A DNA stretch of 64,000 nt. Source: Candidatus Nomurabacteria bacterium (GTDB taxonomy: Bacteria; Patescibacteriota; Minisyncoccia; Phycocordibacterales; UBA9973). The stretch is taken from positions 28,579 through 92,578 of the forward strand of contig JAHFNJ010000003.1 of the NCBI GenBank assembly GCA_023267375.1, in the 5' to 3' direction. Position numbers and translations under genes: made by a program. This document shows positions 1 through 64,000 of this stretch, one piece after another; positions within the stretch are counted from its first letter, which is position 1, and the number at the start of each line of letters is the position of its first letter. The notes under the pieces were generated by a model. The model did not search any database. It saw only the letters and a list, made by a program, of their open reading frames with translations, and had not been told where the DNA came from.

Positions 1-223
1 ATAGGAGACCAACCTGTCTCACGCACCTACCATCACTTATACTTTCGACGAAGAAAATATAAACGATTTTTCACACATTACTGTGTGGATTGGACTATAA
101 CTTCATCCTTTCGGATGTTTGACATTTAGTCTCTACGGGCATTTATTTTATGAATTTCACAGAAGAGGCAAGTAACTAATTTTACTCACCTTCAAAAATT
201 TAAATTACTAAAAAGTAATTTCG

Positions 224-298
224 TGGGAGCTACCGGGATCGAACCAGTGACCTTCAGATTATCAATCTGACGCTCTGGACCAGCTGAGCTAAACTCCC
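224..298 (-). tRNA. tRNA-Ile (anticodon GAU), discriminator A73, CCA not encoded
   Basis: Reverse complement GGGAGTTTAGCTCAGCTGGTCCAGAGCGTCAGATTGATAATCTGAAGGTCACTGGTTCGATCCCGGTAGCTCCCA folds as a canonical cloverleaf: 7-bp acceptor, D-stem GCTC/GAGC, anticodon loop TTGATAA, T-loop TTCGATC. It lies inside the 23S insertion. Confidence 0.85.
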
Positions 299-526
299 AA
301 TAACAAAGAACAAAATTTTCCTCTGTGAAACTCACAAAACTTATTTCCCTCGGTATTACCCTCGCTTGCGCGTTCGGGTTCCACCGATACTAGTCAACTT
401 CCTACACTATATTTCTATAATGCACCGCCGTGAAGAACGCCACAGCATTCTTACGGTCTAATCTCTTGTTTTAAAAACAATTGCTTTCACAATCTCTCGA
501 CGGGTTCAAACGGGTTCAGAACTCTA

Positions 527-600
527 GTTGCTAGGGGCTAGTTGCTAGGGGCTAGTGAAATTCACTAGAACCTAGGCACTAGAAACTAGAACCTAAAATG
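527..600. repeat. CTAG-rich ~75-bp repeat, copy 1, containing palindrome CTAGTGAAATTCACTAG
   Basis: Its reverse complement aligns over ~70 bp at ~80% identity with 39165-39237 (ttaggttctag…ttctagtgaattYcactagcccctagYaactagcccctag). Confidence 0.6.
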
Positions 601-917
601 CTGAACGGTTTGAACCCAGCTCGCGTATCTTTTTAATTGGCGAACAGCCAAACCCTTGGTAGCTTCTCCACCACCAGGATAAGATGAGCCGACATCGAGG
701 TGCCGAACTCCGCCGTCGCTATGAACGCTTAGGCGGAACTAGCCTGTTATCCCTAGAGTAGCTTTTATCCCTTAATCTTCCACCGCGTCTAATGCGGATG
801 GTCGGTTCACTTGGTTCTGCTTTCGCACCTGCTCGTCATGTACGACTTGCAGTCAAGCCAGCTTGTGCCCATACACTATCGGCACGGTTTCCATTCGCGC
901 CTAGCTGACCTTTAAAG

Positions 918-959
<42 letters not shown>

Positions 960-1267
960 CCCACCAGAAACTGTCTCTTCGAGTTTTTGCCTCGAGGATT
1001 AGAACATATCATAAAATAGAGTGGTATTTCACTGACGAGTAGAATACAGCCGAAACCGTAAACATCAAACCTCTCCCACCTATGCTACGCAATTTTCCAA
1101 TATGCTCAATATCAAGTTGCAGTAAAGCTTCTAGGGTCTTTTCGTCTATCTGCAGGTAACCGGCATCTTCACCGGTACTGTATTTTCACCGAGCTATTCT
1201 CCGAGACAGTTCCCCAGTCATTACACCATTCGTGCACGTCTGAACTTACCAGACAAGGAATTTCGCT

Positions 1268-1470
1268 CAACTATTCCTCTCAGTTGGACTCTCTCTTCAT
1301 CCCGATCGAAATCGGGAGCATGGCGTTGGTCTCTCGTTAACCATGAACGGACTAGCTGCACATTGCTGCGCAGTAGGTAGCGTTGTTTGTTGTAATGATT
1401 TTAAATTAATTGTTTATCGTTTTCTATAACAGTCCCAGTCCTTTGGTGCACATATAAATACATGTACCAA
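1268..1470 (-). other. ~203-nt insertion in 23S at the L1931-equivalent site; putative small group I intron or IVS
   Basis: E. coli-contiguous 'GGTCCTAAGGT|AGCGAAATTCC' is split: plus strand has 'gaatttcgct' (to 1267) then 203 nt then 'accttaggaccgttatagttacggcc' (from 1471). On the RNA strand the upstream exon ends in U and the insert ends in G. Confidence 0.45.
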
Positions 1471-1505
<35 letters not shown>

Positions 1506-3056
1506 CAGGGCTTGTATCAGTCAGCTGTTCTCTGCCTTGCGGCAGAAAACAACCGCCGATAGTTAACCTTCTGGCATTGGTCAGGTGTCACCCCCTATAC
1601 ATCCTCTTACGAGTTCGCAGGGAGCTGTGTTTTTGATAAACAGTTGCCAGGGATACTTTCGCTGCGGCCCCCCGCTACTTTAGATACTTCTATCATAAAG
1701 TAACGGAGAGTTTTTTGTCTCTTACTTTCTTACTCTCCCACTTTTTGGAATTACCCAAAGTAGCGGGGGGCAAGCCTTATTCCGAAGTTACGGCTGCTTT
1801 TTTGCCGAGTTCCTTGGAGAATACTCACTCGTTCGCTTTGGTCTACTCGACCTGACTACCTGTGTCGGTTTACGGTACGGTTTCTGAAATATTAAGCTTA
1901 GAGATTTTTCTTGGAAGCGTGCTTTATAGAATCATCATGGGCGAACCCACAAATTTATGCTCTGCTTGAATCTTCACATTAAAGTGATTGTATCCGGATT
2001 TTCCTAGACACCATTCTTACAGCACAAACAGAAATCCAATAATCTGCTCTATATACTACACTCCGTCCTCCCATCGCATATTTTAGAAGTCATGGAATAT
2101 TAACCATGTATCCATCGGGTGCGGCTTTCGCCATCCCCTTAGGACCGACTAACCCTTGGCTGATCAACATCGCCAAGGAAACCTTAGTCTTTCAGCGTGC
2201 AGGGATCTCACCTGCATTGCGGTTACTTGTGCCAACATTCTTACTTCCGCACGCTCCAGCATGGGTCACCCCTTTGCCTTCAACGCAGAGCGGAATACTC
2301 GCCTACCACTTATTCCGACCTAAGTCGGAAAAAATCCTCAGTTTCGGTACTATACTTAGCCCCGATTATCTGCGGTGCGAAATCTCTTGATGAGTGAGCT
2401 GTTACGCTTTCTTTCAAGGATGGCTGCTTCTAAGCCGACCTCCTCATTGTTTAAGAAATTTCACCTCCTTGACTTGCACTTAGTATAGATTTAGGGACCT
2501 TAAATAGAGATCCGGGCTGTTTCCCTTTTGACTAACGGAGCTTAGCCCCCGTAGTCTAACTGCTATGTTTTAACTTCTGGTATTCGGAGTTTGATAGATT
2601 TAGCGAGATTTCTCCCTGTCCAAATCTTCCAGTGCTCTACCCCCAGAGGGAACACATAACGCTAGCCCAAAAGCTATTTCGGCGAGAACCAGCTATTACC
2701 AGGTTCGATTAGCTTTTCACTCCAACCCACAAGTCATCCGAATGCATTGTACGACATACCGGTTCGGACCTCCTCTACCATTTCTGGTAGATTCATCCTG
2801 CTCATGGGTAGCTCACCTGGCTTCGGGTCTTATGTATGCTACTTATTGTTCGCGCTATTCACACTCGGTTTCCCTATGACTCCATTTTTTTAAAAACTTA
2901 GTCAGCAACATACATAAACTCGTTGGCTCATTCTTCAATAGGCACGCCGTGACGGTCTGCACTTCACGCAGAAAAAATTCTGCACAAAGTGCAAACCGCT
3001 CCGACTCCTTGTAAGCACATGGTTTCAGATCTATTTCACTGTCCTTATCGGACTAT

Positions 3057-3092
<36 letters not shown>

Positions 3093-4174
3093 ATCTCTAA
3101 GAGTATTTAGCCTTGCCGGTTAGTTCCGGCGGATTCCTCCGAGCTATTCGTGTCTCGAAGTACTCAAGAACGACAACAGAAGAGTCAGTAATATTTTCAC
3201 GTACGGGGCCATCACCCTCTTTGGCGTTGCTTTCCAGCAACTTCCGTTAATATACTGTTTTGTAACTCTCCTCGAATAAACGATGTTGTCGCCTTACAAC
3301 CCCGATTCTTTTTCTTGCGAAAAACAATCGGTTTGGGCTTCTCCGCTTTCGCTCGCCGCTACTTACGGAATACAAATTTGTTTCTTTTCCTCCAGGTACT
3401 GAGATGTTTCACTTCCCTGGGTGAGCGTCACTCTCTTGCGAGAGTAATTACTGAGGTTTACTCAGTAGGGTTTCCCCATTCAGAAATCTCCGGATCAAAG
3501 GTTACTCGGCACCTCCCCGAAGCTTATCGCAGCCACGTTACGTCTTTCATCGCCTCTTAGAATCTAGGCATCCACCATATGCTCTTGTTTCCTATTAGGA
3601 AACTTAAAAACCACATATATTTCTACAGACCGCTCCGTAGAGTATATGCATACACTTTACTTTTTTTGCCCTATCCTCGATGCGTCTGAAAAGACCCTAA
3701 AAACTTCCTGAAAATACAAGAAGTAATTGCACCGGAATAGGATTTACCCAACATTATTGCTTTTAAAAGCAATAATGTTATGGCTTATTTGTCAAAGAGA
3801 CTGGCATTCGATCATTATCACTACTTACTAAAAACTTCAGCCGAGGGAACTAAAAAATCGCCTTTCGGCGACATCTCAAAACGCAAGGTTTTGATTAGTA
3901 TCGCCTCGGTTTCTGTAATTTAGAAGTAATATTCATACAGCCCAAAGAGTATATAGGAAGCGAAAAGCGATGTCAAGTTTCTCTCGGTAGTCCCACCAAA
4001 AAGCACGAATATCTGCCTGCTGGCAGATTTCTCTACTCGAAACGCCTTTCTGCGTAAGGCTTTTTGCGGGACTACCTCGCTCTGGTGAGCAGAGCCTTAT
4101 TTCTTGATTAATGACTTCGATTAAGTTATCCACCATTTTATTCACATGCACAAATCTCTCTTTTTATGGCAAGC

Positions 4175-4204
4175 AAAAACCCCCTCTTTCGAGGGGGTTT
4201 TTGT
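4175..4204 (-). terminator. Rho-independent terminator hairpin (bidirectional) downstream of the 4226..4912 gene
   Basis: aaaaaccccctctttcgagggggttttt. Confidence 0.6.
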
Positions 4205-4225
4205 GAGGATTCAAATAAGAAAGAA

Positions 4226-4912
4226 TTAGCCTCGGTGCATGTCGCCTTTTACTTTTTCGATAGCGCGAGCAGCAGCTTCCTTTCCACCAAGACCGAACGC
4301 CAAACCGCCAGCGATGGCAAGCATAGCAATGATACCAGTGAAGAGTACCTGCATGAACTGTGCAGCAATACCGAGTTCAGACAAAGCGATGATGAGAGCG
4401 AAAATCCAGATTGCGTAGTAAGTGATTGTGCCCATCATGTTTGCGCTGTGTACGTTTGCAGCTTTTGCACTGCCAGTCACAACCTTCTTCATAGATTCAG
4501 CAACAACACTTGCAACGATCAAGATGAGCGCAGCAATGATAACCTGTGGAAGATAGTTCAACACTACTTCGCGAAGGAAATCATTAACTTGTGTGAGGTG
4601 AAGTACTTCAAGAGAAGTCATCAAGAACACAACGACGATGAACCACTTAACGAGACCGCCAATAAAACCGCCGACATTCAATTTCATACCAGCGCGAGAA
4701 AGCATTTCACTAGCACCAGCACTTTCAAAAAGTTTATCGATTTTGAGCGCGCTGATGACCTGTGCGAGAGCCTTGCCGACAACTGAGCCCACCATCCATC
4801 CTACGATGAAGACGATGACGGCGATAATAAGATTTGGTACGAAGCCAATAAATCCCAACCAAAGAGATTGGAGAGATGTAGTAAAGACTTCACCCCATGT
4901 GTTAATCAACAT
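4226..4912 (-). CDS. Multi-pass membrane protein with MscS-like conserved TM-helix repeats (putative mechanosensitive channel family)
   Basis: 228-aa ORF with several hydrophobic helices, GxxxG-rich; terminator immediately downstream. Confidence 0.55.
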   Translation of the reverse strand: MLINTWGEVFTTSLQSLWLGFIGFVPNLIIAVIVFIVGWMVGSVVGKALAQVISALKIDKLFESAGASEMLSRAGMKLNVGGFIGGLVKWFIVVVFLMTSLEVLHLTQVNDFLREVVLNYLPQVIIAALILIVASVVAESMKKVVTGSAKAANVHSANMMGTITYYAIWIFALIIALSELGIAAQFMQVLFTGIIAMLAIAGGLAFGLGGKEAAARAIEKVKGDMHRG

Positions 4913-5080
4913 AAATGGTATATGTTCTCCCTCCTTACAAGGAGGGTCAATAAGCCGTAAGCCTATTGCGATTATTAATAAAACTCAGAGCCTTTCTCAA
5001 AAACAACTATTTTTGCTAAAGGCTCCAAATACCTTAAAGTTCGACCTTTGAAAGTATCGTAGTTCTATTATACCAGCTTT

Positions 5081-5698
5081 TTAGGCCTTTTTTAAAGCGT
5101 GTGTGGAAAACTCCCGAGAGTCTATAAGGCGCTCATGCGGATAGTCAAGGATGTCCCGAACGAGCTTGTCGTACATATTGATACGATAAATAAACTCTTG
5201 TGTTTCGAACATGGCATACGAAAGCTCTTTGCCAATTTCTGCTTCGAGGTTTTTTACCGTTTGTTCGATGAGGTTTTTCTTAAGGTTATCGCCGACAATC
5301 AATATATCCGCACGACTATCTTTTTCATGCAAAAAAACACCGGAAATAAGCATGAGCTTGATCTTCCCTACTGACTGGAAGCGCTTCATAAGCTCATCTT
5401 TCTGGAGGAATGAACCGTCGACTAAAAGGTCTTGGATATGCCTGCGATATTTAAAATCAGGATTGAATACCCAACCTGGGACGCGTTTACTTTTTGTTTT
5501 GCCTTCTTTAATAACCGTTCGCTTCTTAATAAACTTGATACTTGCGAGCGATGCAAGCTCTCCACGTGCTGTTTTAGAAGACACTTTAGTGCGTACTGCA
5601 ATCGTAGCAGTATCAAATCCAATATCTGGATTCAAAAGAAACAACCGCATTATTTTCACCCGTGCAGGCGAGCCGAATAGTTTTCCGAGGATTTCCAT
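5081..5698 (-). CDS. Hypothetical protein with N-terminal winged-helix-like region (possible regulator)
   Basis: 205-aa ORF; N-terminus 'ARVKIMRLFLLNPDIGFDTATIAVRTKVSSKTARGEL' resembles MarR/ArsR-type wHTH. Confidence 0.45.
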   Translation of the reverse strand: MEILGKLFGSPARVKIMRLFLLNPDIGFDTATIAVRTKVSSKTARGELASLASIKFIKKRTVIKEGKTKSKRVPGWVFNPDFKYRRHIQDLLVDGSFLQKDELMKRFQSVGKIKLMLISGVFLHEKDSRADILIVGDNLKKNLIEQTVKNLEAEIGKELSYAMFETQEFIYRINMYDKLVRDILDYPHERLIDSREFSTHALKKA

Positions 5699-5767
5699 GG
5701 CGATAGTATACTCCCCCTTAAGAGTTTTGAAAAGTATTAGCCGTCTCAGGAATAGGGCTGCGCTTGG

Positions 5768-6463
5768 CTAAGCTTTTGTGGCTTCTACTGGATCTTTTAC
5801 GACTCCGGTGTAGGCATATATTCTATTTTTATCTTTACTCCATGTAATCTTGTTTTCATCAAAAACAGGAGTAAGTTCGTACTTAACCTGATGTGATTCT
5901 GGTGCGTTACTGGTTCTGAGTTTTATATACTCATCAAAAAGCATTTCACCCACAAAAACCATTTCTCCTTCTTTAACTTTTTCATTGAATAACTCTTCCT
6001 TCATCTTACATGAGTTATACCATGACTCATGGTACTCTTTCTCATATTTAGTATTTATTTCATTTGCTTTTTGAAGTTGCTCGCCGGTTGGGTTGTTAGG
6101 GGTCTTTATATAACGATATGAAATGATATCCTTTACATTATTTGTCTCGCCATATACGGGGCTAGTTTGTATACGATAGCCATTTTCCATACTTGCTACA
6201 TAGAAATCAACATCGTCAGGATTAAATGTCTCAGTTTTAAATAATTCTTCCGCAAGACCATTTTCTATAAATTCTTTGATTTGTTTATCATCCCTTTCAT
6301 TACTCGCAGAAGCTCTAAGCTTCTGCCATTCTTTACTCAACTTTTCTTTTTGTTTCTGTACCGTCGTCCCATAGATAGGATTTTCTCGTAAATTCTTTAT
6401 TGTCTCTTTTACAAGCTTATCAGCTTTCTCAAAAAGATTTTCTAGTGGTGGTACCTGTTCCAT
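5768..6463 (-). CDS. Hypothetical protein
   Basis: 231-aa uninterrupted ORF, coding-like composition, no recognisable motif. Confidence 0.4.
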   Translation of the reverse strand: MEQVPPLENLFEKADKLVKETIKNLRENPIYGTTVQKQKEKLSKEWQKLRASASNERDDKQIKEFIENGLAEELFKTETFNPDDVDFYVASMENGYRIQTSPVYGETNNVKDIISYRYIKTPNNPTGEQLQKANEINTKYEKEYHESWYNSCKMKEELFNEKVKEGEMVFVGEMLFDEYIKLRTSNAPESHQVKYELTPVFDENKITWSKDKNRIYAYTGVVKDPVEATKA

Positions 6464-6520
6464 ATAAATTTATATTAAAGTAATAATATTATCATTATAA
6501 ACTAGAAGATGCATGCACGT

Positions 6521-8158
6521 CTAATGCCCATAAAACCCTCGCGCAACCGCATCTGGGAGCATCATGAGTGTCGCGCCTTTTTCTTGGCAGAGTTTGATTA
6601 TCATCTCATCATTACGTGAACCAGAAGTTGAAAGGATCGTGGTGACACCAGCATTGATGAGCGTTTCTGGACCATCAGGAAATGGGAAGAAGCTATCGCT
6701 GTAGGCGACCGCACCAGAGAGATCGAGTTCACCCTCTCCTAAAAGTGTAGCAGCATTTTTTGCGCGAGAAATTGCGAGCAGTGCTGCCCCGACGCGGTCC
6801 TGCTGTCCTACACCATTACCGTACAAGCGATTATTTTTCACAATTGAAATAGTGTTACTCGTACTTGTGGAGCCAATTGCCCACGCTAAAATAATATCTT
6901 TTTTTATTGCATCAGATACCGTCGCGCCATTTGCAGAAAATTGAGAATCAGAAAAATCGATTACGAACGTATAGTTTGGTTGCTGTAAAAATCCACCACG
7001 CACATAGCGCACGCGCGTTGCCGTATCCAAACTTTTTTCACCAAGCATCGCCAAATCTTTATTTTTCAAAAGCCGGCACTTCCCGCCTTTGCGTGCCAGT
7101 ATTTCAATCGCTTCGTTCGTAAACGACGGCGCAATAATTGTGTCGAGCAATCGTTTGCCTGCCCCCTCCCCCATCCGCCATTCACGGAGCACTGTTGCTT
7201 CACTCGCGCCGATTTCAAAATTTGCCATGAACGATCCGCCGAAGATTGCTTGCAGATCTCCTTCGGTGACTTTTTTAATTACCTCTTCTGCATTCTCTCC
7301 ATATGCAGCACCGCAGGCATTACCATGCTTCACCGCGATACCAAGCTTTGGCACAGATTTAAAATTACGTTCAAAACCAGCCGCCATGTGGGTGATACTT
7401 TGAAGCATCCGATCAAGATCACAAAAATTGTTATATGAAGGTTCCGTACCTTCCACGAGTTCGAATTTATCTAAAGAAAGCGGGTCAGTATTTTTTTCTG
7501 CATACAAGCCAGCCGGTGTCTGCCACGCATTCTCACCATATTTACACGATGCTACTTTTTCTCCAAAAATCGCAGCGTAAGTTCCCTTCGCGTGATACGC
7601 CCCTGATGCGAATGCGTATTTTGAAACGGTGTACTCTGCTTTCGCGGCGAGCATGGTTATAAATGCAGCAGCATCTTGCTCGCCATTTTTCAGCCACTCG
7701 ATTACTTTTTGACGATCGTTTGCATCGCACACAACAATGCGTCGTCCTTTTGCAGCGGAGCGAATCATCGTCGGTCCGCCAATGTCAGTATTTTCAATAA
7801 CTGATTCTGGTGTGGCATCGGCTTTCGCAATTTCTTTTTCAAGCGGATAAAAATCACAGCAGAGCAAATCGATGCGTGGCATATTGAGAGCAGCAAGCTC
7901 TGCTTCATCTTCCGGAATCGGACGTGCCAAAAGTGCAGCGTGGAATTCACGCGAGAGCGTAACCACACGGTGTCCTAAAATAGGCTTCCCCACGCGGTCA
8001 GCTAAATCAGTAACTGGTACGCCATTTTCTTTGAGCACTTTTGCAGTGCCGGTCGAAGACATAATATCCCAACCAAGCGCTACTAATTCTTTGGCAAAAT
8101 CGACGATACCTTCTTTGTTGGAAACAGATAGAAATGCGGTTTTTTTCGCGATATTCAT
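6521..8158 (-). CDS. purH: Bifunctional AICAR transformylase / IMP cyclohydrolase
   Basis: 545 aa; N-terminal MGS-like domain ('AFLSVSNKEGIVDFAKELVALGWDIMSSTGTAKVL'), AICARFT core ('GIAVKHGNACGAAYG'), typical length. Confidence 0.8.
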   Translation of the reverse strand: MNIAKKTAFLSVSNKEGIVDFAKELVALGWDIMSSTGTAKVLKENGVPVTDLADRVGKPILGHRVVTLSREFHAALLARPIPEDEAELAALNMPRIDLLCCDFYPLEKEIAKADATPESVIENTDIGGPTMIRSAAKGRRIVVCDANDRQKVIEWLKNGEQDAAAFITMLAAKAEYTVSKYAFASGAYHAKGTYAAIFGEKVASCKYGENAWQTPAGLYAEKNTDPLSLDKFELVEGTEPSYNNFCDLDRMLQSITHMAAGFERNFKSVPKLGIAVKHGNACGAAYGENAEEVIKKVTEGDLQAIFGGSFMANFEIGASEATVLREWRMGEGAGKRLLDTIIAPSFTNEAIEILARKGGKCRLLKNKDLAMLGEKSLDTATRVRYVRGGFLQQPNYTFVIDFSDSQFSANGATVSDAIKKDIILAWAIGSTSTSNTISIVKNNRLYGNGVGQQDRVGAALLAISRAKNAATLLGEGELDLSGAVAYSDSFFPFPDGPETLINAGVTTILSTSGSRNDEMIIKLCQEKGATLMMLPDAVARGFYGH

Positions 8159-8343
8159 AGGGCCAGTATAACAAAAAATCCCTGGATGACCAGAGATTTT
8201 TTGCTTATTCGGATTATTTCAATGTAACCTTGTCACAGATATTTTGTTCGCCGTCGCTCACAAAATTCTGCGACCCCGGCTCGGTATTTTCTTCTACTGA
8301 AGAAAATATACCTGCGCCCGAAAGGTCACCTAAAATAAGTTCC

Positions 8344-8730
8344 TTATTTAAGTGTGACCTTTCCTCCCGCCTCTTCAATCTTCTTCTTCGCATCTTCTGC
8401 TTCAGCTTTCTTCATACCTGTTTTAAGCATAGAAGGAGCATTGTCAACGAGATCCTTTGCTTCCTTAAGACCCAAACCAAGCATTTCCTTAACTACTTTC
8501 ATCACGCCGATTTTCTGATCGCCAGATGAAGTAAGTTCAACGTCAAAACTGTCTTTCTCTTCAGCTGCAGGACCAGCTGCAGGACCAGCGACAGCAACTG
8601 CTTGTGCTGATACGCCGAATTTTACTTCAAGCACTTTTACAAGTTCGTGCAAATCAAGCACAGACATTCCTTCAATCTTATCAACGAGTTCCTTGAATTT
8701 TGCAGGAACTTCTACTTTTGTTTCTTCCAT
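8344..8730 (-). CDS. rplL: 50S ribosomal protein L7/L12
   Basis: 128 aa, Ala/Pro-rich hinge plus C-terminal domain '[15 protein letters not shown]…[21 protein letters not shown]'. Confidence 0.9.
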
Positions 8731-8846
8731 AATTTTTTAGTATGTTAGTAAATTAGTAAGTTAGTATGCTAGATGAATGCATTTTGCATTTTCTAGATTA
8801 CTAGTTTACCAGCTTACTAAATTACTTTGATTTAATAATTTGTAAT

Positions 8847-9335
8847 TTACACTCCCTTATCCGCAATTGCTTTCAAACCAACAACCAATCCTTGAATTGG
8901 CGAGTTGATAAGATTGACGAACATTCCGCGAAGCGTATGCATCGATGGAATCATTGCAATAGCAATCATTTCATCTTTTGCTTTATATGCTCCGTCAAAA
9001 ATACCGCCGACAATTGCAATTGCATCTTTGTGTTCCTTTTGGAACGCGTACACTTCACGTGCTGGAGCAAGTAAATCTGCGCCATAAGCAACAGCAACTT
9101 CACCATCAAGCGAAGGCATTTCACCACTAACTCCTTTTGTTGCGAGAGCGCGCTTCATGAGCGTCTTCTTAGCAACACGCAAACCTACTCCTCCTTCGCG
9201 CAATTTTGAACGAAGTGCCATAGTGTTTGCTACTGAAAGTCCGTGAAAATTTACAAAGACTGCTGAGTTCGCACCGGCAAAAAGGGTGTCGAGCTCTTTT
9301 ACTGTTTCTGCCTTTTTCTGTTTAGTAACTGGCAT
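8847..9335 (-). CDS. rplJ: 50S ribosomal protein L10
   Basis: 162 aa, immediately upstream of rplL in the conserved order; L10-like sequence. Confidence 0.85.
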   Translation of the reverse strand: MPVTKQKKAETVKELDTLFAGANSAVFVNFHGLSVANTMALRSKLREGGVGLRVAKKTLMKRALATKGVSGEMPSLDGEVAVAYGADLLAPAREVYAFQKEHKDAIAIVGGIFDGAYKAKDEMIAIAMIPSMHTLRGMFVNLINSPIQGLVVGLKAIADKGV

Positions 9336-9546
9336 AATATAGTTCTTTTTGTTTCTTAAAATAAAACAACCCCGGATGGGGTCGGTAGGATCCTGCCCAA
9401 CAAGTGAGCAGAATATTTCGACCTCGGAAGGATTTACTGCCCGCCCGCACTGCGTTCGGGTACACCTTCTTTCTTTGGCCTACAACAGGATATTATCGAT
9501 TTATGATGGATTTGTCAACACACAGAAAACAGTGGCATTTCATGAA
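9336..9546 (-). promoter_or_regulatory. Long structured 5' UTR of rplJ; candidate L10-leader autoregulatory RNA
   Basis: ~210-nt non-coding GC-richer segment (ccccggatggggtcgg…cccgcccgcactgcgttcggg) upstream of rplJ; L10 leaders are widespread. Not modelled. Confidence 0.25.
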
Positions 9547-11211
9547 CTACGAGGCGGTGCTCTCGCAATCTAAAGGGTACTTGTTTGCTTCGTCGTATAT
9601 AAACAACGGAGGGGTTGAAACAATGGGGCCACAACTATTACCTCCCCCATCTTCCGCAATGCCAACTGGCCAAATAAGTGGTGCCATATATGTTCCAAAA
9701 TTATTATTCATAAAAATATTGTGCTCGGCAGTGATACCCATACGCAACAACGCCCCCTTAGGAAGAATAGCGAATTCAGCAGGATGTCCACCAGGAAGCA
9801 GTGCAATGCCTTCTTTCGGATGGGTAAATATATTGCCAATAAATTTATTATTGGAAAAATCAGCGCTTATTTTTGACCAATACCCATACCCATCTGAATA
9901 AAAAAAGACGAACGGGGCAAACGTATCATCGAGTATATTATTACTGAAAATAGTATCCGTAATAGTAAGTCCATACCATCCGCCAATACCGCACTGTCCG
10001 GCATTTGAAATCAAATTACGATCAACAACCGAGTGAGTAAGTGATCCGATCGTCTCGATACCGCAATCATACACATTATGTATCGTATTGTCTGAGATCG
10101 TATCATTGGTCTCATTCTCAAGAAGCACGCCATCGTCAGATCCTACTTTCATTGTACGATCGCCAGGCGAACTGCCATCAATAGTATTCTCGCTGACGTG
10201 ATTCAATGATCCCCCACTTAACCACACCGGCGCAAAACTTTCATCTGAATACAGTGGAAGCGTGATGTTATTATTTTCAACAGAAACTCTCGAAGCTTTT
10301 GTTGCCTTAATCATTCCATAGACAGTATTTGATACTACGACAACGTCGCGTGAATTATTTTTTATCTCAAGTGTTGCTGAATGAACAGGATCATTCCGAC
10401 CAATTGCACATGAGCGAATTGTTACATACGAAACAGCGTCAACAACAATCGACGGAACATCCTTTGCATAAATACTATTCCCTTCACAATCTATTGCCAC
10501 AGAATCACTCGCTACATGCAGACACGGAGAAGTGTCTCGAGAGATAATATCTCTTGTAAGGACATAGCTCCCAGGCGTATCGATGGTTTGACACGAAGAG
10601 ATAGTTCGTGGTTCAACAATAGTCATTATGTTGCCCGACAACAGCACTCCTTCGTCAAAAACGAGGCTGGTCAAATTGCTCCGCACATCTGTTGCCGTCA
10701 TACCATTGTAAGCAAAACCTACCGACTGCCCGACATCACCGACCACATCCCCTCGTAATTCAAATGACTGCGTTGTTCCAGCAGGAATCAAAATATCGAG
10801 TCCCGTAAAATCACTGTTAGAACTACCAGAAAGAGTTGCTCCAACTTGTTCTCCTTTATGATGGAGCGTCAAATGAGCAACAGTAGCGTGGCCGACTCCA
10901 TCTGAGTAGGACTTAAAAGACAAGCTATTGAGGCGAATCCCACAGCTATTTGCTTTGATATCAAGTGTGATAAAACTGAAACCTGGTGTACCAATAGAAA
11001 TAGCTTGCGCGGTTGCTGTGTTTTTATTAAGGGTAACTATTGCAGCAGGAAACGAAGGACAAGAAACTGATTCTCCTGTGGCAAAATTCTGAAGTACTAA
11101 CTTTACAAACGAACTGTCTCTAGCAAACACAATAAGAAGAATCATAAAGATGCCGACCAAAAGAGTCATTCTTCTGAAATTTATGGGTGGAGTATTTTTT
11201 TGATTATCCAT
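9547..11211 (-). CDS. Membrane-anchored secreted protein with right-handed parallel beta-helix (pectate-lyase-fold) repeats
   Basis: 554 aa; N-terminal TM 'MTLLVGIFMILLIVFA'; repeated 'N-N-I/F…' beta-helix rungs (SNNILDD, SNNKFIGN, MNNNFG); many Cys. Confidence 0.55.
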   Translation of the reverse strand: MDNQKNTPPINFRRMTLLVGIFMILLIVFARDSSFVKLVLQNFATGESVSCPSFPAAIVTLNKNTATAQAISIGTPGFSFITLDIKANSCGIRLNSLSFKSYSDGVGHATVAHLTLHHKGEQVGATLSGSSNSDFTGLDILIPAGTTQSFELRGDVVGDVGQSVGFAYNGMTATDVRSNLTSLVFDEGVLLSGNIMTIVEPRTISSCQTIDTPGSYVLTRDIISRDTSPCLHVASDSVAIDCEGNSIYAKDVPSIVVDAVSYVTIRSCAIGRNDPVHSATLEIKNNSRDVVVVSNTVYGMIKATKASRVSVENNNITLPLYSDESFAPVWLSGGSLNHVSENTIDGSSPGDRTMKVGSDDGVLLENETNDTISDNTIHNVYDCGIETIGSLTHSVVDRNLISNAGQCGIGGWYGLTITDTIFSNNILDDTFAPFVFFYSDGYGYWSKISADFSNNKFIGNIFTHPKEGIALLPGGHPAEFAILPKGALLRMGITAEHNIFMNNNFGTYMAPLIWPVGIAEDGGGNSCGPIVSTPPLFIYDEANKYPLDCESTAS

Positions 11212-11240
11212 GTAGATTGATTATACAATTTAAGTACACA

Positions 11241-11266
11241 AAACCCCACCGATTGGTGGGGTTTTG
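11241..11266 (-). terminator. Terminator hairpin downstream of the giant surface protein gene
   Basis: aaaccccaccgattggtggggtttt. Confidence 0.6.
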
Positions 11267-11288
11267 AAAAATCTATTATGAACAAAGA

Positions 11289-14200
11289 TTATTGATGCAG
11301 CCCAGCGCTTCCGCACGAATGATTGATCAATCCACGAGTGATTGGACCAACCAATCCATCTTGTATGGTACCGAGGAATGCCTGCATTCTCTTAATAGCA
11401 CCATCTGTCAACGGACCAATGATTCCATCGATCGGTCCTGGATTAAACCCAAGACGCTGCATGTGAGTCTGCAGAATTGCTGCTTCGGTCACGATACCTC
11501 CAGTGTAAGAATTAAATTCTCCATTCTTTGACGGAGCACGTAAGTTTTGAGTAAGAATCAAATCTGCAGAACACTGCCCTGAAGAATCAGAATTTGTTGG
11601 AGTGTTTTGCGATGGAGGGAGAGCTCCGCACGCTTTTCCTGTTGTTGAACTAAATAGATTTCCAGCAACACAACCCGTATCAGGAGTTGTTGGAGATGCT
11701 ACGGGAGGGGTAACAACACTACTTCCACTACTACTTCCTCCACCTCCTCCACCGCCTGATGACTTATGAATAGTGAAGGTAAATGTCGAAACAGAAGAGG
11801 AAACTGATCCTGGATAACACGCAATTGCTTTGATTGTAGTCGTTGCTGTTACCGATATCGCACTAGAATAGACAGTACCGCTACCACATGTTGGATTTGC
11901 TGGACTTGAACCACTATTGTAACGCATCGAGGAAACACCTGCCCCACCAGAGAGTGTTATTGATTGATTTGAAGTATATGTTCCCGCAACTGGACTTGCA
12001 GTCGGTGCACTTGCTGGACTAATCGTATAGGCAAATGTTGCCACTGCCGACTCACCTCCCGTATAACACGCAATCGCTTTGATTGTCTTTGTGGTTGCAA
12101 CAGAGATCGGGAATGTCGTACTTCCAGTCGAACATGTTGGGGTTGTTCCATTTACGGTATAGTGGATACTTGTCGAATCAGTTGCTGAAAGTGTTACGCT
12201 TTGTGTCTCATAGTAGGTGCCTTCTTCCACATCAGTATCAGGAGCAGCAAGCACCCCAGCAACAGTGATCTCATCACTGTCTCCTGTAATACCCGCATCG
12301 CCAAACTTAGTAGCAGTAATCACAATTCCCTCTCCTTCAGCAGTGAAATTTTGTCCAGTAAATGTTTTTGTACCTTCATCTTCTGAAACAAACGTATACG
12401 TGTTCGTAATATTTCCCGCAGTGACAGGATCCATGTCGATAACAAAATGACTTGTATCTGCGGTGGCACCATTATCAGAACTCATGACGTTTCCATATTC
12501 ATCCTCTGCTGTCACTGTCATTGTAAAGTTCTCATTCATCGCGAGTGTCGTTTTTGAAGTTTCAACAGTGTAGTGGTGAAGCGCAGCATGACGCACGGTG
12601 ATAGCTGATTGTGTACCCGTTGCATCTTCATCTTCAGAATCAGTGGCGGTCAATGATTGTTCGCCAGCAGTGTAGAAAATCACTCCATTTTCTCCGCTGA
12701 ACGTCGCCGAACCGTGGTCGCCAACTTGAAAGGCGTAGCTTGTCGGATAGATGCCCGCCTCTTCATCGCTTGAAGAGAAGTTGACCGTGCCAGTGTAATC
12801 TGTTTTTAAGTTGTTATCACTATCATATGCATTCACGGTAAACAAACTTCCTGCTCCAGCCGCAACAGGATCAACTGCGTCGGTGACAGTAAAGTGGTCA
12901 ATTGCACCCAGAGTTACTCCAAGTGTTGTGGTGTCAGAAAGTTCGCCATAGTCAGCAGACACAGTCCACTCTCCAGGAACCTCAGCATAGTAGACATTGT
13001 CATCCCAATCTCCACCTGCCCCACCTTCTATGGATATATCTGAATCATCGGTCACATCACCGATAAAGTTTTCATCTGCATCGTATGCATCAACAGTAAA
13101 TTCTTCACTGTCATCAGCTGAGATTGTGTCACTGTCTGGCGAGAGAACTATATAGCTAGGATCACCAGGATCAACATCCAGCGAGACAGAATCAGAGAGT
13201 TCTCCGTATTCACCGGTCACAGTCCATTCACCAGAAACTTCAGCAGTGTATACATTATCAGTAAATGATCCGCCAGCACCCATCGAAATACTAAAAGTTG
13301 TGTCATCAGTTACTTCATCAATATCATTGCCGTGTGAATCATATGCTTCTGCATGGAATGTTTGCGTATCATCAGCACTGATCGTGGTGTTGTCTGGAGT
13401 AACAATAATATAATCAGCAGTACCAGGACTTACGGTGAGCCCCGTGGTGTCAGTAAGACCGTTGTAATTAGCTTCTATAGTCCACTCCCCAGCATTATCC
13501 GGGTTGTATACATTATCTGTAAATGAGCCACTAGCACCTTCGGAAATAGTAAAGGTTGACTCAGTAGTCACATCCCCTAATGAGTTGTCATATGAATCAA
13601 AAGCCTCAACTGTAAACGTAGCTGTCTCATCAGCGGTAATAGTACTGTCGTTTACAGTAAGAGTAATGTAGTCGTAATCTTCATCGTTGGTAATAACATC
13701 TATTGATGCAGTTTCAGTAACCTCGCTGTCATCTGCTTCAATATCAGCCCCACCCACTACATGACCAGTAAATAGAGCGCCTTTATTATCTACATCAGCA
13801 ACAAGATCACCATCTACGATACCTCCAGTCTTGTTTATGAGCGCCCAATCAACTGCTGGATTTGACACAAAGTTGCCATGCTGGTCTCGATACACTGAAT
13901 ACACATGAATCGATCCGCCTGGATACACATCATCAGAACCAACATCATCAGCATAATAACTATCATTATCATATTCAACATGAAGAGAGTCAGTAGCTCC
14001 AGCTGACACATCAATCCAAACAGAATCACTGTGTCCGCCATAATTTGCAGTAACAAGCCACTCGCCTACCCACTGTGGATTGTATACGTTGTCAGTAAAC
14101 GAACCTCCCGCTCCTTCTGAAATATCAAAGCTTGCATCTCCAGATACGTCCCCGAGATCGTTGTCATACTGGTCGTATGCATGCACTGTAAATGTCGCGA

Positions 14201-14804
14201 GGCCATCTGCTGTAATCGTTGAATCATCAACAGAAAGATTGATGTACCCATAATCTCCAAAACTTCCTTCATCAGGAGTCGTAGTAACAGTATCGCAAGC
14301 AGGCGTCGTATCAACACCTGTCTTTACACAAATTTCTTGATCGTCTACAGAATAGGGATTTCTGATGCCCTGATTTATCTCAAATGAAATGAGTCCGCCA
14401 TTTAAATCGATACTACTATCGAGAGTAATTTTAATCGTGGTTGAATTGAGCCGAACAACAGAAGATACTGGATAGAGCCCCTCATCTTCCCCTTCACCAA
14501 CAGAAATAAATCCATCCCATGCACAACCAGCACTACAGATAACATCCGCCACATCGCCGAGTGAGCCATTGTCGCCATCATTCAAATCGTACCCACCTGG
14601 GAATATAATAGAGATCGTCTTTGTTTTAGTACTGACATCTGTCGTAAATGAAAAATTGTAATCGCTATAATCCCCGACCATAGCATCATCTGCGGAAATC
14701 GTCACATCAGCAATCACCGCTTTTGCACTACGTGCAAAAGAAAGTACTGCCACCATCGAAAGCACAAAGATAGCAGAGAACAGAAAAAACTTTTTATGTA
14801 ACAT
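11289..14804 (-). CDS. Giant secreted surface protein: signal peptide, 5 tandem ~78-aa Ig-like repeats, two CHB_HEX_C-like domains, Gly/Ser linker, C-terminal peptidoglycan-binding domain
   Basis: 1171 aa. Signal 'MLHKKFFLFSAIFVLSMVAVLSFARSAKA'. Repeats 'TI(T/S)AD…TF(T/H)V(E/H)A(Y/F)D…GDV…SEGAGGSFTDNVY…GEWT'. 'TTIKAIACY…TFTFTI' ×2. 'GGGGGGGSSSGSS'. C-terminal 'LGFNPGPIDGIIGPLTDGAIKRMQAFLG…DGLVGPIT' (PG_binding_1-like). Confidence 0.75.
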   Translation of the reverse strand: MLHKKFFLFSAIFVLSMVAVLSFARSAKAVIADVTISADDAMVGDYSDYNFSFTTDVSTKTKTISIIFPGGYDLNDGDNGSLGDVADVICSAGCAWDGFISVGEGEDEGLYPVSSVVRLNSTTIKITLDSSIDLNGGLISFEINQGIRNPYSVDDQEICVKTGVDTTPACDTVTTTPDEGSFGDYGYINLSVDDSTITADGLATFTVHAYDQYDNDLGDVSGDASFDISEGAGGSFTDNVYNPQWVGEWLVTANYGGHSDSVWIDVSAGATDSLHVEYDNDSYYADDVGSDDVYPGGSIHVYSVYRDQHGNFVSNPAVDWALINKTGGIVDGDLVADVDNKGALFTGHVVGGADIEADDSEVTETASIDVITNDEDYDYITLTVNDSTITADETATFTVEAFDSYDNSLGDVTTESTFTISEGASGSFTDNVYNPDNAGEWTIEANYNGLTDTTGLTVSPGTADYIIVTPDNTTISADDTQTFHAEAYDSHGNDIDEVTDDTTFSISMGAGGSFTDNVYTAEVSGEWTVTGEYGELSDSVSLDVDPGDPSYIVLSPDSDTISADDSEEFTVDAYDADENFIGDVTDDSDISIEGGAGGDWDDNVYYAEVPGEWTVSADYGELSDTTTLGVTLGAIDHFTVTDAVDPVAAGAGSLFTVNAYDSDNNLKTDYTGTVNFSSSDEEAGIYPTSYAFQVGDHGSATFSGENGVIFYTAGEQSLTATDSEDEDATGTQSAITVRHAALHHYTVETSKTTLAMNENFTMTVTAEDEYGNVMSSDNGATADTSHFVIDMDPVTAGNITNTYTFVSEDEGTKTFTGQNFTAEGEGIVITATKFGDAGITGDSDEITVAGVLAAPDTDVEEGTYYETQSVTLSATDSTSIHYTVNGTTPTCSTGSTTFPISVATTKTIKAIACYTGGESAVATFAYTISPASAPTASPVAGTYTSNQSITLSGGAGVSSMRYNSGSSPANPTCGSGTVYSSAISVTATTTIKAIACYPGSVSSSVSTFTFTIHKSSGGGGGGGSSSGSSVVTPPVASPTTPDTGCVAGNLFSSTTGKACGALPPSQNTPTNSDSSGQCSADLILTQNLRAPSKNGEFNSYTGGIVTEAAILQTHMQRLGFNPGPIDGIIGPLTDGAIKRMQAFLGTIQDGLVGPITRGLINHSCGSAGLHQ
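12880..14230. repeat. Intragenic tandem repeat array (~234-bp units ×5) encoding the Ig-like repeats
   Basis: Repeated peptide units are visible in the translation; approximate boundaries. Confidence 0.5.
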
Positions 14805-14999
14805 AAATAATTACCTAAAACAATTAACTCTTAAAAAAGACCTAACCATACTTTTTAAATAAAATAAATACTTTTTTAATTTTAACACCTAATCGATGCT
14901 CTGACTCCTAAAAATGTGGATAACCCTCGGTTAATGGATTTATTACTACTGCCCTACTGAGAATGCCCCAGAAGCCCCTTTGTCGCTACTCTCAGTAAA

Positions 15000-16487
15000 A
15001 TGATTAATGAGAAAAAGGATGACAATACCCAAAATAAGCATACAAAGAAAACTGAAAAGGATTTTGAAAAAATGTTTGGTAACCATGCAATGAGTATACT
15101 AAAAAAGTGTACTTTTACGAACACAGCTCCTGTGGTACGCTGTGGTCATCCTCATATGTTACGCTCACTTATCCGCCAGAATAAAGCAGGTATCATCCTC
15201 GTTGGAGACATCACCTTATTTGCACTGTCTCTTGTGTTCACCCTTCTCCTTCGCTATGGAAATACGGCTTTCGCCGCAGTGTGGAAAGAGCACTTCTCCC
15301 CATTCCTCGTACTCCTCTGTGTCTGGATCTTCGTTTTTTATATTGCCGGTCTGTACACGTACACGACATTTCGAACGACGATCGACAACGCAAAACTTTT
15401 TGGCACAACACTTCTCGTAAATTTTTTCCTCTCCATCGGCATCTTCTATGCATTCAGCGACTTCTTTCAGTTAACACCAAAAATAAACCTCGTTATCTTC
15501 ACACTGCTCTTTGCTGTCTCTGATGGGCTCTGGCGCTACCTTCTCGCTCGAATACTTTCATCAAAACATCGACGGGAAACAATTCTTTTTGTCGCAACAT
15601 CACCGCTTATCACTGTAGTGCAGGAACACCTTACATCCCATCCGCAACTCGGAATAGTTTCACATACGTTTACTGGATCTGATTCCCTTTCCACTGCTGT
15701 AACACAAAAGAGATGCGACACTGTTGTCGTCGATGCGGCAATGATTAAAAATGCACCCGTAGCGAAATCACTCTATGAATTATTTGCACATCACATTAAA
15801 GTGCAGACACTTGGCGACTTTTATGAATCACTCTTCAATCGTGTGCCACTGAGTGAAATTGAAGAAGAGTGGTTCGTGCAAGAAATGGGACAGAAAACAG
15901 ACGTGTACGGCTCACTCCGACAACTCTTCGATACTGTTTTTGCTATTACCCTTGTGATTATCTTGTCCCCACTTTTTTGTATCGTTGCAATCCTTGTAGT
16001 ACTCACATCACACGGACCTATTATTTACCGACAGCAACGCATTGGAAAAGATGGCGAAGTATTTACGCTCTACAAATTTCGCAACATGTATCACCGCGCT
16101 GAAAAAAATCCTGATGCAACAAACGGCAATCCGACCTGGTGGCAATCTAATGACGCACGCGTAACCCCTGTCGGAAAACTCTTACGAAAAACACACCTCG
16201 ATGAACTGCCCCAACTGTTGAATATCATCAAAGGTGACATGCTCTTAGTCGGCCCTCGCCCAGAACGCCCAGAATTTGTAGCGACACTTGAAGAACAAAT
16301 CCCCCACTACATGATTCGCCACATCATAAAACCGGGGATCACTGGCTGGGCACAGGTACAGTATCACTATGGCGGATCGGTTGCAGCAAGCGCAACTAAA
16401 CTTGAATATGATATTTACTACTTAAAACACCGATCGTTTGTGCTCGATGCACTCATTCTTCTAAAGACACTCCGCCATTTTTTCTAA
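15000..16487 (+). CDS. Polyprenyl-phosphate sugar phosphotransferase (bacterial sugar transferase, WbaP/CpsE-like)
   Basis: 495 aa; N-terminal TM helices; C-terminal Bac_transf domain 'LRQLFDTVFAITLVIILSPLFCIVAILVVLTSHGPIIYRQQRIGKDGEVFTLYKFRNM…LLVGPRPERPEF'. True start may be internal. Confidence 0.8.
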   Translation: MINEKKDDNTQNKHTKKTEKDFEKMFGNHAMSILKKCTFTNTAPVVRCGHPHMLRSLIRQNKAGIILVGDITLFALSLVFTLLLRYGNTAFAAVWKEHFSPFLVLLCVWIFVFYIAGLYTYTTFRTTIDNAKLFGTTLLVNFFLSIGIFYAFSDFFQLTPKINLVIFTLLFAVSDGLWRYLLARILSSKHRRETILFVATSPLITVVQEHLTSHPQLGIVSHTFTGSDSLSTAVTQKRCDTVVVDAAMIKNAPVAKSLYELFAHHIKVQTLGDFYESLFNRVPLSEIEEEWFVQEMGQKTDVYGSLRQLFDTVFAITLVIILSPLFCIVAILVVLTSHGPIIYRQQRIGKDGEVFTLYKFRNMYHRAEKNPDATNGNPTWWQSNDARVTPVGKLLRKTHLDELPQLLNIIKGDMLLVGPRPERPEFVATLEEQIPHYMIRHIIKPGITGWAQVQYHYGGSVAASATKLEYDIYYLKHRSFVLDALILLKTLRHFF

Positions 16488-16502
16488 TACAACCTATCGC
16501 AA

Positions 16503-17309
16503 TCACCTACCTATAGTTCGATAAAGTTTTGCACGTGAAAAGAAATATGAATGTTTCCTAAATAAGTACAGTAGACCAGCGAGATGCTTTAGTGCGAGTA
16601 ACGGCTTCCGGTAAGAAGCGCGCTGTGCATGATGGATGACAATAGCACGTGGACAAAAAATCACTTTGTAGCCCGCCTTCCAGACACGTATGCAAAAATC
16701 AACATCTTCTGGGGCATAAAAAATATGCTCGTCAAAAAACCCAACCTCCTTAAAAAGCTCCTTCTTCATACACCAGCACGCAGAAATACCGTAATCAGGA
16801 TACGTAGTGACATTTCCCTCGTACAACTCATCTCGCACGAGCGCGCCATGAAAAATTCCAAACAGTGAGTAACTAGCACGCAAGACCTTCGTCACAATAG
16901 TTGGAAATCGTTTTATAGATTCTTGTACAGATCCATCAGGGAAAATAATTTTTGGACAGATGATTCCCGGCATTTCATGCTTCCCTAGTTCCTCAATCAT
17001 TGCAGAGAGAGCGCCAGGAGTAGTTTCTGTATCCGCATCAATGCATATAACATACTCCCCTGTTGCCTGTGCGATGCCAACATTCCTTGGGTATGTGGTG
17101 CCTTTATTGCTCGTGTATTTTGTGAGATGAATTGACGCATTACTTGAATACGCTGTCTCAACAATAGAGACAGTACTGTCGGTTGATCCATTATCAAAGA
17201 TAAGAACTTCAGTCTCTAGCCCTGACGCCTTAGCATCTGACAACAAGCTATCGATACATTTTTTAATATACCGCTCGCTGTTCCACGTAAGAATAATGAT
17301 TGATATCAT
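16503..17309 (-). CDS. Glycosyltransferase family 2
   Basis: GT-A motifs 'ISIIILTWNSERYIKKCIDSLL…LIFDNGSTD…DADT'. Start trimmed to Met 'MISIIIL' to remove overlap with upstream gene. Confidence 0.75.
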   Translation of the reverse strand: MISIIILTWNSERYIKKCIDSLLSDAKASGLETEVLIFDNGSTDSTVSIVETAYSSNASIHLTKYTSNKGTTYPRNVGIAQATGEYVICIDADTETTPGALSAMIEELGKHEMPGIICPKIIFPDGSVQESIKRFPTIVTKVLRASYSLFGIFHGALVRDELYEGNVTTYPDYGISACWCMKKELFKEVGFFDEHIFYAPEDVDFCIRVWKAGYKVIFCPRAIVIHHAQRASYRKPLLALKHLAGLLYLFRKHSYFFSRAKLYRTIGR

Positions 17310-17325
17310 ACTCTGAAAGTATACC

Positions 17326-18234
17326 TTATGATTTACGAAAAAGACTCCGATAAAAAGTGGCTGCGATTCCAGATACATTCGCGAGTGTGCAAAGATAGGA
17401 AACGCCCATCATTTTTATAAGCGGATATGAAATATCTTTCCTTCCCCATTTTGTAATGAGCCCAGGCAATCGAAATGCGAGGATCGGCAAAAACAAACTC
17501 GCAATTCGTGCGCTAATCCAAAACACATTCTTACCTCTTCCCTGCCACACAGCTACACACCCCCGGCCAACACGAAAATGTTTTTCAAGTAATTCTTTAC
17601 AATTCCTTGTTGGATGAAATACCACAACCGAAGCGTCGTACACAAGGGATTTTCCACCTTTCCATGCATTATTTGTCCAAAGTGCATCTCCTCCCGAAAC
17701 CGCCGTATCAGGGAATAAACCAAGTTCTGTAAAAAGAGTCTTTGGTATAAAAACGTTCGCAGTCTGTGCCGAATGACGCAATGTAATAAATAACTCATTA
17801 TTTAAATTGATGAGCGAGTCGAGCAGTTCAGCACTTGTTTTTTTCTCAGAAAAAAGAAATTCTATTTTTCCCCCAACAATACCGCCTTGTTCTTGCGACA
17901 CCCGAGCAATGCCTCGAGAAATCCAATCAGGCTTTGCGACACAGTCGGCATCAGTAAAAGCAAGAATACTCCCCTTTGCAACTGCAATACCTCGATTTCT
18001 CGCCACATATGAATTGCGCGCTTTGCTTTCTTCAATACGCGTAACTGGGTATGCGGCTGCTATTGTGTTCGTGGCGTCAGTTGATCCATTATCAATAATA
18101 AGTATTTCGTACTTCTCTTTCGGATACTCTTGCGCCAGTAGAGACTCGATATTTTTCGCAATATAGTTCTCTCCGTTATATACAGGAACGACAACTGAAA
18201 CAAATGGCAATTCTTCATTAGACGACATGTTCAT
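17326..18234 (-). CDS. Glycosyltransferase family 2
   Basis: 'VSVVVPVYNGENYIAKNIESLLAQEYPKEKYEILIIDNGSTDAT…DADC'. Confidence 0.75.
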   Translation of the reverse strand: MNMSSNEELPFVSVVVPVYNGENYIAKNIESLLAQEYPKEKYEILIIDNGSTDATNTIAAAYPVTRIEESKARNSYVARNRGIAVAKGSILAFTDADCVAKPDWISRGIARVSQEQGGIVGGKIEFLFSEKKTSAELLDSLINLNNELFITLRHSAQTANVFIPKTLFTELGLFPDTAVSGGDALWTNNAWKGGKSLVYDASVVVFHPTRNCKELLEKHFRVGRGCVAVWQGRGKNVFWISARIASLFLPILAFRLPGLITKWGRKDISYPLIKMMGVSYLCTLANVSGIAATFYRSLFRKS

Positions 18235-19234
18235 GTTCTCGTGCGGTAATTTTTGTAAATAAATAATCGCGATTACACAACGTAATCAATGCTCCGACAA
18301 AAATAACAAATGATGATACAAGCACAATTGGAAGCGAGAGTACGAGTCGCCCAATTGATGTCCAACGTTCCCTGACGATGTAGTACGAGCGGAGGAAAAA
18401 TTTATATACTTTAAATGCAACAAAAAAACCAAGATTAAAAAAACGGCGAGCGAGAGAATATTTTTCAACGACCGTCCCGTCGGGTGAAAAATAAAAATCA
18501 GCTTTCACTATTTCGTCCGCGCCAAAAATGAGCATCCGGTACCACCAATCCCAAAAATTGCCAGGCGGGGCATGGTACCCTTTTGCATGGGGAGCCTGCA
18601 CAATAGAATAACCACGACATTTGAGTAACCGTATCCATTCGGCAATACTTGAACGATAGAGCGGCAGTTTCGTAAAAAACGGCACCGAAAGCATCACGTC
18701 TTTTTTAATAGCAAAATTATTCAAATAAAAATTCCGCGCAAAACGAGGATACGCATTGTTACTCGTGATGTTCGACATCCAGATCAGCTGAATAGCCATT
18801 GTATATATAGACACAACTCGTATCCGCGTCTCCCCCGCAACAATACTTGCACCCGGGGCCCACATAAAAGTGTAGAGCATATTTTCGAGCCATGTTTTGT
18901 CATACACAACATCCGAATCAGCAAATACAACAATGTTCCCCGTCGCACGTTCTGCCCCGCGCATTTTTGCTCCGGTATATTCAAGGTCCCCCGACTCTAC
19001 ACAAACAGCAGCCCAAGGATACTTCGTGTGTAAAAGAGTAATTGTTTCTGGCGATACATGACCACCGGCAATAAGCAGCACTTCTTTTGCTTGAGTAATC
19101 GGATAGGTCTGCTCTTTCAATGAATCGAGTGTCTGCTCAAGATCGGCGATCCCAGCCATGCCAAGATTCTCCGTTTCAACAACGATAGAAAAGCTAAGAC
19201 TCTCGAGCTGTTCCTTAGTAGGACGGTATTCCAT
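18218..19234 (-). CDS. Glycosyltransferase (GT-A-like) with C-terminal TM segment
   Basis: 338 aa; 'FSIVVETENLG…LDSLKEQTYPI…FADSDVVYD'; hydrophobic C-terminus. Confidence 0.6.
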   Translation of the reverse strand: MEYRPTKEQLESLSFSIVVETENLGMAGIADLEQTLDSLKEQTYPITQAKEVLLIAGGHVSPETITLLHTKYPWAAVCVESGDLEYTGAKMRGAERATGNIVVFADSDVVYDKTWLENMLYTFMWAPGASIVAGETRIRVVSIYTMAIQLIWMSNITSNNAYPRFARNFYLNNFAIKKDVMLSVPFFTKLPLYRSSIAEWIRLLKCRGYSIVQAPHAKGYHAPPGNFWDWWYRMLIFGADEIVKADFYFSPDGTVVEKYSLARRFFNLGFFVAFKVYKFFLRSYYIVRERWTSIGRLVLSLPIVLVSSFVIFVGALITLCNRDYLFTKITAREHEHVV

Positions 19235-19297
19235 ACGCGAAAATGGCCCTTATTATACCATGGTTGCTTTTATCCCCCTCTCCTCTATAATTGGGAA

Positions 19298-19714
19298 ATG
19301 ACTTATGAAATAAATACTCAGGATGCCATCAGTGAGACGCTCGACGGCGAAACAATTGTTATAAACCTAAAGAGCGGAAATTACTACAGTTTAAATGAAA
19401 CTGGTACGCTCGTATGGACCTACATTGTCGAAAAGTACAGCACCGAATCCATGGCCGCAACCTTGGCAAGCCACTATGGCGCAGACACAAGTACTGTTGA
19501 AAAAGCTATTGCAGACTTTATCGAGACCTTACAAAAGGATTCGCTTATTCAGGAAACAACCCAAACAAATAACTCTCCAATACCTTCACCAACAACAGAG
19601 AAAAAATTGTTCGTTGCTCCAAAAATCGAAAAATACGAAGATATGCAGGAAATGATTATGGCTGACCCCGTACACGATGTTGATGAAATGGGCTGGCCTA
19701 ATTTGAAAAAGTAA
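19298..19714 (+). CDS. PqqD-family (RiPP-recognition-element-like) protein with ~65-aa C-terminal extension
   Basis: 'LDGETIVINLKSGNYYSLNETGTLVWTYIVEKYSTESMAATLASHYGADTSTVEKAIADFIETLQKDSLIQE' fits PqqD/RRE pattern; tail ends '…DVDEMGWPNLKK'. Confidence 0.7.
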   Translation: MTYEINTQDAISETLDGETIVINLKSGNYYSLNETGTLVWTYIVEKYSTESMAATLASHYGADTSTVEKAIADFIETLQKDSLIQETTQTNNSPIPSPTTEKKLFVAPKIEKYEDMQEMIMADPVHDVDEMGWPNLKK

Positions 19715-19718
19715 GCGT

Positions 19719-20399
19719 ATGGAACACCCCCTCATCTCTGTTATTATCCCAACGTTCAATACAGGGAAATACATATCGGAAGCAATTACTTCTGTCTTTG
19801 CACAAAAGTACCCGAACATAGAAATCATTGTTGTTGATGATGGCTCGACCGACAACACCCTCGAGGTACTTAAAACATTTGGTGACACCATAAAAGTCAT
19901 TTCTCAAAAAAATACCGGACCTGCAGCTGCGCGAAACACTGGATTGCGAAACGCACGAGGCACTATTGTTGGACTCCTCGATGCTGATGATATTTGGACA
20001 GATGACTGCATCGAGAGCTTGCTCCCCTACGCGCTTAGCGATGAGTACGACTTTGCTCGCGGCATTACCAGATATTTCAAAGATGAAAATGGTACCCGTA
20101 TCTTCACCGACAAACTCTGGATAGAAGTACAAATGGGAACAGCATTATACAAAAAAACATTTCTCGACAAAGTAGGACCGTTTGATGAGACGATGCACTA
20201 CGGCGAGGATATGGATTGGAATATGCGCATGCTCGATCTAGGTGGCAGAGAAAAAAGAGTTGAGAAGATAGTGCTCTCGTACCGCAGACACGACACGAAT
20301 ATGACAAATGATAAAGAGCGCACTAAAAATGGTCTCCTTGAAGCATTTCGAAAACGAATCGATCGGAAAAAGACACAAAAACTGCATGACAAACAGTAA
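19719..20399 (+). CDS. Glycosyltransferase family 2 (short GT-A-only)
   Basis: 'ISVIIPTFNTGKYISEAITSVFAQKYPNIEIIVVDDGSTDNT…LDADDIW'. Stop overlaps start of next gene. Confidence 0.8.
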   Translation: MEHPLISVIIPTFNTGKYISEAITSVFAQKYPNIEIIVVDDGSTDNTLEVLKTFGDTIKVISQKNTGPAAARNTGLRNARGTIVGLLDADDIWTDDCIESLLPYALSDEYDFARGITRYFKDENGTRIFTDKLWIEVQMGTALYKKTFLDKVGPFDETMHYGEDMDWNMRMLDLGGREKRVEKIVLSYRRHDTNMTNDKERTKNGLLEAFRKRIDRKKTQKLHDKQ

Positions 20400-21483
20400 G
20401 AATCAAACAAAACATTTAAGCACTGACAATTACACCATCGTGCGAAAGAACTATTTTGACACAATAGTTGTTCCTGCATTGTCATCACTGCAAAAAAAGA
20501 CAGAGCCGATCATAAAAAACTACATCATCGCAGGAAAAAAAGTGCACTTAGTATTCTACTCCCCTATTCTTTCAGAGAAGATGTCGCACGCCCTCGAACA
20601 CCATAGTGGATTTTCTGGCGACCAAGGAGATCTTACGGTTCATCTCTGGGACTCAATAACAACAGAAACTAAAATGATGTCCCCATGGAGCAAGCCCGAA
20701 TACTCAGATCGGCAAACCAACGCGCAAAATACAATTGGTGATGCACATTTTTTGGGGGTCTATCTCTTCGGCGAAGAAACACTCAACCTCTACAACAAAG
20801 AAAATAAAGTGGCCTATTTTTGGACACGCGATGCAAACGTACTGCCTGATTGGATAAGTGCCGCCCCACTACGTACCCTCTTGCACTGGTTTTTATCAGA
20901 CTACAATATTCACCTTGTGCATGGCGGCGTAGTCGCAAGTGGTGGTAACGCGATACTGCTTGGCGCAAAAGGCGGATCCGGAAAATCAACAACGGCACTC
21001 TCCTCATTGCTCTCTGGTATGGACTATCTTGCTGATGATTACGTGGCAATTGAGATCGGAGAAAAAAATATCGCCTATAGCTTATACAACTCAGTGAAGA
21101 TAACTCCGAACACACTGAATGTCTTTCCGGAACTCTCTGAAAAAATATGGAACAAAGAAACCGTTGGCGGCGAATTAGATCTCGGAAAAGCTATCGTCTT
21201 TATGTCGAAATTTTTTCCAAAACAAATGGTGGAAAAATCAGAGCTGGTCGCTATATGCATTCCCACAATCAAGAATGAGACAAAAATTGTTCCCGCCAGC
21301 AAGCTTGCCACAATGCTGGCGCTCGCACCAACCATCCTTTTCCAACTGCCGCTTGCATCAAGCTCAAAGATGTCCGACTTAAAGGAAATCATCGCTACAA
21401 CCCCCTGCTATTTCCTTGAATTAGGGCCCGAGATCCGCAAGGTTCCAGAGGTACTTCAAGATTTTTTAAAGCACGCCAAATAG
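20386..21483 (+). CDS. HPr kinase/phosphorylase-related P-loop kinase (HprK-related kinase)
   Basis: 'HLVHGGVVASGGNAILLGAKGGSGKSTTALSSLLSGMDYLADDYVAI' matches HprK C-terminal Walker-A region. Start set to ATG 20386, which overlaps the upstream stop by 14 nt. Confidence 0.7.
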   Translation: MTNSKNQTKHLSTDNYTIVRKNYFDTIVVPALSSLQKKTEPIIKNYIIAGKKVHLVFYSPILSEKMSHALEHHSGFSGDQGDLTVHLWDSITTETKMMSPWSKPEYSDRQTNAQNTIGDAHFLGVYLFGEETLNLYNKENKVAYFWTRDANVLPDWISAAPLRTLLHWFLSDYNIHLVHGGVVASGGNAILLGAKGGSGKSTTALSSLLSGMDYLADDYVAIEIGEKNIAYSLYNSVKITPNTLNVFPELSEKIWNKETVGGELDLGKAIVFMSKFFPKQMVEKSELVAICIPTIKNETKIVPASKLATMLALAPTILFQLPLASSSKMSDLKEIIATTPCYFLELGPEIRKVPEVLQDFLKHAK

Positions 21484-21489
21484 CATATA

Positions 21490-22206
21490 ATGGCAGGTAT
21501 GGAACAAAACCCCCTCGTGAGCGTTGTTATGCCTGTCTACAATGCCGAAAAGTACGTTGATGCGGCACTTCAAAGCGTTTTTGGCCAAACCTACAAGAAT
21601 CTTGAAGTAATTTGCGTCTACGATAAATCAACCGACAAGTCACTCGACAGGCTAAAATCTTATGGAGATAAAATCCATCTTAGAGAGAACGGCGAGAAAC
21701 TTGGCATCGGCGGAGCACGCAATAATGGCATCGAAATTGCACAGGGGGCATTTCTCGCGTTCATGGATGCCGACGATATTTGGGAGCCACAAAAAATCGA
21801 ACGGCAAATTGAACAGTTTATAAAAGACCCGACACTGGATGTCAGTTTCACCTACATGCAATGTTTCTTAAGCGAAGATATCCCTGAAGAGGTAAAAAAA
21901 ATTCGCTACTGTAACCCTGATCCAATGCCGGGATACCTCGCTGCTGCCGCAGTTGTAAAGACCACCTCATTTCACAAAGTTGGATTATTCAATCCAAAAT
22001 GGAGGGTTGGCGAGTTTGTTGATTGGTCAAAGCGAGCAAAGGAACTACATCTCAAAATGGATATCATACCAGAAACACTACTACGACGAAGAATCCACGA
22101 AACAAATACCGGCGTCACTGAACGTCCATCGAGGAATGATTACATCACGATTATGCGAGAATCTTTGCAGCGAAAAAAGAACAAGGATAAAGAACATGAC
22201 TCCTAA
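21490..22206 (+). CDS. Glycosyltransferase family 2 (short GT-A-only), paralog of 19719..20399
   Basis: 'VSVVMPVYNAEKYVDAALQSVFGQTYKNLEVICVYDKSTDKS…MDADDIW'. Confidence 0.8.
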   Translation: MAGMEQNPLVSVVMPVYNAEKYVDAALQSVFGQTYKNLEVICVYDKSTDKSLDRLKSYGDKIHLRENGEKLGIGGARNNGIEIAQGAFLAFMDADDIWEPQKIERQIEQFIKDPTLDVSFTYMQCFLSEDIPEEVKKIRYCNPDPMPGYLAAAAVVKTTSFHKVGLFNPKWRVGEFVDWSKRAKELHLKMDIIPETLLRRRIHETNTGVTERPSRNDYITIMRESLQRKKNKDKEHDS

Positions 22207-24595
22207 ACTACCATTCCCAAAAAGTTTCCCGACGAAAGAAGAAACCAAGTTTCTACAGATGCTCTTGTCGAACGATTCAGATTTTCCAAAACTCTGGAAG
22301 GAATGGAAGGACACTGTTGTTTGGGAAGAGCTCGATCCGGCCACTTCTCGATTGCTCCCACTCGCCTATTTGCGAATTAAGAAACTCAATATTACTGATG
22401 AAATTACTGCTCGCGTAAAAGGAATCTACAAATCCGCGTGGGTAAAAAATCAGCGGCTCCTGCATGTAGTAAAACAAGTGGCAGAAACCTGTGACAAAGA
22501 ACACATCCCACTCATGCTCTTGAAGGGCATGCCGCTCATCCTTGAAGTCTATCGCGATCCTGGTGCACGTTTTTTGGGCGATGCAGATATTTTGATTCCA
22601 CCAGAACATGGACCACGCATCATACAGCTATTGAAAAAGAGTGGCTGGAGCTATGCTCATCCATGGGTCGCCGACAATCACAACCCAGTACCGAGCGTCT
22701 TCACAGTAATTAAATCAACAGAACTTGTTGATCACATGGGAGTCGAAATGGACGTCCATTGGAATATTTTTGCGGCCAATCACGGCGTCACGCTTCCGCG
22801 CGTTTTTCTGTTGGGCAAGATGCCTACGTTTGCGTTCCGAGAATACTTCTGGAAACACACTATTCCGATGACGGTAGATGGTGTTCCCTGCAAGCGGCTA
22901 TCCAACGAAGACATGCTCATTCATATCATCGTGCACGGAGCCGAAGGTAACACCCACCGCGCACTCCGCTGGGTTACTGATGCGATAACAACGATCAACA
23001 CACTCCCTATCGACTGGGAGGTAGTTATCAAACACGCCGAGCAATTCGGGTTTGCGATAGAACTCAAATTGGGCTTTGCCTACATCACAAAACATTTTGA
23101 TACTCCGATTCCCGATTCATTCATGCAACAACTTTCCCTGCTCCCCATTACAAAAGCAAAGCTACAAAAATATTACAAAATTGCAAATACCGAACACTCG
23201 AGGCGCATCAACATCCTCGGAAATATTCCCCTGCTCTGGTATGCCTATTTTAAATTCGAACCAGGTGTCTCATTCCCAAAAAATATCTTTGGATTCTTTA
23301 CCTACCTTCGTAAATCGTGGGGGCTTGAAAGCTATCGGAAGGTCGTTGCCTTTGCGATACATCACTACAAACGAAAATTGGAAACAAAAGATCCGACATT
23401 ACTCGATGGCACAAAAAAAGCGTTCTTCGATAGCGCCTATATCATTTCGGGTAAAGCAGTGTCGTTCATGGCGTCATTTGCCGTTATTACCGTATTAAGT
23501 AGAGCACTCCCGCGCGAGACTGCCGGCTCATACAACTACATAATCGCCACACTTGCCATTGTGAGCATTACCACACTCCCCGGAATGAATAATGCTTTGA
23601 CGAGAGCGATCGCAAAAGGCAATCACGGCAGCCTCCCGCATATGCTCCGAAAACGCCTTACATGGGGAATACTCGGTTCCGTTATCGCACTCATTATCGG
23701 CGTAATCTCATGGGCACAAGGAAATACTGCTGTTGGCATTGCCTTTCTCGTTGCAGCGCCGTTTGTCCCCCTGACTGACACGTTCAGCACATTTGCACTC
23801 AATTACTGGCAAGGTAAAAAACGTTTTGATAAAAGTGCGCTTATGGGAGCACTGTACTATGTCTTGCTCGCCCTCCTCTCACTTCCTGTTATTATCTTTT
23901 CACACAACCTGATTATCATCGTCCTGGGTGTCATGATCGCCCAAACGGCCTCAGGATTGCTCATCTACAGAAGCATCAAAAAAGAATCGGGAGAACGAGA
24001 TCATGCGTCTGAAAAACTAGGAATACACCTTACCTTCATCCAGGCATTGCATACCATCGCAGCACAAGCAGACAAAATTATCATCTGGCATTTATTCGGC
24101 GCATCGTTCACTGCGATATATACATTTGCTTCAACTCCGGTTTCAAAAGCAAACCAAATGATTCCGATTGGCATTATCTCACTCCCCCATTTAAGCCAGC
24201 AAGAGTTTACTCCACCACTGAAACGTCAGATGCTCAAAAAAACCTTCGCACTCTTTTTGGTTTCGTTTCCCCTGACACTTGCCGTCATCCTTCTAGCACC
24301 ATTTTTATATAAAATCTTCTTCCCTTCATATCCAGAATCAATCAGATATTTTCAATTCTTAATGATGCCGGTCGCGCTCGCTCCGATGGCAATATTGAAA
24401 TCATCATTTACTGCATTCAATAAAACAAGAGAACTCTACCTGAGCGAGACGAGCGGAACGATTATACGGATACTGTTGATGCTTATCTTTGCTCTCTTCT
24501 TCGGACTATTCGGTATTGTCATAGGTATTCTCATTTCCGCCGTCATCGATTTATGCATAACACTACTACTTTTCACGCGCGCAAAAACAGTCTAG
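22196..24595 (+). CDS. Fusion protein: N-terminal NTP_transf_5-type nucleotidyltransferase plus C-terminal polysaccharide flippase (MOP/Wzx-like)
   Basis: N-terminal 'LLKGMPLILEVYRDPGARFLGDADILIPPEHGP' (PF14907-like); C-terminal half has ~12 predicted TM helices typical of Wzx/PST exporters. Start set to ATG 22196, which overlaps the upstream stop by 11 nt. Confidence 0.65.
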   Translation: MTPKLPFPKSFPTKEETKFLQMLLSNDSDFPKLWKEWKDTVVWEELDPATSRLLPLAYLRIKKLNITDEITARVKGIYKSAWVKNQRLLHVVKQVAETCDKEHIPLMLLKGMPLILEVYRDPGARFLGDADILIPPEHGPRIIQLLKKSGWSYAHPWVADNHNPVPSVFTVIKSTELVDHMGVEMDVHWNIFAANHGVTLPRVFLLGKMPTFAFREYFWKHTIPMTVDGVPCKRLSNEDMLIHIIVHGAEGNTHRALRWVTDAITTINTLPIDWEVVIKHAEQFGFAIELKLGFAYITKHFDTPIPDSFMQQLSLLPITKAKLQKYYKIANTEHSRRINILGNIPLLWYAYFKFEPGVSFPKNIFGFFTYLRKSWGLESYRKVVAFAIHHYKRKLETKDPTLLDGTKKAFFDSAYIISGKAVSFMASFAVITVLSRALPRETAGSYNYIIATLAIVSITTLPGMNNALTRAIAKGNHGSLPHMLRKRLTWGILGSVIALIIGVISWAQGNTAVGIAFLVAAPFVPLTDTFSTFALNYWQGKKRFDKSALMGALYYVLLALLSLPVIIFSHNLIIIVLGVMIAQTASGLLIYRSIKKESGERDHASEKLGIHLTFIQALHTIAAQADKIIIWHLFGASFTAIYTFASTPVSKANQMIPIGIISLPHLSQQEFTPPLKRQMLKKTFALFLVSFPLTLAVILLAPFLYKIFFPSYPESIRYFQFLMMPVALAPMAILKSSFTAFNKTRELYLSETSGTIIRILLMLIFALFFGLFGIVIGILISAVIDLCITLLLFTRAKTV

Positions 24596-24601
24596 TACTT
24601 T

Positions 24602-25039
24602 ATGAAAACACCCAAGAAAAAACAAAAAATAGTCGGCTTCACCTGTGGCGCATTTGACCTCACGCACGCTGGGCACTACCTCATGTTTAAGGAATGTAAA
24701 CGTCAGTGCGATACGCTCATTGTTGGATTACAAATAGATCCTTCGGTTGATCGTCCGAATAAAAACAAACCAATACAAAGCTTGAAAGAACGTAAAATAC
24801 AGCTCGCTGCGTGTAAGTACATTGATACGATTGTGACCTACAAAACAGAGAAAGGACTCCTCGCTCTTCTTAAAAAAATAAATCCAGACATTCGCTTTAT
24901 GGGGGCTGACTGGAAAGGAAAAGAAAATTACTCAAGAGACAGGCTCCCTGACATGAAAGTCATCTATAACAGTCGCAAACACACCTACTCATCAACAAAT
25001 CTGCGAAAACGCATCGTCGCAGCAGAGAAGAAAAACTAG
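24602..25039 (+). CDS. Cytidylyl/adenylyltransferase-like nucleotidyltransferase (TagD / HldE-domain-II family)
   Basis: 145 aa; 'VGFTCGAFDLTHAGHYLMFKECKRQCDTLIVGL' is the (H/T)xGH nucleotidyltransferase motif. Confidence 0.7.
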   Translation: MKTPKKKQKIVGFTCGAFDLTHAGHYLMFKECKRQCDTLIVGLQIDPSVDRPNKNKPIQSLKERKIQLAACKYIDTIVTYKTEKGLLALLKKINPDIRFMGADWKGKENYSRDRLPDMKVIYNSRKHTYSSTNLRKRIVAAEKKN

Positions 25040-26061
25040 CGCTCCTGATTCTTTTTGAGCTCCCATCCCCAAGCAGTTTTTACAATGTCTGCCAAAGAAT
25101 ACTTCGGCACCCACTGCAGTAGAGAAGCCGCTTTACTCGCGTCAGCGTATGCGATTGGCATGTCCCCCGCTCTTCGTGCTCCAACCTCGTAGGGAACCTT
25201 TATATTATTTTCTGTTTCAAATGCACTGATTATTTCCTTAACCGAAATACCCTTTCCTGTTCCAATATTAAAAACATCATAGAATGAAGAAGTTGCAGCA
25301 TCAAGATGCTCAAGTGCGGAAACATGCGCCTTCGCCACATCGGCAACATGGAGATAGTCTCGCACACAGGTGCCATCTGGGGTTGCATAATCGTCACCAA
25401 AAACAGTAAACGGTTTTCCAGTCTTCACCGCATCCGTGACCACCGAAACAAGATTTTCTGGCGCCTTATCTGTATTTTCCCCAAGCAAACCTGATGGATG
25501 TGCTCCTGCTGGATTGAAGTATCGCAAAGTGATTGCCTTACAACCCTCTGTATTTTTTACGTAGTCTTCAAGAAGCTGTTCGCCGAGTAATTTTGTCATA
25601 CCATAGGGAGTTCCAGGTTTTATCGGACTTATTTCGGCATACGGAGGCACCGTTTCAGGATCATAGACCGCACACGTTGAAGAAAATATAAAATGAGAAG
25701 TCTTACATAGTTTAGAAATAAGAAGCGCTCCTAGTAATCCATCAACATTATTTTGGTAATATGCCAGCGGGTTTTTTAAAGAATCTGGAACTGACTTAAA
25801 CGCCGCGAGATGGATAATTGCATCAAATGTCTTCCCCTGAAACACCTCTTCGAGTTTTTTGTAATCACACAAATCGATCTCAATATTTTCAATCCTCTTG
25901 CCAGTTATTGTTTCAATTCGCTCAAAAACCAACGGGTTAGAATTTGAAAAATTATCAATCGAAACAACATCGTACCCTGCAGCAACAAGCTCCACGATTG
26001 TATGGCTTCCAATGTACCCCGCCCCGCCAGTGACGAGAATTTTTTTACGAGTGTTTATCAT
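25036..26061 (-). CDS. galE: UDP-glucose 4-epimerase
   Basis: 341 aa; 'KILVTGGAGYIGSHTIVELVAAGYDVVSIDNFSNS', YxxxK, full-length SDR extended family. Confidence 0.85.
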   Translation of the reverse strand: MINTRKKILVTGGAGYIGSHTIVELVAAGYDVVSIDNFSNSNPLVFERIETITGKRIENIEIDLCDYKKLEEVFQGKTFDAIIHLAAFKSVPDSLKNPLAYYQNNVDGLLGALLISKLCKTSHFIFSSTCAVYDPETVPPYAEISPIKPGTPYGMTKLLGEQLLEDYVKNTEGCKAITLRYFNPAGAHPSGLLGENTDKAPENLVSVVTDAVKTGKPFTVFGDDYATPDGTCVRDYLHVADVAKAHVSALEHLDAATSSFYDVFNIGTGKGISVKEIISAFETENNIKVPYEVGARRAGDMPIAYADASKAASLLQWVPKYSLADIVKTAWGWELKKNQER

Positions 26062-26095
26062 ATATTCTTATAAAAACAACTATATACTAGTCTCC

Positions 26096-26131
26096 ATAAA
26101 AACAAAACAGGTGCTACACATGCAGCACCTG
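26096..26131 (-). terminator. Terminator hairpin downstream of 26151..27044
   Basis: aggtgctacacatgcagcacct followed by a T-run on the minus strand. Confidence 0.5.
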
Positions 26132-26150
26132 CTTCTCTTCAAAAAATGAT

Positions 26151-27044
26151 TTAATAAAACTCGGTTACAACGACAACCCCAGAGCTACCGTTACCACCAC
26201 TTTTTATCGCACCATTACAATTGCCACCACTACCACCAGAGCCAAAATTAGAAGCTGGTAAACCATTAGCAGCAACAGCAATAGATCGTGATGGAGCACC
26301 ACCACCAAAGAAGGAAGAACCTCCACAATAAGTTGGTTCAGCTGAACCAACGGCTCCACCACTACTTTGCCCGCTGATATTTAAATCACCACCAACACCG
26401 ATACCTCCCTGAGATCCATCAGAATTTTTAACAGCAGCAGTCTGCCCAACTCCTCCTTTTCCACCAGTAGCAGAGCAATGAGCACCGAATGAAGAAGTTC
26501 CCCCATCACCGCCAGCTGTTATTGGAGCTCCTCCAGTACCACCGATCCCAACTGAAACAGTTTCAGTCGCGCTAAGTGAACTAGCAGCAATAATTTTTCG
26601 GGAATAACCAGCACCGGCTCCAGCGCCACCACCATATGACTGACATCCGCCGCCGCCTCCGCCTCCGCCAACCAATTCGACGAGTATATACTTAACACCA
26701 ACAGGTTTTGTCCATAGTGTATCTGCTGTATAAACATGGATAGTTGGAACTTGGGTCGCACTAACCGTCCCACACATGGTCAGCCAGACTGATCCGGTGT
26801 AATAGTTAAGACAGTTTTCATCGAGATTATAGATAATGAGTCCTTGGGACAATTTCGGAAAGGCATTCCGTTGGGCCGTCGTAACACGAGGGGCAAGAAA
26901 CCCCTTGTCGATCGCCGAAGCATCGAGTATTGCAGAACTATCTGGTTTTGCTCCAGTAGCATTAACACTGACACCTTGAGCATATACGGGAACCGTATAC
27001 AACGAGCAATACAATAAGAAAGAAAGTACAATAATCTTTTTCAT
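26151..27044 (-). CDS. Secreted glycine-rich repeat protein
   Basis: 297 aa; signal peptide; N-terminal 'KGFLAPRVTTAQRNAFP…GLIIYNLDENCLNYYTGSVW'; long Gly-rich C-terminal region including GGGGGGGG. Confidence 0.6.
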   Translation of the reverse strand: MKKIIVLSFLLYCSLYTVPVYAQGVSVNATGAKPDSSAILDASAIDKGFLAPRVTTAQRNAFPKLSQGLIIYNLDENCLNYYTGSVWLTMCGTVSATQVPTIHVYTADTLWTKPVGVKYILVELVGGGGGGGGCQSYGGGAGAGAGYSRKIIAASSLSATETVSVGIGGTGGAPITAGGDGGTSSFGAHCSATGGKGGVGQTAAVKNSDGSQGGIGVGGDLNISGQSSGGAVGSAEPTYCGGSSFFGGGAPSRSIAVAANGLPASNFGSGGSGGNCNGAIKSGGNGSSGVVVVTEFY

Positions 27045-27155
27045 GACATTATTTTGTTTTGAAAGTTAAAACTATTTTTACTCTATAATACCACCAGCAA
27101 CAAAGAACCTCAAAACCACTTGGTGGTTATGATAGAATTTCCTTTTATATAAAAA

Positions 27156-29060
27156 CTACTGAGATCCAGTTATTCTCTTAAACTCCGCGAGATACGCACT
27201 TGATGCGGAGATATTCGGATTCAACTCATACGCTTTCGTAAAATACTCTTTCGCTTTTTCGAATTCCCTCGTATAGGTAAAGAGCTGTCCATAAATCCAG
27301 TAACCACGCGGATCAGCCGGGGCAAGCGCCACTGCTCTGTCGGTATAAGATAACGCACGAGCAATAGTCTCTTCTGAGTAGTCACCACTTATTGAAATAT
27401 CTGCATTCATGAGATTTGCGCATGCAAGCCAGAGACGATGATTGTAGGTGGCAGTATCAGCAACCAAATCAACTTGCTGCAAGAGTTCGAGCGTCTGCTC
27501 GTGAACACGCGAAGCTTTCACAGGGTCAGTCTGTAATTCTTTCATTTTCGATTTTACGTCTTTGTATTTAAAGTCAACAATATAGCCGACATCACTGCCA
27601 TTCCCCATTGAAGATATGGCAGTGAGGGTACTTGGATCATTCCCTAGAACACCAAGCATCTTTCTTGCTTTGTGTGCCGGCTGGTGGACAAAAAAGATAT
27701 AGGCAGGAATGAGGATAATAAAACAAGCGCTGGCAATAAAGGTGCTCTGCTCTCGTAAATCACGAGGTAGCTTCTTTGGGTCGAGCACCACAGGCAACTG
27801 TCCAGCCAGCACGCCATAGAAGGCAAAGAGGGCAACATACGTCGTCGGGGTATCGAACACCACCATATCTTGCAAAAAATAAGCGAAAAACATTCCGACA
27901 AAGAGAGAGAGTTCCCCTTTCGAGAATCTGTCTTTTTTAAAGAGTAGATATGGCAGGTATAAAAATAGCGAAAGAAACAAAAGATACAGAAGACCTCCGG
28001 GAACACCCCCCGCAACAAAAAATTCAAGGACGACATTGTGTGGGCGATCAATGTCTGGTTCATTAGTAATTCCAGGCTCAAGGATTTTTGGGTCAAAATA
28101 TTTGGAAAAGACAATATTAAAATTATCGAGCCCCCAACCAAAAAGCGGTCGTTCTTGTATCCCTTGATAAGCCGTATGCCAAAAAATGAGGCGTCCACCA
28201 TGTACGGCAGTGCTGAATTTTTGATGCAGGCGTGAACTTGGAATCAAAACAAGGATTCCCAAAACGAGAACACTGATGATACTTATAGCAATGAGTGAGA
28301 AGCCAATAATTTTCTTTTTCTTATTTAGACTTAACGCAAGCCATAAGAAGCAAGCAAAAATACTTCCAATAAATACTGAAGCGGCGGCGGCCCGTGCGCC
28401 AATCATAAAAAGTACACTCACAAAAAGAATGCTGCCAAGCAGATACCATAGTTTCGTGCGCCAGTATTGAGCACTGAAGAAAAGAATACTGCCGGCAAAA
28501 AAAGCAAACACGAGGTATGCACCAGTATATGAAGAATTGCCCGTGAGGCCTCCTCGTCGAGCTGCTTGGCCTAAAACCTCTGGAAAGAATGTCGACAAAG
28601 CAAGAACAACTCCAGACAGAAAGAACGCGGTAAGTACTTTTTTAAGAAAACCAACTCCTTCTTTCCTTGCAAGCGAAGCAACCATGAGTCCAAAGAAAAA
28701 ACAGTGATATAAAAAGATAAGTCCGGTACCACGCAAAAACGATGACCAGAAAGCTGTATTAGGATTTTGAGAAAAAGCTGCACTTACTGAAAGCCATACC
28801 AAAAGAAGTAATGGTACCGTAAACACGAGAAGCTGCTTTTTCGAGAGCCGATAGCGATTATTAACGGCAAGCAGATAGACCCAAAACACGAGCATCGCTT
28901 CCACAAGCCCCATAAAGAAAAAGCTTTTTGAAGTTGTGAACGGAAATAGTCGATGTGGGATGACAATCAACGGTACCGCAAAAATCCCAAGAAGTGCCAA
29001 GAAGGCAAAGATATCTTCCATAAACCCCCCGCGACTGCTGTATCTACTGTTCTGTGGCAT
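27156..29060 (-). CDS. O-antigen-ligase-like polytopic membrane protein with C-terminal TPR repeats
   Basis: 634 aa; ~12 TM helices with Wzy_C-like loop region; C-terminal TPR-like 'KAKEYFTKAYELNPNISASSAYLAEF'. Confidence 0.6.
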   Translation of the reverse strand: MPQNSRYSSRGGFMEDIFAFLALLGIFAVPLIVIPHRLFPFTTSKSFFFMGLVEAMLVFWVYLLAVNNRYRLSKKQLLVFTVPLLLLVWLSVSAAFSQNPNTAFWSSFLRGTGLIFLYHCFFFGLMVASLARKEGVGFLKKVLTAFFLSGVVLALSTFFPEVLGQAARRGGLTGNSSYTGAYLVFAFFAGSILFFSAQYWRTKLWYLLGSILFVSVLFMIGARAAAASVFIGSIFACFLWLALSLNKKKKIIGFSLIAISIISVLVLGILVLIPSSRLHQKFSTAVHGGRLIFWHTAYQGIQERPLFGWGLDNFNIVFSKYFDPKILEPGITNEPDIDRPHNVVLEFFVAGGVPGGLLYLLFLSLFLYLPYLLFKKDRFSKGELSLFVGMFFAYFLQDMVVFDTPTTYVALFAFYGVLAGQLPVVLDPKKLPRDLREQSTFIASACFIILIPAYIFFVHQPAHKARKMLGVLGNDPSTLTAISSMGNGSDVGYIVDFKYKDVKSKMKELQTDPVKASRVHEQTLELLQQVDLVADTATYNHRLWLACANLMNADISISGDYSEETIARALSYTDRAVALAPADPRGYWIYGQLFTYTREFEKAKEYFTKAYELNPNISASSAYLAEFKRITGSQ

Positions 29061-29092
29061 ACGCTGATTCTAACAGACTTGGCTAGAAAACA

Positions 29093-29118
29093 AAAAACCA
29101 CCCGAAGGTGGTTTTTTG
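29093..29118 (-). terminator. Terminator hairpin downstream of 29136..31148
   Basis: aaaaaaccacccgaaggtggtttttt. Confidence 0.65.
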
Positions 29119-29135
29119 TTAAACTAGCGAACTAG

Positions 29136-31148
29136 TTAAGCATCAAGCGTGTCTGACAAAGTGTCATAGTCGCCTGCTGGAGCTAGATCAAGAGTTTCAT
29201 CAGCGCCAGATCCGTCTGTATTGTAACCAACTTGTGTAAGTTGGAGGTGTACATAGTGACCAGCAGTAATGGTTCCGATCTGTTCAGACATAGTTGCAGT
29301 GAAGGTCTTTGTATCACCTTCATCAACAGTGTAGTAACCAGAGAAATCAGTATCTGAAGCACTTGAAGAAAGTGTTGAAGCAGATTCTGTTCCTGCAGTT
29401 GTTACACTACCAGCAGTTTCATCATACATAGTGTATGAGAGACCACTTGCACCAGCGATAGTTGCACCCTGTTCGATTGCCTTCGGAATGTAGAAGGTAT
29501 CGCCGAACGCACTAACATCGAAGCTTACTTTCCATGCCAACTTGGTGTTTTCACCAGCATTGTTGGTAGTAACGATTGGATTTGAACCAATCACTTTGAA
29601 GTTAGAGACAGTAAGACCTGTTGCGTAGAGCTGCATAGTGTTACCACTTGGAGTTCCACTAACATTACCAATGTCATCGCCAGTATCAGCATCTTCGAAA
29701 TCATTTTCATCGGCTGCTGAAGTAGCGTAGATGGTGTCACTGTTTGCGTAACCACCAGCGTTTTGTGACTTGAATTTGATCTTAACAGTTACTTTCATTG
29801 TATCACCAGCATCAATAACGACGTCGTCGTCTTCAATGTCAGTGAAGTTAAATGTAGTACTTGAATCAGCGTCTGGAGTATCATCGGTTGAGTACGTAGT
29901 ACCATCAATTACGAGTGTGATGTCATCAACGATTTCATCGTTGTCTGAACCACCTGTAGTGATTGTAACTGGGAAGTTATCAATCTTTACATCGCCGCCA
30001 TCAGAATCAGCTTTGATTTTGAAGACTGCAATTGTTTCTGTGGTTGAAGATGTTTCATCAACCTGGAGCGTTCCCGCTGCAGGAGTTGAAGAATCCTTGG
30101 TGATAGTAAGGTCAGAGTTTGCACCTGAAGCTTCAAGTGAGAAACTAGCTGTACCAGTACCATTGTCTACAGTGTTGATGCCAGCACCGTCAACGAAGCG
30201 AAGGCCTGTTGAAGAGTTTGTGTCATCAATGTATACATCCCAATCTTCGCCATCATCAATACCATCGATTGAATCAGTTACGTCAGCAGCAACTGTAAGT
30301 TCAGCGTGTACGCCTTCCTTGAAGTTTGCAGCAAGACCACTCATACGAACGCGGTAGATGCCTGAGCCTGAAGATGTTTCATCCCAGTCAGACTTTGATG
30401 AAGAATCCATAGAACCGAGTTCTTTTGAACCATCCATCAAGTAAACTGTGTCAAAAACTTTCCAAGGCTTAGTCTCATCGTTACCACCATTTGCTTCGAA
30501 TACGATGTCAGCGCGTGTGAGCTGAGCATCAGCATCCTTCACAGTGAATTTGATGGTTGCAACATCTGCCTTTGAAGCACCTTCCTTAATAGAAGTGTCA
30601 TCAGCTGAAGTTGTCTTTACGTTTGAGATTGAAGTTTCGCCACCAGAAAGATTTCCTCCTGATGATGAAGTGTTTGAATCACACTTTGTTCCAGTTGTTG
30701 AACTGTAACCAGCTGTTGATGAACAACCTGCTGGGAGACCTGCTGAAGGACCTGAGTTACAAGCCATACCAGTTGTTGTACTGTAGCCTGAAGCTGAAGT
30801 ACAACCTGCTGGGAAGTTACCTGAAACTGAAGTTCCGCCATTAAGTACTGCCATAGAAGCAGGACCAACAACGCCGTCAGCTGTAAGACCAGCAGCAGCT
30901 TGCCATGCCATAACTGCGGTAGCGGTCTTTTGACCGAATGAACCGTCAGTTACGAGTGCAGGGTTAGCATAACCACCAGCATTCAAGATTTTCTGTAATT
31001 CCATTACTGCTGTGCCGGTTGAACCGACGCGGAGTGTTGGAGGAGTAAATGTATATGCACTTGCTACAGAAGCTGCAGCAAGAACAGCAACAAATACTGC
31101 CAATCCGAACACTGCCTTAGCAGCTTTAGATTTTAGTAAATTACTCAT
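29136..31148 (-). CDS. Secreted surface protein: N-terminal peptidoglycan-binding domain, Cys-containing repeats, Thr/Ser/Asp-rich beta-rich region
   Basis: 670 aa; signal peptide; 'LRVGSTGTAVMELQKILNAGGYANPALVTDGSFGQKTATAVMAWQAAAGLTADGVVGPASM' (PG_binding_1-like); repeats 'AGC(T/S)S(A/T)(S/A)GYS(T/S)TTG'. Confidence 0.65.
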   Translation of the reverse strand: MSNLLKSKAAKAVFGLAVFVAVLAAASVASAYTFTPPTLRVGSTGTAVMELQKILNAGGYANPALVTDGSFGQKTATAVMAWQAAAGLTADGVVGPASMAVLNGGTSVSGNFPAGCTSASGYSTTTGMACNSGPSAGLPAGCSSTAGYSSTTGTKCDSNTSSSGGNLSGGETSISNVKTTSADDTSIKEGASKADVATIKFTVKDADAQLTRADIVFEANGGNDETKPWKVFDTVYLMDGSKELGSMDSSSKSDWDETSSGSGIYRVRMSGLAANFKEGVHAELTVAADVTDSIDGIDDGEDWDVYIDDTNSSTGLRFVDGAGINTVDNGTGTASFSLEASGANSDLTITKDSSTPAAGTLQVDETSSTTETIAVFKIKADSDGGDVKIDNFPVTITTGGSDNDEIVDDITLVIDGTTYSTDDTPDADSSTTFNFTDIEDDDVVIDAGDTMKVTVKIKFKSQNAGGYANSDTIYATSAADENDFEDADTGDDIGNVSGTPSGNTMQLYATGLTVSNFKVIGSNPIVTTNNAGENTKLAWKVSFDVSAFGDTFYIPKAIEQGATIAGASGLSYTMYDETAGSVTTAGTESASTLSSSASDTDFSGYYTVDEGDTKTFTATMSEQIGTITAGHYVHLQLTQVGYNTDGSGADETLDLAPAGDYDTLSDTLDA

Positions 31149-32232
31149 AATATAAACTTATAACGCGAACCTCGAGTACATCAGTCCCCTTACGGAGACA
31201 ATAATATAGACACGAGATCCGCAATGCGCGGTTAGATTATTTTCGACGCGTCCGCAACGCTCGATAATAAAAATTATAGTTGAGCGAAGCAAAACAAAAA
31301 ATAATGTGGTGCGCATTTATTGAACGTAATCCAAAGTTTGCACTTTGGATTATTTTTCTAACCATTCTTTTATATCTTGCGATACAAAAGAAACAGTTGA
31401 CTAAATAATGCGTCGCGTGCACGCGATGATGAATCGCACGCACACAACCTACAATCTGCCGTGTCGACATGGCAAATGAATCGTGATCATGAAACGAAAT
31501 TATTTTATTCGGCCTATCTCCGAACACAAAAATAATTTGTATCGCAACACAACCATGGATCATTATTAAACTTCATAACAAAAATAAATTTTTATCATGA
31601 AGTTCCCACGGAGTCGAAGCACGGGAAACAAAATACGAACAGAAGTTATTTGGTATTAACAACGTCTGCACTTTTCTGTTTTCAATGATCGCTCCGTTTC
31701 GCAAATGCCTTTTAGTACTCACTATAGTTCCTATCACTAAAGAGAGTGACAAAAAGCACTGCATACATAATAGCATAATGCGGCGAACCGCACGATACTA
31801 CGCTGTACCAACATTATATTATCACGTGCTTGTAACAGCAAGACAACACAATGTGGATAATCGTTTTTCGAACAAAGCACGAGAGAAGTAATTCCTAAAT
31901 TCAAACCCCTACGGTCTAAACAAAACTGCTTAGACACGAGGAATGAGTTGTCTAGGTATCACCACTTCGGGCAGTGCTCGAAGTTGATATAGTCTCATAT
32001 TTTAGGCTTAAAATCAATGGGTAATTAAGAAAAGACGTACTCTCCAAAATCACCTGATTCATAGATCATATAAACCTTATCGAGACTACACAGGTACTAA
32101 CGTTAAAAATAAGGCTAAATTACAGGTGAAATACTATTACACCACACATTATTAGATATGTCTAAATAGCAAAACGGTGGCCAAAATTATTTGTAAGCCA
32201 CCGCTTCTTTCAATAAGACACACCTCAAATTT

Positions 32233-33138
32233 TTATGAAAGCGCGTATCTACTCCAGCGCTTACTCCCCTTTTTCTTAAGGACACCCTCAGCGACTAATG
32301 TGTTAAGTTCTCGCTGAATTGTCTTTTCACTGCAATCAGAAATGACCGTAGAAATATCTTTGATCATCACCTCTTTCTTGTCCTTTATAAGTCTTAAAAT
32401 ATTGTTACGTCTATTTATTTTTAGAGCGATGTCTGATTGGCGATCTTTTACTAAAACAGCTCCTTCCGGACGACGAGCCCCCGCACTCTGTCCATTTACT
32501 TTGCTTTGTTTTTGGTAAAGGACATTGTCCTTTACGTTCTGCTTTTGCTGCACTGGAGTAGCAGGAAGTTGCTTTTCAGTGTTTGTTTTTTCCTCAGAAA
32601 ATGACGAGAAAAAACCTTCAGGAATGACTGCCGTATTCGGTCCCTGGCTCGCAAAAAAAGAATCTTGAAAGCCGCTCTTTTTATTAAGCTCTTCCTTCTC
32701 TTCAATGCTCTTTTTGAGGAGCAAAAGTTCGTTGCCCAAGATCGCACTATTCATCGAAGAAATGATCCCGACCAGCCCTGCAACTTCAACCAACGCCACT
32801 ACCTCATTTATTAAACTTTTACTTTCTTCAAAACGAAACATCTTTACCAAAGCACGCTCTTTCGCAAGCACGCGCATGTCTGATAAGAGGCTTACCCCGA
32901 GCGTTCGCAACCGGAACTTTATCGGCTCACCATCTTCAAGACAGTCGGTCACCATATAGAGGGCTGTGAGTAGCTTCTGGGTCCGCTTAAACAGTGTATC
33001 AAAAAATATCTCTTTATTTTCAAGGTTATTATCTACGACAAGAGGAGTTTGTCCTTTACTGTCTACGCCCTGTGGGGTTGTGTCTTTTTGATAGTCCATG
33101 AGTTTGGTGGGTGTCTTTTTACTTATGAGACATCCCAA
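32233..33138 (-). CDS. Hypothetical protein with C-terminal DeoR-like winged-helix DNA-binding domain
   Basis: 301 aa; C-terminal 'ILRLIKDKKEVMIKDISTVISDCSEKTIQRELNTLVAEGVLKK'. Confidence 0.5.
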   Translation of the reverse strand: MGCLISKKTPTKLMDYQKDTTPQGVDSKGQTPLVVDNNLENKEIFFDTLFKRTQKLLTALYMVTDCLEDGEPIKFRLRTLGVSLLSDMRVLAKERALVKMFRFEESKSLINEVVALVEVAGLVGIISSMNSAILGNELLLLKKSIEEKEELNKKSGFQDSFFASQGPNTAVIPEGFFSSFSEEKTNTEKQLPATPVQQKQNVKDNVLYQKQSKVNGQSAGARRPEGAVLVKDRQSDIALKINRRNNILRLIKDKKEVMIKDISTVISDCSEKTIQRELNTLVAEGVLKKKGSKRWSRYALS

Positions 33139-33302
33139 AATGCCCGCTCATTATATATCGGACAACCCCTCAAGCGCAAGCACGTGCGGGTATACTTTGA
33201 TAAGCTTTTGCGGGCCCGCGTTTTAAATAAAAATGAGTATATTTTTATTTATTTTTTAAAAAGAAAGTGCATCGCAATATGATATAATTACCTAACAAAA
33301 AT

Positions 33303-35531
33303 ATGGCGAACAACAAAAAAACTTCTAAAGATTCAGCGGCAAACGGAAAAAAGAAATCAAAAAAAGAGCGCGCTGATAGCGGCAGCGGATCTCGTTTGAG
33401 TGTCGAGACTCGCCACAGTATTTGGGCTATCGTTTCGTTTTTAATTGCCCTCTTTTTGATCGTTGCTGGCTTCGGCGGCGGCGGAGCTGCTGGCAATTTT
33501 TTCTACCTACTACTTGCCTCCCTTTTTGGCTGGGGATACGTTTTCTTGCCAATTGTCTGCATTCTTCTTGGCGCATCTTTTGTACAATCACTACGACCAA
33601 ATATCGCGCTCGTGCACACCATAAGCTCTGTTGTTTTTCTACTATCAGGACTCGGTATTATTGATGCAACACTTCCAGAAAAAGCGGGTGGTGGATATAT
33701 CGGTAAACTTGTTGCCTACCCCTTTGTGCGACTATTCGATCAAACAATGGCGATCGTTATTTTGGGCGCACTCTTTGTTATTGCCCTGATCGTTCTCTTT
33801 AATCGCCGACCAGAACTTCTCCCAATTATTCGTCGCATTATTTCTTTCTTTAAATGGAATCGTAGAGAAGCAGGGGAAGCAATGGCTGAAAATTATGAGG
33901 ACGAAGAAGATGAGGAGGACATCGAAGATGAGGAAACAGAAGAAGTTGACGAAGAGGAAGAAGCACCCGCCACAGTCACTGCTCAAAAAACTGTTCCAGC
34001 TGCTCCGATCAGCGAAGAAGAAGAGTTTGAAGTCGCATCGAAGCTCCGAACAAAACCGTCTAAAGTAAACACGACCTACAACGCTCCCCCACTCGACCTG
34101 CTTGAGGTAGACAAAGGAAAGCCGAATACTGGCGACATTAAAGCAAACTCAAATATCATTAAACGCACGCTCATGAACTTCGGTATCGAAGTTGAAATGG
34201 ATGAGATCACCGTTGGACCGTCAGTCACCCGCTACGCCTTGAAGCCAGCCGAAGGGGTAAAACTGTCACGTATCGTCGGCCTTCAAAACGACCTGGCGCT
34301 CGCACTTGCGGCTCACCCGATCCGTATCGAAGCCCCGATTCCTGGTAAATCACTCGTGGGTATCGAAATCCCAAACCGCACCAAATCAACTGTTGGCTTG
34401 GGCACGCTCTTGGGTGATGAAAAATTCCGCCTCGGTGAGAAGCCGCTCCTTGTGGCTCTCGGCCGCAATATTTCTGGCAAATCACTCTTTGGCAACCTCG
34501 CCAAAATGCCCCACCTTTTGATCGCAGGTGCGACTGGTAGTGGTAAGTCCGTTACTATTCACTCTATTATTACATCGTTGCTCTATCGTAACGGTCCAGG
34601 AGAAATGCGCTTTATCATGGTTGACCCAAAGCGTGTTGAACTTACGCTCTACAACAAGATCCCCCACCTGCTCACTCCAGTGATTACTGATGCCAAGAAA
34701 ACGATCTTAGCGCTCAAATGGGCGGCAAAGGAAATGGATCGCCGTTACGATATTTTGGAGACAGAAGCCTGCCGTGACATTGAATCTTATAATGCAAACC
34801 GTAACGCGAGCGGCAACCGTAAGCAAAATGGCGACGACATGGAAGCAATGCCGTATATTGTCATTGTTATTGATGAATTGGCAGATATTATGAGTTCCTA
34901 TCCACGCGAATTGGAATCAGCTATCGTTCGCCTCGCCCAAATGTCTCGTGCAGTCGGTATTCACCTTATCCTTTCGACTCAACGCCCTGAAGTAAACGTC
35001 ATTACCGGACTCATCAAGGCAAACGTTCCAGCTCGTGTGGCCCTCAAGGTTGCCTCTCAGATCGACTCTCGTACCATCTTAGACGCTGGTGGCGCTGAAA
35101 AACTCTTGGGTGCCGGTGATATGCTCTACTCTTCTGGAGAAGCCCAGCCTGAACGCTTACAGTGTGCATACATATCTGAAACCGAAGTAAAGAAAGTAGT
35201 GAAGTATTTGGCTGACAATAACCAAGATGACGGGTCTGAGATTACGCTCTCGGGCACTAATTTGAGCCCTGATAAATCTATTTTTGAAAGTACCCTCGAT
35301 GATGAGGCTGAAGCTGACGATGATTTATACGAAGAAGCCCGCCAAACAGTTATTGAGACTGGCAAGGCATCAACCTCATTTCTCCAGCGAAAACTAGGCG
35401 TAGGCTACGCTCGTGCTGCCCGTTTGATCGATATGCTTGAAGAACACGGTGTCGTCGGTCCGGGTAATGGTGCCAAACCTCGTGATGTTCTTGAAAAAAC
35501 ACCGAGCGAAAGCACTGAAGGATTTCAGTAG
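33303..35531 (+). CDS. ftsK: DNA translocase FtsK/SpoIIIE
   Basis: 742 aa; N-terminal TM helices; acidic linker (EDEEDEEDIEDEE); motor 'LIAGATGSGKSVTIHSIITSLL'; C-terminal gamma domain 'STSFLQRKLGVGYARAARLIDMLEEHGVVGP'. Confidence 0.9.
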   Translation: MANNKKTSKDSAANGKKKSKKERADSGSGSRLSVETRHSIWAIVSFLIALFLIVAGFGGGGAAGNFFYLLLASLFGWGYVFLPIVCILLGASFVQSLRPNIALVHTISSVVFLLSGLGIIDATLPEKAGGGYIGKLVAYPFVRLFDQTMAIVILGALFVIALIVLFNRRPELLPIIRRIISFFKWNRREAGEAMAENYEDEEDEEDIEDEETEEVDEEEEAPATVTAQKTVPAAPISEEEEFEVASKLRTKPSKVNTTYNAPPLDLLEVDKGKPNTGDIKANSNIIKRTLMNFGIEVEMDEITVGPSVTRYALKPAEGVKLSRIVGLQNDLALALAAHPIRIEAPIPGKSLVGIEIPNRTKSTVGLGTLLGDEKFRLGEKPLLVALGRNISGKSLFGNLAKMPHLLIAGATGSGKSVTIHSIITSLLYRNGPGEMRFIMVDPKRVELTLYNKIPHLLTPVITDAKKTILALKWAAKEMDRRYDILETEACRDIESYNANRNASGNRKQNGDDMEAMPYIVIVIDELADIMSSYPRELESAIVRLAQMSRAVGIHLILSTQRPEVNVITGLIKANVPARVALKVASQIDSRTILDAGGAEKLLGAGDMLYSSGEAQPERLQCAYISETEVKKVVKYLADNNQDDGSEITLSGTNLSPDKSIFESTLDDEAEADDDLYEEARQTVIETGKASTSFLQRKLGVGYARAARLIDMLEEHGVVGPGNGAKPRDVLEKTPSESTEGFQ

Positions 35532-35536
35532 AACTC

Positions 35537-36013
35537 ATGCGAGCAACCTTTAAACACCGCTTGGGAATAACACTGGTTATCGTTTTGTTCATCCTCATCG
35601 GCTATTACGCCTTTGCACGAAGTGCTGCTGTGCGACAAGGGGTTACTCTCACGGTCGCAAGCATTACTGATGGAGAAACAGTCACTGATGGAACACTCCA
35701 TGTAGCAGGAACAGCCAAAAATGCTACTAGACTATCGTTGAACGATGGACCGATCCTTATCGACCAAGAAGGTGCCTTCAACGAACAATTGCTGCTTCTT
35801 CCGGGGTATAATATAATTACCTTAAAAGCGGAAGATCGTTTCGGAAAAAAAGCACAAAAAATATTCCGCGTGCTCTATACCCCACTTACTACCGACATAC
35901 CGATTCAAGAACAAGCACCAGCAGAACCAGTCACTCCATCAAGCAATAATCCATCAGCGGAAACAACGCCATCACAAACCGATGGCACAGGAAGCATCAT
36001 TATTAATAATTAA
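35537..36013 (+). CDS. Hypothetical membrane-anchored / secreted protein
   Basis: 158 aa; N-terminal TM; Pro/Thr/Ser-rich tail. Confidence 0.45.
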
Positions 36014-36024
36014 GCAACAAGTAT

Positions 36025-37083
36025 ATGGCATTCAACAAACCAAAGAAAGAAAAAGTTTTAAAAACATTAGGCACAACTGAAATTGAAGATACGATCAAAT
36101 CGATTCAGACAAAATTCGGCGAGGGAGCAATCATGAAATTGGGAGATAGCCCGAAAGTTGATCTTGATGTCATCCCTACTGGATCATTAGGCCTTGATAT
36201 GGCACTCGGTGTCGGCGGTGTTCCCCGCGGACGTATTATTGAAATTTTTGGACCAGAATCATCTGGTAAAACAACACTCGCCCTCCATATTGTTGCCGAA
36301 GCACAAAAGAAAGGTGGTGTGTGTGCATATATTGATGCTGAACATGCGATGGATCCTGATTATGCAGCAAAACTCGGTGTAAAGATAAACGATCTGCTTA
36401 TTTCTCAACCAGACACTGGTGAACAAGGACTCGAAATTACCGAATCACTCGTCCGTTCAGGAAAGATTGATGTCATCGTCATCGACTCTGTTGCCGCTCT
36501 TACTCCAAAGGATGAAATCGAAGGCGATATGGGGCAATCACACGTAGGAAAACAAGCTCGCTTGATGTCACAAGCACTCCGCAAGCTCACAGCGATTGTT
36601 GCTCGCTCAAAAACGCTCGTCATTTTCATAAACCAAATCCGTATGCAGATCGGTGTCATGTTCGGCAATCCTGAGACTACCCCAGGTGGTAAGGCACTTA
36701 AATTCTATACATCAGTGCGTTTAGATATTCGTCGTATCGCCCAGATCAAAAAAGGTGAAGAAGTAGTTGGCGGTCGTACACGCGTGAAAGTTGTGAAAAA
36801 TAAAGTCGCTGCGCCATTCAAGCAGACTGAGTTCGATATCATTTACGGCGAAGGAATCTCCCGCGAAGGCGAACTAATGGCGCTTGGCGAAAAGCTTGGC
36901 ATTATTGAGAAATCAGGCGCTTCGTATTCATACAAAGATAAAGAAGGTGCGAAGGTTCCGATGGGTCGCGGGTATGATGCAACACGCACCTGGCTCAAAG
37001 AAAATCCTAAAGTGGCAAATGAATTCATGAAAGAAATTAGAAAGCGGTTTGGGGAAATACAGGTAGCAAGTACAGGAGAATAG
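36025..37083 (+). CDS. recA: Recombinase A
   Basis: 352 aa; '[48 protein letters not shown]…IVIDSVAAL'. Confidence 0.95.
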
Positions 37084-37087
37084 GAAC

Positions 37088-37127
37088 AAAAAGACTGTTG
37101 TTGATTAAATCAACAACAGTCTTTTTC
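37088..37127. terminator. Bidirectional terminator between recA and the convergent lipoprotein gene
   Basis: aaaaagactgttgttgatttaaatcaacaacagtcttttt. Confidence 0.7.
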
Positions 37128-37148
37128 ATAGTTGGTGACAGATATTAA

Positions 37149-37688
37149 TTATCGGTCAAAGATTCCATTTCCATTTACCCCAGGGAAAGAATACTCCCCA
37201 AACATTATTGGTCTACTTAGACTAGGACAAGCTCCCTGGCCACCCATCGTATCATCACCATCCACTATTATTTTTACAAAAGTGAAGGATGAATTACCAT
37301 CCACAGACTCCCAGCCTATTGCTATTGGGATCCTGTAGTGATACTTCCCTGGCGTATCATCTGAAGAACCAGGTATTCGCTCACGCTTGGGGTGCATCAC
37401 AACAGTAAAAATAAAATCCCCTGTTACAATTGTATCCTTGAGCAGCGGGACTGTCGTACCAGCACTATCCTCCCAGTCATACGCGAAGGTGATTTTTCTT
37501 GTATACGCATCGGGCGAAATAGTATCCATGTCCACATAATTAGGATGTACTGAGTGCGACTTGCATACTTGGTATACAATACGTCCTTCTGTCAGCGGAT
37601 CAGGAAAAATAATTTGATCAAATTCTTTCTTCTTACAAGAAGAAAGAAGAGCAATCGCAATAGCGGCAAACAATATGAAGTTTTTCAT
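37149..37688 (-). CDS. Putative lipoprotein
   Basis: 179 aa; lipobox-like 'LLSSC' after a signal peptide. Confidence 0.5.
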   Translation of the reverse strand: MKNFILFAAIAIALLSSCKKKEFDQIIFPDPLTEGRIVYQVCKSHSVHPNYVDMDTISPDAYTRKITFAYDWEDSAGTTVPLLKDTIVTGDFIFTVVMHPKRERIPGSSDDTPGKYHYRIPIAIGWESVDGNSSFTFVKIIVDGDDTMGGQGACPSLSRPIMFGEYSFPGVNGNGIFDR

Positions 37689-37860
37689 CTGTGAGTAGTT
37701 TGGGAAAGAGCCTTAAAGCCTTTCTGGTTTATTTGCTATTACTTTATCACATTTTATGTAGTATGTCAATATAACATAAAATGTGCCCCTAGCAGAAAAA
37801 AAGAGCCTGCAACATTGTCGTTACAAGCTCTTTTTCATTTTTACGATGCGGCCGCGCTAT

Positions 37861-38130
37861 TTAGTGCCCGCCCTTGCTGGTAAACACCTCCTTCATTGCC
37901 TGAATGCTCAGTGTCTGTGCCAACAAAAGTGCTCCTTCTTCCGGAAGCTTCAATTCCTTTGCCAGGTGACGTACTGAATGCTTTGTGTGATGGGAGATTT
38001 CGACTCCTTTTTCTATAAGCACCATTAGTACCAGCCGGCGGAGAAGTTTGTTTTCCTCTTCAAGGGTAAGCTTTCTCCTCTTCGTTTTTTTTGATTTCGG
38101 CTTTCTTTTTGCCGAATTTGCAGTTGCCAT
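37861..38130 (-). CDS. Small highly basic hypothetical protein
   Basis: 89 aa; N-terminal 'KRKPKSKKTKRRK'. Confidence 0.35.
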   Translation of the reverse strand: MATANSAKRKPKSKKTKRRKLTLEEENKLLRRLVLMVLIEKGVEISHHTKHSVRHLAKELKLPEEGALLLAQTLSIQAMKEVFTSKGGH

Positions 38131-38323
38131 AATCGTCTGTATTTAGTTTTATCCCTGTCTTTCAGCCCTAGGGATGGTTAGGCTTAATATCTGCTTCGTA
38201 TTATAAACTATAATACATATACTGTCAATATATCTCGTTGGACAATCCTACCCCCATTTTGTATACTCTCCCATGTACGTTAGCCCTCCGGGCTATTTTT
38301 ATTACTAGTTTTTAAATACGTTT

Positions 38324-38902
38324 ATGGCATTACTTGAATACAACGAAATTAAACAGGGTAAGGTTATTATTTACGAAAACGAACCATGTGAGGTCATGGA
38401 GTCTCATGTCGCTCGCACTCAGCAGCGCAAGCCGCAAAACCAGACCAAATTGAAGAGCTTGGTTTCTGGTCGCACCTACAATGCAACCTTCCAAGGATCT
38501 GATATGGCCCCAGAAGCCGAGATCGAGAAGCGTGAAGTAAAATTCCTCTATGCAAACCGTGGTGAATACTGGTTTTCTGATCCGAACGACCCAAAAAACC
38601 GTTTCAAGCTTGATGAAAAGCTTATTGGTGATGGTGTTAAGTTTTTGAAAGACAATATCCTCGCAACTGCCATGGTCTTCGATGATGATGGTGAAGAAAA
38701 GATAATTAAAGTTAAATTACCGATCAAGCTCGAATTTACCGTCAAAGAAGCTCCCCCATCAATGAGAGGAAATACAGCTTCGGGAGGCGGAAAAGTTGTT
38801 GTTCTCGAGAATGGGACAAACATAAACACTCCGATGTTTATCGAAGCTGGAGATAAAATCATCGTCAACACAGACACTGGAGAATACGTTGAACGCGCGT
38901 AA
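38324..38902 (+). CDS. efp: Elongation factor P
   Basis: 192 aa; three OB-like segments typical of EF-P; length matches. Confidence 0.75.
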   Translation: MALLEYNEIKQGKVIIYENEPCEVMESHVARTQQRKPQNQTKLKSLVSGRTYNATFQGSDMAPEAEIEKREVKFLYANRGEYWFSDPNDPKNRFKLDEKLIGDGVKFLKDNILATAMVFDDDGEEKIIKVKLPIKLEFTVKEAPPSMRGNTASGGGKVVVLENGTNINTPMFIEAGDKIIVNTDTGEYVERA

Positions 38903-38917
38903 CTACCCTTAAAAAAC

Positions 38918-38947
38918 AAAAACCCTCGACATTAGTCGAGGGTTTTT
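38918..38947. terminator. Bidirectional terminator between efp and rpsR
   Basis: aaaaaccctcgacattagtcgagggttttt. Confidence 0.7.
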
Positions 38948-38958
38948 GTTTTTAGTGC

Positions 38959-39159
38959 TTATCGAGCAACGTACGGGAGAAGTCCCATGAATCGTGAACG
39001 CTTGATAGCGAGCGCGAGTTTACGCTGATTCTTCGCAGTAATACCCGTGCGTCGGCGTGACATGATGCGGGCATTCGGCGTCAAAAATCGCTTGAGGATT
39101 TCCAAATCCTTGTAATCGATATGCTTTATATTATTTGCTGAAAAGTAATCTTGTTTCAT
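38959..39159 (-). CDS. rpsR: 30S ribosomal protein S18
   Basis: 66 aa; '[29 protein letters not shown]'. Confidence 0.85.
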
Positions 39160-39164
39160 ACTTA

Positions 39165-39237
39165 GGTTCTAGGTTCTAGGTTCTAGGTTCTAGTGAATTC
39201 CACTAGCTCCCTAGTAACTAGCCCCTAGTTAACTGTT
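39165..39237. repeat. CTAG-rich repeat, copy 2 (tandem ttctagg ×4 then palindrome CTAGTGAATTCCACTAG then cccctag units)
   Basis: Aligns with the reverse complement of 527-600; sits in the ssb-rpsR intergenic spacer. Confidence 0.6.
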
Positions 39238-39688
39238 AAAATGGAATATCTTCTGGGTTTGACTCTTCTTCAGGATATTCAATCGTATCGAGCTCTCCGA
39301 TATCTGCTTTGGGAGCTTTTGAATCCCCCATTCCAGATGGCGCTCGGCTTCCCGAACCTTCCATGCGCGGACCAAATTGCATACGGTCAGCTACAATTTC
39401 AGTGCGATACTTCTTTGAACCATCCTTATCATCCCAGCTTCGTGTCTGAATGCGGCCTTCAATCAAAACTGAGCTCCCCTTTTTCAAATATTGCGCGGCA
39501 ACTTCTGCTTGGCGTCCGAACATCACAATATTGTGATAATCTGCCTGCTCTTTCTTTGCACCGCTTTGGTCTTTCCAGACCCGATTGGTCGCTACAGAAA
39601 ATGTTGTTACCTTAATACCCGATGGAAGCGCGCGCATCTCAGGGTCGCGAGTAAGATTTCCGATAATGAATGCTTTGTTAAGATACAT
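39236..39688 (-). CDS. ssb: Single-stranded DNA-binding protein
   Basis: 150 aa; OB fold; Gly-rich linker; acidic tail ending 'DIPF'. Confidence 0.9.
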   Translation of the reverse strand: MYLNKAFIIGNLTRDPEMRALPSGIKVTTFSVATNRVWKDQSGAKKEQADYHNIVMFGRQAEVAAQYLKKGSSVLIEGRIQTRSWDDKDGSKKYRTEIVADRMQFGPRMEGSGSRAPSGMGDSKAPKADIGELDTIEYPEEESNPEDIPF

Positions 39689-39746
39689 AGTTTATGTTTC
39701 GTGTTATTTTTATAATGTATTCTACTTGCACGTTTAGACTCTTTAT

Positions 39747-40253
39747 TTATGCGGCAACTTCTTCGGATACGAGTGCCTCAATTTGTTTGTCGATTTCTTC
39801 TTTGTTTATCTCAGCTGGTGGGACAGTGGTACCATCTTCAGCTTTTGTCGTTGTACGGCGCTTGGTGTCGCGACCATACGGACGTTTTGAAGACATAGTG
39901 CTTCCTCGAACAGTCTTGATAAGGAGGAAACGGATCAATTTATCAGAAAGTGCGAGCTTGTCGTGCAATGCTGCCACTTTTTCTGGATCAAGATCAAACT
40001 TGAGCCATCCGAAATATCCAGTCGTGAAATATTCCTTCTTGTTGTTAATAGTTGCTTCCATCTCGTACGCGAGCTCGATCAAACGTGGATACTCTTCCGA
40101 AATAGGGAGAGCGCCAAATGAGAGAACGAGGTCCTTGAGAGCGGTTGCTTCAGCGGCTACGTTTTCTTCCAGAATTCCTGGAACAAAGAGGTAACCAAGT
40201 TCGTAGACTCGGTTACTACCGACTTCTACTTTTGTCTCTGTGTTTTCTTCCAT
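39747..40253 (-). CDS. rpsF: 30S ribosomal protein S6 with long C-terminal extension
   Basis: 168 aa; S6-like core 'YELGYLFVP…GWLKFDLDPEKVAALHDKLALSDKLIRFLLIKT'; classic rpsF-ssb-rpsR order. Confidence 0.7.
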   Translation of the reverse strand: MEENTETKVEVGSNRVYELGYLFVPGILEENVAAEATALKDLVLSFGALPISEEYPRLIELAYEMEATINNKKEYFTTGYFGWLKFDLDPEKVAALHDKLALSDKLIRFLLIKTVRGSTMSSKRPYGRDTKRRTTTKAEDGTTVPPAEINKEEIDKQIEALVSEEVAA

Positions 40254-40400
40254 GTAATAGGCCTGTTTTACCAGGCAAAATGCTAATAAAGTGAGTATTT
40301 ACAATAAAGTAAAGCTCGTTCCGTTATGGACCAGGGCGTCCACGACTTCAGGGTCGGGACGAACGGAAACATGTCGATATTACTATAGAGAGGCCTCTTT
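40254..40400 (-). promoter_or_regulatory. Structured rpsF 5' leader (candidate S6:S18-binding leader RNA)
   Basis: 'gctcgttccgtt…gggcgtccacgacttcagggtcgggacgaacggaaac' has stem potential; rpsF leaders are a known motif class. Not modelled. Confidence 0.25.
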
Positions 40401-40402
40401 GT

Positions 40403-40437
40403 AAACCCCCACACCTAAAATTTTAGGTGTGGGGGGG
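40403..40437 (-). terminator. Terminator hairpin downstream of the tatD-like gene
   Basis: aaacccccacacctaaaattttaggtgtggggggg. Confidence 0.55.
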
Positions 40438-40454
40438 GTAAAGGCGCAGGTGGC

Positions 40455-41249
40455 CTATAAACCGAAGACTCGAGAAGCATTTTCCAAGAGCACTTTTTGT
40501 ACAGTTTCAAGGCTTTCTCCCTTTATTTCAGCGATTTTTTTGACTACTTCTTCCACCATCCATGGCTCGCAGGTCTTGCCGCGATACGGTAATGGTGCGG
40601 CAAATGGGGCGTCTGTCTCGGCCATCAATGATTCAAGTGGTAAAAATTTGATAACCTCATCATAATCACGCGCAAAGGTTATGGGACCATCAAATGAGAC
40701 CGTCCAACCTTGGGCAACAATTTTCTTTGCAATAGAAACATCGCCGACGAAGAAATGAAAATTACAGGTAAGATTTTGATGTTCTGAAAGAATTTCGAGC
40801 GCTTCTTCGTACGCATCCATTGTTCCTTTTGAAGGCCGGCAATGGAGCATGAGTGGTTTTTTTAATTCTACTGCCAACTCAATGTGTTTTTTAAATAGTT
40901 CTTTTTGTCGTCCTATCACTGTAGCCGCCTTCTCGCCAGCTGGTAGTCGAAAATAATCGAGTCCACACTCCCCGATCGCAACCACCTTAGGACTCTGTGC
41001 GAGCTCACGATATTTTTCCATATCAAAAACTTCTTCTTCATTATCGTTTGGATGCAGACCAACAGTGGCACCAACGACGATGTCTGGAAACTGCTCCGCT
41101 GTTTCAATAGCTTTCTGCGAAGTGGCGAGATCTGTCCCAACCGTAATGGTTCCAATCCCCTTTTCACGCATACGAACAACCAACGCTTCGGCGTTTTCCA
41201 AAAGTGGTGAAAGGTTTAAATGTGAGTGGATATCGATGTATTTATATTG
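40455..41249 (-). CDS. TatD-family metal-dependent hydrolase/DNase
   Basis: 'YIDIHSHLNL…GECGLDYFR…LMLHCR…ETDAPF'. Start trimmed to Met 'MQYKYIDIHSH'. Confidence 0.8.
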   Translation of the reverse strand, partial: QYKYIDIHSHLNLSPLLENAEALVVRMREKGIGTITVGTDLATSQKAIETAEQFPDIVVGATVGLHPNDNEEEVFDMEKYRELAQSPKVVAIGECGLDYFRLPAGEKAATVIGRQKELFKKHIELAVELKKPLMLHCRPSKGTMDAYEEALEILSEHQNLTCNFHFFVGDVSIAKKIVAQGWTVSFDGPITFARDYDEVIKFLPLESLMAETDAPFAAPLPYRGKTCEPWMVEEVVKKIAEIKGESLETVQKVLLENASRVFGL

Positions 41250-41424
41250 CATAAAAGAACAGTACCACAAAAACGTTCATAACTTAATAGAATAAGTAGC
41301 AGGCTCAGCTCCTTGGAGCGAATCTAGGGCTTTTGAAAAGCCTTGCACAGGCTAGCGAGCCGAGCAGAGAAAATTTCCAGGAGGAAATTATTCGTGCTTT
41401 TCAAAAGCTCTAGCTGAGCGTATT

Positions 41425-42867
41425 TTAATCTTTACGGGCAAAAAGCGGAGTCGCTGGCTTTTTATTTTCTTTAATAAGTTTTTTAAGTGTTGCATTAGTC
41501 TCAGGCATAATTGGGTTTAACATTCGAGCAATCGTATACAGTTGTACTACTAATTCAGAAATAATTGTTCTCCCTTTCTCTGCATCAACCTTCACTACTT
41601 TAAATGGCTCTGTTTCCTGGATCTTCTTATCGAGCATCTGAATTTCATTCCAAATATAATCGACTGCTTTCTGAATTTCAAATTTCTCGAGTAAATCAAA
41701 AAAGGGTTGTGGAATAGATTGCTCTGGGATTGATGGACACGAGTCAAGATGCTTCTCAGAGAGAGCCAGAATACGCGAAGCCAGATTCCCCAAACCATTT
41801 GCGAGGCCCGCATTGTACGCTTCTTTGAATTTTTCCATAGTCATATCCGAGTCTTCAAACGCGGAGAGTTCCCGCGCGACATAGTAGCGGAGCGCGTCAG
41901 TGCCGTATTCAGCGACAATATCGTATGGATTGATTACATTACCGAGTGACTTCGACATCTTCTGACCACCAGAATTGATGAAACCATCAATCACGATATG
42001 TTTTGAATTCGGTAGCCCTGCCGCCATCAACATCGCCTGCCACATCGCCGACTGCTGGCGAAGATTGTCTTTACCGCAGTATTGGACCGGTGTTCCATTT
42101 GCCCAGAATTTTTCAAAGCTTACAGTATCTTCTGGCCAACCGATTGTAGAGATATAGTTCACCAGCGCATCAAACCACACGTACATGACCTGTTCCGGAT
42201 CACCAGGCACTTCCACTCCCCAACTCATTTTTGATTTAAGACGTGAAATGGAAAAATCTTGCAGCCCTCGTGCCACAAATGCTTTTATCTCATTGAAACG
42301 AAAATCAGGCACAACAAAGTCGGGATTGTTCTCATAAAATTCAAGCAGTGGTTTTTGGAATGCTGAAAACTTGAAGAAGTAATTTTCTTCGTCAATAAGT
42401 TCAATTTCTTTGTTGGGGTGAATCGGGCAGCGACCATTATCATCGAGCTCGCTATCAGTCTTTTCAAGTTCGCAGCCAACACAGTATTTCACCTGATACT
42501 GCTTCTTGTAGATGTAACCGTTCTTTTCTACGCGTCGCCAGAATTCTTGCGCGGCTTGTTCGTGATGTGTGTCAGTCGTACGAACAAAATGAACATCTTC
42601 TGATATTCCCAAAAGTCCTTTGAGGCCGCGGAATTTCTCCGCATACTCATCAACATATTCTTTCACTTCCCTTCCGGCCTTCTTCGCATCAGCCAAAAGC
42701 TTCTGCCCGTGCTCATCGGTACCGGTATTGAAAAACACCTCATGGTCAGTGAGTTTTTTATACCGCGCAATAATATCCGCACGGATAAGTTCCATCGCAA
42801 ACCCTACATGAGGATCTGAGTTTACATATGGAAGTGTCGTAGTAATGTAAAATGATTTCTTTTCCAT
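41425..42867 (-). CDS. metG: Methionyl-tRNA synthetase (short form)
   Basis: 480 aa; 'TTLPYVNSDPHVGFA…FFNTGTDEHGQKL'; zinc knuckle 'CVGCE…GRCPIH'; 'KMSKSLGNVINP'. Confidence 0.8.
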   Translation of the reverse strand: MEKKSFYITTTLPYVNSDPHVGFAMELIRADIIARYKKLTDHEVFFNTGTDEHGQKLLADAKKAGREVKEYVDEYAEKFRGLKGLLGISEDVHFVRTTDTHHEQAAQEFWRRVEKNGYIYKKQYQVKYCVGCELEKTDSELDDNGRCPIHPNKEIELIDEENYFFKFSAFQKPLLEFYENNPDFVVPDFRFNEIKAFVARGLQDFSISRLKSKMSWGVEVPGDPEQVMYVWFDALVNYISTIGWPEDTVSFEKFWANGTPVQYCGKDNLRQQSAMWQAMLMAAGLPNSKHIVIDGFINSGGQKMSKSLGNVINPYDIVAEYGTDALRYYVARELSAFEDSDMTMEKFKEAYNAGLANGLGNLASRILALSEKHLDSCPSIPEQSIPQPFFDLLEKFEIQKAVDYIWNEIQMLDKKIQETEPFKVVKVDAEKGRTIISELVVQLYTIARMLNPIMPETNATLKKLIKENKKPATPLFARKD

Positions 42868-42880
42868 GAATCAGACGTAG

Positions 42881-43951
42881 TTAATTCGAGCTTCCCACCG
42901 CCAAGGTCTTTCTTCGTTCAATATCATCGGCATACTCCATAATAGCCACCGCGACAGGAACTGCAAGTATCAATCCCCAAAAACCTGCGAGTTTTGCCCC
43001 AATTAACACAGCAAGAATAACAATAAGTGGCGAGATACCAATAACCCGTCGAATCACCAATGGCTGGATCAGATATGTTTCAAACTGCTGCACAATGAGG
43101 TAATAGCCAGCAACAATAAGAGAAAGGGAGATACCTCCTTTTGTATACGCAAACGCGATCGCTGGAACCACGGCCAGAATGAGGCCAAATGGAATGAGTT
43201 CGCAGATCATTGCCAGCACCGCAATCAAAAGGGCGTACGGCAATCCGATGATAGCGAGACCTAGGTAAATAAGGACTCCGATCAACACCCCGAGAAGCAA
43301 CTGCCCTTGTATCCAAAGTGCGATTTTTCGTTCTGTTCTCGCCCATAAATTTATGGCGTACTCTTCTTTTTTCGCAGGAATGACAATACGCAAAAATTTC
43401 TCCACTCCTCGTTCTTGAATCGAAAGATAAAATGAGATGACAATAATAAGTATAACGTTTACCACGCCGCCGAAGACAACGGAGAGTGTTCCGAAAAATC
43501 CACTTGAAACACTTGAGACCATAGTGCGAGCGTTGGTCACAACATCAGAGAAAGAGAAGTTTTGTGAGAGAGACTGAACGACATTGCTTGCAGTATGTAA
43601 CGAAGAAGTCGTCTCAGCAGGGACATACTGATTAAGAATATCCGCAAGCGTAGACACTTCAGTAATAAGCATTGGCACAAAGAGATAAAACACTCCCGCA
43701 AGAAAACCAAGGACAACGATGTAGAGGAACACGACGGCAAATGTTCGATGTACTTTAAAACCGAACATTTTATTACGAATCATGCGATTCGTCGCCCGTT
43801 CTATAAACGACGCCAGTACAACAGAGGTAAGGATAACCAAGAGAAGATCCCGGAGAACAAAAAGGATAACAAGGATAAGGAGAAAGAAAATGACACGGAA
43901 AATTGTCCCGTTTGAGATTGATATTCTGACGCTTTTAGGAAGTTCTGGCAT
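42881..43951 (-). CDS. AI-2E (PerM/UPF0118) family membrane transporter-like protein
   Basis: 356 aa; ~8 TM helices; overall topology matches. Weak assignment. Confidence 0.45.
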   Translation of the reverse strand: MPELPKSVRISISNGTIFRVIFFLLILVILFVLRDLLLVILTSVVLASFIERATNRMIRNKMFGFKVHRTFAVVFLYIVVLGFLAGVFYLFVPMLITEVSTLADILNQYVPAETTSSLHTASNVVQSLSQNFSFSDVVTNARTMVSSVSSGFFGTLSVVFGGVVNVILIIVISFYLSIQERGVEKFLRIVIPAKKEEYAINLWARTERKIALWIQGQLLLGVLIGVLIYLGLAIIGLPYALLIAVLAMICELIPFGLILAVVPAIAFAYTKGGISLSLIVAGYYLIVQQFETYLIQPLVIRRVIGISPLIVILAVLIGAKLAGFWGLILAVPVAVAIMEYADDIERRKTLAVGSSN

Positions 43952-43996
43952 ACCTCCATAATAGCATAGAAGCCCTCCTCCGCTAAAAAACCTTAA

Positions 43997-45268
43997 CTAG
44001 AGGTGGAGCTCCGCCTCAAAGGGCGTCAGGTCTTCAAATGGCCCGATAACCGCGAGGTTGAGGCCCTTATCGACAAATATCTTCTTGGCGAGGCGACGAA
44101 TATCAGCGGCCGTAACTGCCTGGATTTTACGAGCAATCGCCTTAGGATCTTCAATCTTTTTCTTACGCATGATTTCTTGAGTACCGTAGAATTGTGCAAT
44201 AGCATCGCTTGATTCCAACCCTAAATCCATCATTCCGGTCATATAGTCTTTAGTTTTCTTGAGTTCCTCTTTTGAAACAAGCTCGGTCGTCATTCGCTTG
44301 CATTCAGAAAGAATTGCTCGAATAACTTCATTGATGCGCTTTGGATCTACCCCTGCGCTGATTTCAAAAAATCCATGGTCAGTATATGCATCGTTGTCAG
44401 CGCGGACATAGTACCCTACCCCCATCTCTTCGCGAATTTTCTGGAAGAGACGTGAACTCATCCCGCCAGCAAGCACTCCAGTCAACACAGAAATAATGGC
44501 ATTTTCTTTATTGAAAAAATCAAACGTACGAAATGCAATCACCAAGTGGGCCTGATCAGTCTTTTTGTACTTGATATGGATTGCTGGTTTTTTCTGACTC
44601 TCGACTACTTTCTGTTTTGCAGGTGGATTACCAGCAGGCATTGCATCGAAATATTTTTTCACCTGTGCCAGTACTTTTTTCTCATCGATATTCCCCGCTA
44701 CTACTACTGCGGTCTTCTTCGGCACATACTGTTTGGTGCGGTACTCACGCATGGCTTGTTCGGTCATTTTTTGAATATTTTCTTTGGTACCAATTACGCG
44801 CCATCCGGCCGGCGTATCGCCATAGAGCAACTCCATCGCCACCTCCTGCACTGTACGATGTGGCATATCCTCATACAGATTTATCTCATCGATAATGACT
44901 CCTTTTTCTTTTTCGAGTTCCTCTTTTTTGATAACCGGATTTAAATAGACATCTGCCACGATATCGATGAGTTTTGCGGTATGTTTCGAAACACTCTTTG
45001 CATAGTAGCCAGTAAATTCGTGCGAGGTAAAGGCATTCGATTCTGAACCAAGGGCATCGAGTTCATGTGAAATCGCAAGCGCGGTCGGGCGCTTTTCAGT
45101 CCCCTTGAAACACATGTGCTCAAGAAAATGCGAGACGCCATTTATTTCTTTTGTCTCATACTTTGAACCCGCTTCAACGAGCACCAATACCGTCACCGTC
45201 GGATTATCCTTCATCGGAATCGTGAGAATTCGTAAACCGTTTTTGAGAATTGTTTTTTTTAATTTCAT
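43997..45268 (-). CDS. M16-family zinc metallopeptidase (insulinase-like)
   Basis: 423 aa; inverted zinc motif 'HFLEHM' plus downstream Glu. Confidence 0.75.
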   Translation of the reverse strand: MKLKKTILKNGLRILTIPMKDNPTVTVLVLVEAGSKYETKEINGVSHFLEHMCFKGTEKRPTALAISHELDALGSESNAFTSHEFTGYYAKSVSKHTAKLIDIVADVYLNPVIKKEELEKEKGVIIDEINLYEDMPHRTVQEVAMELLYGDTPAGWRVIGTKENIQKMTEQAMREYRTKQYVPKKTAVVVAGNIDEKKVLAQVKKYFDAMPAGNPPAKQKVVESQKKPAIHIKYKKTDQAHLVIAFRTFDFFNKENAIISVLTGVLAGGMSSRLFQKIREEMGVGYYVRADNDAYTDHGFFEISAGVDPKRINEVIRAILSECKRMTTELVSKEELKKTKDYMTGMMDLGLESSDAIAQFYGTQEIMRKKKIEDPKAIARKIQAVTAADIRRLAKKIFVDKGLNLAVIGPFEDLTPFEAELHL

Positions 45269-45274
45269 ATACTC

Positions 45275-45709
45275 TTATTGAGGTAATTGATTGATAATTT
45301 TTGGCAATACTTGCTTCCAGCAACTGTGAAGTGGCTCTGGCAGCGCATCAAGTCTTGCCCAACGAATCTCATCAAATTTATGCGGTTCGCCATTCTGTAC
45401 TTGTTCCCGCTTTACTTCTACCAAAAAAATAAAGGATATCCAGTGCGTTTTTTTACCATTGAGCTCGCGAAACATATCATGATAACGCATGAATTCATAT
45501 TTGATTGGTTCTATACAATATTCTTCTTTGAGTTCCTTGAGAAGTGTCGCCTCGACAGTATCTCCCCAATCGACACTGCCACCGCCAAAATCCCACGTGC
45601 CGTGTTCATCGCGACAGTTTGTACTCCGCTTATTCATTACATAATTTCCTTTTCCATCGTGGCATAAGTATGAAACAGTTATGCCGATATAATCAATTCC
45701 TTTTTGCAT
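45275..45709 (-). CDS. NUDIX hydrolase
   Basis: 144 aa; Nudix-box-like 'GGGSVDWGDTVEATLLKELKEEYCI'. Confidence 0.6.
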   Translation of the reverse strand: MQKGIDYIGITVSYLCHDGKGNYVMNKRSTNCRDEHGTWDFGGGSVDWGDTVEATLLKELKEEYCIEPIKYEFMRYHDMFRELNGKKTHWISFIFLVEVKREQVQNGEPHKFDEIRWARLDALPEPLHSCWKQVLPKIINQLPQ

Positions 45710-45718
45710 ATAATTTGC

Positions 45719-45988
45719 TTACTCTTCTGACTTTGAATCCATAAAGTGCCTAGAGAAAAAAATCGCCGGACAAATTATAATGAGTGCAATAATCTTAAAA
45801 AATAATCGATCTTTTATGAAGTGATCAAGAAGCATAATCAGTCCGAAAATTAACCCGTAATAGATAACGAGATAAAGCCACCCTTTCCAGTTTCTAGGAA
45901 TAAATAGAATACTTTTATACCAAGTCTGCGGAAACCGTTGATCAACCGCATAAAACCATGTTCGCTTTTTCTTTTGTATTTCCTCCAT
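45719..45988 (-). CDS. Small membrane protein (hypothetical)
   Basis: 89 aa; two hydrophobic helices; tightly packed between neighbours. Confidence 0.4.
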   Translation of the reverse strand: MEEIQKKKRTWFYAVDQRFPQTWYKSILFIPRNWKGWLYLVIYYGLIFGLIMLLDHFIKDRLFFKIIALIIICPAIFFSRHFMDSKSEE

Positions 45989-45989
45989 A

Positions 45990-47312
45990 TTAATTTAACT
46001 TCTCTTTGATGTAGCCAACCAATTCATTCATTTGGACTCGTTCCTGTTCGCCCGTATCACGGTCACGAATAGTTACTGTGTCTAGCAGTTCAGGTTTTTC
46101 ACCAAGAGTATCGAAGTCGATAACGATACACCATGGCGTGCCGATTTCATCCTGACGGCGATAGCGCTTGCCGATATTGCCGTTGTCGTCCCACATCACA
46201 CGACCGAATTCTTGTTTGAGTGTCGTATAGACTTCGCGAGCTTTCGCTATGAGTTCTGGTTTATTTTTAAGAAGCGGAGACACCGCGCAAATCACCGGTG
46301 CAATGCTTGGCTTGAATTTCAGATATGAGCGCACTTCTCCACCCTTCTCGTCTTCTGCGTATGCAGAGAGGAGTAATGCGAGCACCAAACGATCAACACC
46401 GATCGAAGGCTCAATCACATGTGGTGTTATTTTTTCTTTTGCTTCTTCGTCTTGATATTCAACGTTGTGGTTTGATAAGTCAAAATTGCCGCGATACACC
46501 AAACCGAATAGTTCTTTCTGTCCAAATGGATACTCAAACTCGAAATCAATCGTGCGTTTTGAGTAGTGAGCGCGATCAGCTTCAGCAATTTCCACTTCAT
46601 GAACAAGCGAAGTATCCAAACCAAGCTCACTGACAAATTCGTTCAAATTTTTCTGCCATAAGGTAAACGCATCTTGCCAGTCACTTTCCTTTACAAAATA
46701 TTCCACTTCCATCTGCTCAAATTCACGAACACGGAAAATAAAATCACGCGGGGTTATTTCATTGCGGAATGCTTTACCAATCTGACCGATACCGAATGGC
46801 AACTTTGGATGAAACGAATCAACAACATTTTTGAAGTTGGTGAAAATACCCTGTGCTGTTTCAGGGCGAAGATATACAGTTGAGGCAGAATCTTCCACGG
46901 CACCAATTTTGGTTGAGAACATCATGTTGAACTGACGCGCTTCGCCGAGCGCACCGTCACAGTCAGGACATTTTGTAGGATCTTCAAGCTGGTCGGCGCG
47001 AAAGCGATGCTTGCACTTACTGCATTCAACTAACGGATCCGAAAATCCAGCCACGTGGCCAGAAGCCTTCCAGACCTCGCTGTTCATCAAAATTGCAGCG
47101 TCTACCTCATACATATCATCACGGCTCGCTACAAACTTTTTGCGCCACGCGTCCTTAATGTTGTTTTTGAGGGCCACGCCAAGCGGGCCGTAGTCGTAGG
47201 TTCCGCCCAGTCCCCCATATATCTCAGAGCCCGGAAATACAAAACCACGTCGTTTTGACAACGACACTATTTTGTCCATTAATTCATTATCTTCCTGTGT
47301 TTTTTTAGCCAT
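45990..47312 (-). CDS. glyQS: Glycyl-tRNA synthetase (dimeric class II)
   Basis: 440 aa; 'RRGFVFPGSEIYGGLGGTYDYGPLGVALKNNI'. Confidence 0.85.
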   Translation of the reverse strand: MAKKTQEDNELMDKIVSLSKRRGFVFPGSEIYGGLGGTYDYGPLGVALKNNIKDAWRKKFVASRDDMYEVDAAILMNSEVWKASGHVAGFSDPLVECSKCKHRFRADQLEDPTKCPDCDGALGEARQFNMMFSTKIGAVEDSASTVYLRPETAQGIFTNFKNVVDSFHPKLPFGIGQIGKAFRNEITPRDFIFRVREFEQMEVEYFVKESDWQDAFTLWQKNLNEFVSELGLDTSLVHEVEIAEADRAHYSKRTIDFEFEYPFGQKELFGLVYRGNFDLSNHNVEYQDEEAKEKITPHVIEPSIGVDRLVLALLLSAYAEDEKGGEVRSYLKFKPSIAPVICAVSPLLKNKPELIAKAREVYTTLKQEFGRVMWDDNGNIGKRYRRQDEIGTPWCIVIDFDTLGEKPELLDTVTIRDRDTGEQERVQMNELVGYIKEKLN

Positions 47313-47334
47313 TCGAAATTATATAGTTATATTT

Positions 47335-49278
47335 TTATCTGACCACTCGTTCAGCGTTCCCAAGAAATGCTGGATCATTTACCAAAAATGTATTGAGTGG
47401 TTTCTTTGAAAAAGAAAATACAGTATTAGTAAAAGTATCTGTTCCGGTCACCGATGTTTCATTTAAGAGAAGTGGGACACTCCCTACTTGGCTATCAGAT
47501 GGAGTAAGTCCAACCTGAAACGATACTTCTCGGGCCGCACCAGAAAAACCAGTGCCTTTCTCTACGGTACCAATCTTCCAATCGATAGTATTGGTTGAAG
47601 GATCATAACTTATATTTTCATTTTTGGGAAATACCATATTCTTCCACTTTACCACAGGTGGCAAAGTAGCCCGAGCATCGGCTTGTACAATACGATTCGC
47701 GGAGTTTGTTACTGTCCAGGTAATAGTATACGTAGATTCTTGTTCGGCTTTTGGTGGCAATGGACCTGTATTGGTGAATGGCCCAGTTGATCGTGAAGCA
47801 TGCGCGACAAGTTGAAAATCAGAATTCATTTTCACCACCTTATGTTCAAAGTTATTTACTTCTTGAACCGTACTACCACCGCTTGGCTCTTGCCCCTTGA
47901 TACTGACATCAATAACGATCTGGGGATTCACTAATGCAATGTTTGAAGAACCAATAAGTGGTAGAGACATGAGAGAAAAATCAACAGTACCAGTCTCCCC
48001 AGGCTCAATACTCGCAAATGAAGGGATTGTGTTACGGTCCCAAATAATTTCGTTGGTAAGAGAATTGTAAAATCCACTCGAGGTCTGCACTCCGGCTTTA
48101 TCAAACGCATTTCCAGATAGTGTTGCATGGATTTCTGCATTCATAATTTGCGTTGATAAATTATTAGACCAAGAAATCTTTCCCCGAATTGGTGATTGCG
48201 CAGAAGCAACTGTCTCCGCTTGGCTATTATCATTGATTGCAAGCTTTGCTTCAAGAAACGGTTTAGTGATCGAAATTGTCTGAAGCACTGAATTATAGAC
48301 AGTTGAAACAATAGGATTGCTGTTAACACTCCCTTCACCTGCATAGAAGTGGAACGATTTGTCTTCCCCACTATCAGCAATAATCGAACCAGTGATCGTA
48401 ATATTCTTTTCCACACCAGGCTCAAGATTACCAAGATCCCACACATTATTTCCGGTGATTGGTCGTGGATCTGATCTTTTAAAAACGAATCCTGGAGGAT
48501 ATTCTCCTTCAAGCACAATCCCCTGAGCAGGCTTCCCTGCATTCAGCGTCGCTTTAATTTTAAGTGTGATATCCTGATTTGCGTTTGCCGTTGTTGGAGC
48601 ATCGACAGAAAGTGTTAGTGGCGCAGAATTAATATTTACCTTATATGCTGTCTCTTTTATAAAAATCGCATTCGAGCCCTTGAGTCGATATTCGAGCGTG
48701 GCTTTGATATCTCGGGTACTTCCCTGTTCACCATAGAGTGTTACCTTCTCAACATCAGTCACCATCTGACCTGCCGCAATGGTGCCGAGCGATTTTCGAA
48801 TACGTACCGTATCAGCAACCACGTTTGGGTCACCACCTCCAGATTTTGGATATTCAATTAATAAGTCAGCACGATCAAGGGCAACGGCATTTTGATTTTT
48901 TATTTCTATTTGTAGTGGTAATTCATCGCCGCCATTCGTAAAAGCATTGCCTAAAATTTTTATATCAATATTTTGCGTTGAAACAGTATTTGTCCCACCC
49001 AAAAACATGTACGCAGCAAACGCCATTGCTGCAACAAAAAAAACGACAGCAACGACAAAAAATTTTTTAAATATAGAAGTTTTTGGCATGTAGTTCATAA
49101 ATTGTGGATGCTCGGTTGATTTCTCTTCCGTCCATGAAGCATTTGATCCGAAAGCAACACGATGTAGAACCCCTGGTCTTTTCCGAGGTACTTTTCGCTC
49201 ATCACTTGAATAGAGTTTCTGTTCAAGTTCCTCTATTGCTTCTGGTTCATGGTCTTCTCGTAAATCGAGTGTTGACAT
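47335..49278 (-). CDS. Large membrane-anchored extracytoplasmic hypothetical protein
   Basis: 647 aa; single N-terminal TM 'FFVVAVVFFVAAMAFAAYMFL'; beta-rich remainder. Confidence 0.5.
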   Translation of the reverse strand: MSTLDLREDHEPEAIEELEQKLYSSDERKVPRKRPGVLHRVAFGSNASWTEEKSTEHPQFMNYMPKTSIFKKFFVVAVVFFVAAMAFAAYMFLGGTNTVSTQNIDIKILGNAFTNGGDELPLQIEIKNQNAVALDRADLLIEYPKSGGGDPNVVADTVRIRKSLGTIAAGQMVTDVEKVTLYGEQGSTRDIKATLEYRLKGSNAIFIKETAYKVNINSAPLTLSVDAPTTANANQDITLKIKATLNAGKPAQGIVLEGEYPPGFVFKRSDPRPITGNNVWDLGNLEPGVEKNITITGSIIADSGEDKSFHFYAGEGSVNSNPIVSTVYNSVLQTISITKPFLEAKLAINDNSQAETVASAQSPIRGKISWSNNLSTQIMNAEIHATLSGNAFDKAGVQTSSGFYNSLTNEIIWDRNTIPSFASIEPGETGTVDFSLMSLPLIGSSNIALVNPQIVIDVSIKGQEPSGGSTVQEVNNFEHKVVKMNSDFQLVAHASRSTGPFTNTGPLPPKAEQESTYTITWTVTNSANRIVQADARATLPPVVKWKNMVFPKNENISYDPSTNTIDWKIGTVEKGTGFSGAAREVSFQVGLTPSDSQVGSVPLLLNETSVTGTDTFTNTVFSFSKKPLNTFLVNDPAFLGNAERVVR

Positions 49279-49336
49279 AGTGAGATTATAGCATAGGCAT
49301 CAATAGTATAAAGATGCCTATGTAATGTTACAAAAC

Positions 49337-49921
49337 TTACAATTGGGTCTCCCGAAGCGATTGATTGATGGCAGTGAGCATTTCGGCTCGCACCTTTGCC
49401 GCTTCCTCTATGAGACGCCCGTCGAGCGGACTTCTGACAAGAGCATCATTTTCTTTGGTGTGTGCCAAGTAACCCAGATGGTACAAAATCCGTAGAACCA
49501 CAACCACCTCAAAATGTTTTAGGTCGGTCGCTGTAAACTTTTTTTCAGAAAGAGCAGTAAATGTTTCCATGAGGTGATCGAACAATGCTTCGTTGGGTGA
49601 TTCCCCGTCATAAAGCCTGCCGACAAGCTTTATTATATTTTTAAAAAGTGGCGCAGTGTCACGCGAGAGCGATAACGAGAGAAAACTAGAAATCGGCTGC
49701 GCAGAAGTCACGCGCCAGACATCACGGCCGCGCACCAAATCGATTTTGGCATACGAAAAATCCTGGAGTGCAAATCGAAGTTTTGATTTTCCATGGCGTA
49801 TCCCCTGTGCGGCCGCGCGCACCATCCCCTCTTCGCGCGTCAAAATCGTCAAGAATTTATTTGCCTCGCCTGTCTCACGAGCATCAAAGATAATTCCAGT
49901 TGTGTGATAGATATGATGCAT
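49337..49921 (-). CDS. recO: DNA repair protein RecO (short form)
   Basis: 194 aa; N-terminal OB fold 'TTGIIFDARETGEANKFLTILTREEGMVRAAAQGIR…SKL'. Confidence 0.6.
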   Translation of the reverse strand: MHHIYHTTGIIFDARETGEANKFLTILTREEGMVRAAAQGIRHGKSKLRFALQDFSYAKIDLVRGRDVWRVTSAQPISSFLSLSLSRDTAPLFKNIIKLVGRLYDGESPNEALFDHLMETFTALSEKKFTATDLKHFEVVVVLRILYHLGYLAHTKENDALVRSPLDGRLIEEAAKVRAEMLTAINQSLRETQL

Positions 49922-50087
49922 AACTATATCCTCTGGTACAAAATATTAAATACGATGTTCATAATTTTTCTCACTTCTCGCCCCGTAGTCAGCTGAGCGC
50001 GCATTCGGCGCGAAGATGTACTACTGGGGTGATAAATGTGGTGCATGGTAGTAAGTACGATAGTGTTACTATTTCTTATTTTAAATA

Positions 50088-51308
50088 TTATTCGATAGAA
50101 ACTTTTTTATCAATAAATTTTTTTTCTTTTATATAATTAAAAAATGTCTTCATATACCCATCCCAAATCGGATCTTTTTCTAAATCAGCCAATGTCTTCC
50201 CTTCTTCTTTAAGCTTATATATATGTTTAACAAACAGATCTTTCACCCCAGCTTCTTCTAAAAGTGACGCGAGGTAGGTATTTTTGTTTAATTCAATTTC
50301 GTAGTCAGTCGCATTTATAGCGTCCCAGTTACGATACAGTTTCCGTAAAGCTGCTCTCTCTTTTTCAAATAATTCCCAATTAAAACTAGGGTTTCGCTCT
50401 TTTAGAAGAATTTCTCCTCGTCTATCTGCTGGCAAATATTTTTTTAAAAAGTCCATCACTGGAATTATTCCTTTTACCACCTTATGCGGCGGGATGCCTG
50501 TCTTTAAAAGTTGTTCCACCTTTTCTTTATTCAGAGTTCCATCTTTATTTAGAAATTGCCACCAAAATTTTGGCCCGGAAGCAAATGATTCTTCTTTTAT
50601 ATTCTGGAAACCAATAGCTTTAGCCAATTTTGTATCGAGCAACCATGATTCACCACTGATTACCGAAACTTGCGGAAAACGATCCACGATAGACGTGGCA
50701 ATTTTTGACATACTCTCTGAAAAAGAAATGGATTCATTGTTACCGTATTTAGTTTCATACAGTGGATCCAGATGAAGCTGCATTACACTACCATATTGCT
50801 GAAACTCAGCGGGTGAATCTTCTGATACATCATCAACAAAAAAACGAATGTTACCTATCGTACCCGAATCGAAGGATAATTCTTGATTATTTTCTGATGT
50901 GTTCTCGGGATGAAGAATCTTGTATTCTTTTGCTTTCTTTTTCTCTTCAAGCAACCAATCCATCGCCTTTTGTTTCCACGTAGCGGGATCAGTGTTATAA
51001 AAATCAATGATTTTATTCAGATTTTGTTCATAAAGACTATCCCATTCACCTTTCTCTTGGTCTCTTTCGTAAGCTGTAATCCACCCTGCAATATCTGCAT
51101 ATCTACTGATAATAAACTTGGGATCAAGTTTCGATGATATTGTTTCGCCCTCAATAGAGATAGTTGTCTCCTCAGGAAACGGGATTTGGCGCTTCAAAAT
51201 GCGATCAGCATATTCTAGCCGAAATTCAGCAAATTTTTCTTGCAAAAGATCTTGATGTTCTTCTAATGACTGCGTTCGTATTGGTTGTGAAATATTCTCT
51301 AAGCTCAT
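50088..51308 (-). CDS. Hypothetical protein (no recognisable domain), carried on a 1.44-kb insert
   Basis: 406-aa clean ORF; SD 'agaggagga' upstream; flanked by a duplicated recO 5' segment. Confidence 0.55.
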   Translation of the reverse strand: MSLENISQPIRTQSLEEHQDLLQEKFAEFRLEYADRILKRQIPFPEETTISIEGETISSKLDPKFIISRYADIAGWITAYERDQEKGEWDSLYEQNLNKIIDFYNTDPATWKQKAMDWLLEEKKKAKEYKILHPENTSENNQELSFDSGTIGNIRFFVDDVSEDSPAEFQQYGSVMQLHLDPLYETKYGNNESISFSESMSKIATSIVDRFPQVSVISGESWLLDTKLAKAIGFQNIKEESFASGPKFWWQFLNKDGTLNKEKVEQLLKTGIPPHKVVKGIIPVMDFLKKYLPADRRGEILLKERNPSFNWELFEKERAALRKLYRNWDAINATDYEIELNKNTYLASLLEEAGVKDLFVKHIYKLKEEGKTLADLEKDPIWDGYMKTFFNYIKEKKFIDKKVSIE

Positions 51309-51314
51309 AGTATT

Positions 51315-51413
51315 TTAGATTTCCTCCTCTCTTTTAATTTCTAATTTTTTTAATACAACTCCTGTCTCGCGAGCATCAAGGATGATACCGGTTGTGTGAT
51401 AAATGTGATGCAT
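51315..51413 (-). pseudogene. Duplicated recO 5' fragment encoding a 32-aa remnant/leader ORF
   Basis: 'MHHIYHTTGIILDARETGVVLKKLEIKREEEI*' against recO 'MHHIYHTTGIIFDARETGEA…'; 53-nt DNA match at 87% identity. Confidence 0.55.
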
Positions 51414-51416
51414 GAA

Positions 51417-51896
51417 TTAATTTGAAGCGTAGGTATGCATTATTATTTTTGCGTAGGTTGCGTAATCACTATCAACTACTTGGAAGAAATATGGCGCATC
51501 AACATGCTGCAGTGGTTGCGTTTTTTCATGAGAGAAACATGGCGCCTTTATTTGCGGATTTGTTGGACAGCCAGTCATCGTATAGAAAATATCAAGACCG
51601 CTCCAAATACACTGGCTACCTGTTGGGCATGGATGGTTGTAGAAACCAGTCACAGTAAACGTCGTTGTATACATCGAATTTGTATCTACAATCGTATATG
51701 TTTCTCCTTGCTTCACCGTCACCGTTTCACCTAAAGTAATAGTTTTTGCTAGGGGGGCAGGAGGCGTAACTACAGTATCTGTTCCCGGTACAGGTGGGAT
51801 GACGGCATTGTTACTATGAATGAGGCCGTAGACAATAACAACAATTGCTATCAAAAAAATACTTACTGATATAATTATTTTTTTATGATTTTTCAT
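51417..51896 (-). CDS. Membrane-anchored hypothetical protein
   Basis: 159 aa; N-terminal TM 'IIISVSIFLIAIVVIVYGLI'. Confidence 0.45.
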   Translation of the reverse strand: MKNHKKIIISVSIFLIAIVVIVYGLIHSNNAVIPPVPGTDTVVTPPAPLAKTITLGETVTVKQGETYTIVDTNSMYTTTFTVTGFYNHPCPTGSQCIWSGLDIFYTMTGCPTNPQIKAPCFSHEKTQPLQHVDAPYFFQVVDSDYATYAKIIMHTYASN

Positions 51897-51910
51897 ACAT
51901 GTAAATGTTC

Positions 51911-52513
51911 CTAGGAATTACCTTTTATATTTTCGACAAGTTCTGGAAATGTTTCTTGGCGAAAGTGGCCACGATCTGAAAAAGTAAGGAGCGTCGCTTC
52001 TGGAAAAACTTTTTTATATTTCAGGGCTTCAGCTGGCAGCACTGCAGTATCATCGTCACTTTGATAGATAAAAATCTTTGGGACTTGGGCAGATACATTT
52101 TCGAGATTCTCTTTGAGTTTAAAATCCCCTAGCGACTCAACCGACTCATCATCAAATGGCGCAGCTACTAAGTGCATACTCTCTATCTTTTTTAGTAAAG
52201 TATTCTCAGAGAGATACTTTGCCAAAAAGATGCCCCCAAGCGAGTGCCCCACAAGTGTCACACCGTCCTGTAAAAATGGGACAATTTTATCAAAAAATAT
52301 TTTCCACTCGAGATACTTCGCATTCATATCATTTGGCATCTCTGGAGTAATAACCTCATATTCAGGCAAATAGTCAGCCAACGTGCGTCGCCATCGTTTT
52401 CGAGTTATCCCCTCAAGAGTCAGTTCATAACTACGCAAAAAAGTAAGGTATGCTTCGTATGTATCAAAAACGTCTCCTCCGTGGATTATTAAAACTTGTT
52501 TCTTTTGGTCCAT
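51911..52513 (-). CDS. Alpha/beta-fold serine hydrolase (YdeN/RBBP9-like)
   Basis: 200 aa; 'VLIIHGG…', nucleophile elbow 'GHSLGG'. Confidence 0.65.
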   Translation of the reverse strand: MDQKKQVLIIHGGDVFDTYEAYLTFLRSYELTLEGITRKRWRRTLADYLPEYEVITPEMPNDMNAKYLEWKIFFDKIVPFLQDGVTLVGHSLGGIFLAKYLSENTLLKKIESMHLVAAPFDDESVESLGDFKLKENLENVSAQVPKIFIYQSDDDTAVLPAEALKYKKVFPEATLLTFSDRGHFRQETFPELVENIKGNS

Positions 52514-52517
52514 AAAT

Positions 52518-53096
52518 TTAGTTAAGTTTTAAAACTGCCTCCAAGACTTCTGGGAGCTCTAAACACTGATTCGTACTCCCGCTGAAATGCCCTCGTCCTG
52601 ATAATATTATAATTTTAGAACCAAGCTTGTCCCTATAGTCATCCACATTATCAAGAGGTACAAATGGATCATTATCAGAAAAAATAGCTACGCTTTTAGG
52701 AAGATGTGTTTTTACTTTTTCAAGACTAAGAGGTGTGGTCATCCATTCTTTTTGAACACTTTGCTCGGCATCATCGCTTCCTATATTCGTCAGTCGTTTA
52801 AAAAATCCTGCAACAAAGACAGCACCACCAACTTGCACTCCCTCAGGTAGGGCTTCCAGATAACGAGCAATAGTCTGACAACCCATACTGTGGCCAACAA
52901 AATACATATTCTCATCAGGAGTAGAAGCAACTTCTTGTAATTTAGGCACCCAATTATGAATGCGGGGAGTCGCTGCATCTGGAAGCTGTGGCACTATCAC
53001 CTCAAAACCTGTTGCTTCAAGTTCTTTTTTTAGCCAAGGAAACCAGCCTTCTTCTGGATACCCGTCCCACCCATGTACTATAAATACTCTTTTCAT
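52518..53096 (-). CDS. Alpha/beta-fold serine hydrolase (YdeN/RBBP9-like), tandem paralog
   Basis: 192 aa; 'VFIVHGWDGYPEEGWFPWL…', 'GHSMGC'. Confidence 0.65.
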   Translation of the reverse strand: MKRVFIVHGWDGYPEEGWFPWLKKELEATGFEVIVPQLPDAATPRIHNWVPKLQEVASTPDENMYFVGHSMGCQTIARYLEALPEGVQVGGAVFVAGFFKRLTNIGSDDAEQSVQKEWMTTPLSLEKVKTHLPKSVAIFSDNDPFVPLDNVDDYRDKLGSKIIILSGRGHFSGSTNQCLELPEVLEAVLKLN

Positions 53097-53740
53097 AATT
53101 GAATTTCTTTTATTTTATTTGCTAATGCATTTCCTAACGAGATATTACCCGCTTCATCTAAGTGAACCCCCTCACCATCGGCTGTAGTACAAAATGCTGC
53201 TGCGTCAAAAAACATATACTTTTCTTCCGCACAAAATGCCTTGTATATGTCTTTCAATTTCTTTGATTTATATTCTGCCTCTGACCCAAAAATAGTACTC
53301 ATTGCCTCATCAAGAACTACTTGATCACTGCGAATTACCGGCGGAGAAATAATCATGACTTTCGGTTCCATCTCAATAGATAAGTTTTTACACCAAATAC
53401 TTATCTCATCTTTATATTTTGGCAAACTCTGAGCAATTTCTTCGGTTGTCTTGGTATCTTTATTATTACAATCATTGGTCCCTAGAAAAATACACACGAG
53501 GTCAACAGGTAAATGACTCCCTAAAATTGGTCCAAATTGCGCTAGGCCATCTCTGTTAGGGAAAAATCCATTCTCACCGGAGAGGGTCCTTGCACGCAAC
53601 CCTTCATCAATTATCCGGTACTCACCTCCTAGTAATTGTTCAAGTACCCCTATAAAATTCTTGGCACGCTCATATCGCTTTGGAGTTTTAGGCATTTTCC
53701 CATAAACAAGAGAATCGCCATAAATAAGGATAGATTTCAT
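53093..53740 (-). CDS. SGNH/GDSL-family hydrolase
   Basis: 215 aa; 'ILIYGDSLVYG' (GDSL block I), 'GTND', 'DGVHLD' (catalytic His block). Confidence 0.7.
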   Translation of the reverse strand: MKSILIYGDSLVYGKMPKTPKRYERAKNFIGVLEQLLGGEYRIIDEGLRARTLSGENGFFPNRDGLAQFGPILGSHLPVDLVCIFLGTNDCNNKDTKTTEEIAQSLPKYKDEISIWCKNLSIEMEPKVMIISPPVIRSDQVVLDEAMSTIFGSEAEYKSKKLKDIYKAFCAEEKYMFFDAAAFCTTADGEGVHLDEAGNISLGNALANKIKEIQL

Positions 53741-53967
53741 GCTTCATATTTTACCACACCACACACGTTGACGAGACCCTGCTTCTGTCCTATTGTTAGG
53801 GAAAATCAAACCCTTAAAATCATTTCCGATGAAAAGCTTACGCGTCCTTTGGGAGAAATTTGCTTATAGACTATACGTCTTTTTCTCTAACCCACTCAAA
53901 ATGTGGACAACAGTACTTCTTATGATGGCTGCCGTCATTATTTGTACCTTAAAAGTGTTTACTATAA

Positions 53968-54000
53968 TCTAAAAACAGCGTCCCTCACCCGGACGCTGTC
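53968..54000 (-). terminator. Terminator hairpin downstream of the ASCH-HAD gene
   Basis: acagcgtccctcacccggacgctgt plus T-run on the minus strand. Confidence 0.55.
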
Positions 54001-54001
54001 A

Positions 54002-54931
54002 TTACAATAACTTCTCGATTGTTTCAAGCAACTCCGCAGGATTATCTAGAATCGCAGCCGGGTTCCCTTTTTGAAGTGTTTCTCGCTCTTGAAAACCCCA
54101 AGTGACGGCGATAGTCTTAACGCCACATTCTGTGGCATCACGAATATCTCCAAGCGTGTCGGTAATAAACACGACGTTAACCGGGGCAACTCCTTCTCGT
54201 TCTAAAATCATCTTAATTTTTTTTACCTTACTAATATGTACATCAGAACCTAAAACATCCTTAAAATAAGCTGCGGCCTTTTCTTTCTCCAAAAAAGTCC
54301 GGATGCTGCTACTCATACTTGAAGACACGATTGCGAGTATGTATTTCTGCGTGAGTACCGAAATAGTACCGAGTAAAATATCGTGTATGGAAAGAGTAAT
54401 TAATCCATTTTCATAATGAGTATCAAAATCTGGTGGACGTTTGTACCCCTCTTCTACTCGGAGTTTTTCAATCACCTCTTCCCAGCTGTAGCTCGTCAAT
54501 TCTTTATAGCGCTCTTTCGTCAGACCGCTATTCGCATCCTGGTGAATCTTGTAACAAAGATCAGCAGTATTCACGAGCACGCCGTCGAAATCGAATAAAA
54601 CTAATTTTTTTGGTTTACTTTGAAAATCAAAACCAATCAATTTAACAGTAGTATCGTCATCTATATTTTCATAATACTTACCAAGACTAGCGTACATTTC
54701 ATCCTTCGACGAATATTTACCATGCATATCCTCATTGGTTAATTCTCCGATGGTTTTCTCTATAAGAGAAGTGATTTTTGCAAAACCAAACTGTTCCCCT
54801 GTTTCAGAATTTACCAAGATGAGATCGTCCCCTATTTTTAAATCTTTATCATCGAATAAACGCCACGTTGAGCGCTTTTCTCCTGATACAATTTTTTGCG
54901 AAAGATCGTTGGTAAATTTAAGAACTTTCAT
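54002..54931 (-). CDS. ASCH (PUA-like) domain fused to HAD-family hydrolase
   Basis: 309 aa; N-terminal 'QKIVSGEKRSTWRLFDDKDLKIGDDLILVNSETGEQFGFAKITS'; C-terminal 'LVLFDFDGVLVNT…' HAD motif I. Confidence 0.6.
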   Translation of the reverse strand: MKVLKFTNDLSQKIVSGEKRSTWRLFDDKDLKIGDDLILVNSETGEQFGFAKITSLIEKTIGELTNEDMHGKYSSKDEMYASLGKYYENIDDDTTVKLIGFDFQSKPKKLVLFDFDGVLVNTADLCYKIHQDANSGLTKERYKELTSYSWEEVIEKLRVEEGYKRPPDFDTHYENGLITLSIHDILLGTISVLTQKYILAIVSSSMSSSIRTFLEKEKAAAYFKDVLGSDVHISKVKKIKMILEREGVAPVNVVFITDTLGDIRDATECGVKTIAVTWGFQERETLQKGNPAAILDNPAELLETIEKLL

Positions 54932-54942
54932 TTTTATGTTTT

Positions 54943-57900
54943 CTACTTTTCAATTGAAATCTCTGCCACACCAGCCTCAACAGAAATATTTTTTGCCGTA
55001 ACCGTTTTCTTGAGTTCGTCGCCAAACGTCGCCGCTAGTTCTTTGTATGAATCTGGGAGCTTAATATTGATGCTGTCGCTTGGCATTAAACCTTTCTGTT
55101 TACGCAAATCTTGAATAGCGCGCACAAGTTCACGGAAATCCCCTTCTTTTTTGAGCTCTGGAGTCATCTCGGGATCAAGTAGGACTTGGTCTTTCAGCGA
55201 ATCACTCTCCACGACTTCTTTCACATTGAGTTCATCTTTTAAAACATCTTTGAAATACGTCTCGAGTTTTATATTTGGCACAGTAACCTTCTGGAGTGGC
55301 TGACGAACAGGAATCCCAGCTTTTTGCCTTTCTTTTAGCCCCATAGATGCGAAGTCCCGAACATTACTCATTTGAGTAATTAATTCTTTTTCCACCTTCC
55401 CACCTTTAGGCCAACTGGAAAGATGCACACTTTCTGTATCTGATTCTGCCCGCAGTTTCAGCCATATATCTTCCGCGGCAAACGGCGCAGCAGGAGCCAT
55501 GATCTGCGCTACTGTTTTAAGCACAAAATAAAGTGTCTGTTTTGCGTCAGCATCCCCTTCTTTGATACGGTCACGTGAACGACGTAAGTACCAAGTAGAA
55601 AGATCATCGATAAAATCTCGAAGTGCACGCACTGGTTCCATAAGTTTGTAACCGTCCAAGCTCTCAGTGGTAAGCGCTACAAGCTGATTAAGTCGAGCAA
55701 GAATCCATTGATCGAGAACATTGCTAGTTTCTAGGTTATAGTTGCTAGTTTCTAGTGAAGGGTCACGATAGAGTTCATAAAATGCCAACACATTGTAGAG
55801 CAAACCGAATACCTGGCGATGCAATTCCATCACTGTTTTCTCATCGTAATTTTTTGAATCCCCTGGCTGGTTCACCGAGTACATCCAAAGGCGCAGTGTA
55901 TCAACACCAAATTTTTCAATCTGGAAAAATGGTTCGACAATGTTACCGATTGACTTCGACATTTTCTTGCCATCTTTATCGAGTAAGTGTCCTAAGCAAA
56001 TCGCATTCTTAAATGGCGTACCGCATTCCATAAGCGTACCGACAGCAAGCAGTGTATAGAACCATCCGCGGGTTTGATCAATAGCTTCAGAAATGAAATC
56101 TGCTGGGTAGCCATGTGATTTTTTGAGCAATCCACTCTTCGGCTGAAAGGTATCTTTGTTTTCAAACGGATAGTGATCTTGGGCAAACGGCATAGAACCA
56201 GAATCAAACCACACATCCATCACTTCTTTTACACGACGAAATTCTTTGCCGTCTTTTTCAAGCACCACTTCATCAATATATGGCCGATGCGGATCAAGCT
56301 CGTAGTTCTCATTGTGCGGAAGTGGGACGAATGGAACATCATAAAAAACAGCATTTTCAATGTAATGAAAATCTTTCTTTCCCCGGATCATATCGAGTGC
56401 CTGCTCAGCACTATACCCATGAGCACCAACGACCATGAGCCAAGCAGGTCCGCCATGGGTCACAATCAAAATATTTTTATTGCTGTATTTTTGTTCTAGC
56501 TCATATAGCAATTCACTTACGCGTTTACGAACATCGCTATATGATTCGCCTCCTGGAAGAACTGCAGAAAAATTATCCGCCGTCTTTGGAAATTTATCAT
56601 GATACTCTTTCCATGTCGTGCCACTAAACGTACCGACACGCATCTCGTGGAGCCGAGCATCCGTACTCACTGATTCCTCAGGCAAGCCAAGAACACCTCG
56701 TACGATATCTGTTGTTTCTTTCGTGCGTATAAACGGTGAGGCAACAATCAAATCTATTTTTTTGTTTTTCAATAACTCTGCCGCTTCTTGTACCTGCGAT
56801 TTTCCATGGTCAGTCAAATGATCGTTTACTGCATCTTGTTTATCGCTGATCAAACCTTGCAAATTATGCTCTGATTCACCGTGACGCATCACGATATAGT
56901 TATTCCCGCTTTTCTTTGTATATTTTTTGAGTGTTTCAAATGAATCAACAACAATGCGCTCGCCATCAGCGTTCTGCCACACTGGCATCGGTGTTCCCCA
57001 GTACCGCTCACGAGAAATCGCCCAGTCTTTCACCTCGCGAATCCACTCGCCGAAACGCCCTTCTTTGATATGAGATGGCTCCCAATTTATCTTTTCATTT
57101 TCAGCGACGAGATCATCCCGAAGCGCCGACATTTTGATGTACCACGAATCGCGTGCGTAGTAGATGAGCGGCGTCTTACAGCGCCAGCAATGTGGATAGC
57201 TGTGCGTGTATTGTTCTTTCGCAAAAAAGTTTCCGTGCTCTTGGAGATATTTCAACACCTCAACAGAAGTCTTGAGACCATTGTCTTCCCTATCTTTTGC
57301 TGGCATTCCCTCGAGACTACCCGTGCCTTTTATAAAATGTCCGGATTCATCAACGAGATGAAATTTCGGCAACCCAACTTTCGAACCAAGCTCGAAGTCG
57401 TCCTGACCGTACATCACGGCTGTGTGCACGATGCCGGTACCATCTTCGGTGTTTACGAAATCTGCCGCGTATACTTTGTATGCGTTTTGTAACTTATCGT
57501 CACCCTTATCCAATTCAGAGAGATATGGATAGAGTGGTTCATATTCCGTGCCACTAAGTTCTTTACCGAAATATCTACCTGATACTTCGTATAAGGTTTT
57601 TTCTGCTCCAGGTTTTGGAGATCCACTAAGAGTCCTTCCAAAAACACCATCACTATTTATTAACTCTAAACCAAAAATTTTATTGACCAAATCCCATGCC
57701 AGGATATAATTTTCTACACCTGAATTGTTTGTAACTTTTACTTTTACATAGTCGATTTTCTCACCCACAGCCAAAGCAACATTCCCAGGCAAGGTCCAAG
57801 GTGTTGTGGTCCATGCAAGAAAATAAGTATTCTCATTTCCGACTACTTTAAATTTCGCGATAACTGACAAATCTTTTACATCTGCATAGCCCTGCGCGAG

Positions 57901-58467
57901 TTCGTGCGACGAAAGGCCAGTTCCACAGCGCGGACACCATGGCACGACTTTGTAATCTTTGTAGAGCAGCCCCCTTTTATCGACATGCGCAAAGACATTC
58001 CAAAGCGATTCAACATAGTTTGTATCAAACGTGTAGTATGCAGATTTTTTATCTACCCAGTAACCGATACGGTCCGTAAATTTTTCCCACTCACCGATAT
58101 ATTCAAAAACAGAATCCTTACATTCTTTATTGAATTGAGCGATACCATACTGTTCGATTTCTTTTTTTGATTTGAGCCCAAGCTTTTTTTCAATCTGAAG
58201 TTCTACTGGTAATCCGTGAGTGTCCCACCCCGCACGTCGTCGTACGTGAAAACCCTGCATCGTTTTATAACGAGGAATGACATCTTTGAATGCGCGTGCT
58301 TCCAAGTGGTGGAGTGCTGGTTTGGCATTGGCTGTTGGTGGACCTTCATAGAACACAAATTCGTCATTGCCAGCATTTCTTTCAACCGACTTTTGAAATA
58401 TATTTTCTTTCTGCCAAAACTCCAAAACCGCTTCTTCTCGAAGCGCTGCTGCTGATTTTTCATTCAT
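54943..58467 (-). CDS. ileS: Isoleucyl-tRNA synthetase with an embedded histidine-phosphatase (PGAM-family) domain
   Basis: '…WDTHGLPVE…WAISRERYWGTPMP… [NYIVMRHGESEHN … ILIVTHGGP] …DVWFDSGSMP…KMSKSIGN…'. Start set at Met 'MNEKS' just after the T-box terminator U-run. Confidence 0.85.
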   Translation of the reverse strand: MNEKSAAALREEAVLEFWQKENIFQKSVERNAGNDEFVFYEGPPTANAKPALHHLEARAFKDVIPRYKTMQGFHVRRRAGWDTHGLPVELQIEKKLGLKSKKEIEQYGIAQFNKECKDSVFEYIGEWEKFTDRIGYWVDKKSAYYTFDTNYVESLWNVFAHVDKRGLLYKDYKVVPWCPRCGTGLSSHELAQGYADVKDLSVIAKFKVVGNENTYFLAWTTTPWTLPGNVALAVGEKIDYVKVKVTNNSGVENYILAWDLVNKIFGLELINSDGVFGRTLSGSPKPGAEKTLYEVSGRYFGKELSGTEYEPLYPYLSELDKGDDKLQNAYKVYAADFVNTEDGTGIVHTAVMYGQDDFELGSKVGLPKFHLVDESGHFIKGTGSLEGMPAKDREDNGLKTSVEVLKYLQEHGNFFAKEQYTHSYPHCWRCKTPLIYYARDSWYIKMSALRDDLVAENEKINWEPSHIKEGRFGEWIREVKDWAISRERYWGTPMPVWQNADGERIVVDSFETLKKYTKKSGNNYIVMRHGESEHNLQGLISDKQDAVNDHLTDHGKSQVQEAAELLKNKKIDLIVASPFIRTKETTDIVRGVLGLPEESVSTDARLHEMRVGTFSGTTWKEYHDKFPKTADNFSAVLPGGESYSDVRKRVSELLYELEQKYSNKNILIVTHGGPAWLMVVGAHGYSAEQALDMIRGKKDFHYIENAVFYDVPFVPLPHNENYELDPHRPYIDEVVLEKDGKEFRRVKEVMDVWFDSGSMPFAQDHYPFENKDTFQPKSGLLKKSHGYPADFISEAIDQTRGWFYTLLAVGTLMECGTPFKNAICLGHLLDKDGKKMSKSIGNIVEPFFQIEKFGVDTLRLWMYSVNQPGDSKNYDEKTVMELHRQVFGLLYNVLAFYELYRDPSLETSNYNLETSNVLDQWILARLNQLVALTTESLDGYKLMEPVRALRDFIDDLSTWYLRRSRDRIKEGDADAKQTLYFVLKTVAQIMAPAAPFAAEDIWLKLRAESDTESVHLSSWPKGGKVEKELITQMSNVRDFASMGLKERQKAGIPVRQPLQKVTVPNIKLETYFKDVLKDELNVKEVVESDSLKDQVLLDPEMTPELKKEGDFRELVRAIQDLRKQKGLMPSDSINIKLPDSYKELAATFGDELKKTVTAKNISVEAGVAEISIEK
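56341..56904 (-). other. Inserted histidine-phosphatase domain within ileS (residues ~543-730)
   Basis: Canonical branch-1 histidine phosphatase signatures 'VMRHGESEHN' and 'VTHGG', ~190 aa, between the IleRS WGTP region and the DVWFDSGS/KMSKS region. Confidence 0.7.
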
Positions 58468-58482
58468 ATTTTTTTCTTGCAT

Positions 58483-58760
58483 AAAAAAAACTCGTCCTCG
58501 CGTAACAATTAATGAATAATTGCAATGCAAGGACGAGTTTCTGCTCGTGGTACCACCTTACTTACTTCTCTTTACCGCTGTATCGGGCTTACCCGCTAGG
58601 ATCTACTCGCCAAATAGCTTTCTGCCTAGAGCCTGCCTGCCAGCAGGCAGGCTCGGAGGTGATTACTCTCCTTAAGCTGTAGTTCCATCATACGAATCAT
58701 CCTAAAAAAAAGCAACCCCATCCGATAAAGGATGGGGCGCAATACTGTTTACTGTGGGAT
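58483..58760 (-). promoter_or_regulatory. T-box riboswitch leader of ileS
   Basis: RNA strand contains T-box consensus 'AAGGUGGUACCACGAG' then terminator 'ACUCGUCCUUGCAUUGC…GCGAGGACGAGU' + U8; UGGU bulge predicts discriminator A, matching the tRNA-Ile in this window. Confidence 0.6.
58703..58738 (-). terminator. Terminator of gene 58766..59455
   Basis: ccccatccgataaaggatgggg plus U-run on the minus strand. Confidence 0.65.
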
Positions 58761-58765
58761 ACTTT

Positions 58766-59455
58766 TCAATTCGATTTGTAACCCACATCTTCAATCATAA
58801 CCACTAACCCCGGCAACACACTGCTGATGTTACTCATTCCTTTGTAAAGCTCTTCAATGGCTTTATTCACCTCAGGAAGCGCCTGCACAGGGAAAGAAGT
58901 CATGCGATCAATTAAAGCACTCCTGAATAACCACATGTTACCAAAAGTGATTGCGGTGGGATGTTTCTCCTGTAGGAAAATAGCAACATTTCTCAATTCT
59001 ACAGTAGGCAAAAACTCTCTTTCCAACTTGAGCGCATTTTTATAAATGGCTACAGTATTTTCTGCAAGTTGGTCAATTGTCTCAATAGAAGTCTGGGTCG
59101 TCCATAAAAAGTAGGCGTTCCGGAAAACTGCAACAATATCAGCTTGCAGTTGCCGAATATGGACATCTTCTTCCGAGACTAGTGTGTGCAGAAGAGTATC
59201 TAAAGATGCTTCTTCTTCACCTGCGGTCTTTTTGGAACTGAAACGTTTCCAGGGGATAAAGAACGCTGCGAGGTATGCCACGGCAACAATACCTGTAGCC
59301 AGTGGGTGCTCGTTTTTGGTTTGCCATGCAATTGCAAGCAAAACAACAGAAATAAAGAATTGGCTCCACTGAGTCTTGCGTGCAGTGCGAGAAGACACGA
59401 TAACGGGATTAGTTTTTTTCATAACGGGGGGGTTTTTGGTTTTAAAAATGAACAA
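58766..59455 (-). CDS. Hypothetical membrane protein; C7 homopolymer within codons 9-11
   Basis: 229 aa; two TM helices; 'NPPV' encoded by aaC CCC CCC gtt (59426-59432). Confidence 0.45.
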   Translation of the reverse strand: MFIFKTKNPPVMKKTNPVIVSSRTARKTQWSQFFISVVLLAIAWQTKNEHPLATGIVAVAYLAAFFIPWKRFSSKKTAGEEEASLDTLLHTLVSEEDVHIRQLQADIVAVFRNAYFLWTTQTSIETIDQLAENTVAIYKNALKLEREFLPTVELRNVAIFLQEKHPTAITFGNMWLFRSALIDRMTSFPVQALPEVNKAIEELYKGMSNISSVLPGLVVMIEDVGYKSN

Positions 59456-59559
59456 TTAAACGATTTATTTGACTTATTTCGCCAGTGATTGTAATACAAT
59501 TTTTAGGTAAAGTCAAGAACCCGCCTTTTGGGCAGGTTTGGATTGAAACTAAAGGGTTT

Positions 59560-61275
59560 TTACATCCTTTCGGGGGCAGTAATACCAAGGAGTGCAAGCC
59601 CACTCTCGAGGACCGTACCGACAGCTGTCGCCAAAGAGAGTTTATACGGGGTCGCATCACTATCATCTAAAATCTTGGTACTATCATAAAAACTACTCCA
59701 AGCACGGGCAAGACTGCCCAAATACGAAGCGATATGATGCGGCGCATATTCCCTGCTTGCACGTAATGCAGTATCGGGGAATCGTGAAAGCAATCGTTCA
59801 AGTACTGTTGTCTGCCATTCTTTTGGAAGTGACGCATCTACTGAAACCTTTTCATTCTGTGCTTTTGCAAGCACTGATTTTACACGCGTCGCACTGTACT
59901 GCAAATACGGCCCAGAATCACCTTCGAATGAAATAGATTTTTCGAAATCGTAAATAATATCTCCTCCAACGGCTTGGCGAAGTATCGAATATTTGAGTGC
60001 ACCGACTCCGACAATCGCACTGACAGTTTCTTTTTCTTCCGCAGTAAAATCACGATCAGCAATTTTTTCCATGATCATCGCTTTTGAATCACGCACAAGC
60101 GACTCGCCAGTAATGATATTTCCTTTTCGAGAACTCATCTTCCCTTCTGCAAAGCGCATCATACCGTGCGTAATATGCTTCATTTTTTCTGCGTACTCTG
60201 GCTTAAGCAATGACATCGCTTTTTCTACCACCTTCATATATTCAGCCTGTTCAACTGCTGTATCGACAATAGAAAGATCAAGATTTTGTTCTTTTGCAAA
60301 TTTGGTCATCGTGAGACCGATTTCTTTTGTCTCGTACGTAGGCAAACCTTGCGAGTTTATGAATACGCGTGTATGAAGCTTTGGATCGTACTTGTCAGCT
60401 TTGAACACAATCGCGCCATCACTTTCTTCAAACACTGGCCCGACATTTTCTTGTACTATCTTTTGCCCAATCGGCGCCATTTCGCTCTCGAAAAAGTAGT
60501 AGTCGAATTTTGTTCCAAGTATCGCGTATAGTTCTTCAAATGCATCGAGTGTTACCTTTCTCCCCCAGTCGTATACCTTATTTATTTCCTCATCGCTCTT
60601 TTCGTAGATTTTTTTATTGATCGCATCAATTTCTTTTTTTGTTTCAGGATCCTCCTCGTATGCTTGCGAACCTTGGGAATAGCACTTACCGATATATTCC
60701 GCTTGCGAAGATGCGGTTGTCAGTTCAGCCGGTGCTGGATTTTTTAGTAAAATATAAATCGCTTTTGCCACATGTGGACCAACATCACCTTGATAGTTTG
60801 CACGTACAGTTTTTGCTCCACTCCATTCGACGAGCCGTGCGAGTGATTCCCCGACCGCATTCGACATAAGGTGTCCAATATGAAATGGCTTGAATGGATT
60901 CGGTTGCGTATATTCCACCATCACTTTTTTGCCTTTCAGGCTTTCATTTTTCCCGAACTCTTTTCCTTCTTTCACAATTTGTCCGATAGTACCAGCAAAG
61001 AATTGCGGGGCAAGATAAAAATTGATAAACCCAGGACCAGCTACTTCCATTTTCGTGATATCCACTGGCTTATTCTTTTCAATTTCAGCCACGATTTTCT
61101 CAGCCAATTCACGAGGATTAACCCCTGCCTTTTTGGCACAGGCAAGCGCTATGTTCGTCGAAAAATCGCCGTGTTCCATGTCGGCTGGATATTCAAGCTG
61201 TATGGTTTCAAAGGGAATTTTAAGGTTTCCGAGAATCCCCTCTAACAATGTGATAATCATCTCTTTCATGCACAA
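59560..61275 (-). CDS. argS: Arginyl-tRNA synthetase
   Basis: 571 aa; 'HIGHLMSNAVGESLARLVEWSGAKTVRANYQGDVGPHVAK'; C-terminal DALR-like anticodon-binding domain. Confidence 0.85.
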   Translation of the reverse strand: MCMKEMIITLLEGILGNLKIPFETIQLEYPADMEHGDFSTNIALACAKKAGVNPRELAEKIVAEIEKNKPVDITKMEVAGPGFINFYLAPQFFAGTIGQIVKEGKEFGKNESLKGKKVMVEYTQPNPFKPFHIGHLMSNAVGESLARLVEWSGAKTVRANYQGDVGPHVAKAIYILLKNPAPAELTTASSQAEYIGKCYSQGSQAYEEDPETKKEIDAINKKIYEKSDEEINKVYDWGRKVTLDAFEELYAILGTKFDYYFFESEMAPIGQKIVQENVGPVFEESDGAIVFKADKYDPKLHTRVFINSQGLPTYETKEIGLTMTKFAKEQNLDLSIVDTAVEQAEYMKVVEKAMSLLKPEYAEKMKHITHGMMRFAEGKMSSRKGNIITGESLVRDSKAMIMEKIADRDFTAEEKETVSAIVGVGALKYSILRQAVGGDIIYDFEKSISFEGDSGPYLQYSATRVKSVLAKAQNEKVSVDASLPKEWQTTVLERLLSRFPDTALRASREYAPHHIASYLGSLARAWSSFYDSTKILDDSDATPYKLSLATAVGTVLESGLALLGITAPERM

Positions 61276-61322
61276 AAGTGTACCCTAGAATGGGTAAAAT
61301 AAAAAGCGGTAGATATTTTATA

Positions 61323-62246
61323 TCATATCCCCGCTTTCTCATCATTACTATTATTTTTTATGCGTACATCTCCCAATTGAGCACTTTGAAGTATTTTATT
61401 TCCTTCAATAAAACACTCTTTGTACTTGAGCGTTTTCTCATCAACAACTCCAGGAAAATCAGCATCCTGCAAAATATCACTGTGCCTCCTAAAAGCGCTT
61501 GAAACGAGCGGCGCCACACCAAAGACAAGGAGTGAAATTTCTTTATTTCTGAGATCAAACACTTTTCTTAATAGTGCACAAATGATTGTACGCGGATGCG
61601 ACACCTCACTCTTATTCGATATTTCACTGAAAAATCGCTCCGGATGAATGAAGTACCGTTCAGTCAAAAAATCAGTGAGTTGCTTAAGTGCATCAAAGAA
61701 TTCACCCGTAAAATGCTTCAGAAATTCACTCTTATCGTAAAACTGCCCCGTCGCATCAAGGGGAATCATTGCTCCACGCGAATCTGCAGTTTCAGTGATA
61801 AGCATCTTGGTTTTTAATTCCCCTGTCCCTGGATTATGATCATCAGTATCAATATATCCAAGTTCCTGTAACTTTTGGGAAATTTTCTTGTCGACAGGCA
61901 CAGCTAGTTCATGATACGTACTATGCTGTTCATACTCTTTACGACTAATCATAAAGAAATACCCCGTCCGCTCAGTCATGCTGAATTTCTCAAAAAGAGC
62001 ATTATACTCAGGTAGCGTGCATTCTCTTTTGAAAAACTGATGGAAATATATTCCAAAAAGACGCAGTAGTACATAGCGTTGCACAGAAGACAGACGCAAG
62101 AGATACGTATCACCTTCAACAATCAGGACTCCTGGATAACACTCAATTAATACACCGACGAAAATATCCAATAATTTTTCCGCAGTGAGATCTTTGTGTA
62201 CCGCAATAGATAGTGGTACTTTGATAACAAATTCATAGACTCTCAT
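61323..62246 (-). CDS. Hypothetical protein
   Basis: 307-aa clean ORF, no motif recognised. Confidence 0.4.
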   Translation of the reverse strand: MRVYEFVIKVPLSIAVHKDLTAEKLLDIFVGVLIECYPGVLIVEGDTYLLRLSSVQRYVLLRLFGIYFHQFFKRECTLPEYNALFEKFSMTERTGYFFMISRKEYEQHSTYHELAVPVDKKISQKLQELGYIDTDDHNPGTGELKTKMLITETADSRGAMIPLDATGQFYDKSEFLKHFTGEFFDALKQLTDFLTERYFIHPERFFSEISNKSEVSHPRTIICALLRKVFDLRNKEISLLVFGVAPLVSSAFRRHSDILQDADFPGVVDEKTLKYKECFIEGNKILQSAQLGDVRIKNNSNDEKAGI

Positions 62247-62306
62247 GTTGTCAATTTTTTACAAGTTTATTTTTCTTATTTCTACGCTAAAAAACGTAAA
62301 ATGTCA

Positions 62307-62342
62307 AAGCCCCGCGCTCGAGTATGAGCGCGGGGCTTTTTG
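62307..62342. terminator. Strong GC hairpin terminator between dut and the upstream gene
   Basis: aaagccccgcgctcgagtatgagcgcggggcttttt. Confidence 0.7.
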
Positions 62343-62382
62343 TCTACTTAGAACATTAGAAATTAGTTATTAGACATTTCTC

Positions 62383-62808
62383 CTACTTCTTCCCTGTCGA
62401 TCCCTCCCTTCCTTCCCCGCGGACTGTCTCCGTAAGATCGACGACTTCTTCAATATCGCAATGTTCAAATTTTTGGATAATCATCTGCGCAACCTTGTGT
62501 CCTTTCGGTAAAGTGTACGGCACAGTTGAAAGATTAATAAGATTCATGATGATCTCTCCGCGATAGCCAGCATCAATGACACCACCCATTGTTTTTAAAC
62601 CATGATTGAATGAGATGCTCGATTTATCCCAAATGAGTCCAACGTGTCCTTCAGGAATCTCCACCGCAATACCTGTGTGCACCCGCGCTTGTGCGCCTGG
62701 TGCAAAAACAACGTCTTCCGCCGCATAAAAATCCATCCCCGCATCGCCCGGATGTCCGTGCGTTGGCAATTTTGCATCGCTGTTTATTTTTTTAACTTTG
62801 AGTTTCAT
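62383..62808 (-). CDS. dut: dUTP diphosphatase
   Basis: 141 aa; 'PGDAGMDFYA…', 'GVIDAGYRGEI…' dUTPase motifs. Confidence 0.85.
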   Translation of the reverse strand: MKLKVKKINSDAKLPTHGHPGDAGMDFYAAEDVVFAPGAQARVHTGIAVEIPEGHVGLIWDKSSISFNHGLKTMGGVIDAGYRGEIIMNLINLSTVPYTLPKGHKVAQMIIQKFEHCDIEEVVDLTETVRGEGREGSTGKK

Positions 62809-63331
62809 ACATTTCTTTGATTATTTCTAGTTTAAGCGGAAACGAAAGGAGAAAATCTCCAGGTTTTTCTTTGGCCCATTTTTCTAAATCAGGCAGGTTC
62901 ACCCATTTGATTTCAGCTACTTCATCTTCCTGTAAGGATAATTTTTCCGAAGAATCAATCCTTACAGAATAGAAACTTACAAAACGCCGAGCTATCGCAT
63001 TTTCATAAAAAAGTTTTCTATAAAAAACAGGTCTGATGTTTTTTAAGCCAACTTCTTCTTCGGCTTCTTTCACAACAGTCGCATCATAGTCATAACCCTC
63101 ATCCACTGTTCCTTCTACGGCGGGACCCCACATATTAGGATCCAACTTTTTTGTTGCGTGTCGTTTCGCAATCAATACTTCATCTTTTTCATTAAAAATG
63201 TTGAGTGTAACAATACGACGAATATCCTCCCGGGTTGTCTCTTCGCGTTCTTTATAACCTATAATGTTGTCCTCCTGATCAACAATTGGAATTTTCATAG
63301 TAGATTTAATTGTAACATAATTTATATGCAT
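62792..63331 (-). CDS. NUDIX hydrolase
   Basis: 179 aa; 'GPAVEGTVDEGYDYDATVVKEAEEEVGL' Nudix box. Confidence 0.6.
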   Translation of the reverse strand: MHINYVTIKSTMKIPIVDQEDNIIGYKEREETTREDIRRIVTLNIFNEKDEVLIAKRHATKKLDPNMWGPAVEGTVDEGYDYDATVVKEAEEEVGLKNIRPVFYRKLFYENAIARRFVSFYSVRIDSSEKLSLQEDEVAEIKWVNLPDLEKWAKEKPGDFLLSFPLKLEIIKEMYETQS

Positions 63332-63384
63332 TGACTTTTATATATTGTATAGTATAATAGTACAAATACTAAATCCATACAGAT

Positions 63385-63753
63385 ATGAAAAATGTTCCCC
63401 AAAAAGGCTTTGACGCCTCTACAAACACCTTAAACGATAATAAGTTTATCGGTAGCACTGGAAAAGGTGCCGCGGATATGGACCCCATTGAAAGAAACTG
63501 TCATTTTTGCTTTTACAGAAATGAAGGAGAACCAAGTGATCCAATTTTTAAGCACACAGTGAACGGAAAAGAGGTGTTTGGCATCAATGCTGAACTTGAG
63601 CCAGGTGCCGGAAATTGCTCAATCGGTGAAGAAGGAGATACCGCAAAAAAACTCTTCGGATACACAGCACAAGATATCATGCCAACCAAGATTGATGGTA
63701 AAGAGGTTGGGAATTTTTGTTCCCATTGGTTTGATTTTCGCCGTGCAGAGTAG
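63385..63753 (+). CDS. Small Cys-containing hypothetical protein
   Basis: 122 aa; CxxC…C…C; terminator follows. Confidence 0.4.
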   Translation: MKNVPQKGFDASTNTLNDNKFIGSTGKGAADMDPIERNCHFCFYRNEGEPSDPIFKHTVNGKEVFGINAELEPGAGNCSIGEEGDTAKKLFGYTAQDIMPTKIDGKEVGNFCSHWFDFRRAE

Positions 63754-63772
63754 ACGATCTCAATTTAAACAA

Positions 63773-63815
63773 AGGGCTGGTGAATTTTTAATTCGTCAGC
63801 CCTTTCGTCTTTTAC
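63773..63815 (+). terminator. Terminator hairpin after 63385..63753
   Basis: gggctggtgaatttttaattcgtcagccc plus T-run. Confidence 0.5.
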
Positions 63816-63822
63816 AGCAGAT

Positions 63823-64000
63823 TACCTTTTTAAAACTTTTTTAACATTTTCATATACCATTCCATGAATCATTTCTCGTGACAACAACGCTCCATCTGGC
63901 GCACAATCAATTTTGGCAAAATTGTTGAGCTCTTTCACGAGCTTGAGTGCGCTCTGGCGAGAATTTTCCATAAACTGCATATCGCTCTCATGCACATCTT
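63823..64000 (-). CDS. C-terminal fragment of a gene running off the window end
   Basis: Open frame '…QFMENSRQSALKLVKELNNFAKIDCAPDGALLSREMIHGMVYENVKKVLKR*' to the window edge. Confidence 0.3.

What the first reader, a model, noticed from the sequence alone, without database searches (positions are those of the whole stretch)
19298..24595. PqqD-like protein, GT2, HPr-kinase-related kinase, GT2, NTP_transf_5::flippase module embedded in the glycosylation locus
What the sequence shows: five co-directional genes that are tightly packed, two pairs with overlapping stop and start codons, encode the following.
1. A PqqD-family protein of the peptide-recognition-element type.
2. A short GT-A glycosyltransferase.
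3. A protein with the HPr-kinase C-terminal P-loop block 'HGGVVASGGNAILLGAKGGSGKSTTALSSLL…ADDYVAI'.
4. A paralogous short GT2.
5. An NTP_transf_5 'uncharacterised nucleotidyltransferase' fused to a 12-TM MOP/Wzx-type exporter.

What is known: the trio HprK-related kinase, PqqD and NTP_transf_5 is the signature of the poorly understood 'HPr-rel-A'-type systems. The same trio accompanies phosphorylated lasso-peptide gene clusters.

What is missing and what I infer: there is no lasso cyclase, no leader peptidase and no obvious precursor gene. Instead the trio is wired to two minimal GT2s and a flippase inside a cell-wall polysaccharide locus. Short GT2s are also the fold used by peptide S/O-glycosyltransferases of glycocin-type systems. 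This could represent an undescribed pathway for a peptide- or protein-linked, or phosphorylated, glycoconjugate in a reduced-genome bacterium.
Basis: partly seen in the sequence, partly recalled or inferred. Interest (0 to 1): 0.85.

Follow-up and report, generated by a model that had tools for sequence, protein, structure and literature searches.

The report
Widespread peptide-chaperone, kinase, glycosyltransferase cassette
Five tightly packed genes form a cassette found in more than a dozen bacterial phyla: a peptide-binding chaperone carrying its own built-in 'leader' tail, a kinase, small glycosyltransferases and a nucleotidyltransferase (here fused to a glycan flippase). It resembles the machinery that phosphorylates and glycosylates lasso and LPP peptides, but it has no precursor peptide or peptidase, so its product is unknown.

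Summary
Window 19298-24595 (+) holds five near-contiguous genes: a PqqD/RRE protein, GT2a, an HprK/PEPCK-fold P-loop kinase, GT2b, and an NTP_transf_5::Wzx fusion. A cytidylyltransferase gene follows 6 nt downstream.

The genes are not scattered in relatives. Probing species-representative genomes with the kinase alone gave 37 loci with enough flank. Of these, 34 carry the PqqD, 37 small GT2s, 31 NTP_transf_5 and 30 all three, across more than 12 phyla. Natural RRE::kinase, kinase::GT2(::GT2) and NTP_transf_5::Wzx fusions exist.

New here: the PqqD is a lasso-B1-type RRE with a conserved C-terminal tail, [F/Y/W]xxPx[L/I/V]…DM..LL..DP[IV]H[DE]V…GWP. Its start matches the lasso/LPP leader motif. 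AlphaFold2 places it confidently against the RRE, and its aromatic residue covaries with an RRE helix-3 residue.

No cyclase, peptidase or separate precursor appears in the window or in 60+ loci.

Thresholds for the HPr-rel-A models are not met. The closest published system is the Bacillota LPP family (2026) and phosphorylated lasso peptides.

Best reading: a leader-in-cis phospho-glycosylation module, here wired into a Wzx/Wzy surface-glycan locus. The phosphate acceptor is unresolved. I rate it a new variant of a known kind.

The parts
19298..19714 (+). PqqD-family RRE protein (138 aa) of the lasso-B1 type, with a C-terminal extension
   Evidence: Pfam PqqD 53.5 bits. The best NCBIfam match is lasso_PqqD_Bac, 57.8 bits, below its cut-off of 80. 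The AF2 model has pLDDT 86. Foldseek top hits are TbiB1 with leader (5v1v, 5v1u) and lasso B1 (6jx3), target TM 0.90-0.93. BsfB1 matches the family HMM at 5.6e-17.
19610..19699 (+). Conserved tail of the RRE protein (aa 105-134): FVAPKI EKYEDMQEMIMA DPVHDVDEMGWP. It consists of a leader-like [F/Y/W]xxPx[L/I/V] motif, a short helix and the invariant DP[IV]H…GWP segment.
   Evidence: Alignments A1 and A3. Column frequencies over 60 homologues are P108 93%, D115 97%, D123 97%, P124 97%, H126 90% and G132-W133-P134 87-88%. AF2 gives strand 110-113 and helix 116-122 at pLDDT 82-92, with 123-138 disordered. Residue 105 covaries with RRE residue 70, Fisher p = 2e-8.
19719..20399 (+). GT2a, a small soluble GT-A glycosyltransferase (226 aa, DxD 'DADD')
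   Evidence: Glycos_transf_2 E = 5e-40. The best full-length solved relative is 6p61, a 228-aa glycosyltransferase, E = 3e-26. It forms its own orthologue group across loci.
20386..21483 (+). HprK/PEPCK-fold P-loop kinase (365 aa). The P-loop GGSGKST is aa 196-202 (nt 20971-20991).
   Evidence: There are 906 homologues. The precomputed Pfam label on homologues is PF27840 'ScmC', weak or faint.
21490..22206 (+). GT2b, a paralogous small GT-A glycosyltransferase (238 aa)
   Evidence: Glycos_transf_2 E = 1e-33. It is 32% identical to GT2a. It is the GT2 type kept in almost every locus.
22196..23380 (+). NTP_transf_5 (Pol-beta-type nucleotidyltransferase fold) half of the fusion protein
   Evidence: PF14907 127 bits, aa 50-301. 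G111, D131 and others are conserved at 85% or more in 42 homologues, within the signature 'KGMP…GDADIL'. No solved relative was found by sequence.
23381..24595 (+). Wzx-type (Polysacc_synt, MOP superfamily) flippase half of the fusion protein
   Evidence: PF01943 55 bits. About 11 hydrophobic segments. The fusion is seen in only 2-4 representatives out of 1.84 billion. The closest flippase relatives are stand-alone 410-aa proteins, and one of them sits beside the same cassette (L069).
24602..25039 (+). Cytidylyl/adenylyltransferase-like gene, co-directional, 6 nt after the fusion. Probably the same operon, but not part of the conserved cassette.
   Evidence: CTP_transf_like E = 1e-15. rfaE_dom_II scores 81 bits and g3p_cytidyltrns 70 bits, both below their cut-offs. 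It is absent from the cassette in other loci.
15000..16487 (+). Context: polyprenyl glycosylphosphotransferase, the initiating enzyme of a lipid-linked glycan
   Evidence: Bac_transf E = 3e-63. TIGR03025 scores 340 bits, above its cut-off of 295.6.
16503..19234 (-). Context: three divergently transcribed GT2 genes
   Evidence: The same arrangement is seen in relatives L069 and L070.
25036..26061 (-). Context: UDP-glucose 4-epimerase GalE
   Evidence: TIGR01179 scores 364 bits, above its cut-off of 262.
27156..29060 (-). Context: Wzy_C (O-antigen ligase / polymerase / O-oligosaccharyltransferase family) membrane protein with a C-terminal TPR
   Evidence: Wzy_C E = 4e-16 plus TPR. A Wzy_C gene also lies next to the cassette in L069 and in the P0156 locus.

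Best explanation
The five genes are one copy of an autonomous, horizontally mobile cassette. Its parts are an RRE-with-tail, an HprK/PEPCK-fold kinase, one to five small GT2s and an NTP_transf_5. The cassette is an evolutionary relative of the RRE-kinase-NTP-transferase set that phosphorylates and then glycosylates lasso peptides and the linear polyphosphorylated peptides (LPPs) of Bacillota.

Its distinguishing feature is that the leader is built in. The RRE protein carries in cis a lasso/LPP-type [F/Y/W]xxPx[L/I/V] motif. This motif docks on the protein's own winged-helix domain. It holds out a flexible, almost invariant segment (DM..LL..DP[IV]H[DE]V…GWP) towards the partner enzymes.

I propose that this self-leadered adaptor nucleates and activates a kinase-GT2 complex. 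The complex therefore needs neither a leader-bearing precursor nor a leader peptidase. The proposed steps are:
1. The kinase makes a phosphate (possibly oligophosphate) ester on a leaderless acceptor.
2. NTP_transf_5 caps that phosphate with the first sugar, or with a nucleotide.
3. The GT2s extend the glycan.
4. An exporter takes the product out.

In this genome the NTP_transf_5 is fused to the locus's only Wzx flippase. The operon sits among a phosphoglycosyltransferase, further GT2s, GalE and a Wzy_C/TPR ligase-like protein. So the product most likely enters, or decorates, a lipid-linked surface glycan that is flipped and then ligated outside the cell.

Shown: gene order, domains and folds, intact catalytic motifs, synteny, the fusions, the tail and its predicted cis-docking, and the absence of a cyclase, a peptidase and a precursor.

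Inferred: the order of the reactions, the adaptor role of the tail and the nature of the acceptor.
For: Operon packing. Domains.

Synteny:
- Synteny was seen in Deltaproteobacteria, Uhrbacteria, Pacebacteria and others.
- 61 species-representative loci were found with the kinase profile alone.
- Of the 37 loci with enough flank, 34 carry the RRE, 32 the tail, 37 GT2s and 31 NTP_transf_5.

Physical coupling through fusions:
- RRE-tail::kinase (L057).
- kinase::GT2 (L010, L023, L056, P0019).
- kinase::GT2::GT2 (L031).
- NTP_transf_5::Wzx (window, P0156, P0157).

The RRE and its tail:
- The RRE is of the lasso-B1 type.
- The tail motif equals the [Y/W]xxPx[L/V/I/F/A] motif recognised by discrete lasso and LPP RREs (PMC13381572).
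- AF2 places it confidently and gives a beta-strand at residues 110-113.
- Tyr at tail position 105 goes with Asp/Glu/Gln at helix-3 position 70 in 14 of 18 sequences. Phe does so in 5 of 61. This echoes the H-bonded Tyr described for LPP RREs.

Catalytic motifs are intact in the kinase, the NTase and the GT2s.

Experimental precedent:
- BsfB1 accelerates BsfK.
- LppK and PsmK phosphorylate Ser.
- PsmN adds hexose to the phosphate.

No conserved extra family or small ORF was found in 60+ loci. None was found in the window either.

Exporters and glycan context:
- Exporters vary: an ABC half-transporter in 10-12 loci and Wzx in CPR relatives.
- Three CPR loci share the Wzx/Wzy_C context.
- Accessory genes are glycan-type: GT4, sulfotransferase, SDR and methyltransferase.
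Against: - No acceptor has been identified.
- Every characterised relative of the trio acts on a ribosomal peptide bound in trans by the RRE. A non-substrate 'adaptor' tail is unprecedented in nature.
- Cis-docking rests on one AF2 monomer model whose coordinates I could not inspect, plus covariation that is not corrected for phylogeny.
- The kinase resembles BsfK and HprK only over about 50 residues around the P-loop. Its chemistry may therefore differ.
- PsmN's chemistry is itself unsettled, and LppN was inactive in a heterologous host.
- Most loci (roughly 80%) have no exporter in the cassette.
- The polysaccharide context is specific to the CPR lineage and is absent from minimal loci such as L005.
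Confidence: 0.42

Rival explanations
1. The RRE protein is itself the precursor or scaffold. It is a natural RRE-precursor fusion whose tail is leader plus core. The enzymes would modify the presented DP[IV]H[DE]V…GWP segment. The modification could be non-canonical phosphorylation of His or Asp followed by sugar addition, or chemistry at the invariant Asp-Pro bond. The segment might then be released.
For: - The layout mimics a lasso or LPP precursor. The motif Pro lies 15-16 residues before the invariant Asp-Pro. Pro lies at -14 in lasso precursors and about -13 in LPP precursors.
- The distal segment is the most conserved part of the protein and is disordered in the model.
- The tail is kept even when the RRE is fused to the kinase.
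- No other peptide candidate appears in 60+ loci.
- ABC exporters of the peptide/MsbA type are present in 10-12 loci.
- One locus (L072) has an in-frame stop that separates an 88-aa RRE from a 45-aa tail ORF.
Against: - The window's tail has no Ser or Thr after the motif, and no hydroxyl residue is conserved in the family.
- LppK does not accept Thr or Tyr.
- No peptidase is conserved.
- The residues after GWP vary in length and sequence, which excludes C-terminal chemistry.
- A Gemmatimonadota variant replaces IHDVDExGWP with P[ML]PGL.
- The other apparent stand-alone tail peptides are contig-edge fragments or frameshifts in error-prone assemblies.
- The GT2s look like sugar-to-sugar polysaccharide enzymes.
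Confidence: 0.28
2. This is a classical trans-acting RiPP system of the LPP type. A leader-bearing precursor encoded elsewhere in the genome displaces the weakly bound cis tail. It is then phosphorylated on Ser, glycosylated and exported. The tail only stabilises the otherwise unstable free RRE.
For: - All characterised relatives work this way.
- LppB is insoluble without its peptide, and PbaB1 folds fully only on binding. A cis placeholder would therefore be useful.
- Phe instead of Tyr or Trp in most tails could mean lower affinity.
Against: - No conserved small ORF lies near any of 60+ cassettes.
- The window has no candidate small ORF in its intergenic gaps.
- No leader peptidase (SpI, B2 or C39 type) is linked anywhere.
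- The distal tail motif is too conserved for a mere placeholder.
Confidence: 0.12
3. The locus is a member of Haft's 'HPr-rel-A' system, or a decayed lasso-peptide cluster that lost its cyclase and precursor. Alternatively it is just polysaccharide genes that happen to lie together.
For: The same three Pfam families occur together. There are weak matches to TIGR04352 and TIGR04353.
Against: - Scores are far below the curated cut-offs: 27.8 against 200 and 18.2 against 35.
- Catalytic motifs are intact, and the cassette is conserved without a cyclase in more than 12 phyla.
- No Asn-synthase-like or transglutaminase-like family is found among neighbours.
- The fusions exclude chance adjacency.
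Confidence: 0.04

Closest known systems
LPP (linear polyphosphorylated peptide) gene clusters of Bacillota (Popov et al., Nat Commun 2026, PMC13381572)
   Same: Both have a discrete lasso-type RRE, an HprK-like kinase and an uncharacterised NTP transferase. Neither has a macrolactam cyclase. Both use a [Y/W]xxPx[L/V/I] recognition motif. Both often lie inside polysaccharide loci and include an exporter. The products are expected to be phosphorylated and glycosylated.
   Different: LPP clusters have a separate 35-200 aa precursor (YxxPxVLxHQxIxFETxxS, with phospho-Ser3) and an SpI-type leader peptidase. Both are absent here. In this cassette the recognition motif is fused to the RRE itself. One to five small GT2s are core genes. 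The exporter is optional (ABC) or is a Wzx. The distribution covers more than 12 phyla rather than Bacillota alone. The kinase is similar only around the P-loop.
Tailoring set of phosphorylated lasso peptides (paeninodin PadeK, pseudomycoidin PsmK/PsmN, Bradymonas BsfK/BsfB1/BsfN; PMC9266682, PMC10368454)
   Same: The same three protein types are present. B1 (the RRE) accelerates the kinase. The NTP-transferase-like PsmN adds hexose to the phosphoserine. The RRE fold and sequence are closest to lasso B1 (TbiB1 TM 0.91; BsfB1 5.6e-17).
   Different: This cassette has no cyclase (C), no B2 peptidase and no precursor (A). It adds GT2s and a cis leader-like tail.
HPr-rel-A system (TIGR04352 HprK-related kinase A, TIGR04353 PqqD_rel_X, with a PF14907 neighbour)
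   Same: It has the same three superfamilies in one neighbourhood, and its function is equally unknown.
   Different: Both equivalog models score far below their cut-offs. I could not inspect that system's loci. Whether it has a tail or GT2s is unknown.
Wzx/Wzy-dependent surface-glycan loci (O-antigen, capsule, protein O-glycosylation)
   Same: The surrounding genes match: an initiating phosphoglycosyltransferase, GT2s, GalE, a Wzx domain and a Wzy_C protein.
   Different: Such loci do not normally contain an RRE, an HprK-fold kinase or an NTP_transf_5. The Wzx is not normally fused to a cytoplasmic enzyme.
Engineered leader-fused ('ConFusion') RiPP enzymes, and leader-independent pseudomycoidin synthesis (PMC6993621; the former recalled from memory)
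   Same: The concept is shared: a leader supplied in cis or dispensed with, which removes the need for a leader on the substrate and for a leader peptidase.
   Different: Those are laboratory constructs or an exception in one pathway. Here it would be a natural, ancient and widespread arrangement. This is a functional analogy only and was not tested.

Membership tests
PqqD / RiPP recognition element (PF05402) | Profile match above the Pfam gathering score | tested here: met
   53.5 bits against 23.4, aa 18-84 covering profile positions 1-67 of 67
PqqD / RiPP recognition element (PF05402) | Winged-helix fold (three strands plus three helices) like the discrete lasso B1 proteins | tested here: met
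   AF2 pLDDT 86. Foldseek matches TbiB1 5v1v/5v1u and 6jx3 at E = 1e-5 to 1e-3, target TM 0.90-0.93.
HPr kinase/phosphorylase family (PF07475, TIGR00679) | Profile match above the curated cut-off | tested here: not met
   PF07475 scores 17.8 bits against 33.3. TIGR00679 scores 16.7 against 240. Only the P-loop block aligns.
HPr kinase/phosphorylase family (PF07475, TIGR00679) | P-loop kinase fold of the HprK/PEPCK superfamily, with the His, the GxSGxGKS/T loop and the Asp-Asp | tested here: met
HPr-rel-A system | Kinase meets TIGR04352 (HprK_rel_A) | tested here: not met
   27.8 bits against a cut-off of 200
HPr-rel-A system | PqqD protein meets TIGR04353 (PqqD_rel_X) | tested here: not met
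   18.2 bits against a cut-off of 35. lasso_PqqD_Bac scores much higher, 57.8 bits.
HPr-rel-A system | NTP_transf_5 gene in the neighbourhood | tested here: met
   PF14907 at 127 bits in the same operon
LPP (linear polyphosphorylated peptide) cluster | Archaeal-type signal peptidase I (SipW-like) leader peptidase | tested here: not met
   No peptidase family was found among the window ORFs scanned or among conserved neighbours in 60+ loci.
LPP (linear polyphosphorylated peptide) cluster | Separate precursor with an N-terminal YxxPxVLxHQxIxFETxxS motif and a phospho-acceptor Ser | tested here: not met
   There is no intergenic room in the operon. No candidate small ORF was found in the window's intergenic gaps. 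No conserved small-ORF family was found across loci. The motif occurs only on the RRE protein, and without the Ser.
LPP (linear polyphosphorylated peptide) cluster | Discrete RRE, HprK-like kinase and NTP transferase encoded together | tested here: met
   I could not check whether LppN belongs to PF14907, because no sequence was held.
LPP (linear polyphosphorylated peptide) cluster | MsbA-like ABC exporter | tested here: not met
   The window has a Wzx domain instead. An ABC_membrane+ABC_tran exporter is present in 10-12 related loci.
Lasso peptide biosynthetic cluster | Asn-synthetase-like macrolactam cyclase (C) and transglutaminase-like leader peptidase (B2) | tested here: not met
   Neither was found in the window or among neighbour families of 60+ loci.
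Glycocin-type peptide S/O-glycosyltransferases (SunS family, TIGR04195) | Profile match above the cut-off | tested here: not met
   GT2b scores 16.9 bits against 350. GT2a has no match among the 25 best listed. The best solved relatives are chondroitin and heparosan synthase domains and the 228-aa GT 6p61.
Wzx/Wzy-dependent glycan assembly locus (the context) | Initiating polyprenyl-phosphate glycosylphosphotransferase, a Wzx flippase, a Wzy_C-family protein and glycosyltransferases together | tested here: met
   TIGR03025 scores 340 bits, above 295.6. Polysacc_synt scores 55 bits, above 28.2. Wzy_C scores 59.5 bits, above 31.7, and three further GT2s are present.
Known anti-phage defence systems (PADLOC) | Any of the five proteins matches a defence-system model | tested here: not met
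   No match at E <= 0.01

The most novel reading that the evidence does not exclude
The RRE protein is a natural RRE-precursor fusion. After the leader-like motif has clamped onto its own RRE, the invariant Asp-Pro bond is the peptidase-free processing or activation site. This bond lies where the leader/core junction lies in lasso and LPP precursors. The near-universal P[IV]H[DE]V…GWP peptide, or the newly exposed Asp, would then be phosphorylated on a non-hydroxyl residue, capped by NTP_transf_5 and glycosylated. The result would be a conserved phospho-glyco-peptide (cofactor-like, signal-like or a glycan primer) made by bacteria of more than a dozen phyla, including CPR.
Probability: 0.12. 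Interest if true: 0.9.

Novelty: new variant of a known kind. Interest (0 to 1): 0.7.

Why it matters
RRE-dependent pathways are defined by a leader-bearing precursor. A widespread cassette in which the recognition motif is fused to the RRE, with no precursor or peptidase, would show one of two things. Either RiPP machinery has been re-used as a leader-independent (possibly non-peptide) phospho-glycosylation device, or a whole class of self-priming RRE-precursor proteins has been overlooked because genome-mining tools demand a cyclase or a small precursor ORF.

The finding extends the RRE / HprK-like kinase / NTP-transferase trio, whose end product is still unknown even in LPPs. It takes the trio from Bacillota to more than 12 phyla. 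It supplies tractable hosts: Aestuariivirga litoralis KCTC 52945, Anabaena sp. UHCC 0187 and a Crinalium PCC 9333 plasmid.

The obligatory GT2s and the NTP_transf_5::Wzx fusion are concrete clues. They could help settle what NTP_transf_5 enzymes do, and why these systems sit in capsule loci. For CPR bacteria the cassette points to an unusual phosphate-linked decoration of the cell surface.

Tried and rejected
1. Position 114 of the tail as a phosphosite. It is T/S in 61% and D/E in 23% of sequences, which looked like a phosphosite with phosphomimetic replacements. I rejected this. The residue set (T, S, D, E, N) fits an N-cap of the predicted helix 116-122. The window's own protein has Glu there yet keeps an intact kinase.

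2. Stand-alone tail peptides. A profile of the tail found 168 short proteins, but the search returned only proteins of 77 aa or less. Those inspected are contig-edge fragments, start-codon miscalls that still include RRE helix 3, or frameshifted or IS-disrupted genes in error-prone long-read assemblies. Only L072 has a clean in-frame stop. This is not enough to claim split systems.

3. A separate precursor.
- The operon has no intergenic room.
- A regex search of intergenic small ORFs in the window found nothing convincing.
- Clustering of 1297 intergenic small ORFs from about 70 loci gave only compositional or antisense artefacts.

4. A radical SAM/SPASM partner. It lies next to the cassette in the L002 lineage and in L074 only, so it is not a conserved partner.

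5. Defence system. No PADLOC match.

6. ABC exporter type as a clue to the cargo. The exporter matches PCAT1, ComA, Sav1866 and MsbA equally well, at about 1e-50 to 1e-53. This is uninformative.

7. Fold search of the RRE model against afdb50. The library was unavailable.

8. First tail-profile search.

9. Sequence comparison with LppK and LppN. Not possible, because no sequences were held. BsfK and BsfB1 were taken from PMC10368454 instead.

Full report
**1. The observation**

Window 19298-24595 carries five co-directional ORFs on the + strand.
- Junction sequences show 4-nt and 6-nt gaps and two start/stop overlaps. Kinase ATG 20386 overlaps the GT2a stop at 20397-20399. Fusion ATG 22196 overlaps the GT2b stop at 22204-22206.
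- Pfam gives PqqD (53.5 bits), Glycos_transf_2 twice (E = 5e-40 and 1e-33), and NTP_transf_5 (127 bits, aa 50-301) together with Polysacc_synt (55 bits, aa 413-656) in one 799-aa protein.
- Hpr_kinase_C reaches only a sub-threshold 17.8 bits on the quoted P-loop block.
- A sixth gene, 24602-25039 (cytidylyl/adenylyltransferase-like), follows after 6 nt.
- No sigma-70-like promoter or terminator excess is seen inside the block.

The only soft point, the kinase, is firmed up in section 2.

**2. The kinase**

- The 365-aa protein has 906 homologues at E <= 1e-3, mostly unnamed and many from Patescibacteria.
- A 30-sequence alignment shows invariant or nearly invariant H179, G196-G-S-G-K-S-T202 and D217-D218.
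- Its profile hits HprK/P crystal-structure sequences at E = 1e-6 over the catalytic His, the P-loop and the Asp-Asp.

It is thus a two-domain member of the HprK/PEPCK P-loop kinase superfamily.
- It is not a member of PF07475, TIGR00679, TIGR04352 or TIGR04355 by their thresholds.
- Homologues carry weak or faint precomputed hits to a newer Pfam family, PF27840 'ScmC'. That family is not in the local library.
- BsfK, an experimentally proven lasso-precursor Ser kinase, matches the family HMM only around the P-loop (33.7 bits). That is no closer than HprK itself.

**3. Synteny and fusions**

Neighbourhoods of five distant homologues show the same set of genes:
- Deltaproteobacteria HGW-13: PqqD-kinase-GT2-NTP_transf_5.
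- Uhrbacteria: PqqD-GT2-kinase-GT2-NTP_transf_5, flanked by unrelated genes.
- Pacebacteria: the same, with an ABC exporter inserted.
- Another genome, beside ribonucleotide reductase genes.

A scan of one genome per species with the kinase profile returned 61 loci. They come from Patescibacteria, Chloroflexota, Alpha-, Beta-, Gamma- and Deltaproteobacteria, Actinomycetota, Cyanobacteria, Acidobacteriota, Verrucomicrobiota, Planctomycetota, Bacteroidota, Gemmatimonadota and Armatimonadota.

I built HMMs from the window proteins and scanned six-frame ORFs.
- Of 37 loci with at least 3 kb upstream and 6 kb downstream, 34 have the PqqD and 32 have its tail.
- All 37 have one to five small GT2s, 31 have NTP_transf_5, and 30 have all three partners.

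Rosetta-stone fusions exist:
- RRE-tail::kinase (L057).
- kinase::GT2 (L010, L023, L056, P0019).
- kinase::GT2::GT2 (L031).
- NTP_transf_5::Wzx (window, P0156, P0157).

A copy sits on a mobilizable plasmid of Crinalium epipsammum PCC 9333. RefSeq names its genes only generically there. The cassette is a real, autonomous, mobile unit.

**4. What else travels with it**

Clustering of all other ORFs around the cassettes found no further universal family. Recurrent accessories are:
- GT4/GT1-type glycosyltransferases, in 13 loci.
- One orthologous ABC_membrane+ABC_tran half-transporter, in 10-12 loci.
- Short-chain dehydrogenases, in 6 loci.
- Sulfotransferases, SMP-30/gluconolactonase, an FkbM methyltransferase and an ATP-grasp protein, in fewer loci.

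No Asn-synthetase-like cyclase, transglutaminase-like B2, signal peptidase or other peptidase recurs.

**5. The RRE and its tail**

This is the main new observation.

The PqqD domain:
- Its best NCBIfam match is lasso_PqqD_Bac, 57.8 bits against a cut-off of 80.
- Its model (pLDDT 86) is closest to TbiB1 and another lasso B1 protein, both solved with their leader peptides (TM 0.90-0.93).
- BsfB1 matches the family HMM over the whole domain, E = 5.6e-17.

The tail:
- Lasso B1 proteins have 85-100 residues. These proteins have about 140.
- After a variable Ser/Thr/Pro-rich linker comes a tail conserved from CPR to Proteobacteria.
- Over 60 homologues the consensus is [F 57% / Y 25% / W 7%]-x-x-P(93%)-x-[L/I/V]-x-x-[Y/F/H]-x-D(97%)-[M/L]-x-x-[L/M]-L-L-x-D(97%)-P(97%)-[I/V]-H(90%)-[D/E]-V-x-x-x-G-W-P. 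It is followed by 0-15 variable residues.
- A Gemmatimonadota-type variant keeps everything up to Asp-Pro and then reads P[ML]PGL.

Evidence that the tail docks on its own RRE:
- The first six positions are the [Y/W]xxPx[L/V/I/F/A] motif that discrete lasso and LPP RREs recognise in their leaders (PMC13381572; YxxPxL in PMC10368454).
- AlphaFold2 places residues 101-120 with pLDDT 82-92. It predicts a beta-strand at 110-113 and a helix at 116-122, and leaves 123-138 disordered.
- The aromatic residue covaries with helix-3 residue 70. Tyr goes with Asp/Glu/Gln in 14 of 18 sequences, from at least seven phyla. Phe does so in 5 of 61. Fisher p = 2e-8, not corrected for phylogeny.
- This parallels the hydrogen-bonded Tyr described for LPP and most lasso RREs.

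I conclude, with moderate confidence, that the tail docks in cis as a built-in leader. The Asp-Pro…GWP segment would then be the part presented to partner enzymes.

Two further points:
- In the natural RRE::kinase fusion the tail is retained between the two domains.
- BsfB1 has no tail.

**6. Is there a precursor?**

- The window operon has no room for one.
- A search of small ORFs in the window's intergenic gaps for the motif found nothing credible.
- Clustering of 1297 intergenic small ORFs from about 70 loci gave only artefacts.
- A profile of the tail alone retrieved 168 short proteins. Those examined are fragments at contig ends, mis-started calls that still contain RRE helix 3, or frameshifted or IS-disrupted genes in error-prone assemblies.
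- One locus (L072) has a clean in-frame stop between an 88-aa RRE and a 45-aa tail ORF. This is noted but not relied upon.

So the tail is, for practical purposes, always fused. No trans precursor is linked.

**7. The acceptor problem**

- Characterised relatives phosphorylate Ser. LppK rejects Thr and Tyr.
- The window's tail after the motif (KIEKYEDMQEMIMADPVHDVDEMGWPNLKK) has no Ser or Thr. No hydroxyl residue is conserved in the family.
- Position 114 (T/S/D/E/N) is best read as a helix N-cap.
- The GT2s are ordinary small GT-A enzymes with DxD. Their best solved relatives are polysaccharide synthase domains and an uncharacterised 228-aa GT. The SunS-type model is not met.
- NTP_transf_5 keeps a Pol-beta-type 'G…DxD' signature and has no solved relative by sequence.
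- Its one studied relative, PsmN, is required for adding hexose to phosphoserine. It is unsettled whether it acts directly or via nucleotidylation. LppN was silent in a heterologous host, and the authors suspect a missing partner.

Here GT2s are obligatory partners, and that may be the missing piece.

**8. This genome's context**

- The cassette lies in a roughly 20-kb glycan locus bounded by housekeeping genes: L10/L12, FtsK, RecA, EF-P and aminoacyl-tRNA synthetases.
- The locus holds a polyprenyl glycosylphosphotransferase (TIGR03025, above cut-off), three divergent GT2s, GalE (above cut-off), a Gly-rich protein and a Wzy_C+TPR membrane protein.
- It is flanked by two large PG_binding_1 proteins.
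- Syntenic CPR relatives have the same cassette. One has a stand-alone Wzx (46% identical to the window's flippase half), two sulfotransferases and Wzy_C, followed by FtsK (L069/L070). Another has the fused NTP_transf_5::Wzx next to GT4s and Wzy_C (P0156 locus).
- Among 1.84 billion representatives, only two proteins (P0156, P0157) align over the full length of the fusion. Two more (P0218, P0255) may be fusions. Everything else is a separate ~400-aa NTase or ~410-aa flippase.
- Outside this lineage no Wzx accompanies the cassette.

The fusion of a cytoplasmic NTase to the locus's only Wzx argues that, in this organism, the NTase step is coupled to flipping of a lipid-linked glycan.

The organism is probably a Patescibacteria/CPR bacterium. 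This is an inference from the names of the nearest homologues and from the unlinked 23S rRNA.

**9. Comparison with what is known**

The closest published system is the LPP family (PMC13381572).
[quoted passage not shown] It lies in capsule loci of Bacillota, and its final product and function are unknown.
- Phosphorylated lasso peptides share the RRE, kinase and NTase.

The present cassette shares the trio and the recognition motif. It fails the defining LPP features 'separate precursor' and 'SpI peptidase', and the lasso features 'cyclase' and 'B2'. It also fails the HPr-rel-A thresholds. It adds obligatory GT2s and the cis leader-like tail. I therefore file it as a new variant of a known kind and not as a member of any of these families. 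No paper in the searchable library describes it.

**10. Verdict**

That this is a genuine, conserved, uncharacterised cassette related to the LPP and lasso tailoring machinery is well supported (about 0.85).

How it works is inferred.
- I favour (0.42) a self-leadered adaptor model. The RRE-tail assembles and activates a kinase-GT2-NTase line that builds a phosphate-linked glycan on a leaderless acceptor. Here the product is passed to the fused Wzx and the surrounding Wzy-type pathway.
- The main rival (0.28) is that the tail itself is the substrate or scaffold, possibly processed at the invariant Asp-Pro.
- A classical trans precursor encoded elsewhere (0.12) and the trivial readings (0.04) are less likely.
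- The remaining probability goes to mechanisms I have not thought of.

Noticed in passing
window 54943-58530 (-): A 1195-aa isoleucyl-tRNA-synthetase-like protein (tRNA-synt_1, Anticodon_1) carries a complete His_Phos_1 (histidine phosphatase superfamily) domain. The domain is inserted at aa 546-712, between the two halves of the catalytic domain.
   Followed up: no
window 224-3598 (-): A 23S rRNA gene (505-3598) is about 170 nt longer than the Rfam model. It is followed by tRNA-Ile(GAT) at 224-298. No 16S or 5S gene lies next to it within the window.
   Followed up: no
window 11289-14804 (-) and 29136-31148 (-): Two large PG_binding_1 proteins bracket the glycan locus. One has chitobiase/Fn3-associated domains and the other is very Ser/Thr/Asp-rich. 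They are candidate acceptors for the Wzy_C/TPR ligase-like protein.
   Followed up: no
window 26151-27044 (-): A secreted-looking Gly_rich_2 domain protein (297 aa) lies between GalE and the Wzy_C/TPR gene. Its role in the locus is unknown.
   Followed up: no
L031 4660-7227; L057 8801-10723; L023 9884-11692: Natural fusions are present: kinase::GT2::GT2 (855 aa, Bacteroidales), RRE-tail::kinase (640 aa, Pirellulales) and kinase::GT2 (602 aa, Verrucomicrobiae). They would be useful for structure prediction of the complex.
   Followed up: partly
L071 (NC_019735.1, Crinalium epipsammum PCC 9333 plasmid pCRI9333.04) 5896-17248: A cassette variant lies on a mobilizable plasmid. It carries an FkbM methyltransferase, a second nucleotidyltransferase, a TPR protein, SMP-30/gluconolactonase and an ABC exporter, next to a group II intron.
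   Followed up: partly
L072 6680-7138: An in-frame TAA in the linker splits an 88-aa RRE from a 45-aa ORF that encodes just the tail (MSNVPYAPPALETYTDMQELLLLDPIHDVDETGWP…). The rest of the cassette looks intact. It could be a true split system or a sequencing error.
   Followed up: partly
L002 13881-15065 (-) and L074 13017-14091 (+): A radical SAM/SPASM maturase gene lies directly beside the cassette in a Deltaproteobacterium and in one other metagenomic contig. It is not conserved elsewhere.
   Followed up: partly
L069 6223-7960 (-): In the closest syntenic CPR relative, two sulfotransferase genes sit between NTP_transf_5 and the stand-alone Wzx. This is exactly where the two genes are fused in the window. 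Sulfotransferases also occur in the Halioglobus cassettes.
   Followed up: no
L045, L052, L054, L061 (PqqD homologues): A tail variant in Gemmatimonadota and one unclassified genome keeps YxxPxLxx[YF][ST]DMxxLLxLDP. It replaces [IV]H[DE]V…GWP with P[ML]PGL. NTP_transf_5 hits in these loci are weak or absent.
   Followed up: partly

Follow-up and report, generated by a model that had tools for sequence, protein, structure and literature searches.

A PF14907 nucleotidyltransferase module fused to a Wzx-type flippase in a surface-glycan locus of Patescibacteria

The fused gene and its surroundings

The window (the whole 64-kb stretch of DNA that was analyzed) carries, at 22196..24595 on the forward strand, a single uninterrupted open reading frame (ORF) of 799 amino acids. 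Pfam profiles, homologues, and AF2 modeling of this continuous ORF delimited a nucleotidyltransferase module followed by a MOP/Wzx-type flippase. Translation probably begins at ATG 22196; a Shine-Dalgarno-like AAGGA motif lies about 9 nt before it, and the beginning of the gene overlaps the end of the upstream family-2 glycosyltransferase (GT2) gene by 11 nt. The stop codon lies at 24593-24595. The mechanically called ORF was longer and began at TTG 21980. This start was rejected because homologues begin near an LPYPKSFP motif (4-12 residues ahead of it) and because the Shine-Dalgarno-like motif stands before ATG 22196.

The N-terminal module (residues 1-398; 22196..23389, forward strand), delimited by stand-alone homologues, AF2, and Foldseek, consisted of PF14907 (NTP_transf_5; residues 50-301, E = 1e-36, 127.2 bits against a cut-off of 31.2) and a helical extension (residues 300-398) bearing the conserved motif LGNxPLLWYAYW. 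The MOP-superfamily flippase of the Wzx/PST type (residues 404-799; 23405..24592, forward strand) was assigned from PF01943, structural matching, and charge distribution; PF01943 (Polysacc_synt) covered residues 413-656 (E = 9e-15, 55.3 bits against a cut-off of 28.2) and scored 60.8 bits when the C-terminal half was scanned alone. The physical fusion proposed in the sequence-only reading was thus genuine, with one continuous ORF and both domains above their cut-offs, and the signature quoted there, LLKGxPL...GARFLGDADILI, was present in the protein. The domain limits given in that reading were approximate: the transferase module extends to about residue 398 rather than 230, and the membrane domain begins at about 404 rather than 480. 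Between the two lies a hinge of residues 399-403 (23390..23404, forward strand), the former gene boundary and the sole internal segment with pLDDT below 50. The AF2 model of the whole protein had a pLDDT of 87.6 and a pTM of 0.56, the latter leaving the mutual orientation of the two domains uncertain. NCBIfam searches returned no match for the fused protein or for either half.

Twenty full-length homologues (790-826 amino acids, 42-55% identity), drawn from independent metagenomes in JGI, ENA, NCBI, and Logan, all contained both domains; in total, the fused architecture was found in 21 independent clusters at 90% identity from these four data sources. A second, separate assembly of an SRA run contained an identical stretch of 6.2 kb. 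The existence of relatives with split versions would fit an assembly or sequencing error that joined two genes, but the identical sequence in the second assembly, the recurrence of the architecture in 21 clusters, and the unbroken frame with its conserved junction argue against such an artefact, which we regard as extremely improbable. The frameshift that might have accounted for the fusion was therefore ruled out by the second assembly, by the homologues sharing both domains, and by conservation of the linker sequence among them.

The genes around the fusion showed the content of a Wzx/Wzy-type locus, namely Bac_transf, five GT2 genes, GalE, and Wzy_C. The priming enzyme, a polyprenyl glycosylphosphotransferase, is encoded at 15000..16487 on the forward strand (TIGR03025, 340 bits against a cut-off of 296; PF02397, Bac_transf), followed on the reverse strand by three divergently transcribed GT2 genes at 16503..19234 (16503-17378, 17326-18234, and 18218-19234; PF00535). 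Downstream of the fusion, also on the reverse strand, lie the UDP-glucose 4-epimerase gene galE (25036..26061; TIGR01179, 364 bits against a cut-off of 262) and a gene for a Wzy_C membrane protein with a C-terminal TPR region (27156..29060; PF04932, E = 4e-16), of the polymerase, ligase, or O-oligosaccharyltransferase type. The Wzy_C protein had no NCBIfam match and showed synteny across at least five of the related loci (L004, L008, L010, L012, and L014).

Features of the transferase and flippase modules

The N-terminal half alone was modeled by AF2 with a pLDDT of 89.9 and a pTM of 0.89, and stand-alone homologues of 390-410 amino acids aligned to residues 1-395 of the fused protein. Its catalytic signature, K110-G111...G128-D129-A-D131 (residues 110-131; 22523..22588, forward strand), was conserved: K110, G111, D129, and D131 were invariant among 30 fused and stand-alone relatives. 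In the same 30 sequences H188 was invariant and D186 nearly so, and the two residues together likely form a third element of the metal site. The top Foldseek matches were all of the nucleotidyltransferase fold (5uvd, MenT1, ANT(2'')-Ia, and LnuA). Among these, ANT(2'')-Ia and LnuA are sugar-hydroxyl nucleotidyltransferases, MenT1 is a tRNA nucleotidyltransferase toxin, and 5uvd is an uncharacterized nucleotidyltransferase-like protein. Profile, catalytic signature, and fold place the module in PF14907, with a predicted transferase activity. A PDB search with the N-half profile gave nothing significant, and a search of Pfam for weak relations, including LicD, gave none even at E = 10; the literature on NTP_transf_5 held nothing relevant, the single mention of PF14907 being incidental.

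In the flippase half, the AF2 model contained 12 long helices, which replaced an initial Kyte-Doolittle count of only seven. Over these 12 modeled helices, Lys and Arg residues numbered 23 inside and 4 outside, corresponding to an N-in topology and fitting the MOP pattern of two six-helix bundles with cytoplasmic termini. This charge distribution predicts that the transferase module is on the cytoplasmic side, in agreement with the placement expected in the sequence-only reading. The closest structure was the Escherichia coli lipid III flippase WzxE (9g9n; target-normalized TM-score of 0.73), followed by MATE and MurJ. The fused protein resembles Wzx/WzxE in its 12 transmembrane helices, its N-in topology, and its locus with a priming phosphotransferase, glycosyltransferases, and Wzy_C, and differs from WzxE in the 400-residue cytoplasmic enzyme at its N-terminus and in sequence, with only 13-14% identity. 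The flippase half belonged to a Patescibacteria-centered subfamily that matched no NCBIfam model. A clade-specific HMM detected no other member of the family within the window, and Pfam scanning of the larger window ORFs gave no further match to Polysacc_synt or MurJ. Our literature search on Patescibacteria flippase fusions found nothing relevant.

A conserved cassette and the origin of the fusion

The genomic context, which the sequence-only reading had missed along with its PqqD-like, HprK-like, and GT2 partners, defines the system. The transferase is the last member of a cassette ordered PqqD-like protein, GT2, HprK-like kinase, GT2, and nucleotidyltransferase, which was conserved in at least 12 loci, including one in an Anaerolineae genome. 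All genes of the window operon are on the forward strand and abut or overlap, and a scan of the operon for promoters and terminators gave nothing above chance. The first gene (19298..19714; PF05402, E = 3e-14) encodes a PqqD-like peptide-binding (RRE) protein, whose closest solved relative was the lasso B1 protein TbiB1 (E = 2.4e-9); it matched NF033536 with E = 9e-16 and remained under the NCBIfam lasso cut-offs (57.8 against 80). Its C-terminal tail, DMQEMLLADPIHDVDExGWPxLK, was kept in nine loci, including the 34%-identical Anaerolineae homologue, and the invariant positions included no serine or threonine. The first small soluble GT2 (19719..20399; PF00535, E = 5e-40) held its position in most cassettes. 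The kinase gene (20386..21483), with its start taken from homologues rather than from the mechanical ORF call at 20308, encodes a P-loop protein of about 365 amino acids with the motif GGSGKST. Its matches to Hpr_kinase_C, TIGR04352, and HPr kinases in the PDB were weak, as were the weak or faint precomputed PF27840 (ScmC) matches of its orthologues; it was conserved in 12 cassette loci, and a search of the literature on HprK-related kinases found nothing relevant. The second small GT2 (21490..22206; PF00535, E = 1.4e-33) lay directly 5' of the transferase in nearly all loci (L036, whose contig starts about 145 nt 5' of the transferase, was left out of this count), the exception being the Anaerolineae cassette L034, with an ABC exporter gene in between. 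The operon ends with a cytidylyltransferase-like gene (24602..25039; PF01467, E = 1e-15) of the RfaE domain II/TagD-like type, which scored under the cut-offs of TIGR02199 and TIGR01518. This gene is the last of the operon in this genome only and was absent from that place in L004, L008, L010, and L014.

A comparable set of enzymes is known from the pseudomycoidin lasso cluster of Bacillus pseudomycoides, in which the nucleotidyltransferase is PsmN; its activity is abolished by double mutation of D134/D136 (PMC6993621). HprK homologues act on lasso precursors by phosphorylating their C-terminal serine, and genetic evidence indicates that PsmN then adds hexose to the phosphate (PMC6993621, PMC8498205). 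The PsmN DxD metal site corresponds to D129/D131 here, a likeness drawn from published positions rather than from sequence alignment; both proteins show modeled similarity to ANT(2''), and each is accompanied in its cluster by genes for a PqqD-type protein and an HprK-type kinase. The PsmN cluster differs in that it includes an ABC exporter together with a cyclase and a precursor peptide, neither of the latter two having been found here; in the window, two small GT2 genes are interleaved in the cassette, and the fusion partner of the enzyme is a Wzx-type flippase within a glycan locus. In Firmicutes lasso clusters, nucleotidyltransferase-B2 protease fusions have been described (PMC8498205), in which a PsmN-type transferase is likewise joined to a neighbor of its own pathway, but the partner is a leader peptidase rather than a membrane transporter. 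PqqD-family proteins and HprK-related kinases also occur together outside lasso clusters, as here, in HPr-rel-A (TIGR04352 kinase A and TIGR04353 chaperone), of which we found no published study. Because their scores were far below the cut-offs (27.7 against 200 for the kinase, 18.2 against 35 for the chaperone), the cassette proteins are at most distant relatives of that system.

The known experimental roles of the PqqD-like RRE, the HprK-like kinase, and the PsmN-type transferase are in peptide modification only, an indication that the substrate is a peptide and not lipid-linked. The cassette could then make a peptide or protein glycoconjugate, exported by the MOP domain or an ABC exporter and involving no lipid-linked unit: the PqqD-like protein would bind a peptide or protein terminus, a serine would be phosphorylated by the kinase and would then receive a phosphate-linked glycan through the action of the transferase and the GT2 enzymes, as in pseudomycoidin. 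The affinity of the PqqD-like protein to lasso leader-binding B1 proteins and the chemistry of the HprK homologues and PsmN favor this reading, as do the two sulfotransferase genes lying between the transferase and flippase genes in L012 (sulfotransferases are also reported at paeninodin-type lasso clusters) and the Anaerolineae cassette L034, which has its own glycosyltransferases and ABC exporter with no priming polyprenyl phosphotransferase within 8 kb. Against it, neither a lasso cyclase (asparagine-synthetase-like) nor a B2 leader peptidase was present among the operon and flanking glycan ORFs, all of which belonged to other families. No conserved precursor ORF was found beyond the known genes in 14 cassette loci, in a search that covered ORFs of at least 25 amino acids at the loci and hence not shorter or distantly encoded peptides, and the window operon leaves no intergenic room for one. 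The lack of serine and threonine among the invariant tail positions and an exporter that is Wzx-like by sequence and structure, in a classical Wzx/Wzy locus with the priming phosphotransferase and Wzy_C, also speak against a peptide product. In L006/L007, moreover, three GT2 genes accompany the gene for the fused protein, and genes of the PqqD-like and HprK-like types were absent from the 4.1 kb upstream (L007, to the contig end) and the 10 kb downstream (L006). We know of no MOP transporter that exports RiPPs, and we consider the peptide reading unlikely.

The fusion was uncommon, as the sequence-only reading had supposed. Only two full-length fusion clusters were found among 1.84e9 representative proteins, the remaining top matches being stand-alone N-halves or C-halves; a scan of 185,579 species genomes, made with flippase-half patterns only, yielded 20 related loci, two of which carried the fusion, and a metagenome scan with N-half patterns yielded nine loci. 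The fusion occurs in a small group of Patescibacteria, which are ultra-small bacteria. In L037 the flippase ATG lies 3 nt from the stop of the transferase gene, and in L041 the two genes overlap in different frames; these split relatives differ from the fusion by just a stop codon or a 4-nt overlap, and their gene boundary falls in the region equivalent to the fusion junction. Because relatives carry the halves as neighbors, the fusion joined the last gene of the cassette to the adjacent flippase gene of a surface-glycan locus, an event that probably occurred through loss of the stop codon between two neighboring, translationally coupled genes. Each half of the fused proteins formed a single clade, with congruent subgroups, in neighbor-joining trees without support values.

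Fusions of this flippase subfamily to a GT4 glycosyltransferase and to an epimerase also exist, so the joining of neighboring genes may have been partly opportunistic, a matter of gene compaction. Taken further, the two halves would serve separate processes and their union would be a harmless join in compact Patescibacteria genomes. The minimal difference from split relatives, the unrelated nature of the GT4 and epimerase partners, and the wide occurrence of each half without the other are in line with this view, which we nevertheless consider unlikely: the fusion and its linker have been kept over the 42-55% identity range, both halves show congruent subclades, in other lineages the cassette has taken on an exporter of an unrelated type, and all fusion partners of the flippase are glycan-synthesis enzymes rather than random neighbors.

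Proposed function and its implications

The preferred reading, to which we give about even weight, is that the surface-glycan locus encodes a bifunctional protein of the inner membrane, in which a tailoring enzyme is tethered to the flippase that exports its product. The five-residue hinge would connect a cytoplasmic PF14907 (PsmN-type) module with the N-terminal end of a Wzx-type flippase of 12 helices. The kinase would phosphorylate the growing glycoconjugate at the cytoplasmic side of the membrane, and the transferase module would elaborate that phosphate through its DxD metal site, candidate additions being a phosphodiester-linked sugar, as with PsmN, a nucleotidyl group, or a phospho-alcohol; adding or extending sugars would fall to the small GT2 enzymes. 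The flippase domain would then move the finished unit, most probably polyprenol-linked, across the membrane for the Wzy_C protein. The fusion would fix a 1:1 ratio and bring the final tailoring reaction to the entrance of the flippase. Most likely, we infer, the last cytoplasmic, phosphate-directed tailoring step is the one tethered to the exporting flippase.

The teichoic acid pathway of Streptococcus pneumoniae offers a parallel. LicD, a nucleotidyltransferase-fold phosphocholine transferase, attaches a phosphate-linked group to the lipid-linked repeat unit in the cytoplasm, and the MOP flippase TacF exports only units decorated by LicD; the pathway includes a kinase and a cytidylyltransferase, and LicD and TacF are separate proteins of different Pfam families. 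The cytidylyltransferase gene that follows the fusion in the window recalls this pathway, but it was not conserved in related loci.

Coupling of the transferase to export, as suggested in the sequence-only reading, received indirect support from the adjacent or overlapping genes and from the ABC exporter that adjoins the GT2-transferase pair in L034, L042, and L044. The MsbA, TAP, type I secretion, and bacteriocin models scored similarly, all below their cut-offs, for the L034 exporter. The presence of an unrelated ABC exporter at the same cassette elsewhere argues that export belongs to the pathway. Such coupling is not a strict requirement: L038 carries a member of the same flippase clade but no transferase, and no exporter was found beside the cassette within the flanks covered, which were 10 kb on the downstream side for L043, about 3 kb for L045, and less than 1 kb for L011.

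The transferase could instead be regulatory, gating export by nucleotidylating, for example, a partner protein, the tail of the PqqD-like protein, or the flippase itself. Nucleotidyltransferase-fold relatives do include protein- and RNA-modifying enzymes such as MenT1, and the PqqD-like protein carries an invariant tail; however, PsmN, the sole studied member of the family, is needed for a biosynthetic modification, and the module always adjoins a GT2 gene in a biosynthetic operon. We therefore consider gating very improbable.

More speculatively, and with considerable doubt about the reading as a whole, the cassette may represent an undescribed, self-contained pathway in Patescibacteria and Chloroflexota that builds and exports a glycan on a phosphate primer. 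The carrier would be the phosphorylated serine of a peptide or protein, or another phosphate primer, in place of the priming by a classical polyprenyl phosphotransferase; the product would pass directly to a dedicated exporter, here fused to the transferase, and the PqqD-like protein would provide, in its invariant tail, a built-in recognition or carrier element. If true, such a pathway would be a new mode of priming and export for surface glycoconjugates and would give lasso tailoring enzymes a role outside RiPPs.

PF14907 is a widespread family in which only PsmN has been studied, with its chemistry unsettled. The fusion connects this family, whose known role has so far been limited to the tailoring of lasso peptides, with membrane export, and as a Rosetta-stone link its conserved union with a Wzx-type flippase suggests that the enzyme acts at the cytoplasmic membrane face on a substrate before export. 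The trio of PqqD-like protein, HprK-like kinase, and transferase would thereby have a second role, in envelope glycan loci of uncultured Patescibacteria and Chloroflexota, and the five-gene cassette is compact enough for its chemistry to be sought by heterologous expression. The fused protein also adds a case of a flippase-tethered enzyme, which bears on how flippases select finished substrates, and touches on the poorly known envelope biology of episymbiotic ultra-small bacteria.

The fused gene and its two domains

The transferase-flippase gene at 22196–24595 (+) is an uninterrupted reading frame of 799 codons. Its mechanical ORF begins at TTG 21980, and ATG 22196 is the likely start because AAGGA lies ~9 nt upstream, because this start gives an 11-nt overlap with the stop of the preceding GT2 gene, and because the homologues all begin just ahead of a conserved LPYPKSFP. 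The N-half matched PF14907 (NTP_transf_5; residues 50–301, E 1e-36) and the C-half matched PF01943 (Polysacc_synt; residues 413–656, E 9e-15), both well over the curated Pfam cut-offs, and both domains are clear members of these known families, the latter within the MOP superfamily. The transferase motif described in the sequence-only reading is present in the protein, and the domain limits drawn there were corrected: the N-terminal module reaches to ~residue 398 and the membrane domain starts at ~404.

That reading had proposed a physical fusion, to be dismissed if a frameshift or sequencing error had joined two genes. The 6.2-kb stretch containing the fusion was identical in a separate SRA-run assembly, and 20 further fusion proteins (790–826 aa, 42–55% identity, whole query covered), each with both Pfam domains, were recovered among 5.8 billion clustered proteins, from JGI, ENA, NCBI, and Logan data. 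Because the junction region was also conserved in the alignment of these homologues, the fusion stands, and an assembly or sequencing artefact has practically no chance of explaining it.

The AlphaFold model of the whole fusion had a pLDDT of 87.6, with residues 399–403 as the sole internal low-confidence segment; at a pTM of 0.56, the model does not fix how the two domains are oriented towards each other. Twelve long helices were modelled in the C-half, whose best solved match was the lipid III flippase WzxE of E. coli (target-normalised TM-score 0.73); MATE and MurJ transporters came next. The flippase loops predicted to be cytoplasmic contained 23 Lys and Arg residues versus 4 in the loops predicted outside, and the N-terminus was placed inside; the transferase module is therefore predicted to be cytoplasmic, as had been suspected from the sequence.

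Modelled alone, the N-half (pLDDT 89.9, pTM 0.89) matched proteins of the nucleotidyltransferase fold, among them two enzymes that adenylylate sugar hydroxyls, ANT(2'')-Ia and LnuA, and MenT1, a toxin acting as a tRNA nucleotidyltransferase, and no relative by sequence was found among solved structures. Among 30 fused and stand-alone relatives, K110, G111, D129, D131, and H188 were invariant and D186 nearly so. Given this conservation, the module looks catalytically competent. A regulatory role for the transferase is very unlikely.

Distribution and origin of the fusion

When 1.84 billion representatives of 50% identity clusters were scanned exhaustively with HMMER, only two clusters of full-length fusions emerged. 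The other best matches were stand-alone proteins, of ~390–410 aa on the N side (matching residues 1–395 at 30–42% identity) and flippases of ~410 aa on the C side (residues 405–797, 30–46% identity). Among the 20 related loci found in a set with one genome per species (185,579 species), two carried the fusion; only a portion of the family is sampled by the word-indexed searches of proteins and the pattern-based scans for loci. Both counts agree with the sequence-only reading, which had not recognised the architecture as common. The related loci were mostly labelled Paceibacterota, Patescibacteria, Parcubacteria, Minisyncoccales, or Nealsonbacteria, which places the source organism of the window in the Candidate Phyla Radiation.

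Unfused arrangements took several forms. In one related locus (L037), the transferase gene stops 3 nt ahead of the flippase ATG; in another (L041), they overlap and are read in different frames; and in L012, the closest split locus, they are separated by two sulfotransferase genes, inserted at L012:6223-7960 (-). Sulfotransferases have also been reported at paeninodin-type lasso clusters (PMC8498205). In neighbour-joining trees of each half, constructed without support values, the fused proteins formed one clade with the same three subgroups, in which a few split members were nested. The simplest reading of these sequences is that the fusion is old, that it joined two genes lying side by side with coupled translation, and that it has occasionally been split again. 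This flippase subfamily contains two further long proteins, P0082 (784 aa) and P0119 (751 aa), with other cytoplasmic enzymes at the N-terminus, in one case a GT4/GT1 glycosyltransferase and in the other an NAD-dependent sugar epimerase, and enzyme-flippase fusion seems to be recurrent in this subfamily.

The operon, its glycan locus, and related cassettes

The fusion takes fifth place in a tight operon on the + strand, part of a glycan locus, and it stems from genes that were neighbours in a single operon. It is preceded by genes for a PqqD-like protein (19298–19714, +), a GT2 (19719–20399, +), an HprK-like P-loop protein (~20386–21483, +), and a second GT2 (21490–22206, +), and followed by a small cytidylyltransferase gene (24602–25039, +) found at this position only in the window genome. 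The mechanical ORF of the HprK-like gene begins at 20308, 26 codons upstream of the start common to all homologues, and the gene probably starts at ATG 20386, with a 14-nt overlap of the GT2 stop. The operon is flanked by genes for a polyprenyl glycosylphosphotransferase (over the TIGR03025 cut-off), three divergent GT2s, GalE, and a Wzy_C protein with a TPR repeat, and these surroundings identify the region, as judged from its gene content, as a Wzx/Wzy-type glycan locus. A clade-specific HMM and Pfam scans of the larger ORFs detected no second member of the fusion's flippase family in this locus.

Between the GalE and Wzy_C genes, at 26151–27044 (-), lies a gene for a secreted protein rich in glycine (PF21722, Gly_rich_2; PTL_trimer is a further family on record), and the related loci L004, L008, and L010 lack it there. 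Large predicted surface proteins lie at both sides of the glycan locus (9547–14804, -; 29136–31148, -). One is a beta-helix protein, another (1171 aa) has CHB_HEX_C, Fn3_assoc, and PG_binding_1 domains, and a third (670 aa) is rich in Ser/Thr and has syntenic counterparts in L004, L010, and L006 that contain PG_binding_1. These proteins are possible acceptors of the glycan. Elsewhere in the window, a 1195-aa class I aminoacyl-tRNA synthetase of the Ile/Leu/Val type (54943–58530, -) contains a histidine-phosphatase-superfamily domain (PF00300, E 1.8e-36) inserted mid catalytic domain at residues 546–712.

The cassette of PqqD-like, GT2, HprK-like, GT2, and transferase genes was found in at least 12 loci, one of them in an Anaerolineae genome (L034). 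The small GT2 gene lies directly upstream of the transferase gene in nearly all loci examined, the exception being L034, where an ABC exporter gene stands between them. In loci of the MOP clade, the flippase is fused to the transferase, adjacent, or nearby; in L034, L042, and L044, an ABC exporter adjoins the GT2-transferase pair. The available flanks of L011, L043, and L045 contained no exporter gene, the flank being short in L011 and L045. One locus (L038) has a flippase-clade gene with GT2 genes and without the transferase, and many flippases of the wider subfamily (L016–L033) had no cassette within 10 kb. The L034 variant (L034:2177-9167; MAG GCA_016926915.1) comprises PAP2 phosphatase, PqqD-like, HprK-like, GT1, GT2, GT2, ABC exporter, and PF14907 transferase genes, and the variant likewise occurs in L042 and L044; in L034, the genes for the exporter (type IV fold) and the transferase share 32 nt.

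These arrangements bear on whether the fusion is opportunistic, its halves lacking functional coupling. Split forms are one codon away and other enzyme-flippase fusions exist, both in favour of this explanation; against it, the fusion is conserved over long divergence, its two halves are congruent, and an ABC exporter has been recruited independently, and we regard an opportunistic fusion as unlikely.

The nearest relatives of the window PqqD-like protein were the B1 proteins, which bind lasso leaders. Its variable linker, rich in Ser/Thr/Pro, is followed by a conserved tail at the end of the protein, DMQEMLLADPIHDVDExGWPxLK, within the C-terminal ~39 residues (19595–19711, +). PqqD-like proteins with this tail are also encoded at L034:2177-2638, L011:5001-5486, and L012:2189-2575, and the tail core, including DPxHDV and GWP, was invariant in nine loci, from Patescibacteria to the Anaerolineae genome. 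The invariant positions include neither serine nor threonine, and the tail matched no Pfam family. The tail might serve as a docking or leader-like peptide built into the protein.

Comparison with lasso-peptide systems and proposed function

Lasso-peptide clusters of Firmicutes include an HprK homologue that phosphorylates the precursor at its C-terminal serine (PMC6993621; reviewed in PMC8498205). In the pseudomycoidin cluster, the nucleotidyltransferase PsmN is needed to add one or two hexoses onto this phosphate, and its D134A/D136A mutant is inactive; the authors left undecided whether PsmN is a new kind of glycosyltransferase or makes the substrate for one (PMC6993621). We likened the N-half of the fusion to PsmN by residues and partner genes. 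A PsmN-type transferase is already known fused to a pathway neighbour in lasso clusters, the partner there being the B2 protease (PMC8498205). Our literature searches found neither the present fusion architecture nor this cassette described, and source annotations of the fusion read only "O-antigen/teichoic acid export membrane protein".

On the tests that define a lasso or RiPP cluster, the window system falls short. Neither a lasso cyclase nor a B2 protease is encoded in the window locus, and no conserved extra ORF fit to be a precursor was found in 14 cassette loci. The window proteins also scored far under the cut-offs of the NCBIfam HPr-rel-A models. Export of a peptide or protein glycoconjugate via the MOP domain would nonetheless suit the peptide-type trio (chaperone, kinase, and transferase) and the Anaerolineae cassette, which is self-contained. 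Against this stand the Wzx type of the exporter, its setting in a classical glycan locus, the lack of a precursor, and the loci L006/L007, in which the fusion is accompanied by three GT2 genes and no PqqD-like or kinase gene occurs within the available sequence; such export is rather unlikely.

We instead favour, with moderate confidence, export of a glycoconjugate assembled by the kinase, transferase, and GT2 enzymes. As shown above, the fusion holds a PsmN-type transferase, cytoplasmic and apparently active, in permanent attachment to the entrance side of a Wzx-type flippase. The HprK-like kinase would put a phosphate on the growing glycoconjugate, and the transferase module would elaborate this phosphate; the group added would be either a sugar in phosphodiester linkage, as for PsmN, or a nucleotidyl or phospho-alcohol group. 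Sugars would come from the small GT2 enzymes, and the flippase domain would export the finished unit, probably polyprenol-linked, for the Wzy_C protein to use, the fusion fixing the stoichiometry and proximity of transferase and flippase. The pneumococcal flippase TacF depends on teichoic-acid units decorated by LicD, and the tethered transferase-flippase may resemble this dependence.

The fusion provides a Rosetta-stone link from an uncharacterised enzyme family to membrane export, and places a tailoring trio of the lasso type in cell-envelope glycan loci of uncultured bacteria.

Follow-up and report, generated by a model that had tools for sequence, protein, structure and literature searches.

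A probable recombination scar between related Paceibacteria lineages at a recO locus

Three copies of the recO start at one locus

The stretch of DNA analyzed here, to which we refer as the window, comprises 64,000 nucleotides from a Paceibacteria/Nomurabacteria-type Patescibacterium. On its minus strand, a functional recO gene (49337..49921, 194 aa) is identified by Pfam RecO_N (E 4.8e-15) and by TIGR00613, whose 66.9 bits exceed the cut-off of 48.7, and searches returned 628 homologues. Reading upstream on the same strand, recO is preceded by a 107-nt non-coding spacer (49922..50028), a gene encoding a protein of 406 aa (50088..51308), a 52-nt leader that would have arrived with that gene (51309..51360), and a 159-aa gene (51417..51896) whose product has an N-terminal hydrophobic segment and no Pfam domain. 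An Rfam scan of 49200-52000 gave no match, and a promoter and terminator scan returned sites that were not in excess of those in shuffled sequence.

The first 53 nt of recO (copy C, 49869-49921) recur between the 159-aa and 406-aa genes (copy A, 51361..51413), where they form a stump of codons 1-18 that reads as an earlier recO allele and encodes MHHIYHTTGIILDARETG. The two are identical at 46/53 positions (87%) in a repeat search of the window. Each copy opens with ATG on the minus strand, that of copy A lying 3 nt past the 159-aa stop; upstream of the ATG similarity is nil, and beyond codon 18 the copies are entirely unlike, with similarity stopping abruptly after GAGACAGG, at 51361. Because similarity begins exactly at the ATG, no upstream leader or promoter was copied, and the suggestion made in an earlier, sequence-only reading of the window, that a capture event had reused the recO promoter and leader, finds no support. 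The genes neighboring the insert are hydrolases and recO. The GC content of the 406-aa gene is 35.8%, as against 42.7 ± 3.0% for genes of the window; this value carries little information on a foreign origin, as GC is low throughout the variable block.

Between the 406-aa gene and recO lies yet another copy of the recO start, the third, which was overlooked in the earlier reading. This copy B (ATGCACCACATTTATCAC, 18 nt, 50029..50046) is a stump of codons 1-6 (MHHIYH) of another recO allele. It stops after TATCAC and sits 41 nt past the 406-aa stop, which is the normal place of recO where the 406-aa gene directly precedes it. Copy B matches copy A at 18/19 positions when the C preceding the ATG is counted; it differs from copy A at one site and from copy C at three, all of them third codon positions. 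Many other lineages, L007 among them, have recO starts with exactly the sequence of copy B. A degenerate MHHIYH pattern has three matches in the window against 0.16 expected, and no other gene-end duplicates of at least 28 nt were found there. For the purposes of annotation, copies A and B are pseudogene stumps.

Both stumps open short reading frames. One, of 32 aa (51315..51413), consists of copy A and 14 codons of the putatively imported leader and stops 6 nt ahead of the 406-aa ATG; it and the 406-aa frame are as previously described. The other, of 40 aa (49924..50046), opens at copy B and stops 2 nt before the recO ATG. The 3' end of the 32-aa frame had been proposed to supply the Shine-Dalgarno sequence of the 406-aa gene. 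A GGAGG motif is indeed present in the part of the frame that does not derive from recO (51323-51327, within the leader), but its distance of 14 nt from the 406-aa ATG is a long spacing. The spacer ahead of recO contains GAGGA 7 nt before the recO ATG and an imperfect G+C-rich hairpin (about 49980-50031) that is not significantly more stable than shuffled sequence (z = -1.7). No homologue of the spacer was found in any fetched locus, and it was probably imported along with the present recO 5' end.

The repeat had been considered a possible assembly artefact. Across both junctions the window is matched at 100% identity by two further contigs, one from an ENA MEGAHIT assembly (L001) and one from Logan (L002), giving three agreeing assemblies, which may derive from the same or related samples. 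The two junctions have no long k-mer in common that could mislead an assembler. Given this absence and the identity of the two contigs, the repeat is not an assembly artefact.

Divergence between copies A and C is concentrated at synonymous sites, as had been noted from the sequence alone. Frame comparison places six of the seven differences at third codon positions, the remaining one being F12L. With nt 54, the third base of codon 18, included, there are eight differences over 18 codons, 7/8 of them synonymous, and a codon-aware comparison (Nei-Gojobori) bears out the bias, with pS 0.60 and pN 0.024. The probability that eight random substitutions would change at most one amino acid is about 1e-4 to 3e-4. 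The pattern supports the view that copies A and C behave as alleles whose divergence would have taken place in separate lineages, under selection on the protein.

If the recO start had been duplicated within the genome, by slippage, by tandem duplication, or by a local transposition that moved the 406-aa gene, and the unused copy had then decayed neutrally, this would be the simplest origin for a nearby direct repeat, and in one of the nearest relatives by recO (L009) a member of the 406-aa family lies two genes further upstream in the same cluster. Decay predicts changes at random codon positions, however, and the observed differences are nearly all synonymous (p about 1e-4 to 1e-2, by mixture); decay in situ needs at least 4/8 of the changes to have fallen in the selected copy for p > 0.05. 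Moreover, the family-majority residue at position 12, L, sits in the stump, so the F12L replacement arose in the working recO and not in the stump. Residues 8-18 of copy A are specific to the window's lineage. We regard an origin within the genome as extremely improbable.

A GNAT-like family upstream of recO and two gene orders

The 406-aa protein had been described as lacking a recognizable domain and as the product of an orphan accessory or effector-type cassette. The first description stands as far as profile searches go: none of 21 family members (the 406-aa protein and 20 relatives) matched Pfam, and NCBIfam and PDB-sequence searches with the same set returned no family. At the level of structure, the central fold appears to be like that of the GNAT (Gcn5-related N-acetyltransferase) superfamily, flanked by large helical N- and C-terminal extensions; the protein has no sequence-level match in Pfam, NCBIfam, or PDB. 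The second description is not supported, given this fold and the size and genomic setting of the family, which has 235 cluster representatives at 50% clustering. The homologues nearest to the window's protein are 37-38% identical to it.

Genes of this family lie directly upstream of recO in at least ten other lineages. They end 0-40 nt before recO in L020, L054, L076, L067, L131, L132, L136, L137, and L141 and also adjoin it in L135 and L148; in the recO loci sampled, among those listed, abutment is seen in only about 4/111. The 406-aa gene is the usual immediate upstream neighbor of recO in many Paceibacteria, and it is a conserved recO neighbor, neither an orphan nor a mobile cassette nor a foreign effector. 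A test of vertical versus horizontal descent by identity matrices gave a result that is suggestive only, since the family evolves faster than recO and the window's copy is 27-38% identical to all others. We flag this family here as an uncharacterized, widespread GNAT-like family tightly linked to recO.

A different gene order is found with the 159-aa gene. Its homologues P0279 (67% identical) and P0280 (63%) lie 3 nt upstream of the recO start in two metagenomes (L155 and L156), and the window junction TCAAATTAA-TTC-ATG corresponds to TCAAATTAG-CTT-ATG in L155 and TCAAATTAG-TGT-ATG in L156. Judging from these junctions, the 159-aa gene is the native upstream neighbor of recO in what would be the recipient order. 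As its homologues abut recO in both metagenomes, copy A sits in a native junction. With both native orders known, the window can be seen to combine 159aa-recO with 406aa-recO; the two meet within the older recO, where a non-homologous junction falls at 51360/51361. The nearest recO to that of the window is 68% identical, and the insert is absent from the nearest relatives by recO, L007, L008, and L009, which have one recO start each. The comparison of relatives and the allele-like divergence of the copies bear out one of the explanations offered earlier, namely that recombination with a related strain brought in a 5' segment of recO, both parental orders being present in other genomes.

A second stump and an exchanged segment in other lineages

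Among the 111 recO-like starts listed in 120 genome loci, we found a second copy of the recO start only in L067; the resulting stump frequency of about 1% is a rough figure drawn from the genome loci listed. No second copy occurs at any of 24 metagenome loci with the family gene, and the repeat is absent from 10/12 family-gene loci examined. Three candidates were rejected as stumps: L097 is a recO with an internal deletion or frameshift, L096 reflects masked Ns, and a 13/18 match upstream of the family gene in L132 is an unrelated palindromic intergenic repeat.

In L067, the order is 132aa - recO stump - 413-aa homologue - recO. The 413-aa protein is 35% identical to the 406-aa protein (E 6e-69), and the family of the 132-aa gene abuts recO in nine other lineages. 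The stump comprises 35 nt, of which 34/35 are identical to the true recO start, and stops after GATAATAT; its reading frame ends 5 nt before the following ATG.

Its near-twin L131 shares 97-100% identity with it over the stretch that begins with the 413-aa ATG and closes with the end of a 630-aa gene, and departs from L067 immediately upstream of that ATG. The patch (406aa-recO-630aa) spans ~3.7 kb at ~99% identity, with its left edge exactly at the scar. Its flanks are only 60-83% identical (83% in IleRS-HD and <70% downstream), and the two genomes carry different genes between IleRS-HD and the patch. At the end of the 630-aa gene, identity drops gradually (95, 89, 71, and 61%) within homologous sequence. 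The contrast between a 99% patch and poorly matching flanks indicates that a segment of ~3.7 kb moved between lineages and that its left edge is the scar. This observation also bears on duplication within the genome: the L067 copies differ at only 1/35 nt, which fits a local duplication, but the segment adjoining the scar is 99% identical to that of another lineage while its flanks reach at most 83%.

The arrangement could alternatively be of Campbell type, with a circularized fragment carrying the 406-aa gene and a short recO 5' piece entering through one homologous crossover somewhere in the initial 53 nt of recO. The topology fits exactly, in that direct repeats of the homologous segment lie on both sides of the insert, as in Campbell integration generally. 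A duplicated homologous segment is the hallmark of single crossovers with circular molecules, and in E. coli the duplication, rather than deletion, of a homologous locus was traced to such an event (PMC3240628). A mirror-image scar in L131, where a 140-aa gene is enclosed by a perfect 28-nt repeat that spans the 3' end of the HD gene and the next start codon, fits as well. Campbell integration differs from what is seen here, however, in that the repeats are only 18-53 nt long and diverged and that the exchanged DNA of the replicate reaches well past the repeat: the L067/L131 patch runs about 2.4 kb beyond it, through recO and the 630-aa gene, which an insertion confined to the 1.29 kb between the repeats would not lead one to expect. 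Diverged homology of 35-53 nt is also a poor substrate for a single crossover, and copy B would require a second such event on 18 nt of homology. We consider integration of a circle unlikely.

A mobile cassette or integrative element with the recO 5' end as its target and a replacement recO start as part of its cargo would account for the finding of the same family flanked by recO-start repeats in two distant genomes, and the two stacked stumps in the window resemble tandem accretion at an att site. In L144 and L147, direct repeats next to tRNA-Gln likewise flank distant members of the family. Islands at gene ends, with att duplication at the termini of tRNA or protein genes, show the same diverged duplicate termini, restoration of the gene by the incoming copy, and stacked remnants. 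The present locus differs from these in having no recombinase and no fixed crossover site, and its "insert" is a conserved chromosomal neighbor of recO. No integrase, transposase, or nuclease is encoded; the only gene in the insert is the GNAT-like one, without a Pfam or NCBIfam match. A fixed core site is lacking, since the junctions fall at nt 18 of recO for copy B, at nt 35 for L067, and at nt 53/54 for copy A. For the most part, the family is a stable syntenic neighbor of recO, 10 of 12 loci lacking the repeat, and the patch exchanged in L067 takes in recO and the next gene. An element of this kind is in our judgment highly unlikely. A transposon or insertion sequence with target-site duplication was rejected, as no transposase is present and the repeats, 18-53 nt long and synonymously diverged, begin with the ATG; no terminal inverted repeats at the insert ends appear among the inverted repeats listed.

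The upstream copy might instead have been kept as a functional leader frame that relays ribosomes from the 159-aa to the 406-aa gene, a possibility also raised earlier. The short distances on both sides are what this would predict: the stump ATG follows closely on the upstream stop, and the stump frames in the window and in L067 all end within 6 nt of the next start. In shuffled spacers, the p values are 0.073 for the 32-aa and 0.037 for the 40-aa frame (product about 0.003, in a post hoc test). Selection for a leader leaves the origin of the copy and its lineage-specific codons unexplained, however, and selection on frame length would not keep the peptide sequence. Such a frame is absent from 10/10 other loci with the family gene upstream of recO (nine directly adjacent and L064 with another gene between), for which reason it cannot account for the existence of the copy, and recO has a GAGGA of its own. 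We give a selected leader very little credence as an explanation; a secondary role of the stump frames in translational coupling may exist, on weak and post hoc grounds.

Probable recombination between related lineages

The locus is probably a recombination scar between related Paceibacteria lineages that had different genes ahead of recO, as judged from the gene orders and the codons of the repeats. On the best reading, DNA of a diverged relative would have been imported at least twice at the recO locus, one junction being homologous and the other illegitimate. One parent would have had the order 159aa - 3 nt - recO and the other 406aa - about 40 nt - recO. A segment of the second type, comprising the leader, the 406-aa gene, the recO 5' end, and possibly more, would have been joined into the first type, by homology in or beyond recO on one side and, on the other, without homology, at nt 53/54 of the recO already in place. 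The resident recO start would thereby persist as the 53-nt stump (copy A), the imported recO becoming the working gene. Copy B would record a second event of like type, in the window's lineage or in the donor, that brought the present 5' end of recO together with the hairpin spacer. Non-homologous junctions, marked by an abrupt end of similarity, are seen at copy A, copy B, and the L067 stump; the junction on the homologous side is observed in the L067/L131 replicate, in the end of the 630-aa gene. A source in a different lineage is backed by the synonymous-biased divergence of the copies and by the L067/L131 patch. Only short stumps are likely to persist, since long direct repeats would delete the insert and a junction further upstream would harm the tightly abutting upstream gene.

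The product has the form that homology-facilitated illegitimate recombination (HFIR) following DNA uptake would give, as would the equivalent process of break repair with foreign DNA as the template; for the window, the direction of transfer and the route of uptake are what we infer. HFIR is defined by one homologous end and an illegitimate join at 3-10 bp of microhomology (PMC3240628, PMC6382021). As described in Acinetobacter baylyi, Streptococcus pneumoniae, and Pseudomonas stutzeri, it likewise has one homologous and one non-homologous side, and the likeness extends to the gain of about 1 kb of foreign DNA beside a homologous anchor, with a diverged relative as the donor. Published HFIR products usually show deletion, not flanking duplication (PMC3240628). 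In the present case the anchor gene itself holds the illegitimate junction, near its start, leaving a short gene-start stump as a direct repeat, and the event is a natural fossil in uncultured Patescibacteria, known from sequence rather than experiment. Natural competence has been shown in Saccharibacteria (PMC10633639), and only there, not in Paceibacteria.

Both recO-start scars that we found involve the 406-aa family, which could hint at more than random recombination (n = 2). A more specific proposal is that a 406aa-recO(-630/647aa) module spreads preferentially between Paceibacteria, with the extremely conserved first 20 nt of recO (MHHIYHT) serving as a short homology arm and the stump reused as a relay frame that couples the incoming gene to the host operon. 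The occurrence of both scars in one family, the ending of stump frames beside the next start, and the mirror-image scar at the other border of the variable region would fit this proposal, which we consider improbable. If true, it would amount to a cassette-like route of gene insertion without a dedicated recombinase.

The probable recombination event is of a known kind and leaves current concepts unchanged. Together, the window and the L067/L131 pair would represent a natural exchange of gene order between diverged Patescibacteria at base-pair resolution, with the parental orders still observable. This fits the idea that small-genome, competence-equipped bacteria may remodel their variable regions with DNA from relatives.

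Three copies of the recO start

Every gene of the locus is carried on the minus strand of the window. In gene order, IleRS (1195 aa; 54943-58530) comes first, followed by an ASCH/HAD protein, a GDSL lipase, two tandem paralogous Ser_hydrolases (200 and 192 aa; 51911-53096), a 159-aa gene (51417-51896), a 32-aa ORF (51315-51413), the 406-aa gene (50088-51308), recO (49337-49921), a 647-aa gene, and GlyRS. A repeat search of the window identified a 53-nt direct repeat, identical at 46 of 53 positions, formed by the first 53 nt of recO (49869-49921, copy C) and a recO-start stump (51361-51413, copy A). ATG opens both copies, and their comparison detected similarity neither upstream of the ATG nor beyond codon 18. 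Six of the seven differences fall on third codon positions, the remaining one being F12L; with nt 54 included, seven of eight are synonymous (pS 0.60, pN 0.024 over 18 codons), and eight random substitutions would yield at most one amino-acid change with a probability of approximately 1e-4 to 3e-4. The diverged, nearly all-synonymous repeat described in the sequence-only reading is real and significant, and it is no assembly artefact, since ENA MEGAHIT and Logan assemblies are 100% identical to the window over both junctions.

That reading recognized these two copies and overlooked a third, ATGCACCACATTTATCAC (50029-50046, copy B), located 41 nt past the 406-aa stop and 107 nt ahead of the true recO ATG. 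One site separates copy B from copy A and three separate it from copy C, all of them third positions. MHHIYHT is almost invariant across recO of the clade, and residues 8-18 are lineage-specific; those of copy A match the residues of the window's own recO. To judge from codon positions, copies A and C differ in the way expected of alleles that evolved apart, each in its own lineage, under purifying selection. Duplication of the recO start in situ is disfavored, because a stump decaying in place is not expected to give this pattern. Elsewhere in the window, two diverged in-gene tandem repeats, one of 74 nt at 72% identity (30663-30814, within ORF 29136-31148) and one of 53 nt at 77% identity (11808-12109, within ORF 11289-14804), are probably repeated protein domains.

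Native gene orders and the 406-aa family

By its recO homologues, the window belongs to Patescibacteria of Paceibacteria/Nomurabacteria type; our homologue search found no close relative of the genome, with identity to the nearest recO reaching only 68%. These nearest recO relatives have a single recO start, abutted by a hydrolase or other gene. IleRS and recO-647aa-GlyRS constitute a conserved frame, and the stretch between IleRS and recO differs by lineage, with HD, Ser_hydrolase, metallo-beta-lactamase-fold, HAD, NUDIX-like, and 406-aa family genes present in combinations. The window bears two Ser_hydrolase paralogues (51911-53096, minus strand) versus one in relatives, which points to more remodeling of this variable block; the 200-aa paralogue shares 61% identity with the hydrolase next to recO in locus L009. 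The window IleRS contains a His_Phos_1 (histidine-phosphatase, RHGE motif) domain inside the synthetase core, an architecture also recorded for the L008 orthologue (3191-6682). L008, alone among relatives, has an 85-aa GIY-YIG domain gene (8628-8885) between recO and a 637-aa gene. In Parcubacteria GW2011_GWB1_37_13 (L097, reverse strand, match at oriented position 1479), recO breaks off behind codon 23 and continues in a different ORF (MSSKLRFVLQDF...), through an internal deletion or frameshift or through a sequencing error.

Metagenome contigs L155 and L156 carry homologues of the 159-aa gene (67% and 63% identical), in each case with a recO start 3 nt downstream. The stop-spacer-ATG of these contigs aligns with the 159aa/copy A junction of the window, so copy A is a recO start that keeps its native context. 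In L155 (882-1457), recO is only 41% identical to that of the window despite the closeness of its neighbor, and L009 recO is 60% identical; this is another sign that the genes either side of the 159aa/recO junction have different histories. In L157, a bAvd and reverse-transcriptase pair (5132-6490), the signature of a diversity-generating retroelement, lies ~4 kb from a homologue of the 159-aa gene.

The 406-aa gene had been taken for an orphan, a description refuted by an exhaustive HMMER search that recovered 235 cluster representatives of its family (198 with E <= 1e-10). The protein has no match in Pfam, NCBIfam, or PDB sequences and no sign of a nuclease or recombinase. Its AlphaFold model (pLDDT 79.8) has a central alpha/beta domain, predicted to be GNAT-like, and the gene is a conserved neighbor of recO; invariant residues of the family are H179, S221-W222, W249, and Q251. 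From the end of the family gene to the recO ATG is 0-40 nt in L020, L054, L076, L067, L131, L132, L136, L137, and L141, and the two genes likewise adjoin in L135 and L148. This makes 406aa-recO a native order of common occurrence, with copy B falling exactly at its recO-start position. This linkage of the ~400-aa family spans several Paceibacteria clades, and its tightness suggests a functional tie to recombination or repair. Distant family members in L144 (2196-2418 / 3934-4175) and L147 (5367-5524 / 6895-7042) are flanked by near-identical non-coding direct repeats of 60-224 nt, comprising a terminator-like hairpin and a GGTTCGAATCC tRNA-like motif. In L144, tRNA-Gln (2132-2203) overlaps with its 3' end the beginning of the upstream repeat; in L147, the sole tRNA-Gln found (2971-3042) is ~2.3 kb upstream of the repeats.

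A second scar and an exchanged patch

Species-representative genomes were scanned with a degenerate pattern, which matched at least 120 loci; 111 of those listed have recO-like starts. Among the matches listed, only L067 (Paceibacterota CTOTU14249) has two copies, a rough scar frequency of ~1% of recO loci. Its gene order is HD, Ser_hydrolase, 132-aa gene, recO stump, 413-aa homologue, recO. The 35-nt stump matches the true start at 34 positions, the single difference being synonymous; the 413-aa and 406-aa proteins share 35% identity (E 6e-69), and the 132-aa family directly abuts recO in nine other lineages. The same 406-aa family occurs at both recO-start scars found, by chance or otherwise.

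Metagenome contig L131 serves as a control. Its identity with L067 is 97-100% over ~3.7 kb that begin at the 413-aa ATG, include recO, and close with the 630-aa gene; identity is 83% over IleRS-HD and <70% past this patch. Wholly different genes, and no recO stump, lie between HD and the family gene of L131. A near-identical patch within diverged flanks indicates that three genes moved recently between two otherwise diverged lineages. The left edge of the patch in L067 coincides exactly with the scar, and the resident recO was replaced save for its first 35 nt. L131 also contains a perfect 28-nt direct repeat, AAGGATTTATGATAAAATAAATGTATGA (1746-1773 / 2217-2244), either side of a 140-aa NUDIX-like gene; it comprises the last codons of the HD gene, the stop, a spacer, and the next start codon, and is a mirror-image insertion scar at the opposite border of the variable block.

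Probable recombination between lineages at recO

Import by recombination, among the origins first proposed for the repeat, is favored by the codon pattern, the native order in L155/L156, and the L067/L131 patch. In the window, the 159aa-recO and 406aa-recO orders, both natural, meet at recO nt 53/54 in a non-homologous join. Homology-facilitated illegitimate recombination (HFIR) is defined by a homologous end paired with an illegitimate junction (PMC3240628; PMC6382021), and the window arrangement has the form of such a product; break repair copied from foreign DNA would yield the same product. Copy B and its hairpin spacer testify to a further replacement at the recO 5' end. A single crossover with a circular fragment produces the same topology (PMC3240628), but the 18-nt copy B and a patch in L067 that runs past the repeat are hard to reconcile with it. 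A site-specific element at the recO start is disfavored by the lack of a recombinase, the varying junction positions (nt 18, 35, and 53), and the stable synteny of the 406-aa family, 10 of 12 loci examined having no repeat. A selected leader ORF, also put forward initially, leaves the origin of the copy unexplained; it may have a secondary role in translational coupling, as stump-initiated ORFs stop 6 and 2 nt short of the start codon that follows (p = 0.073 and 0.037 versus shuffled spacers, in a post hoc test).

Saccharibacteria have been shown to be naturally competent (PMC10633639), and competence genes are reported to be common in Patescibacteria (PMC12455944); we infer DNA uptake as the route for the window event. 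The recO start would mark the border between conserved and variable blocks. A junction placed more upstream would probably harm the gene that abuts recO, and longer stumps would be lost through repeat-mediated deletion. The repeat is best explained as a scar of inter-lineage recombination, a known kind of event that is documented unusually cleanly at this locus.
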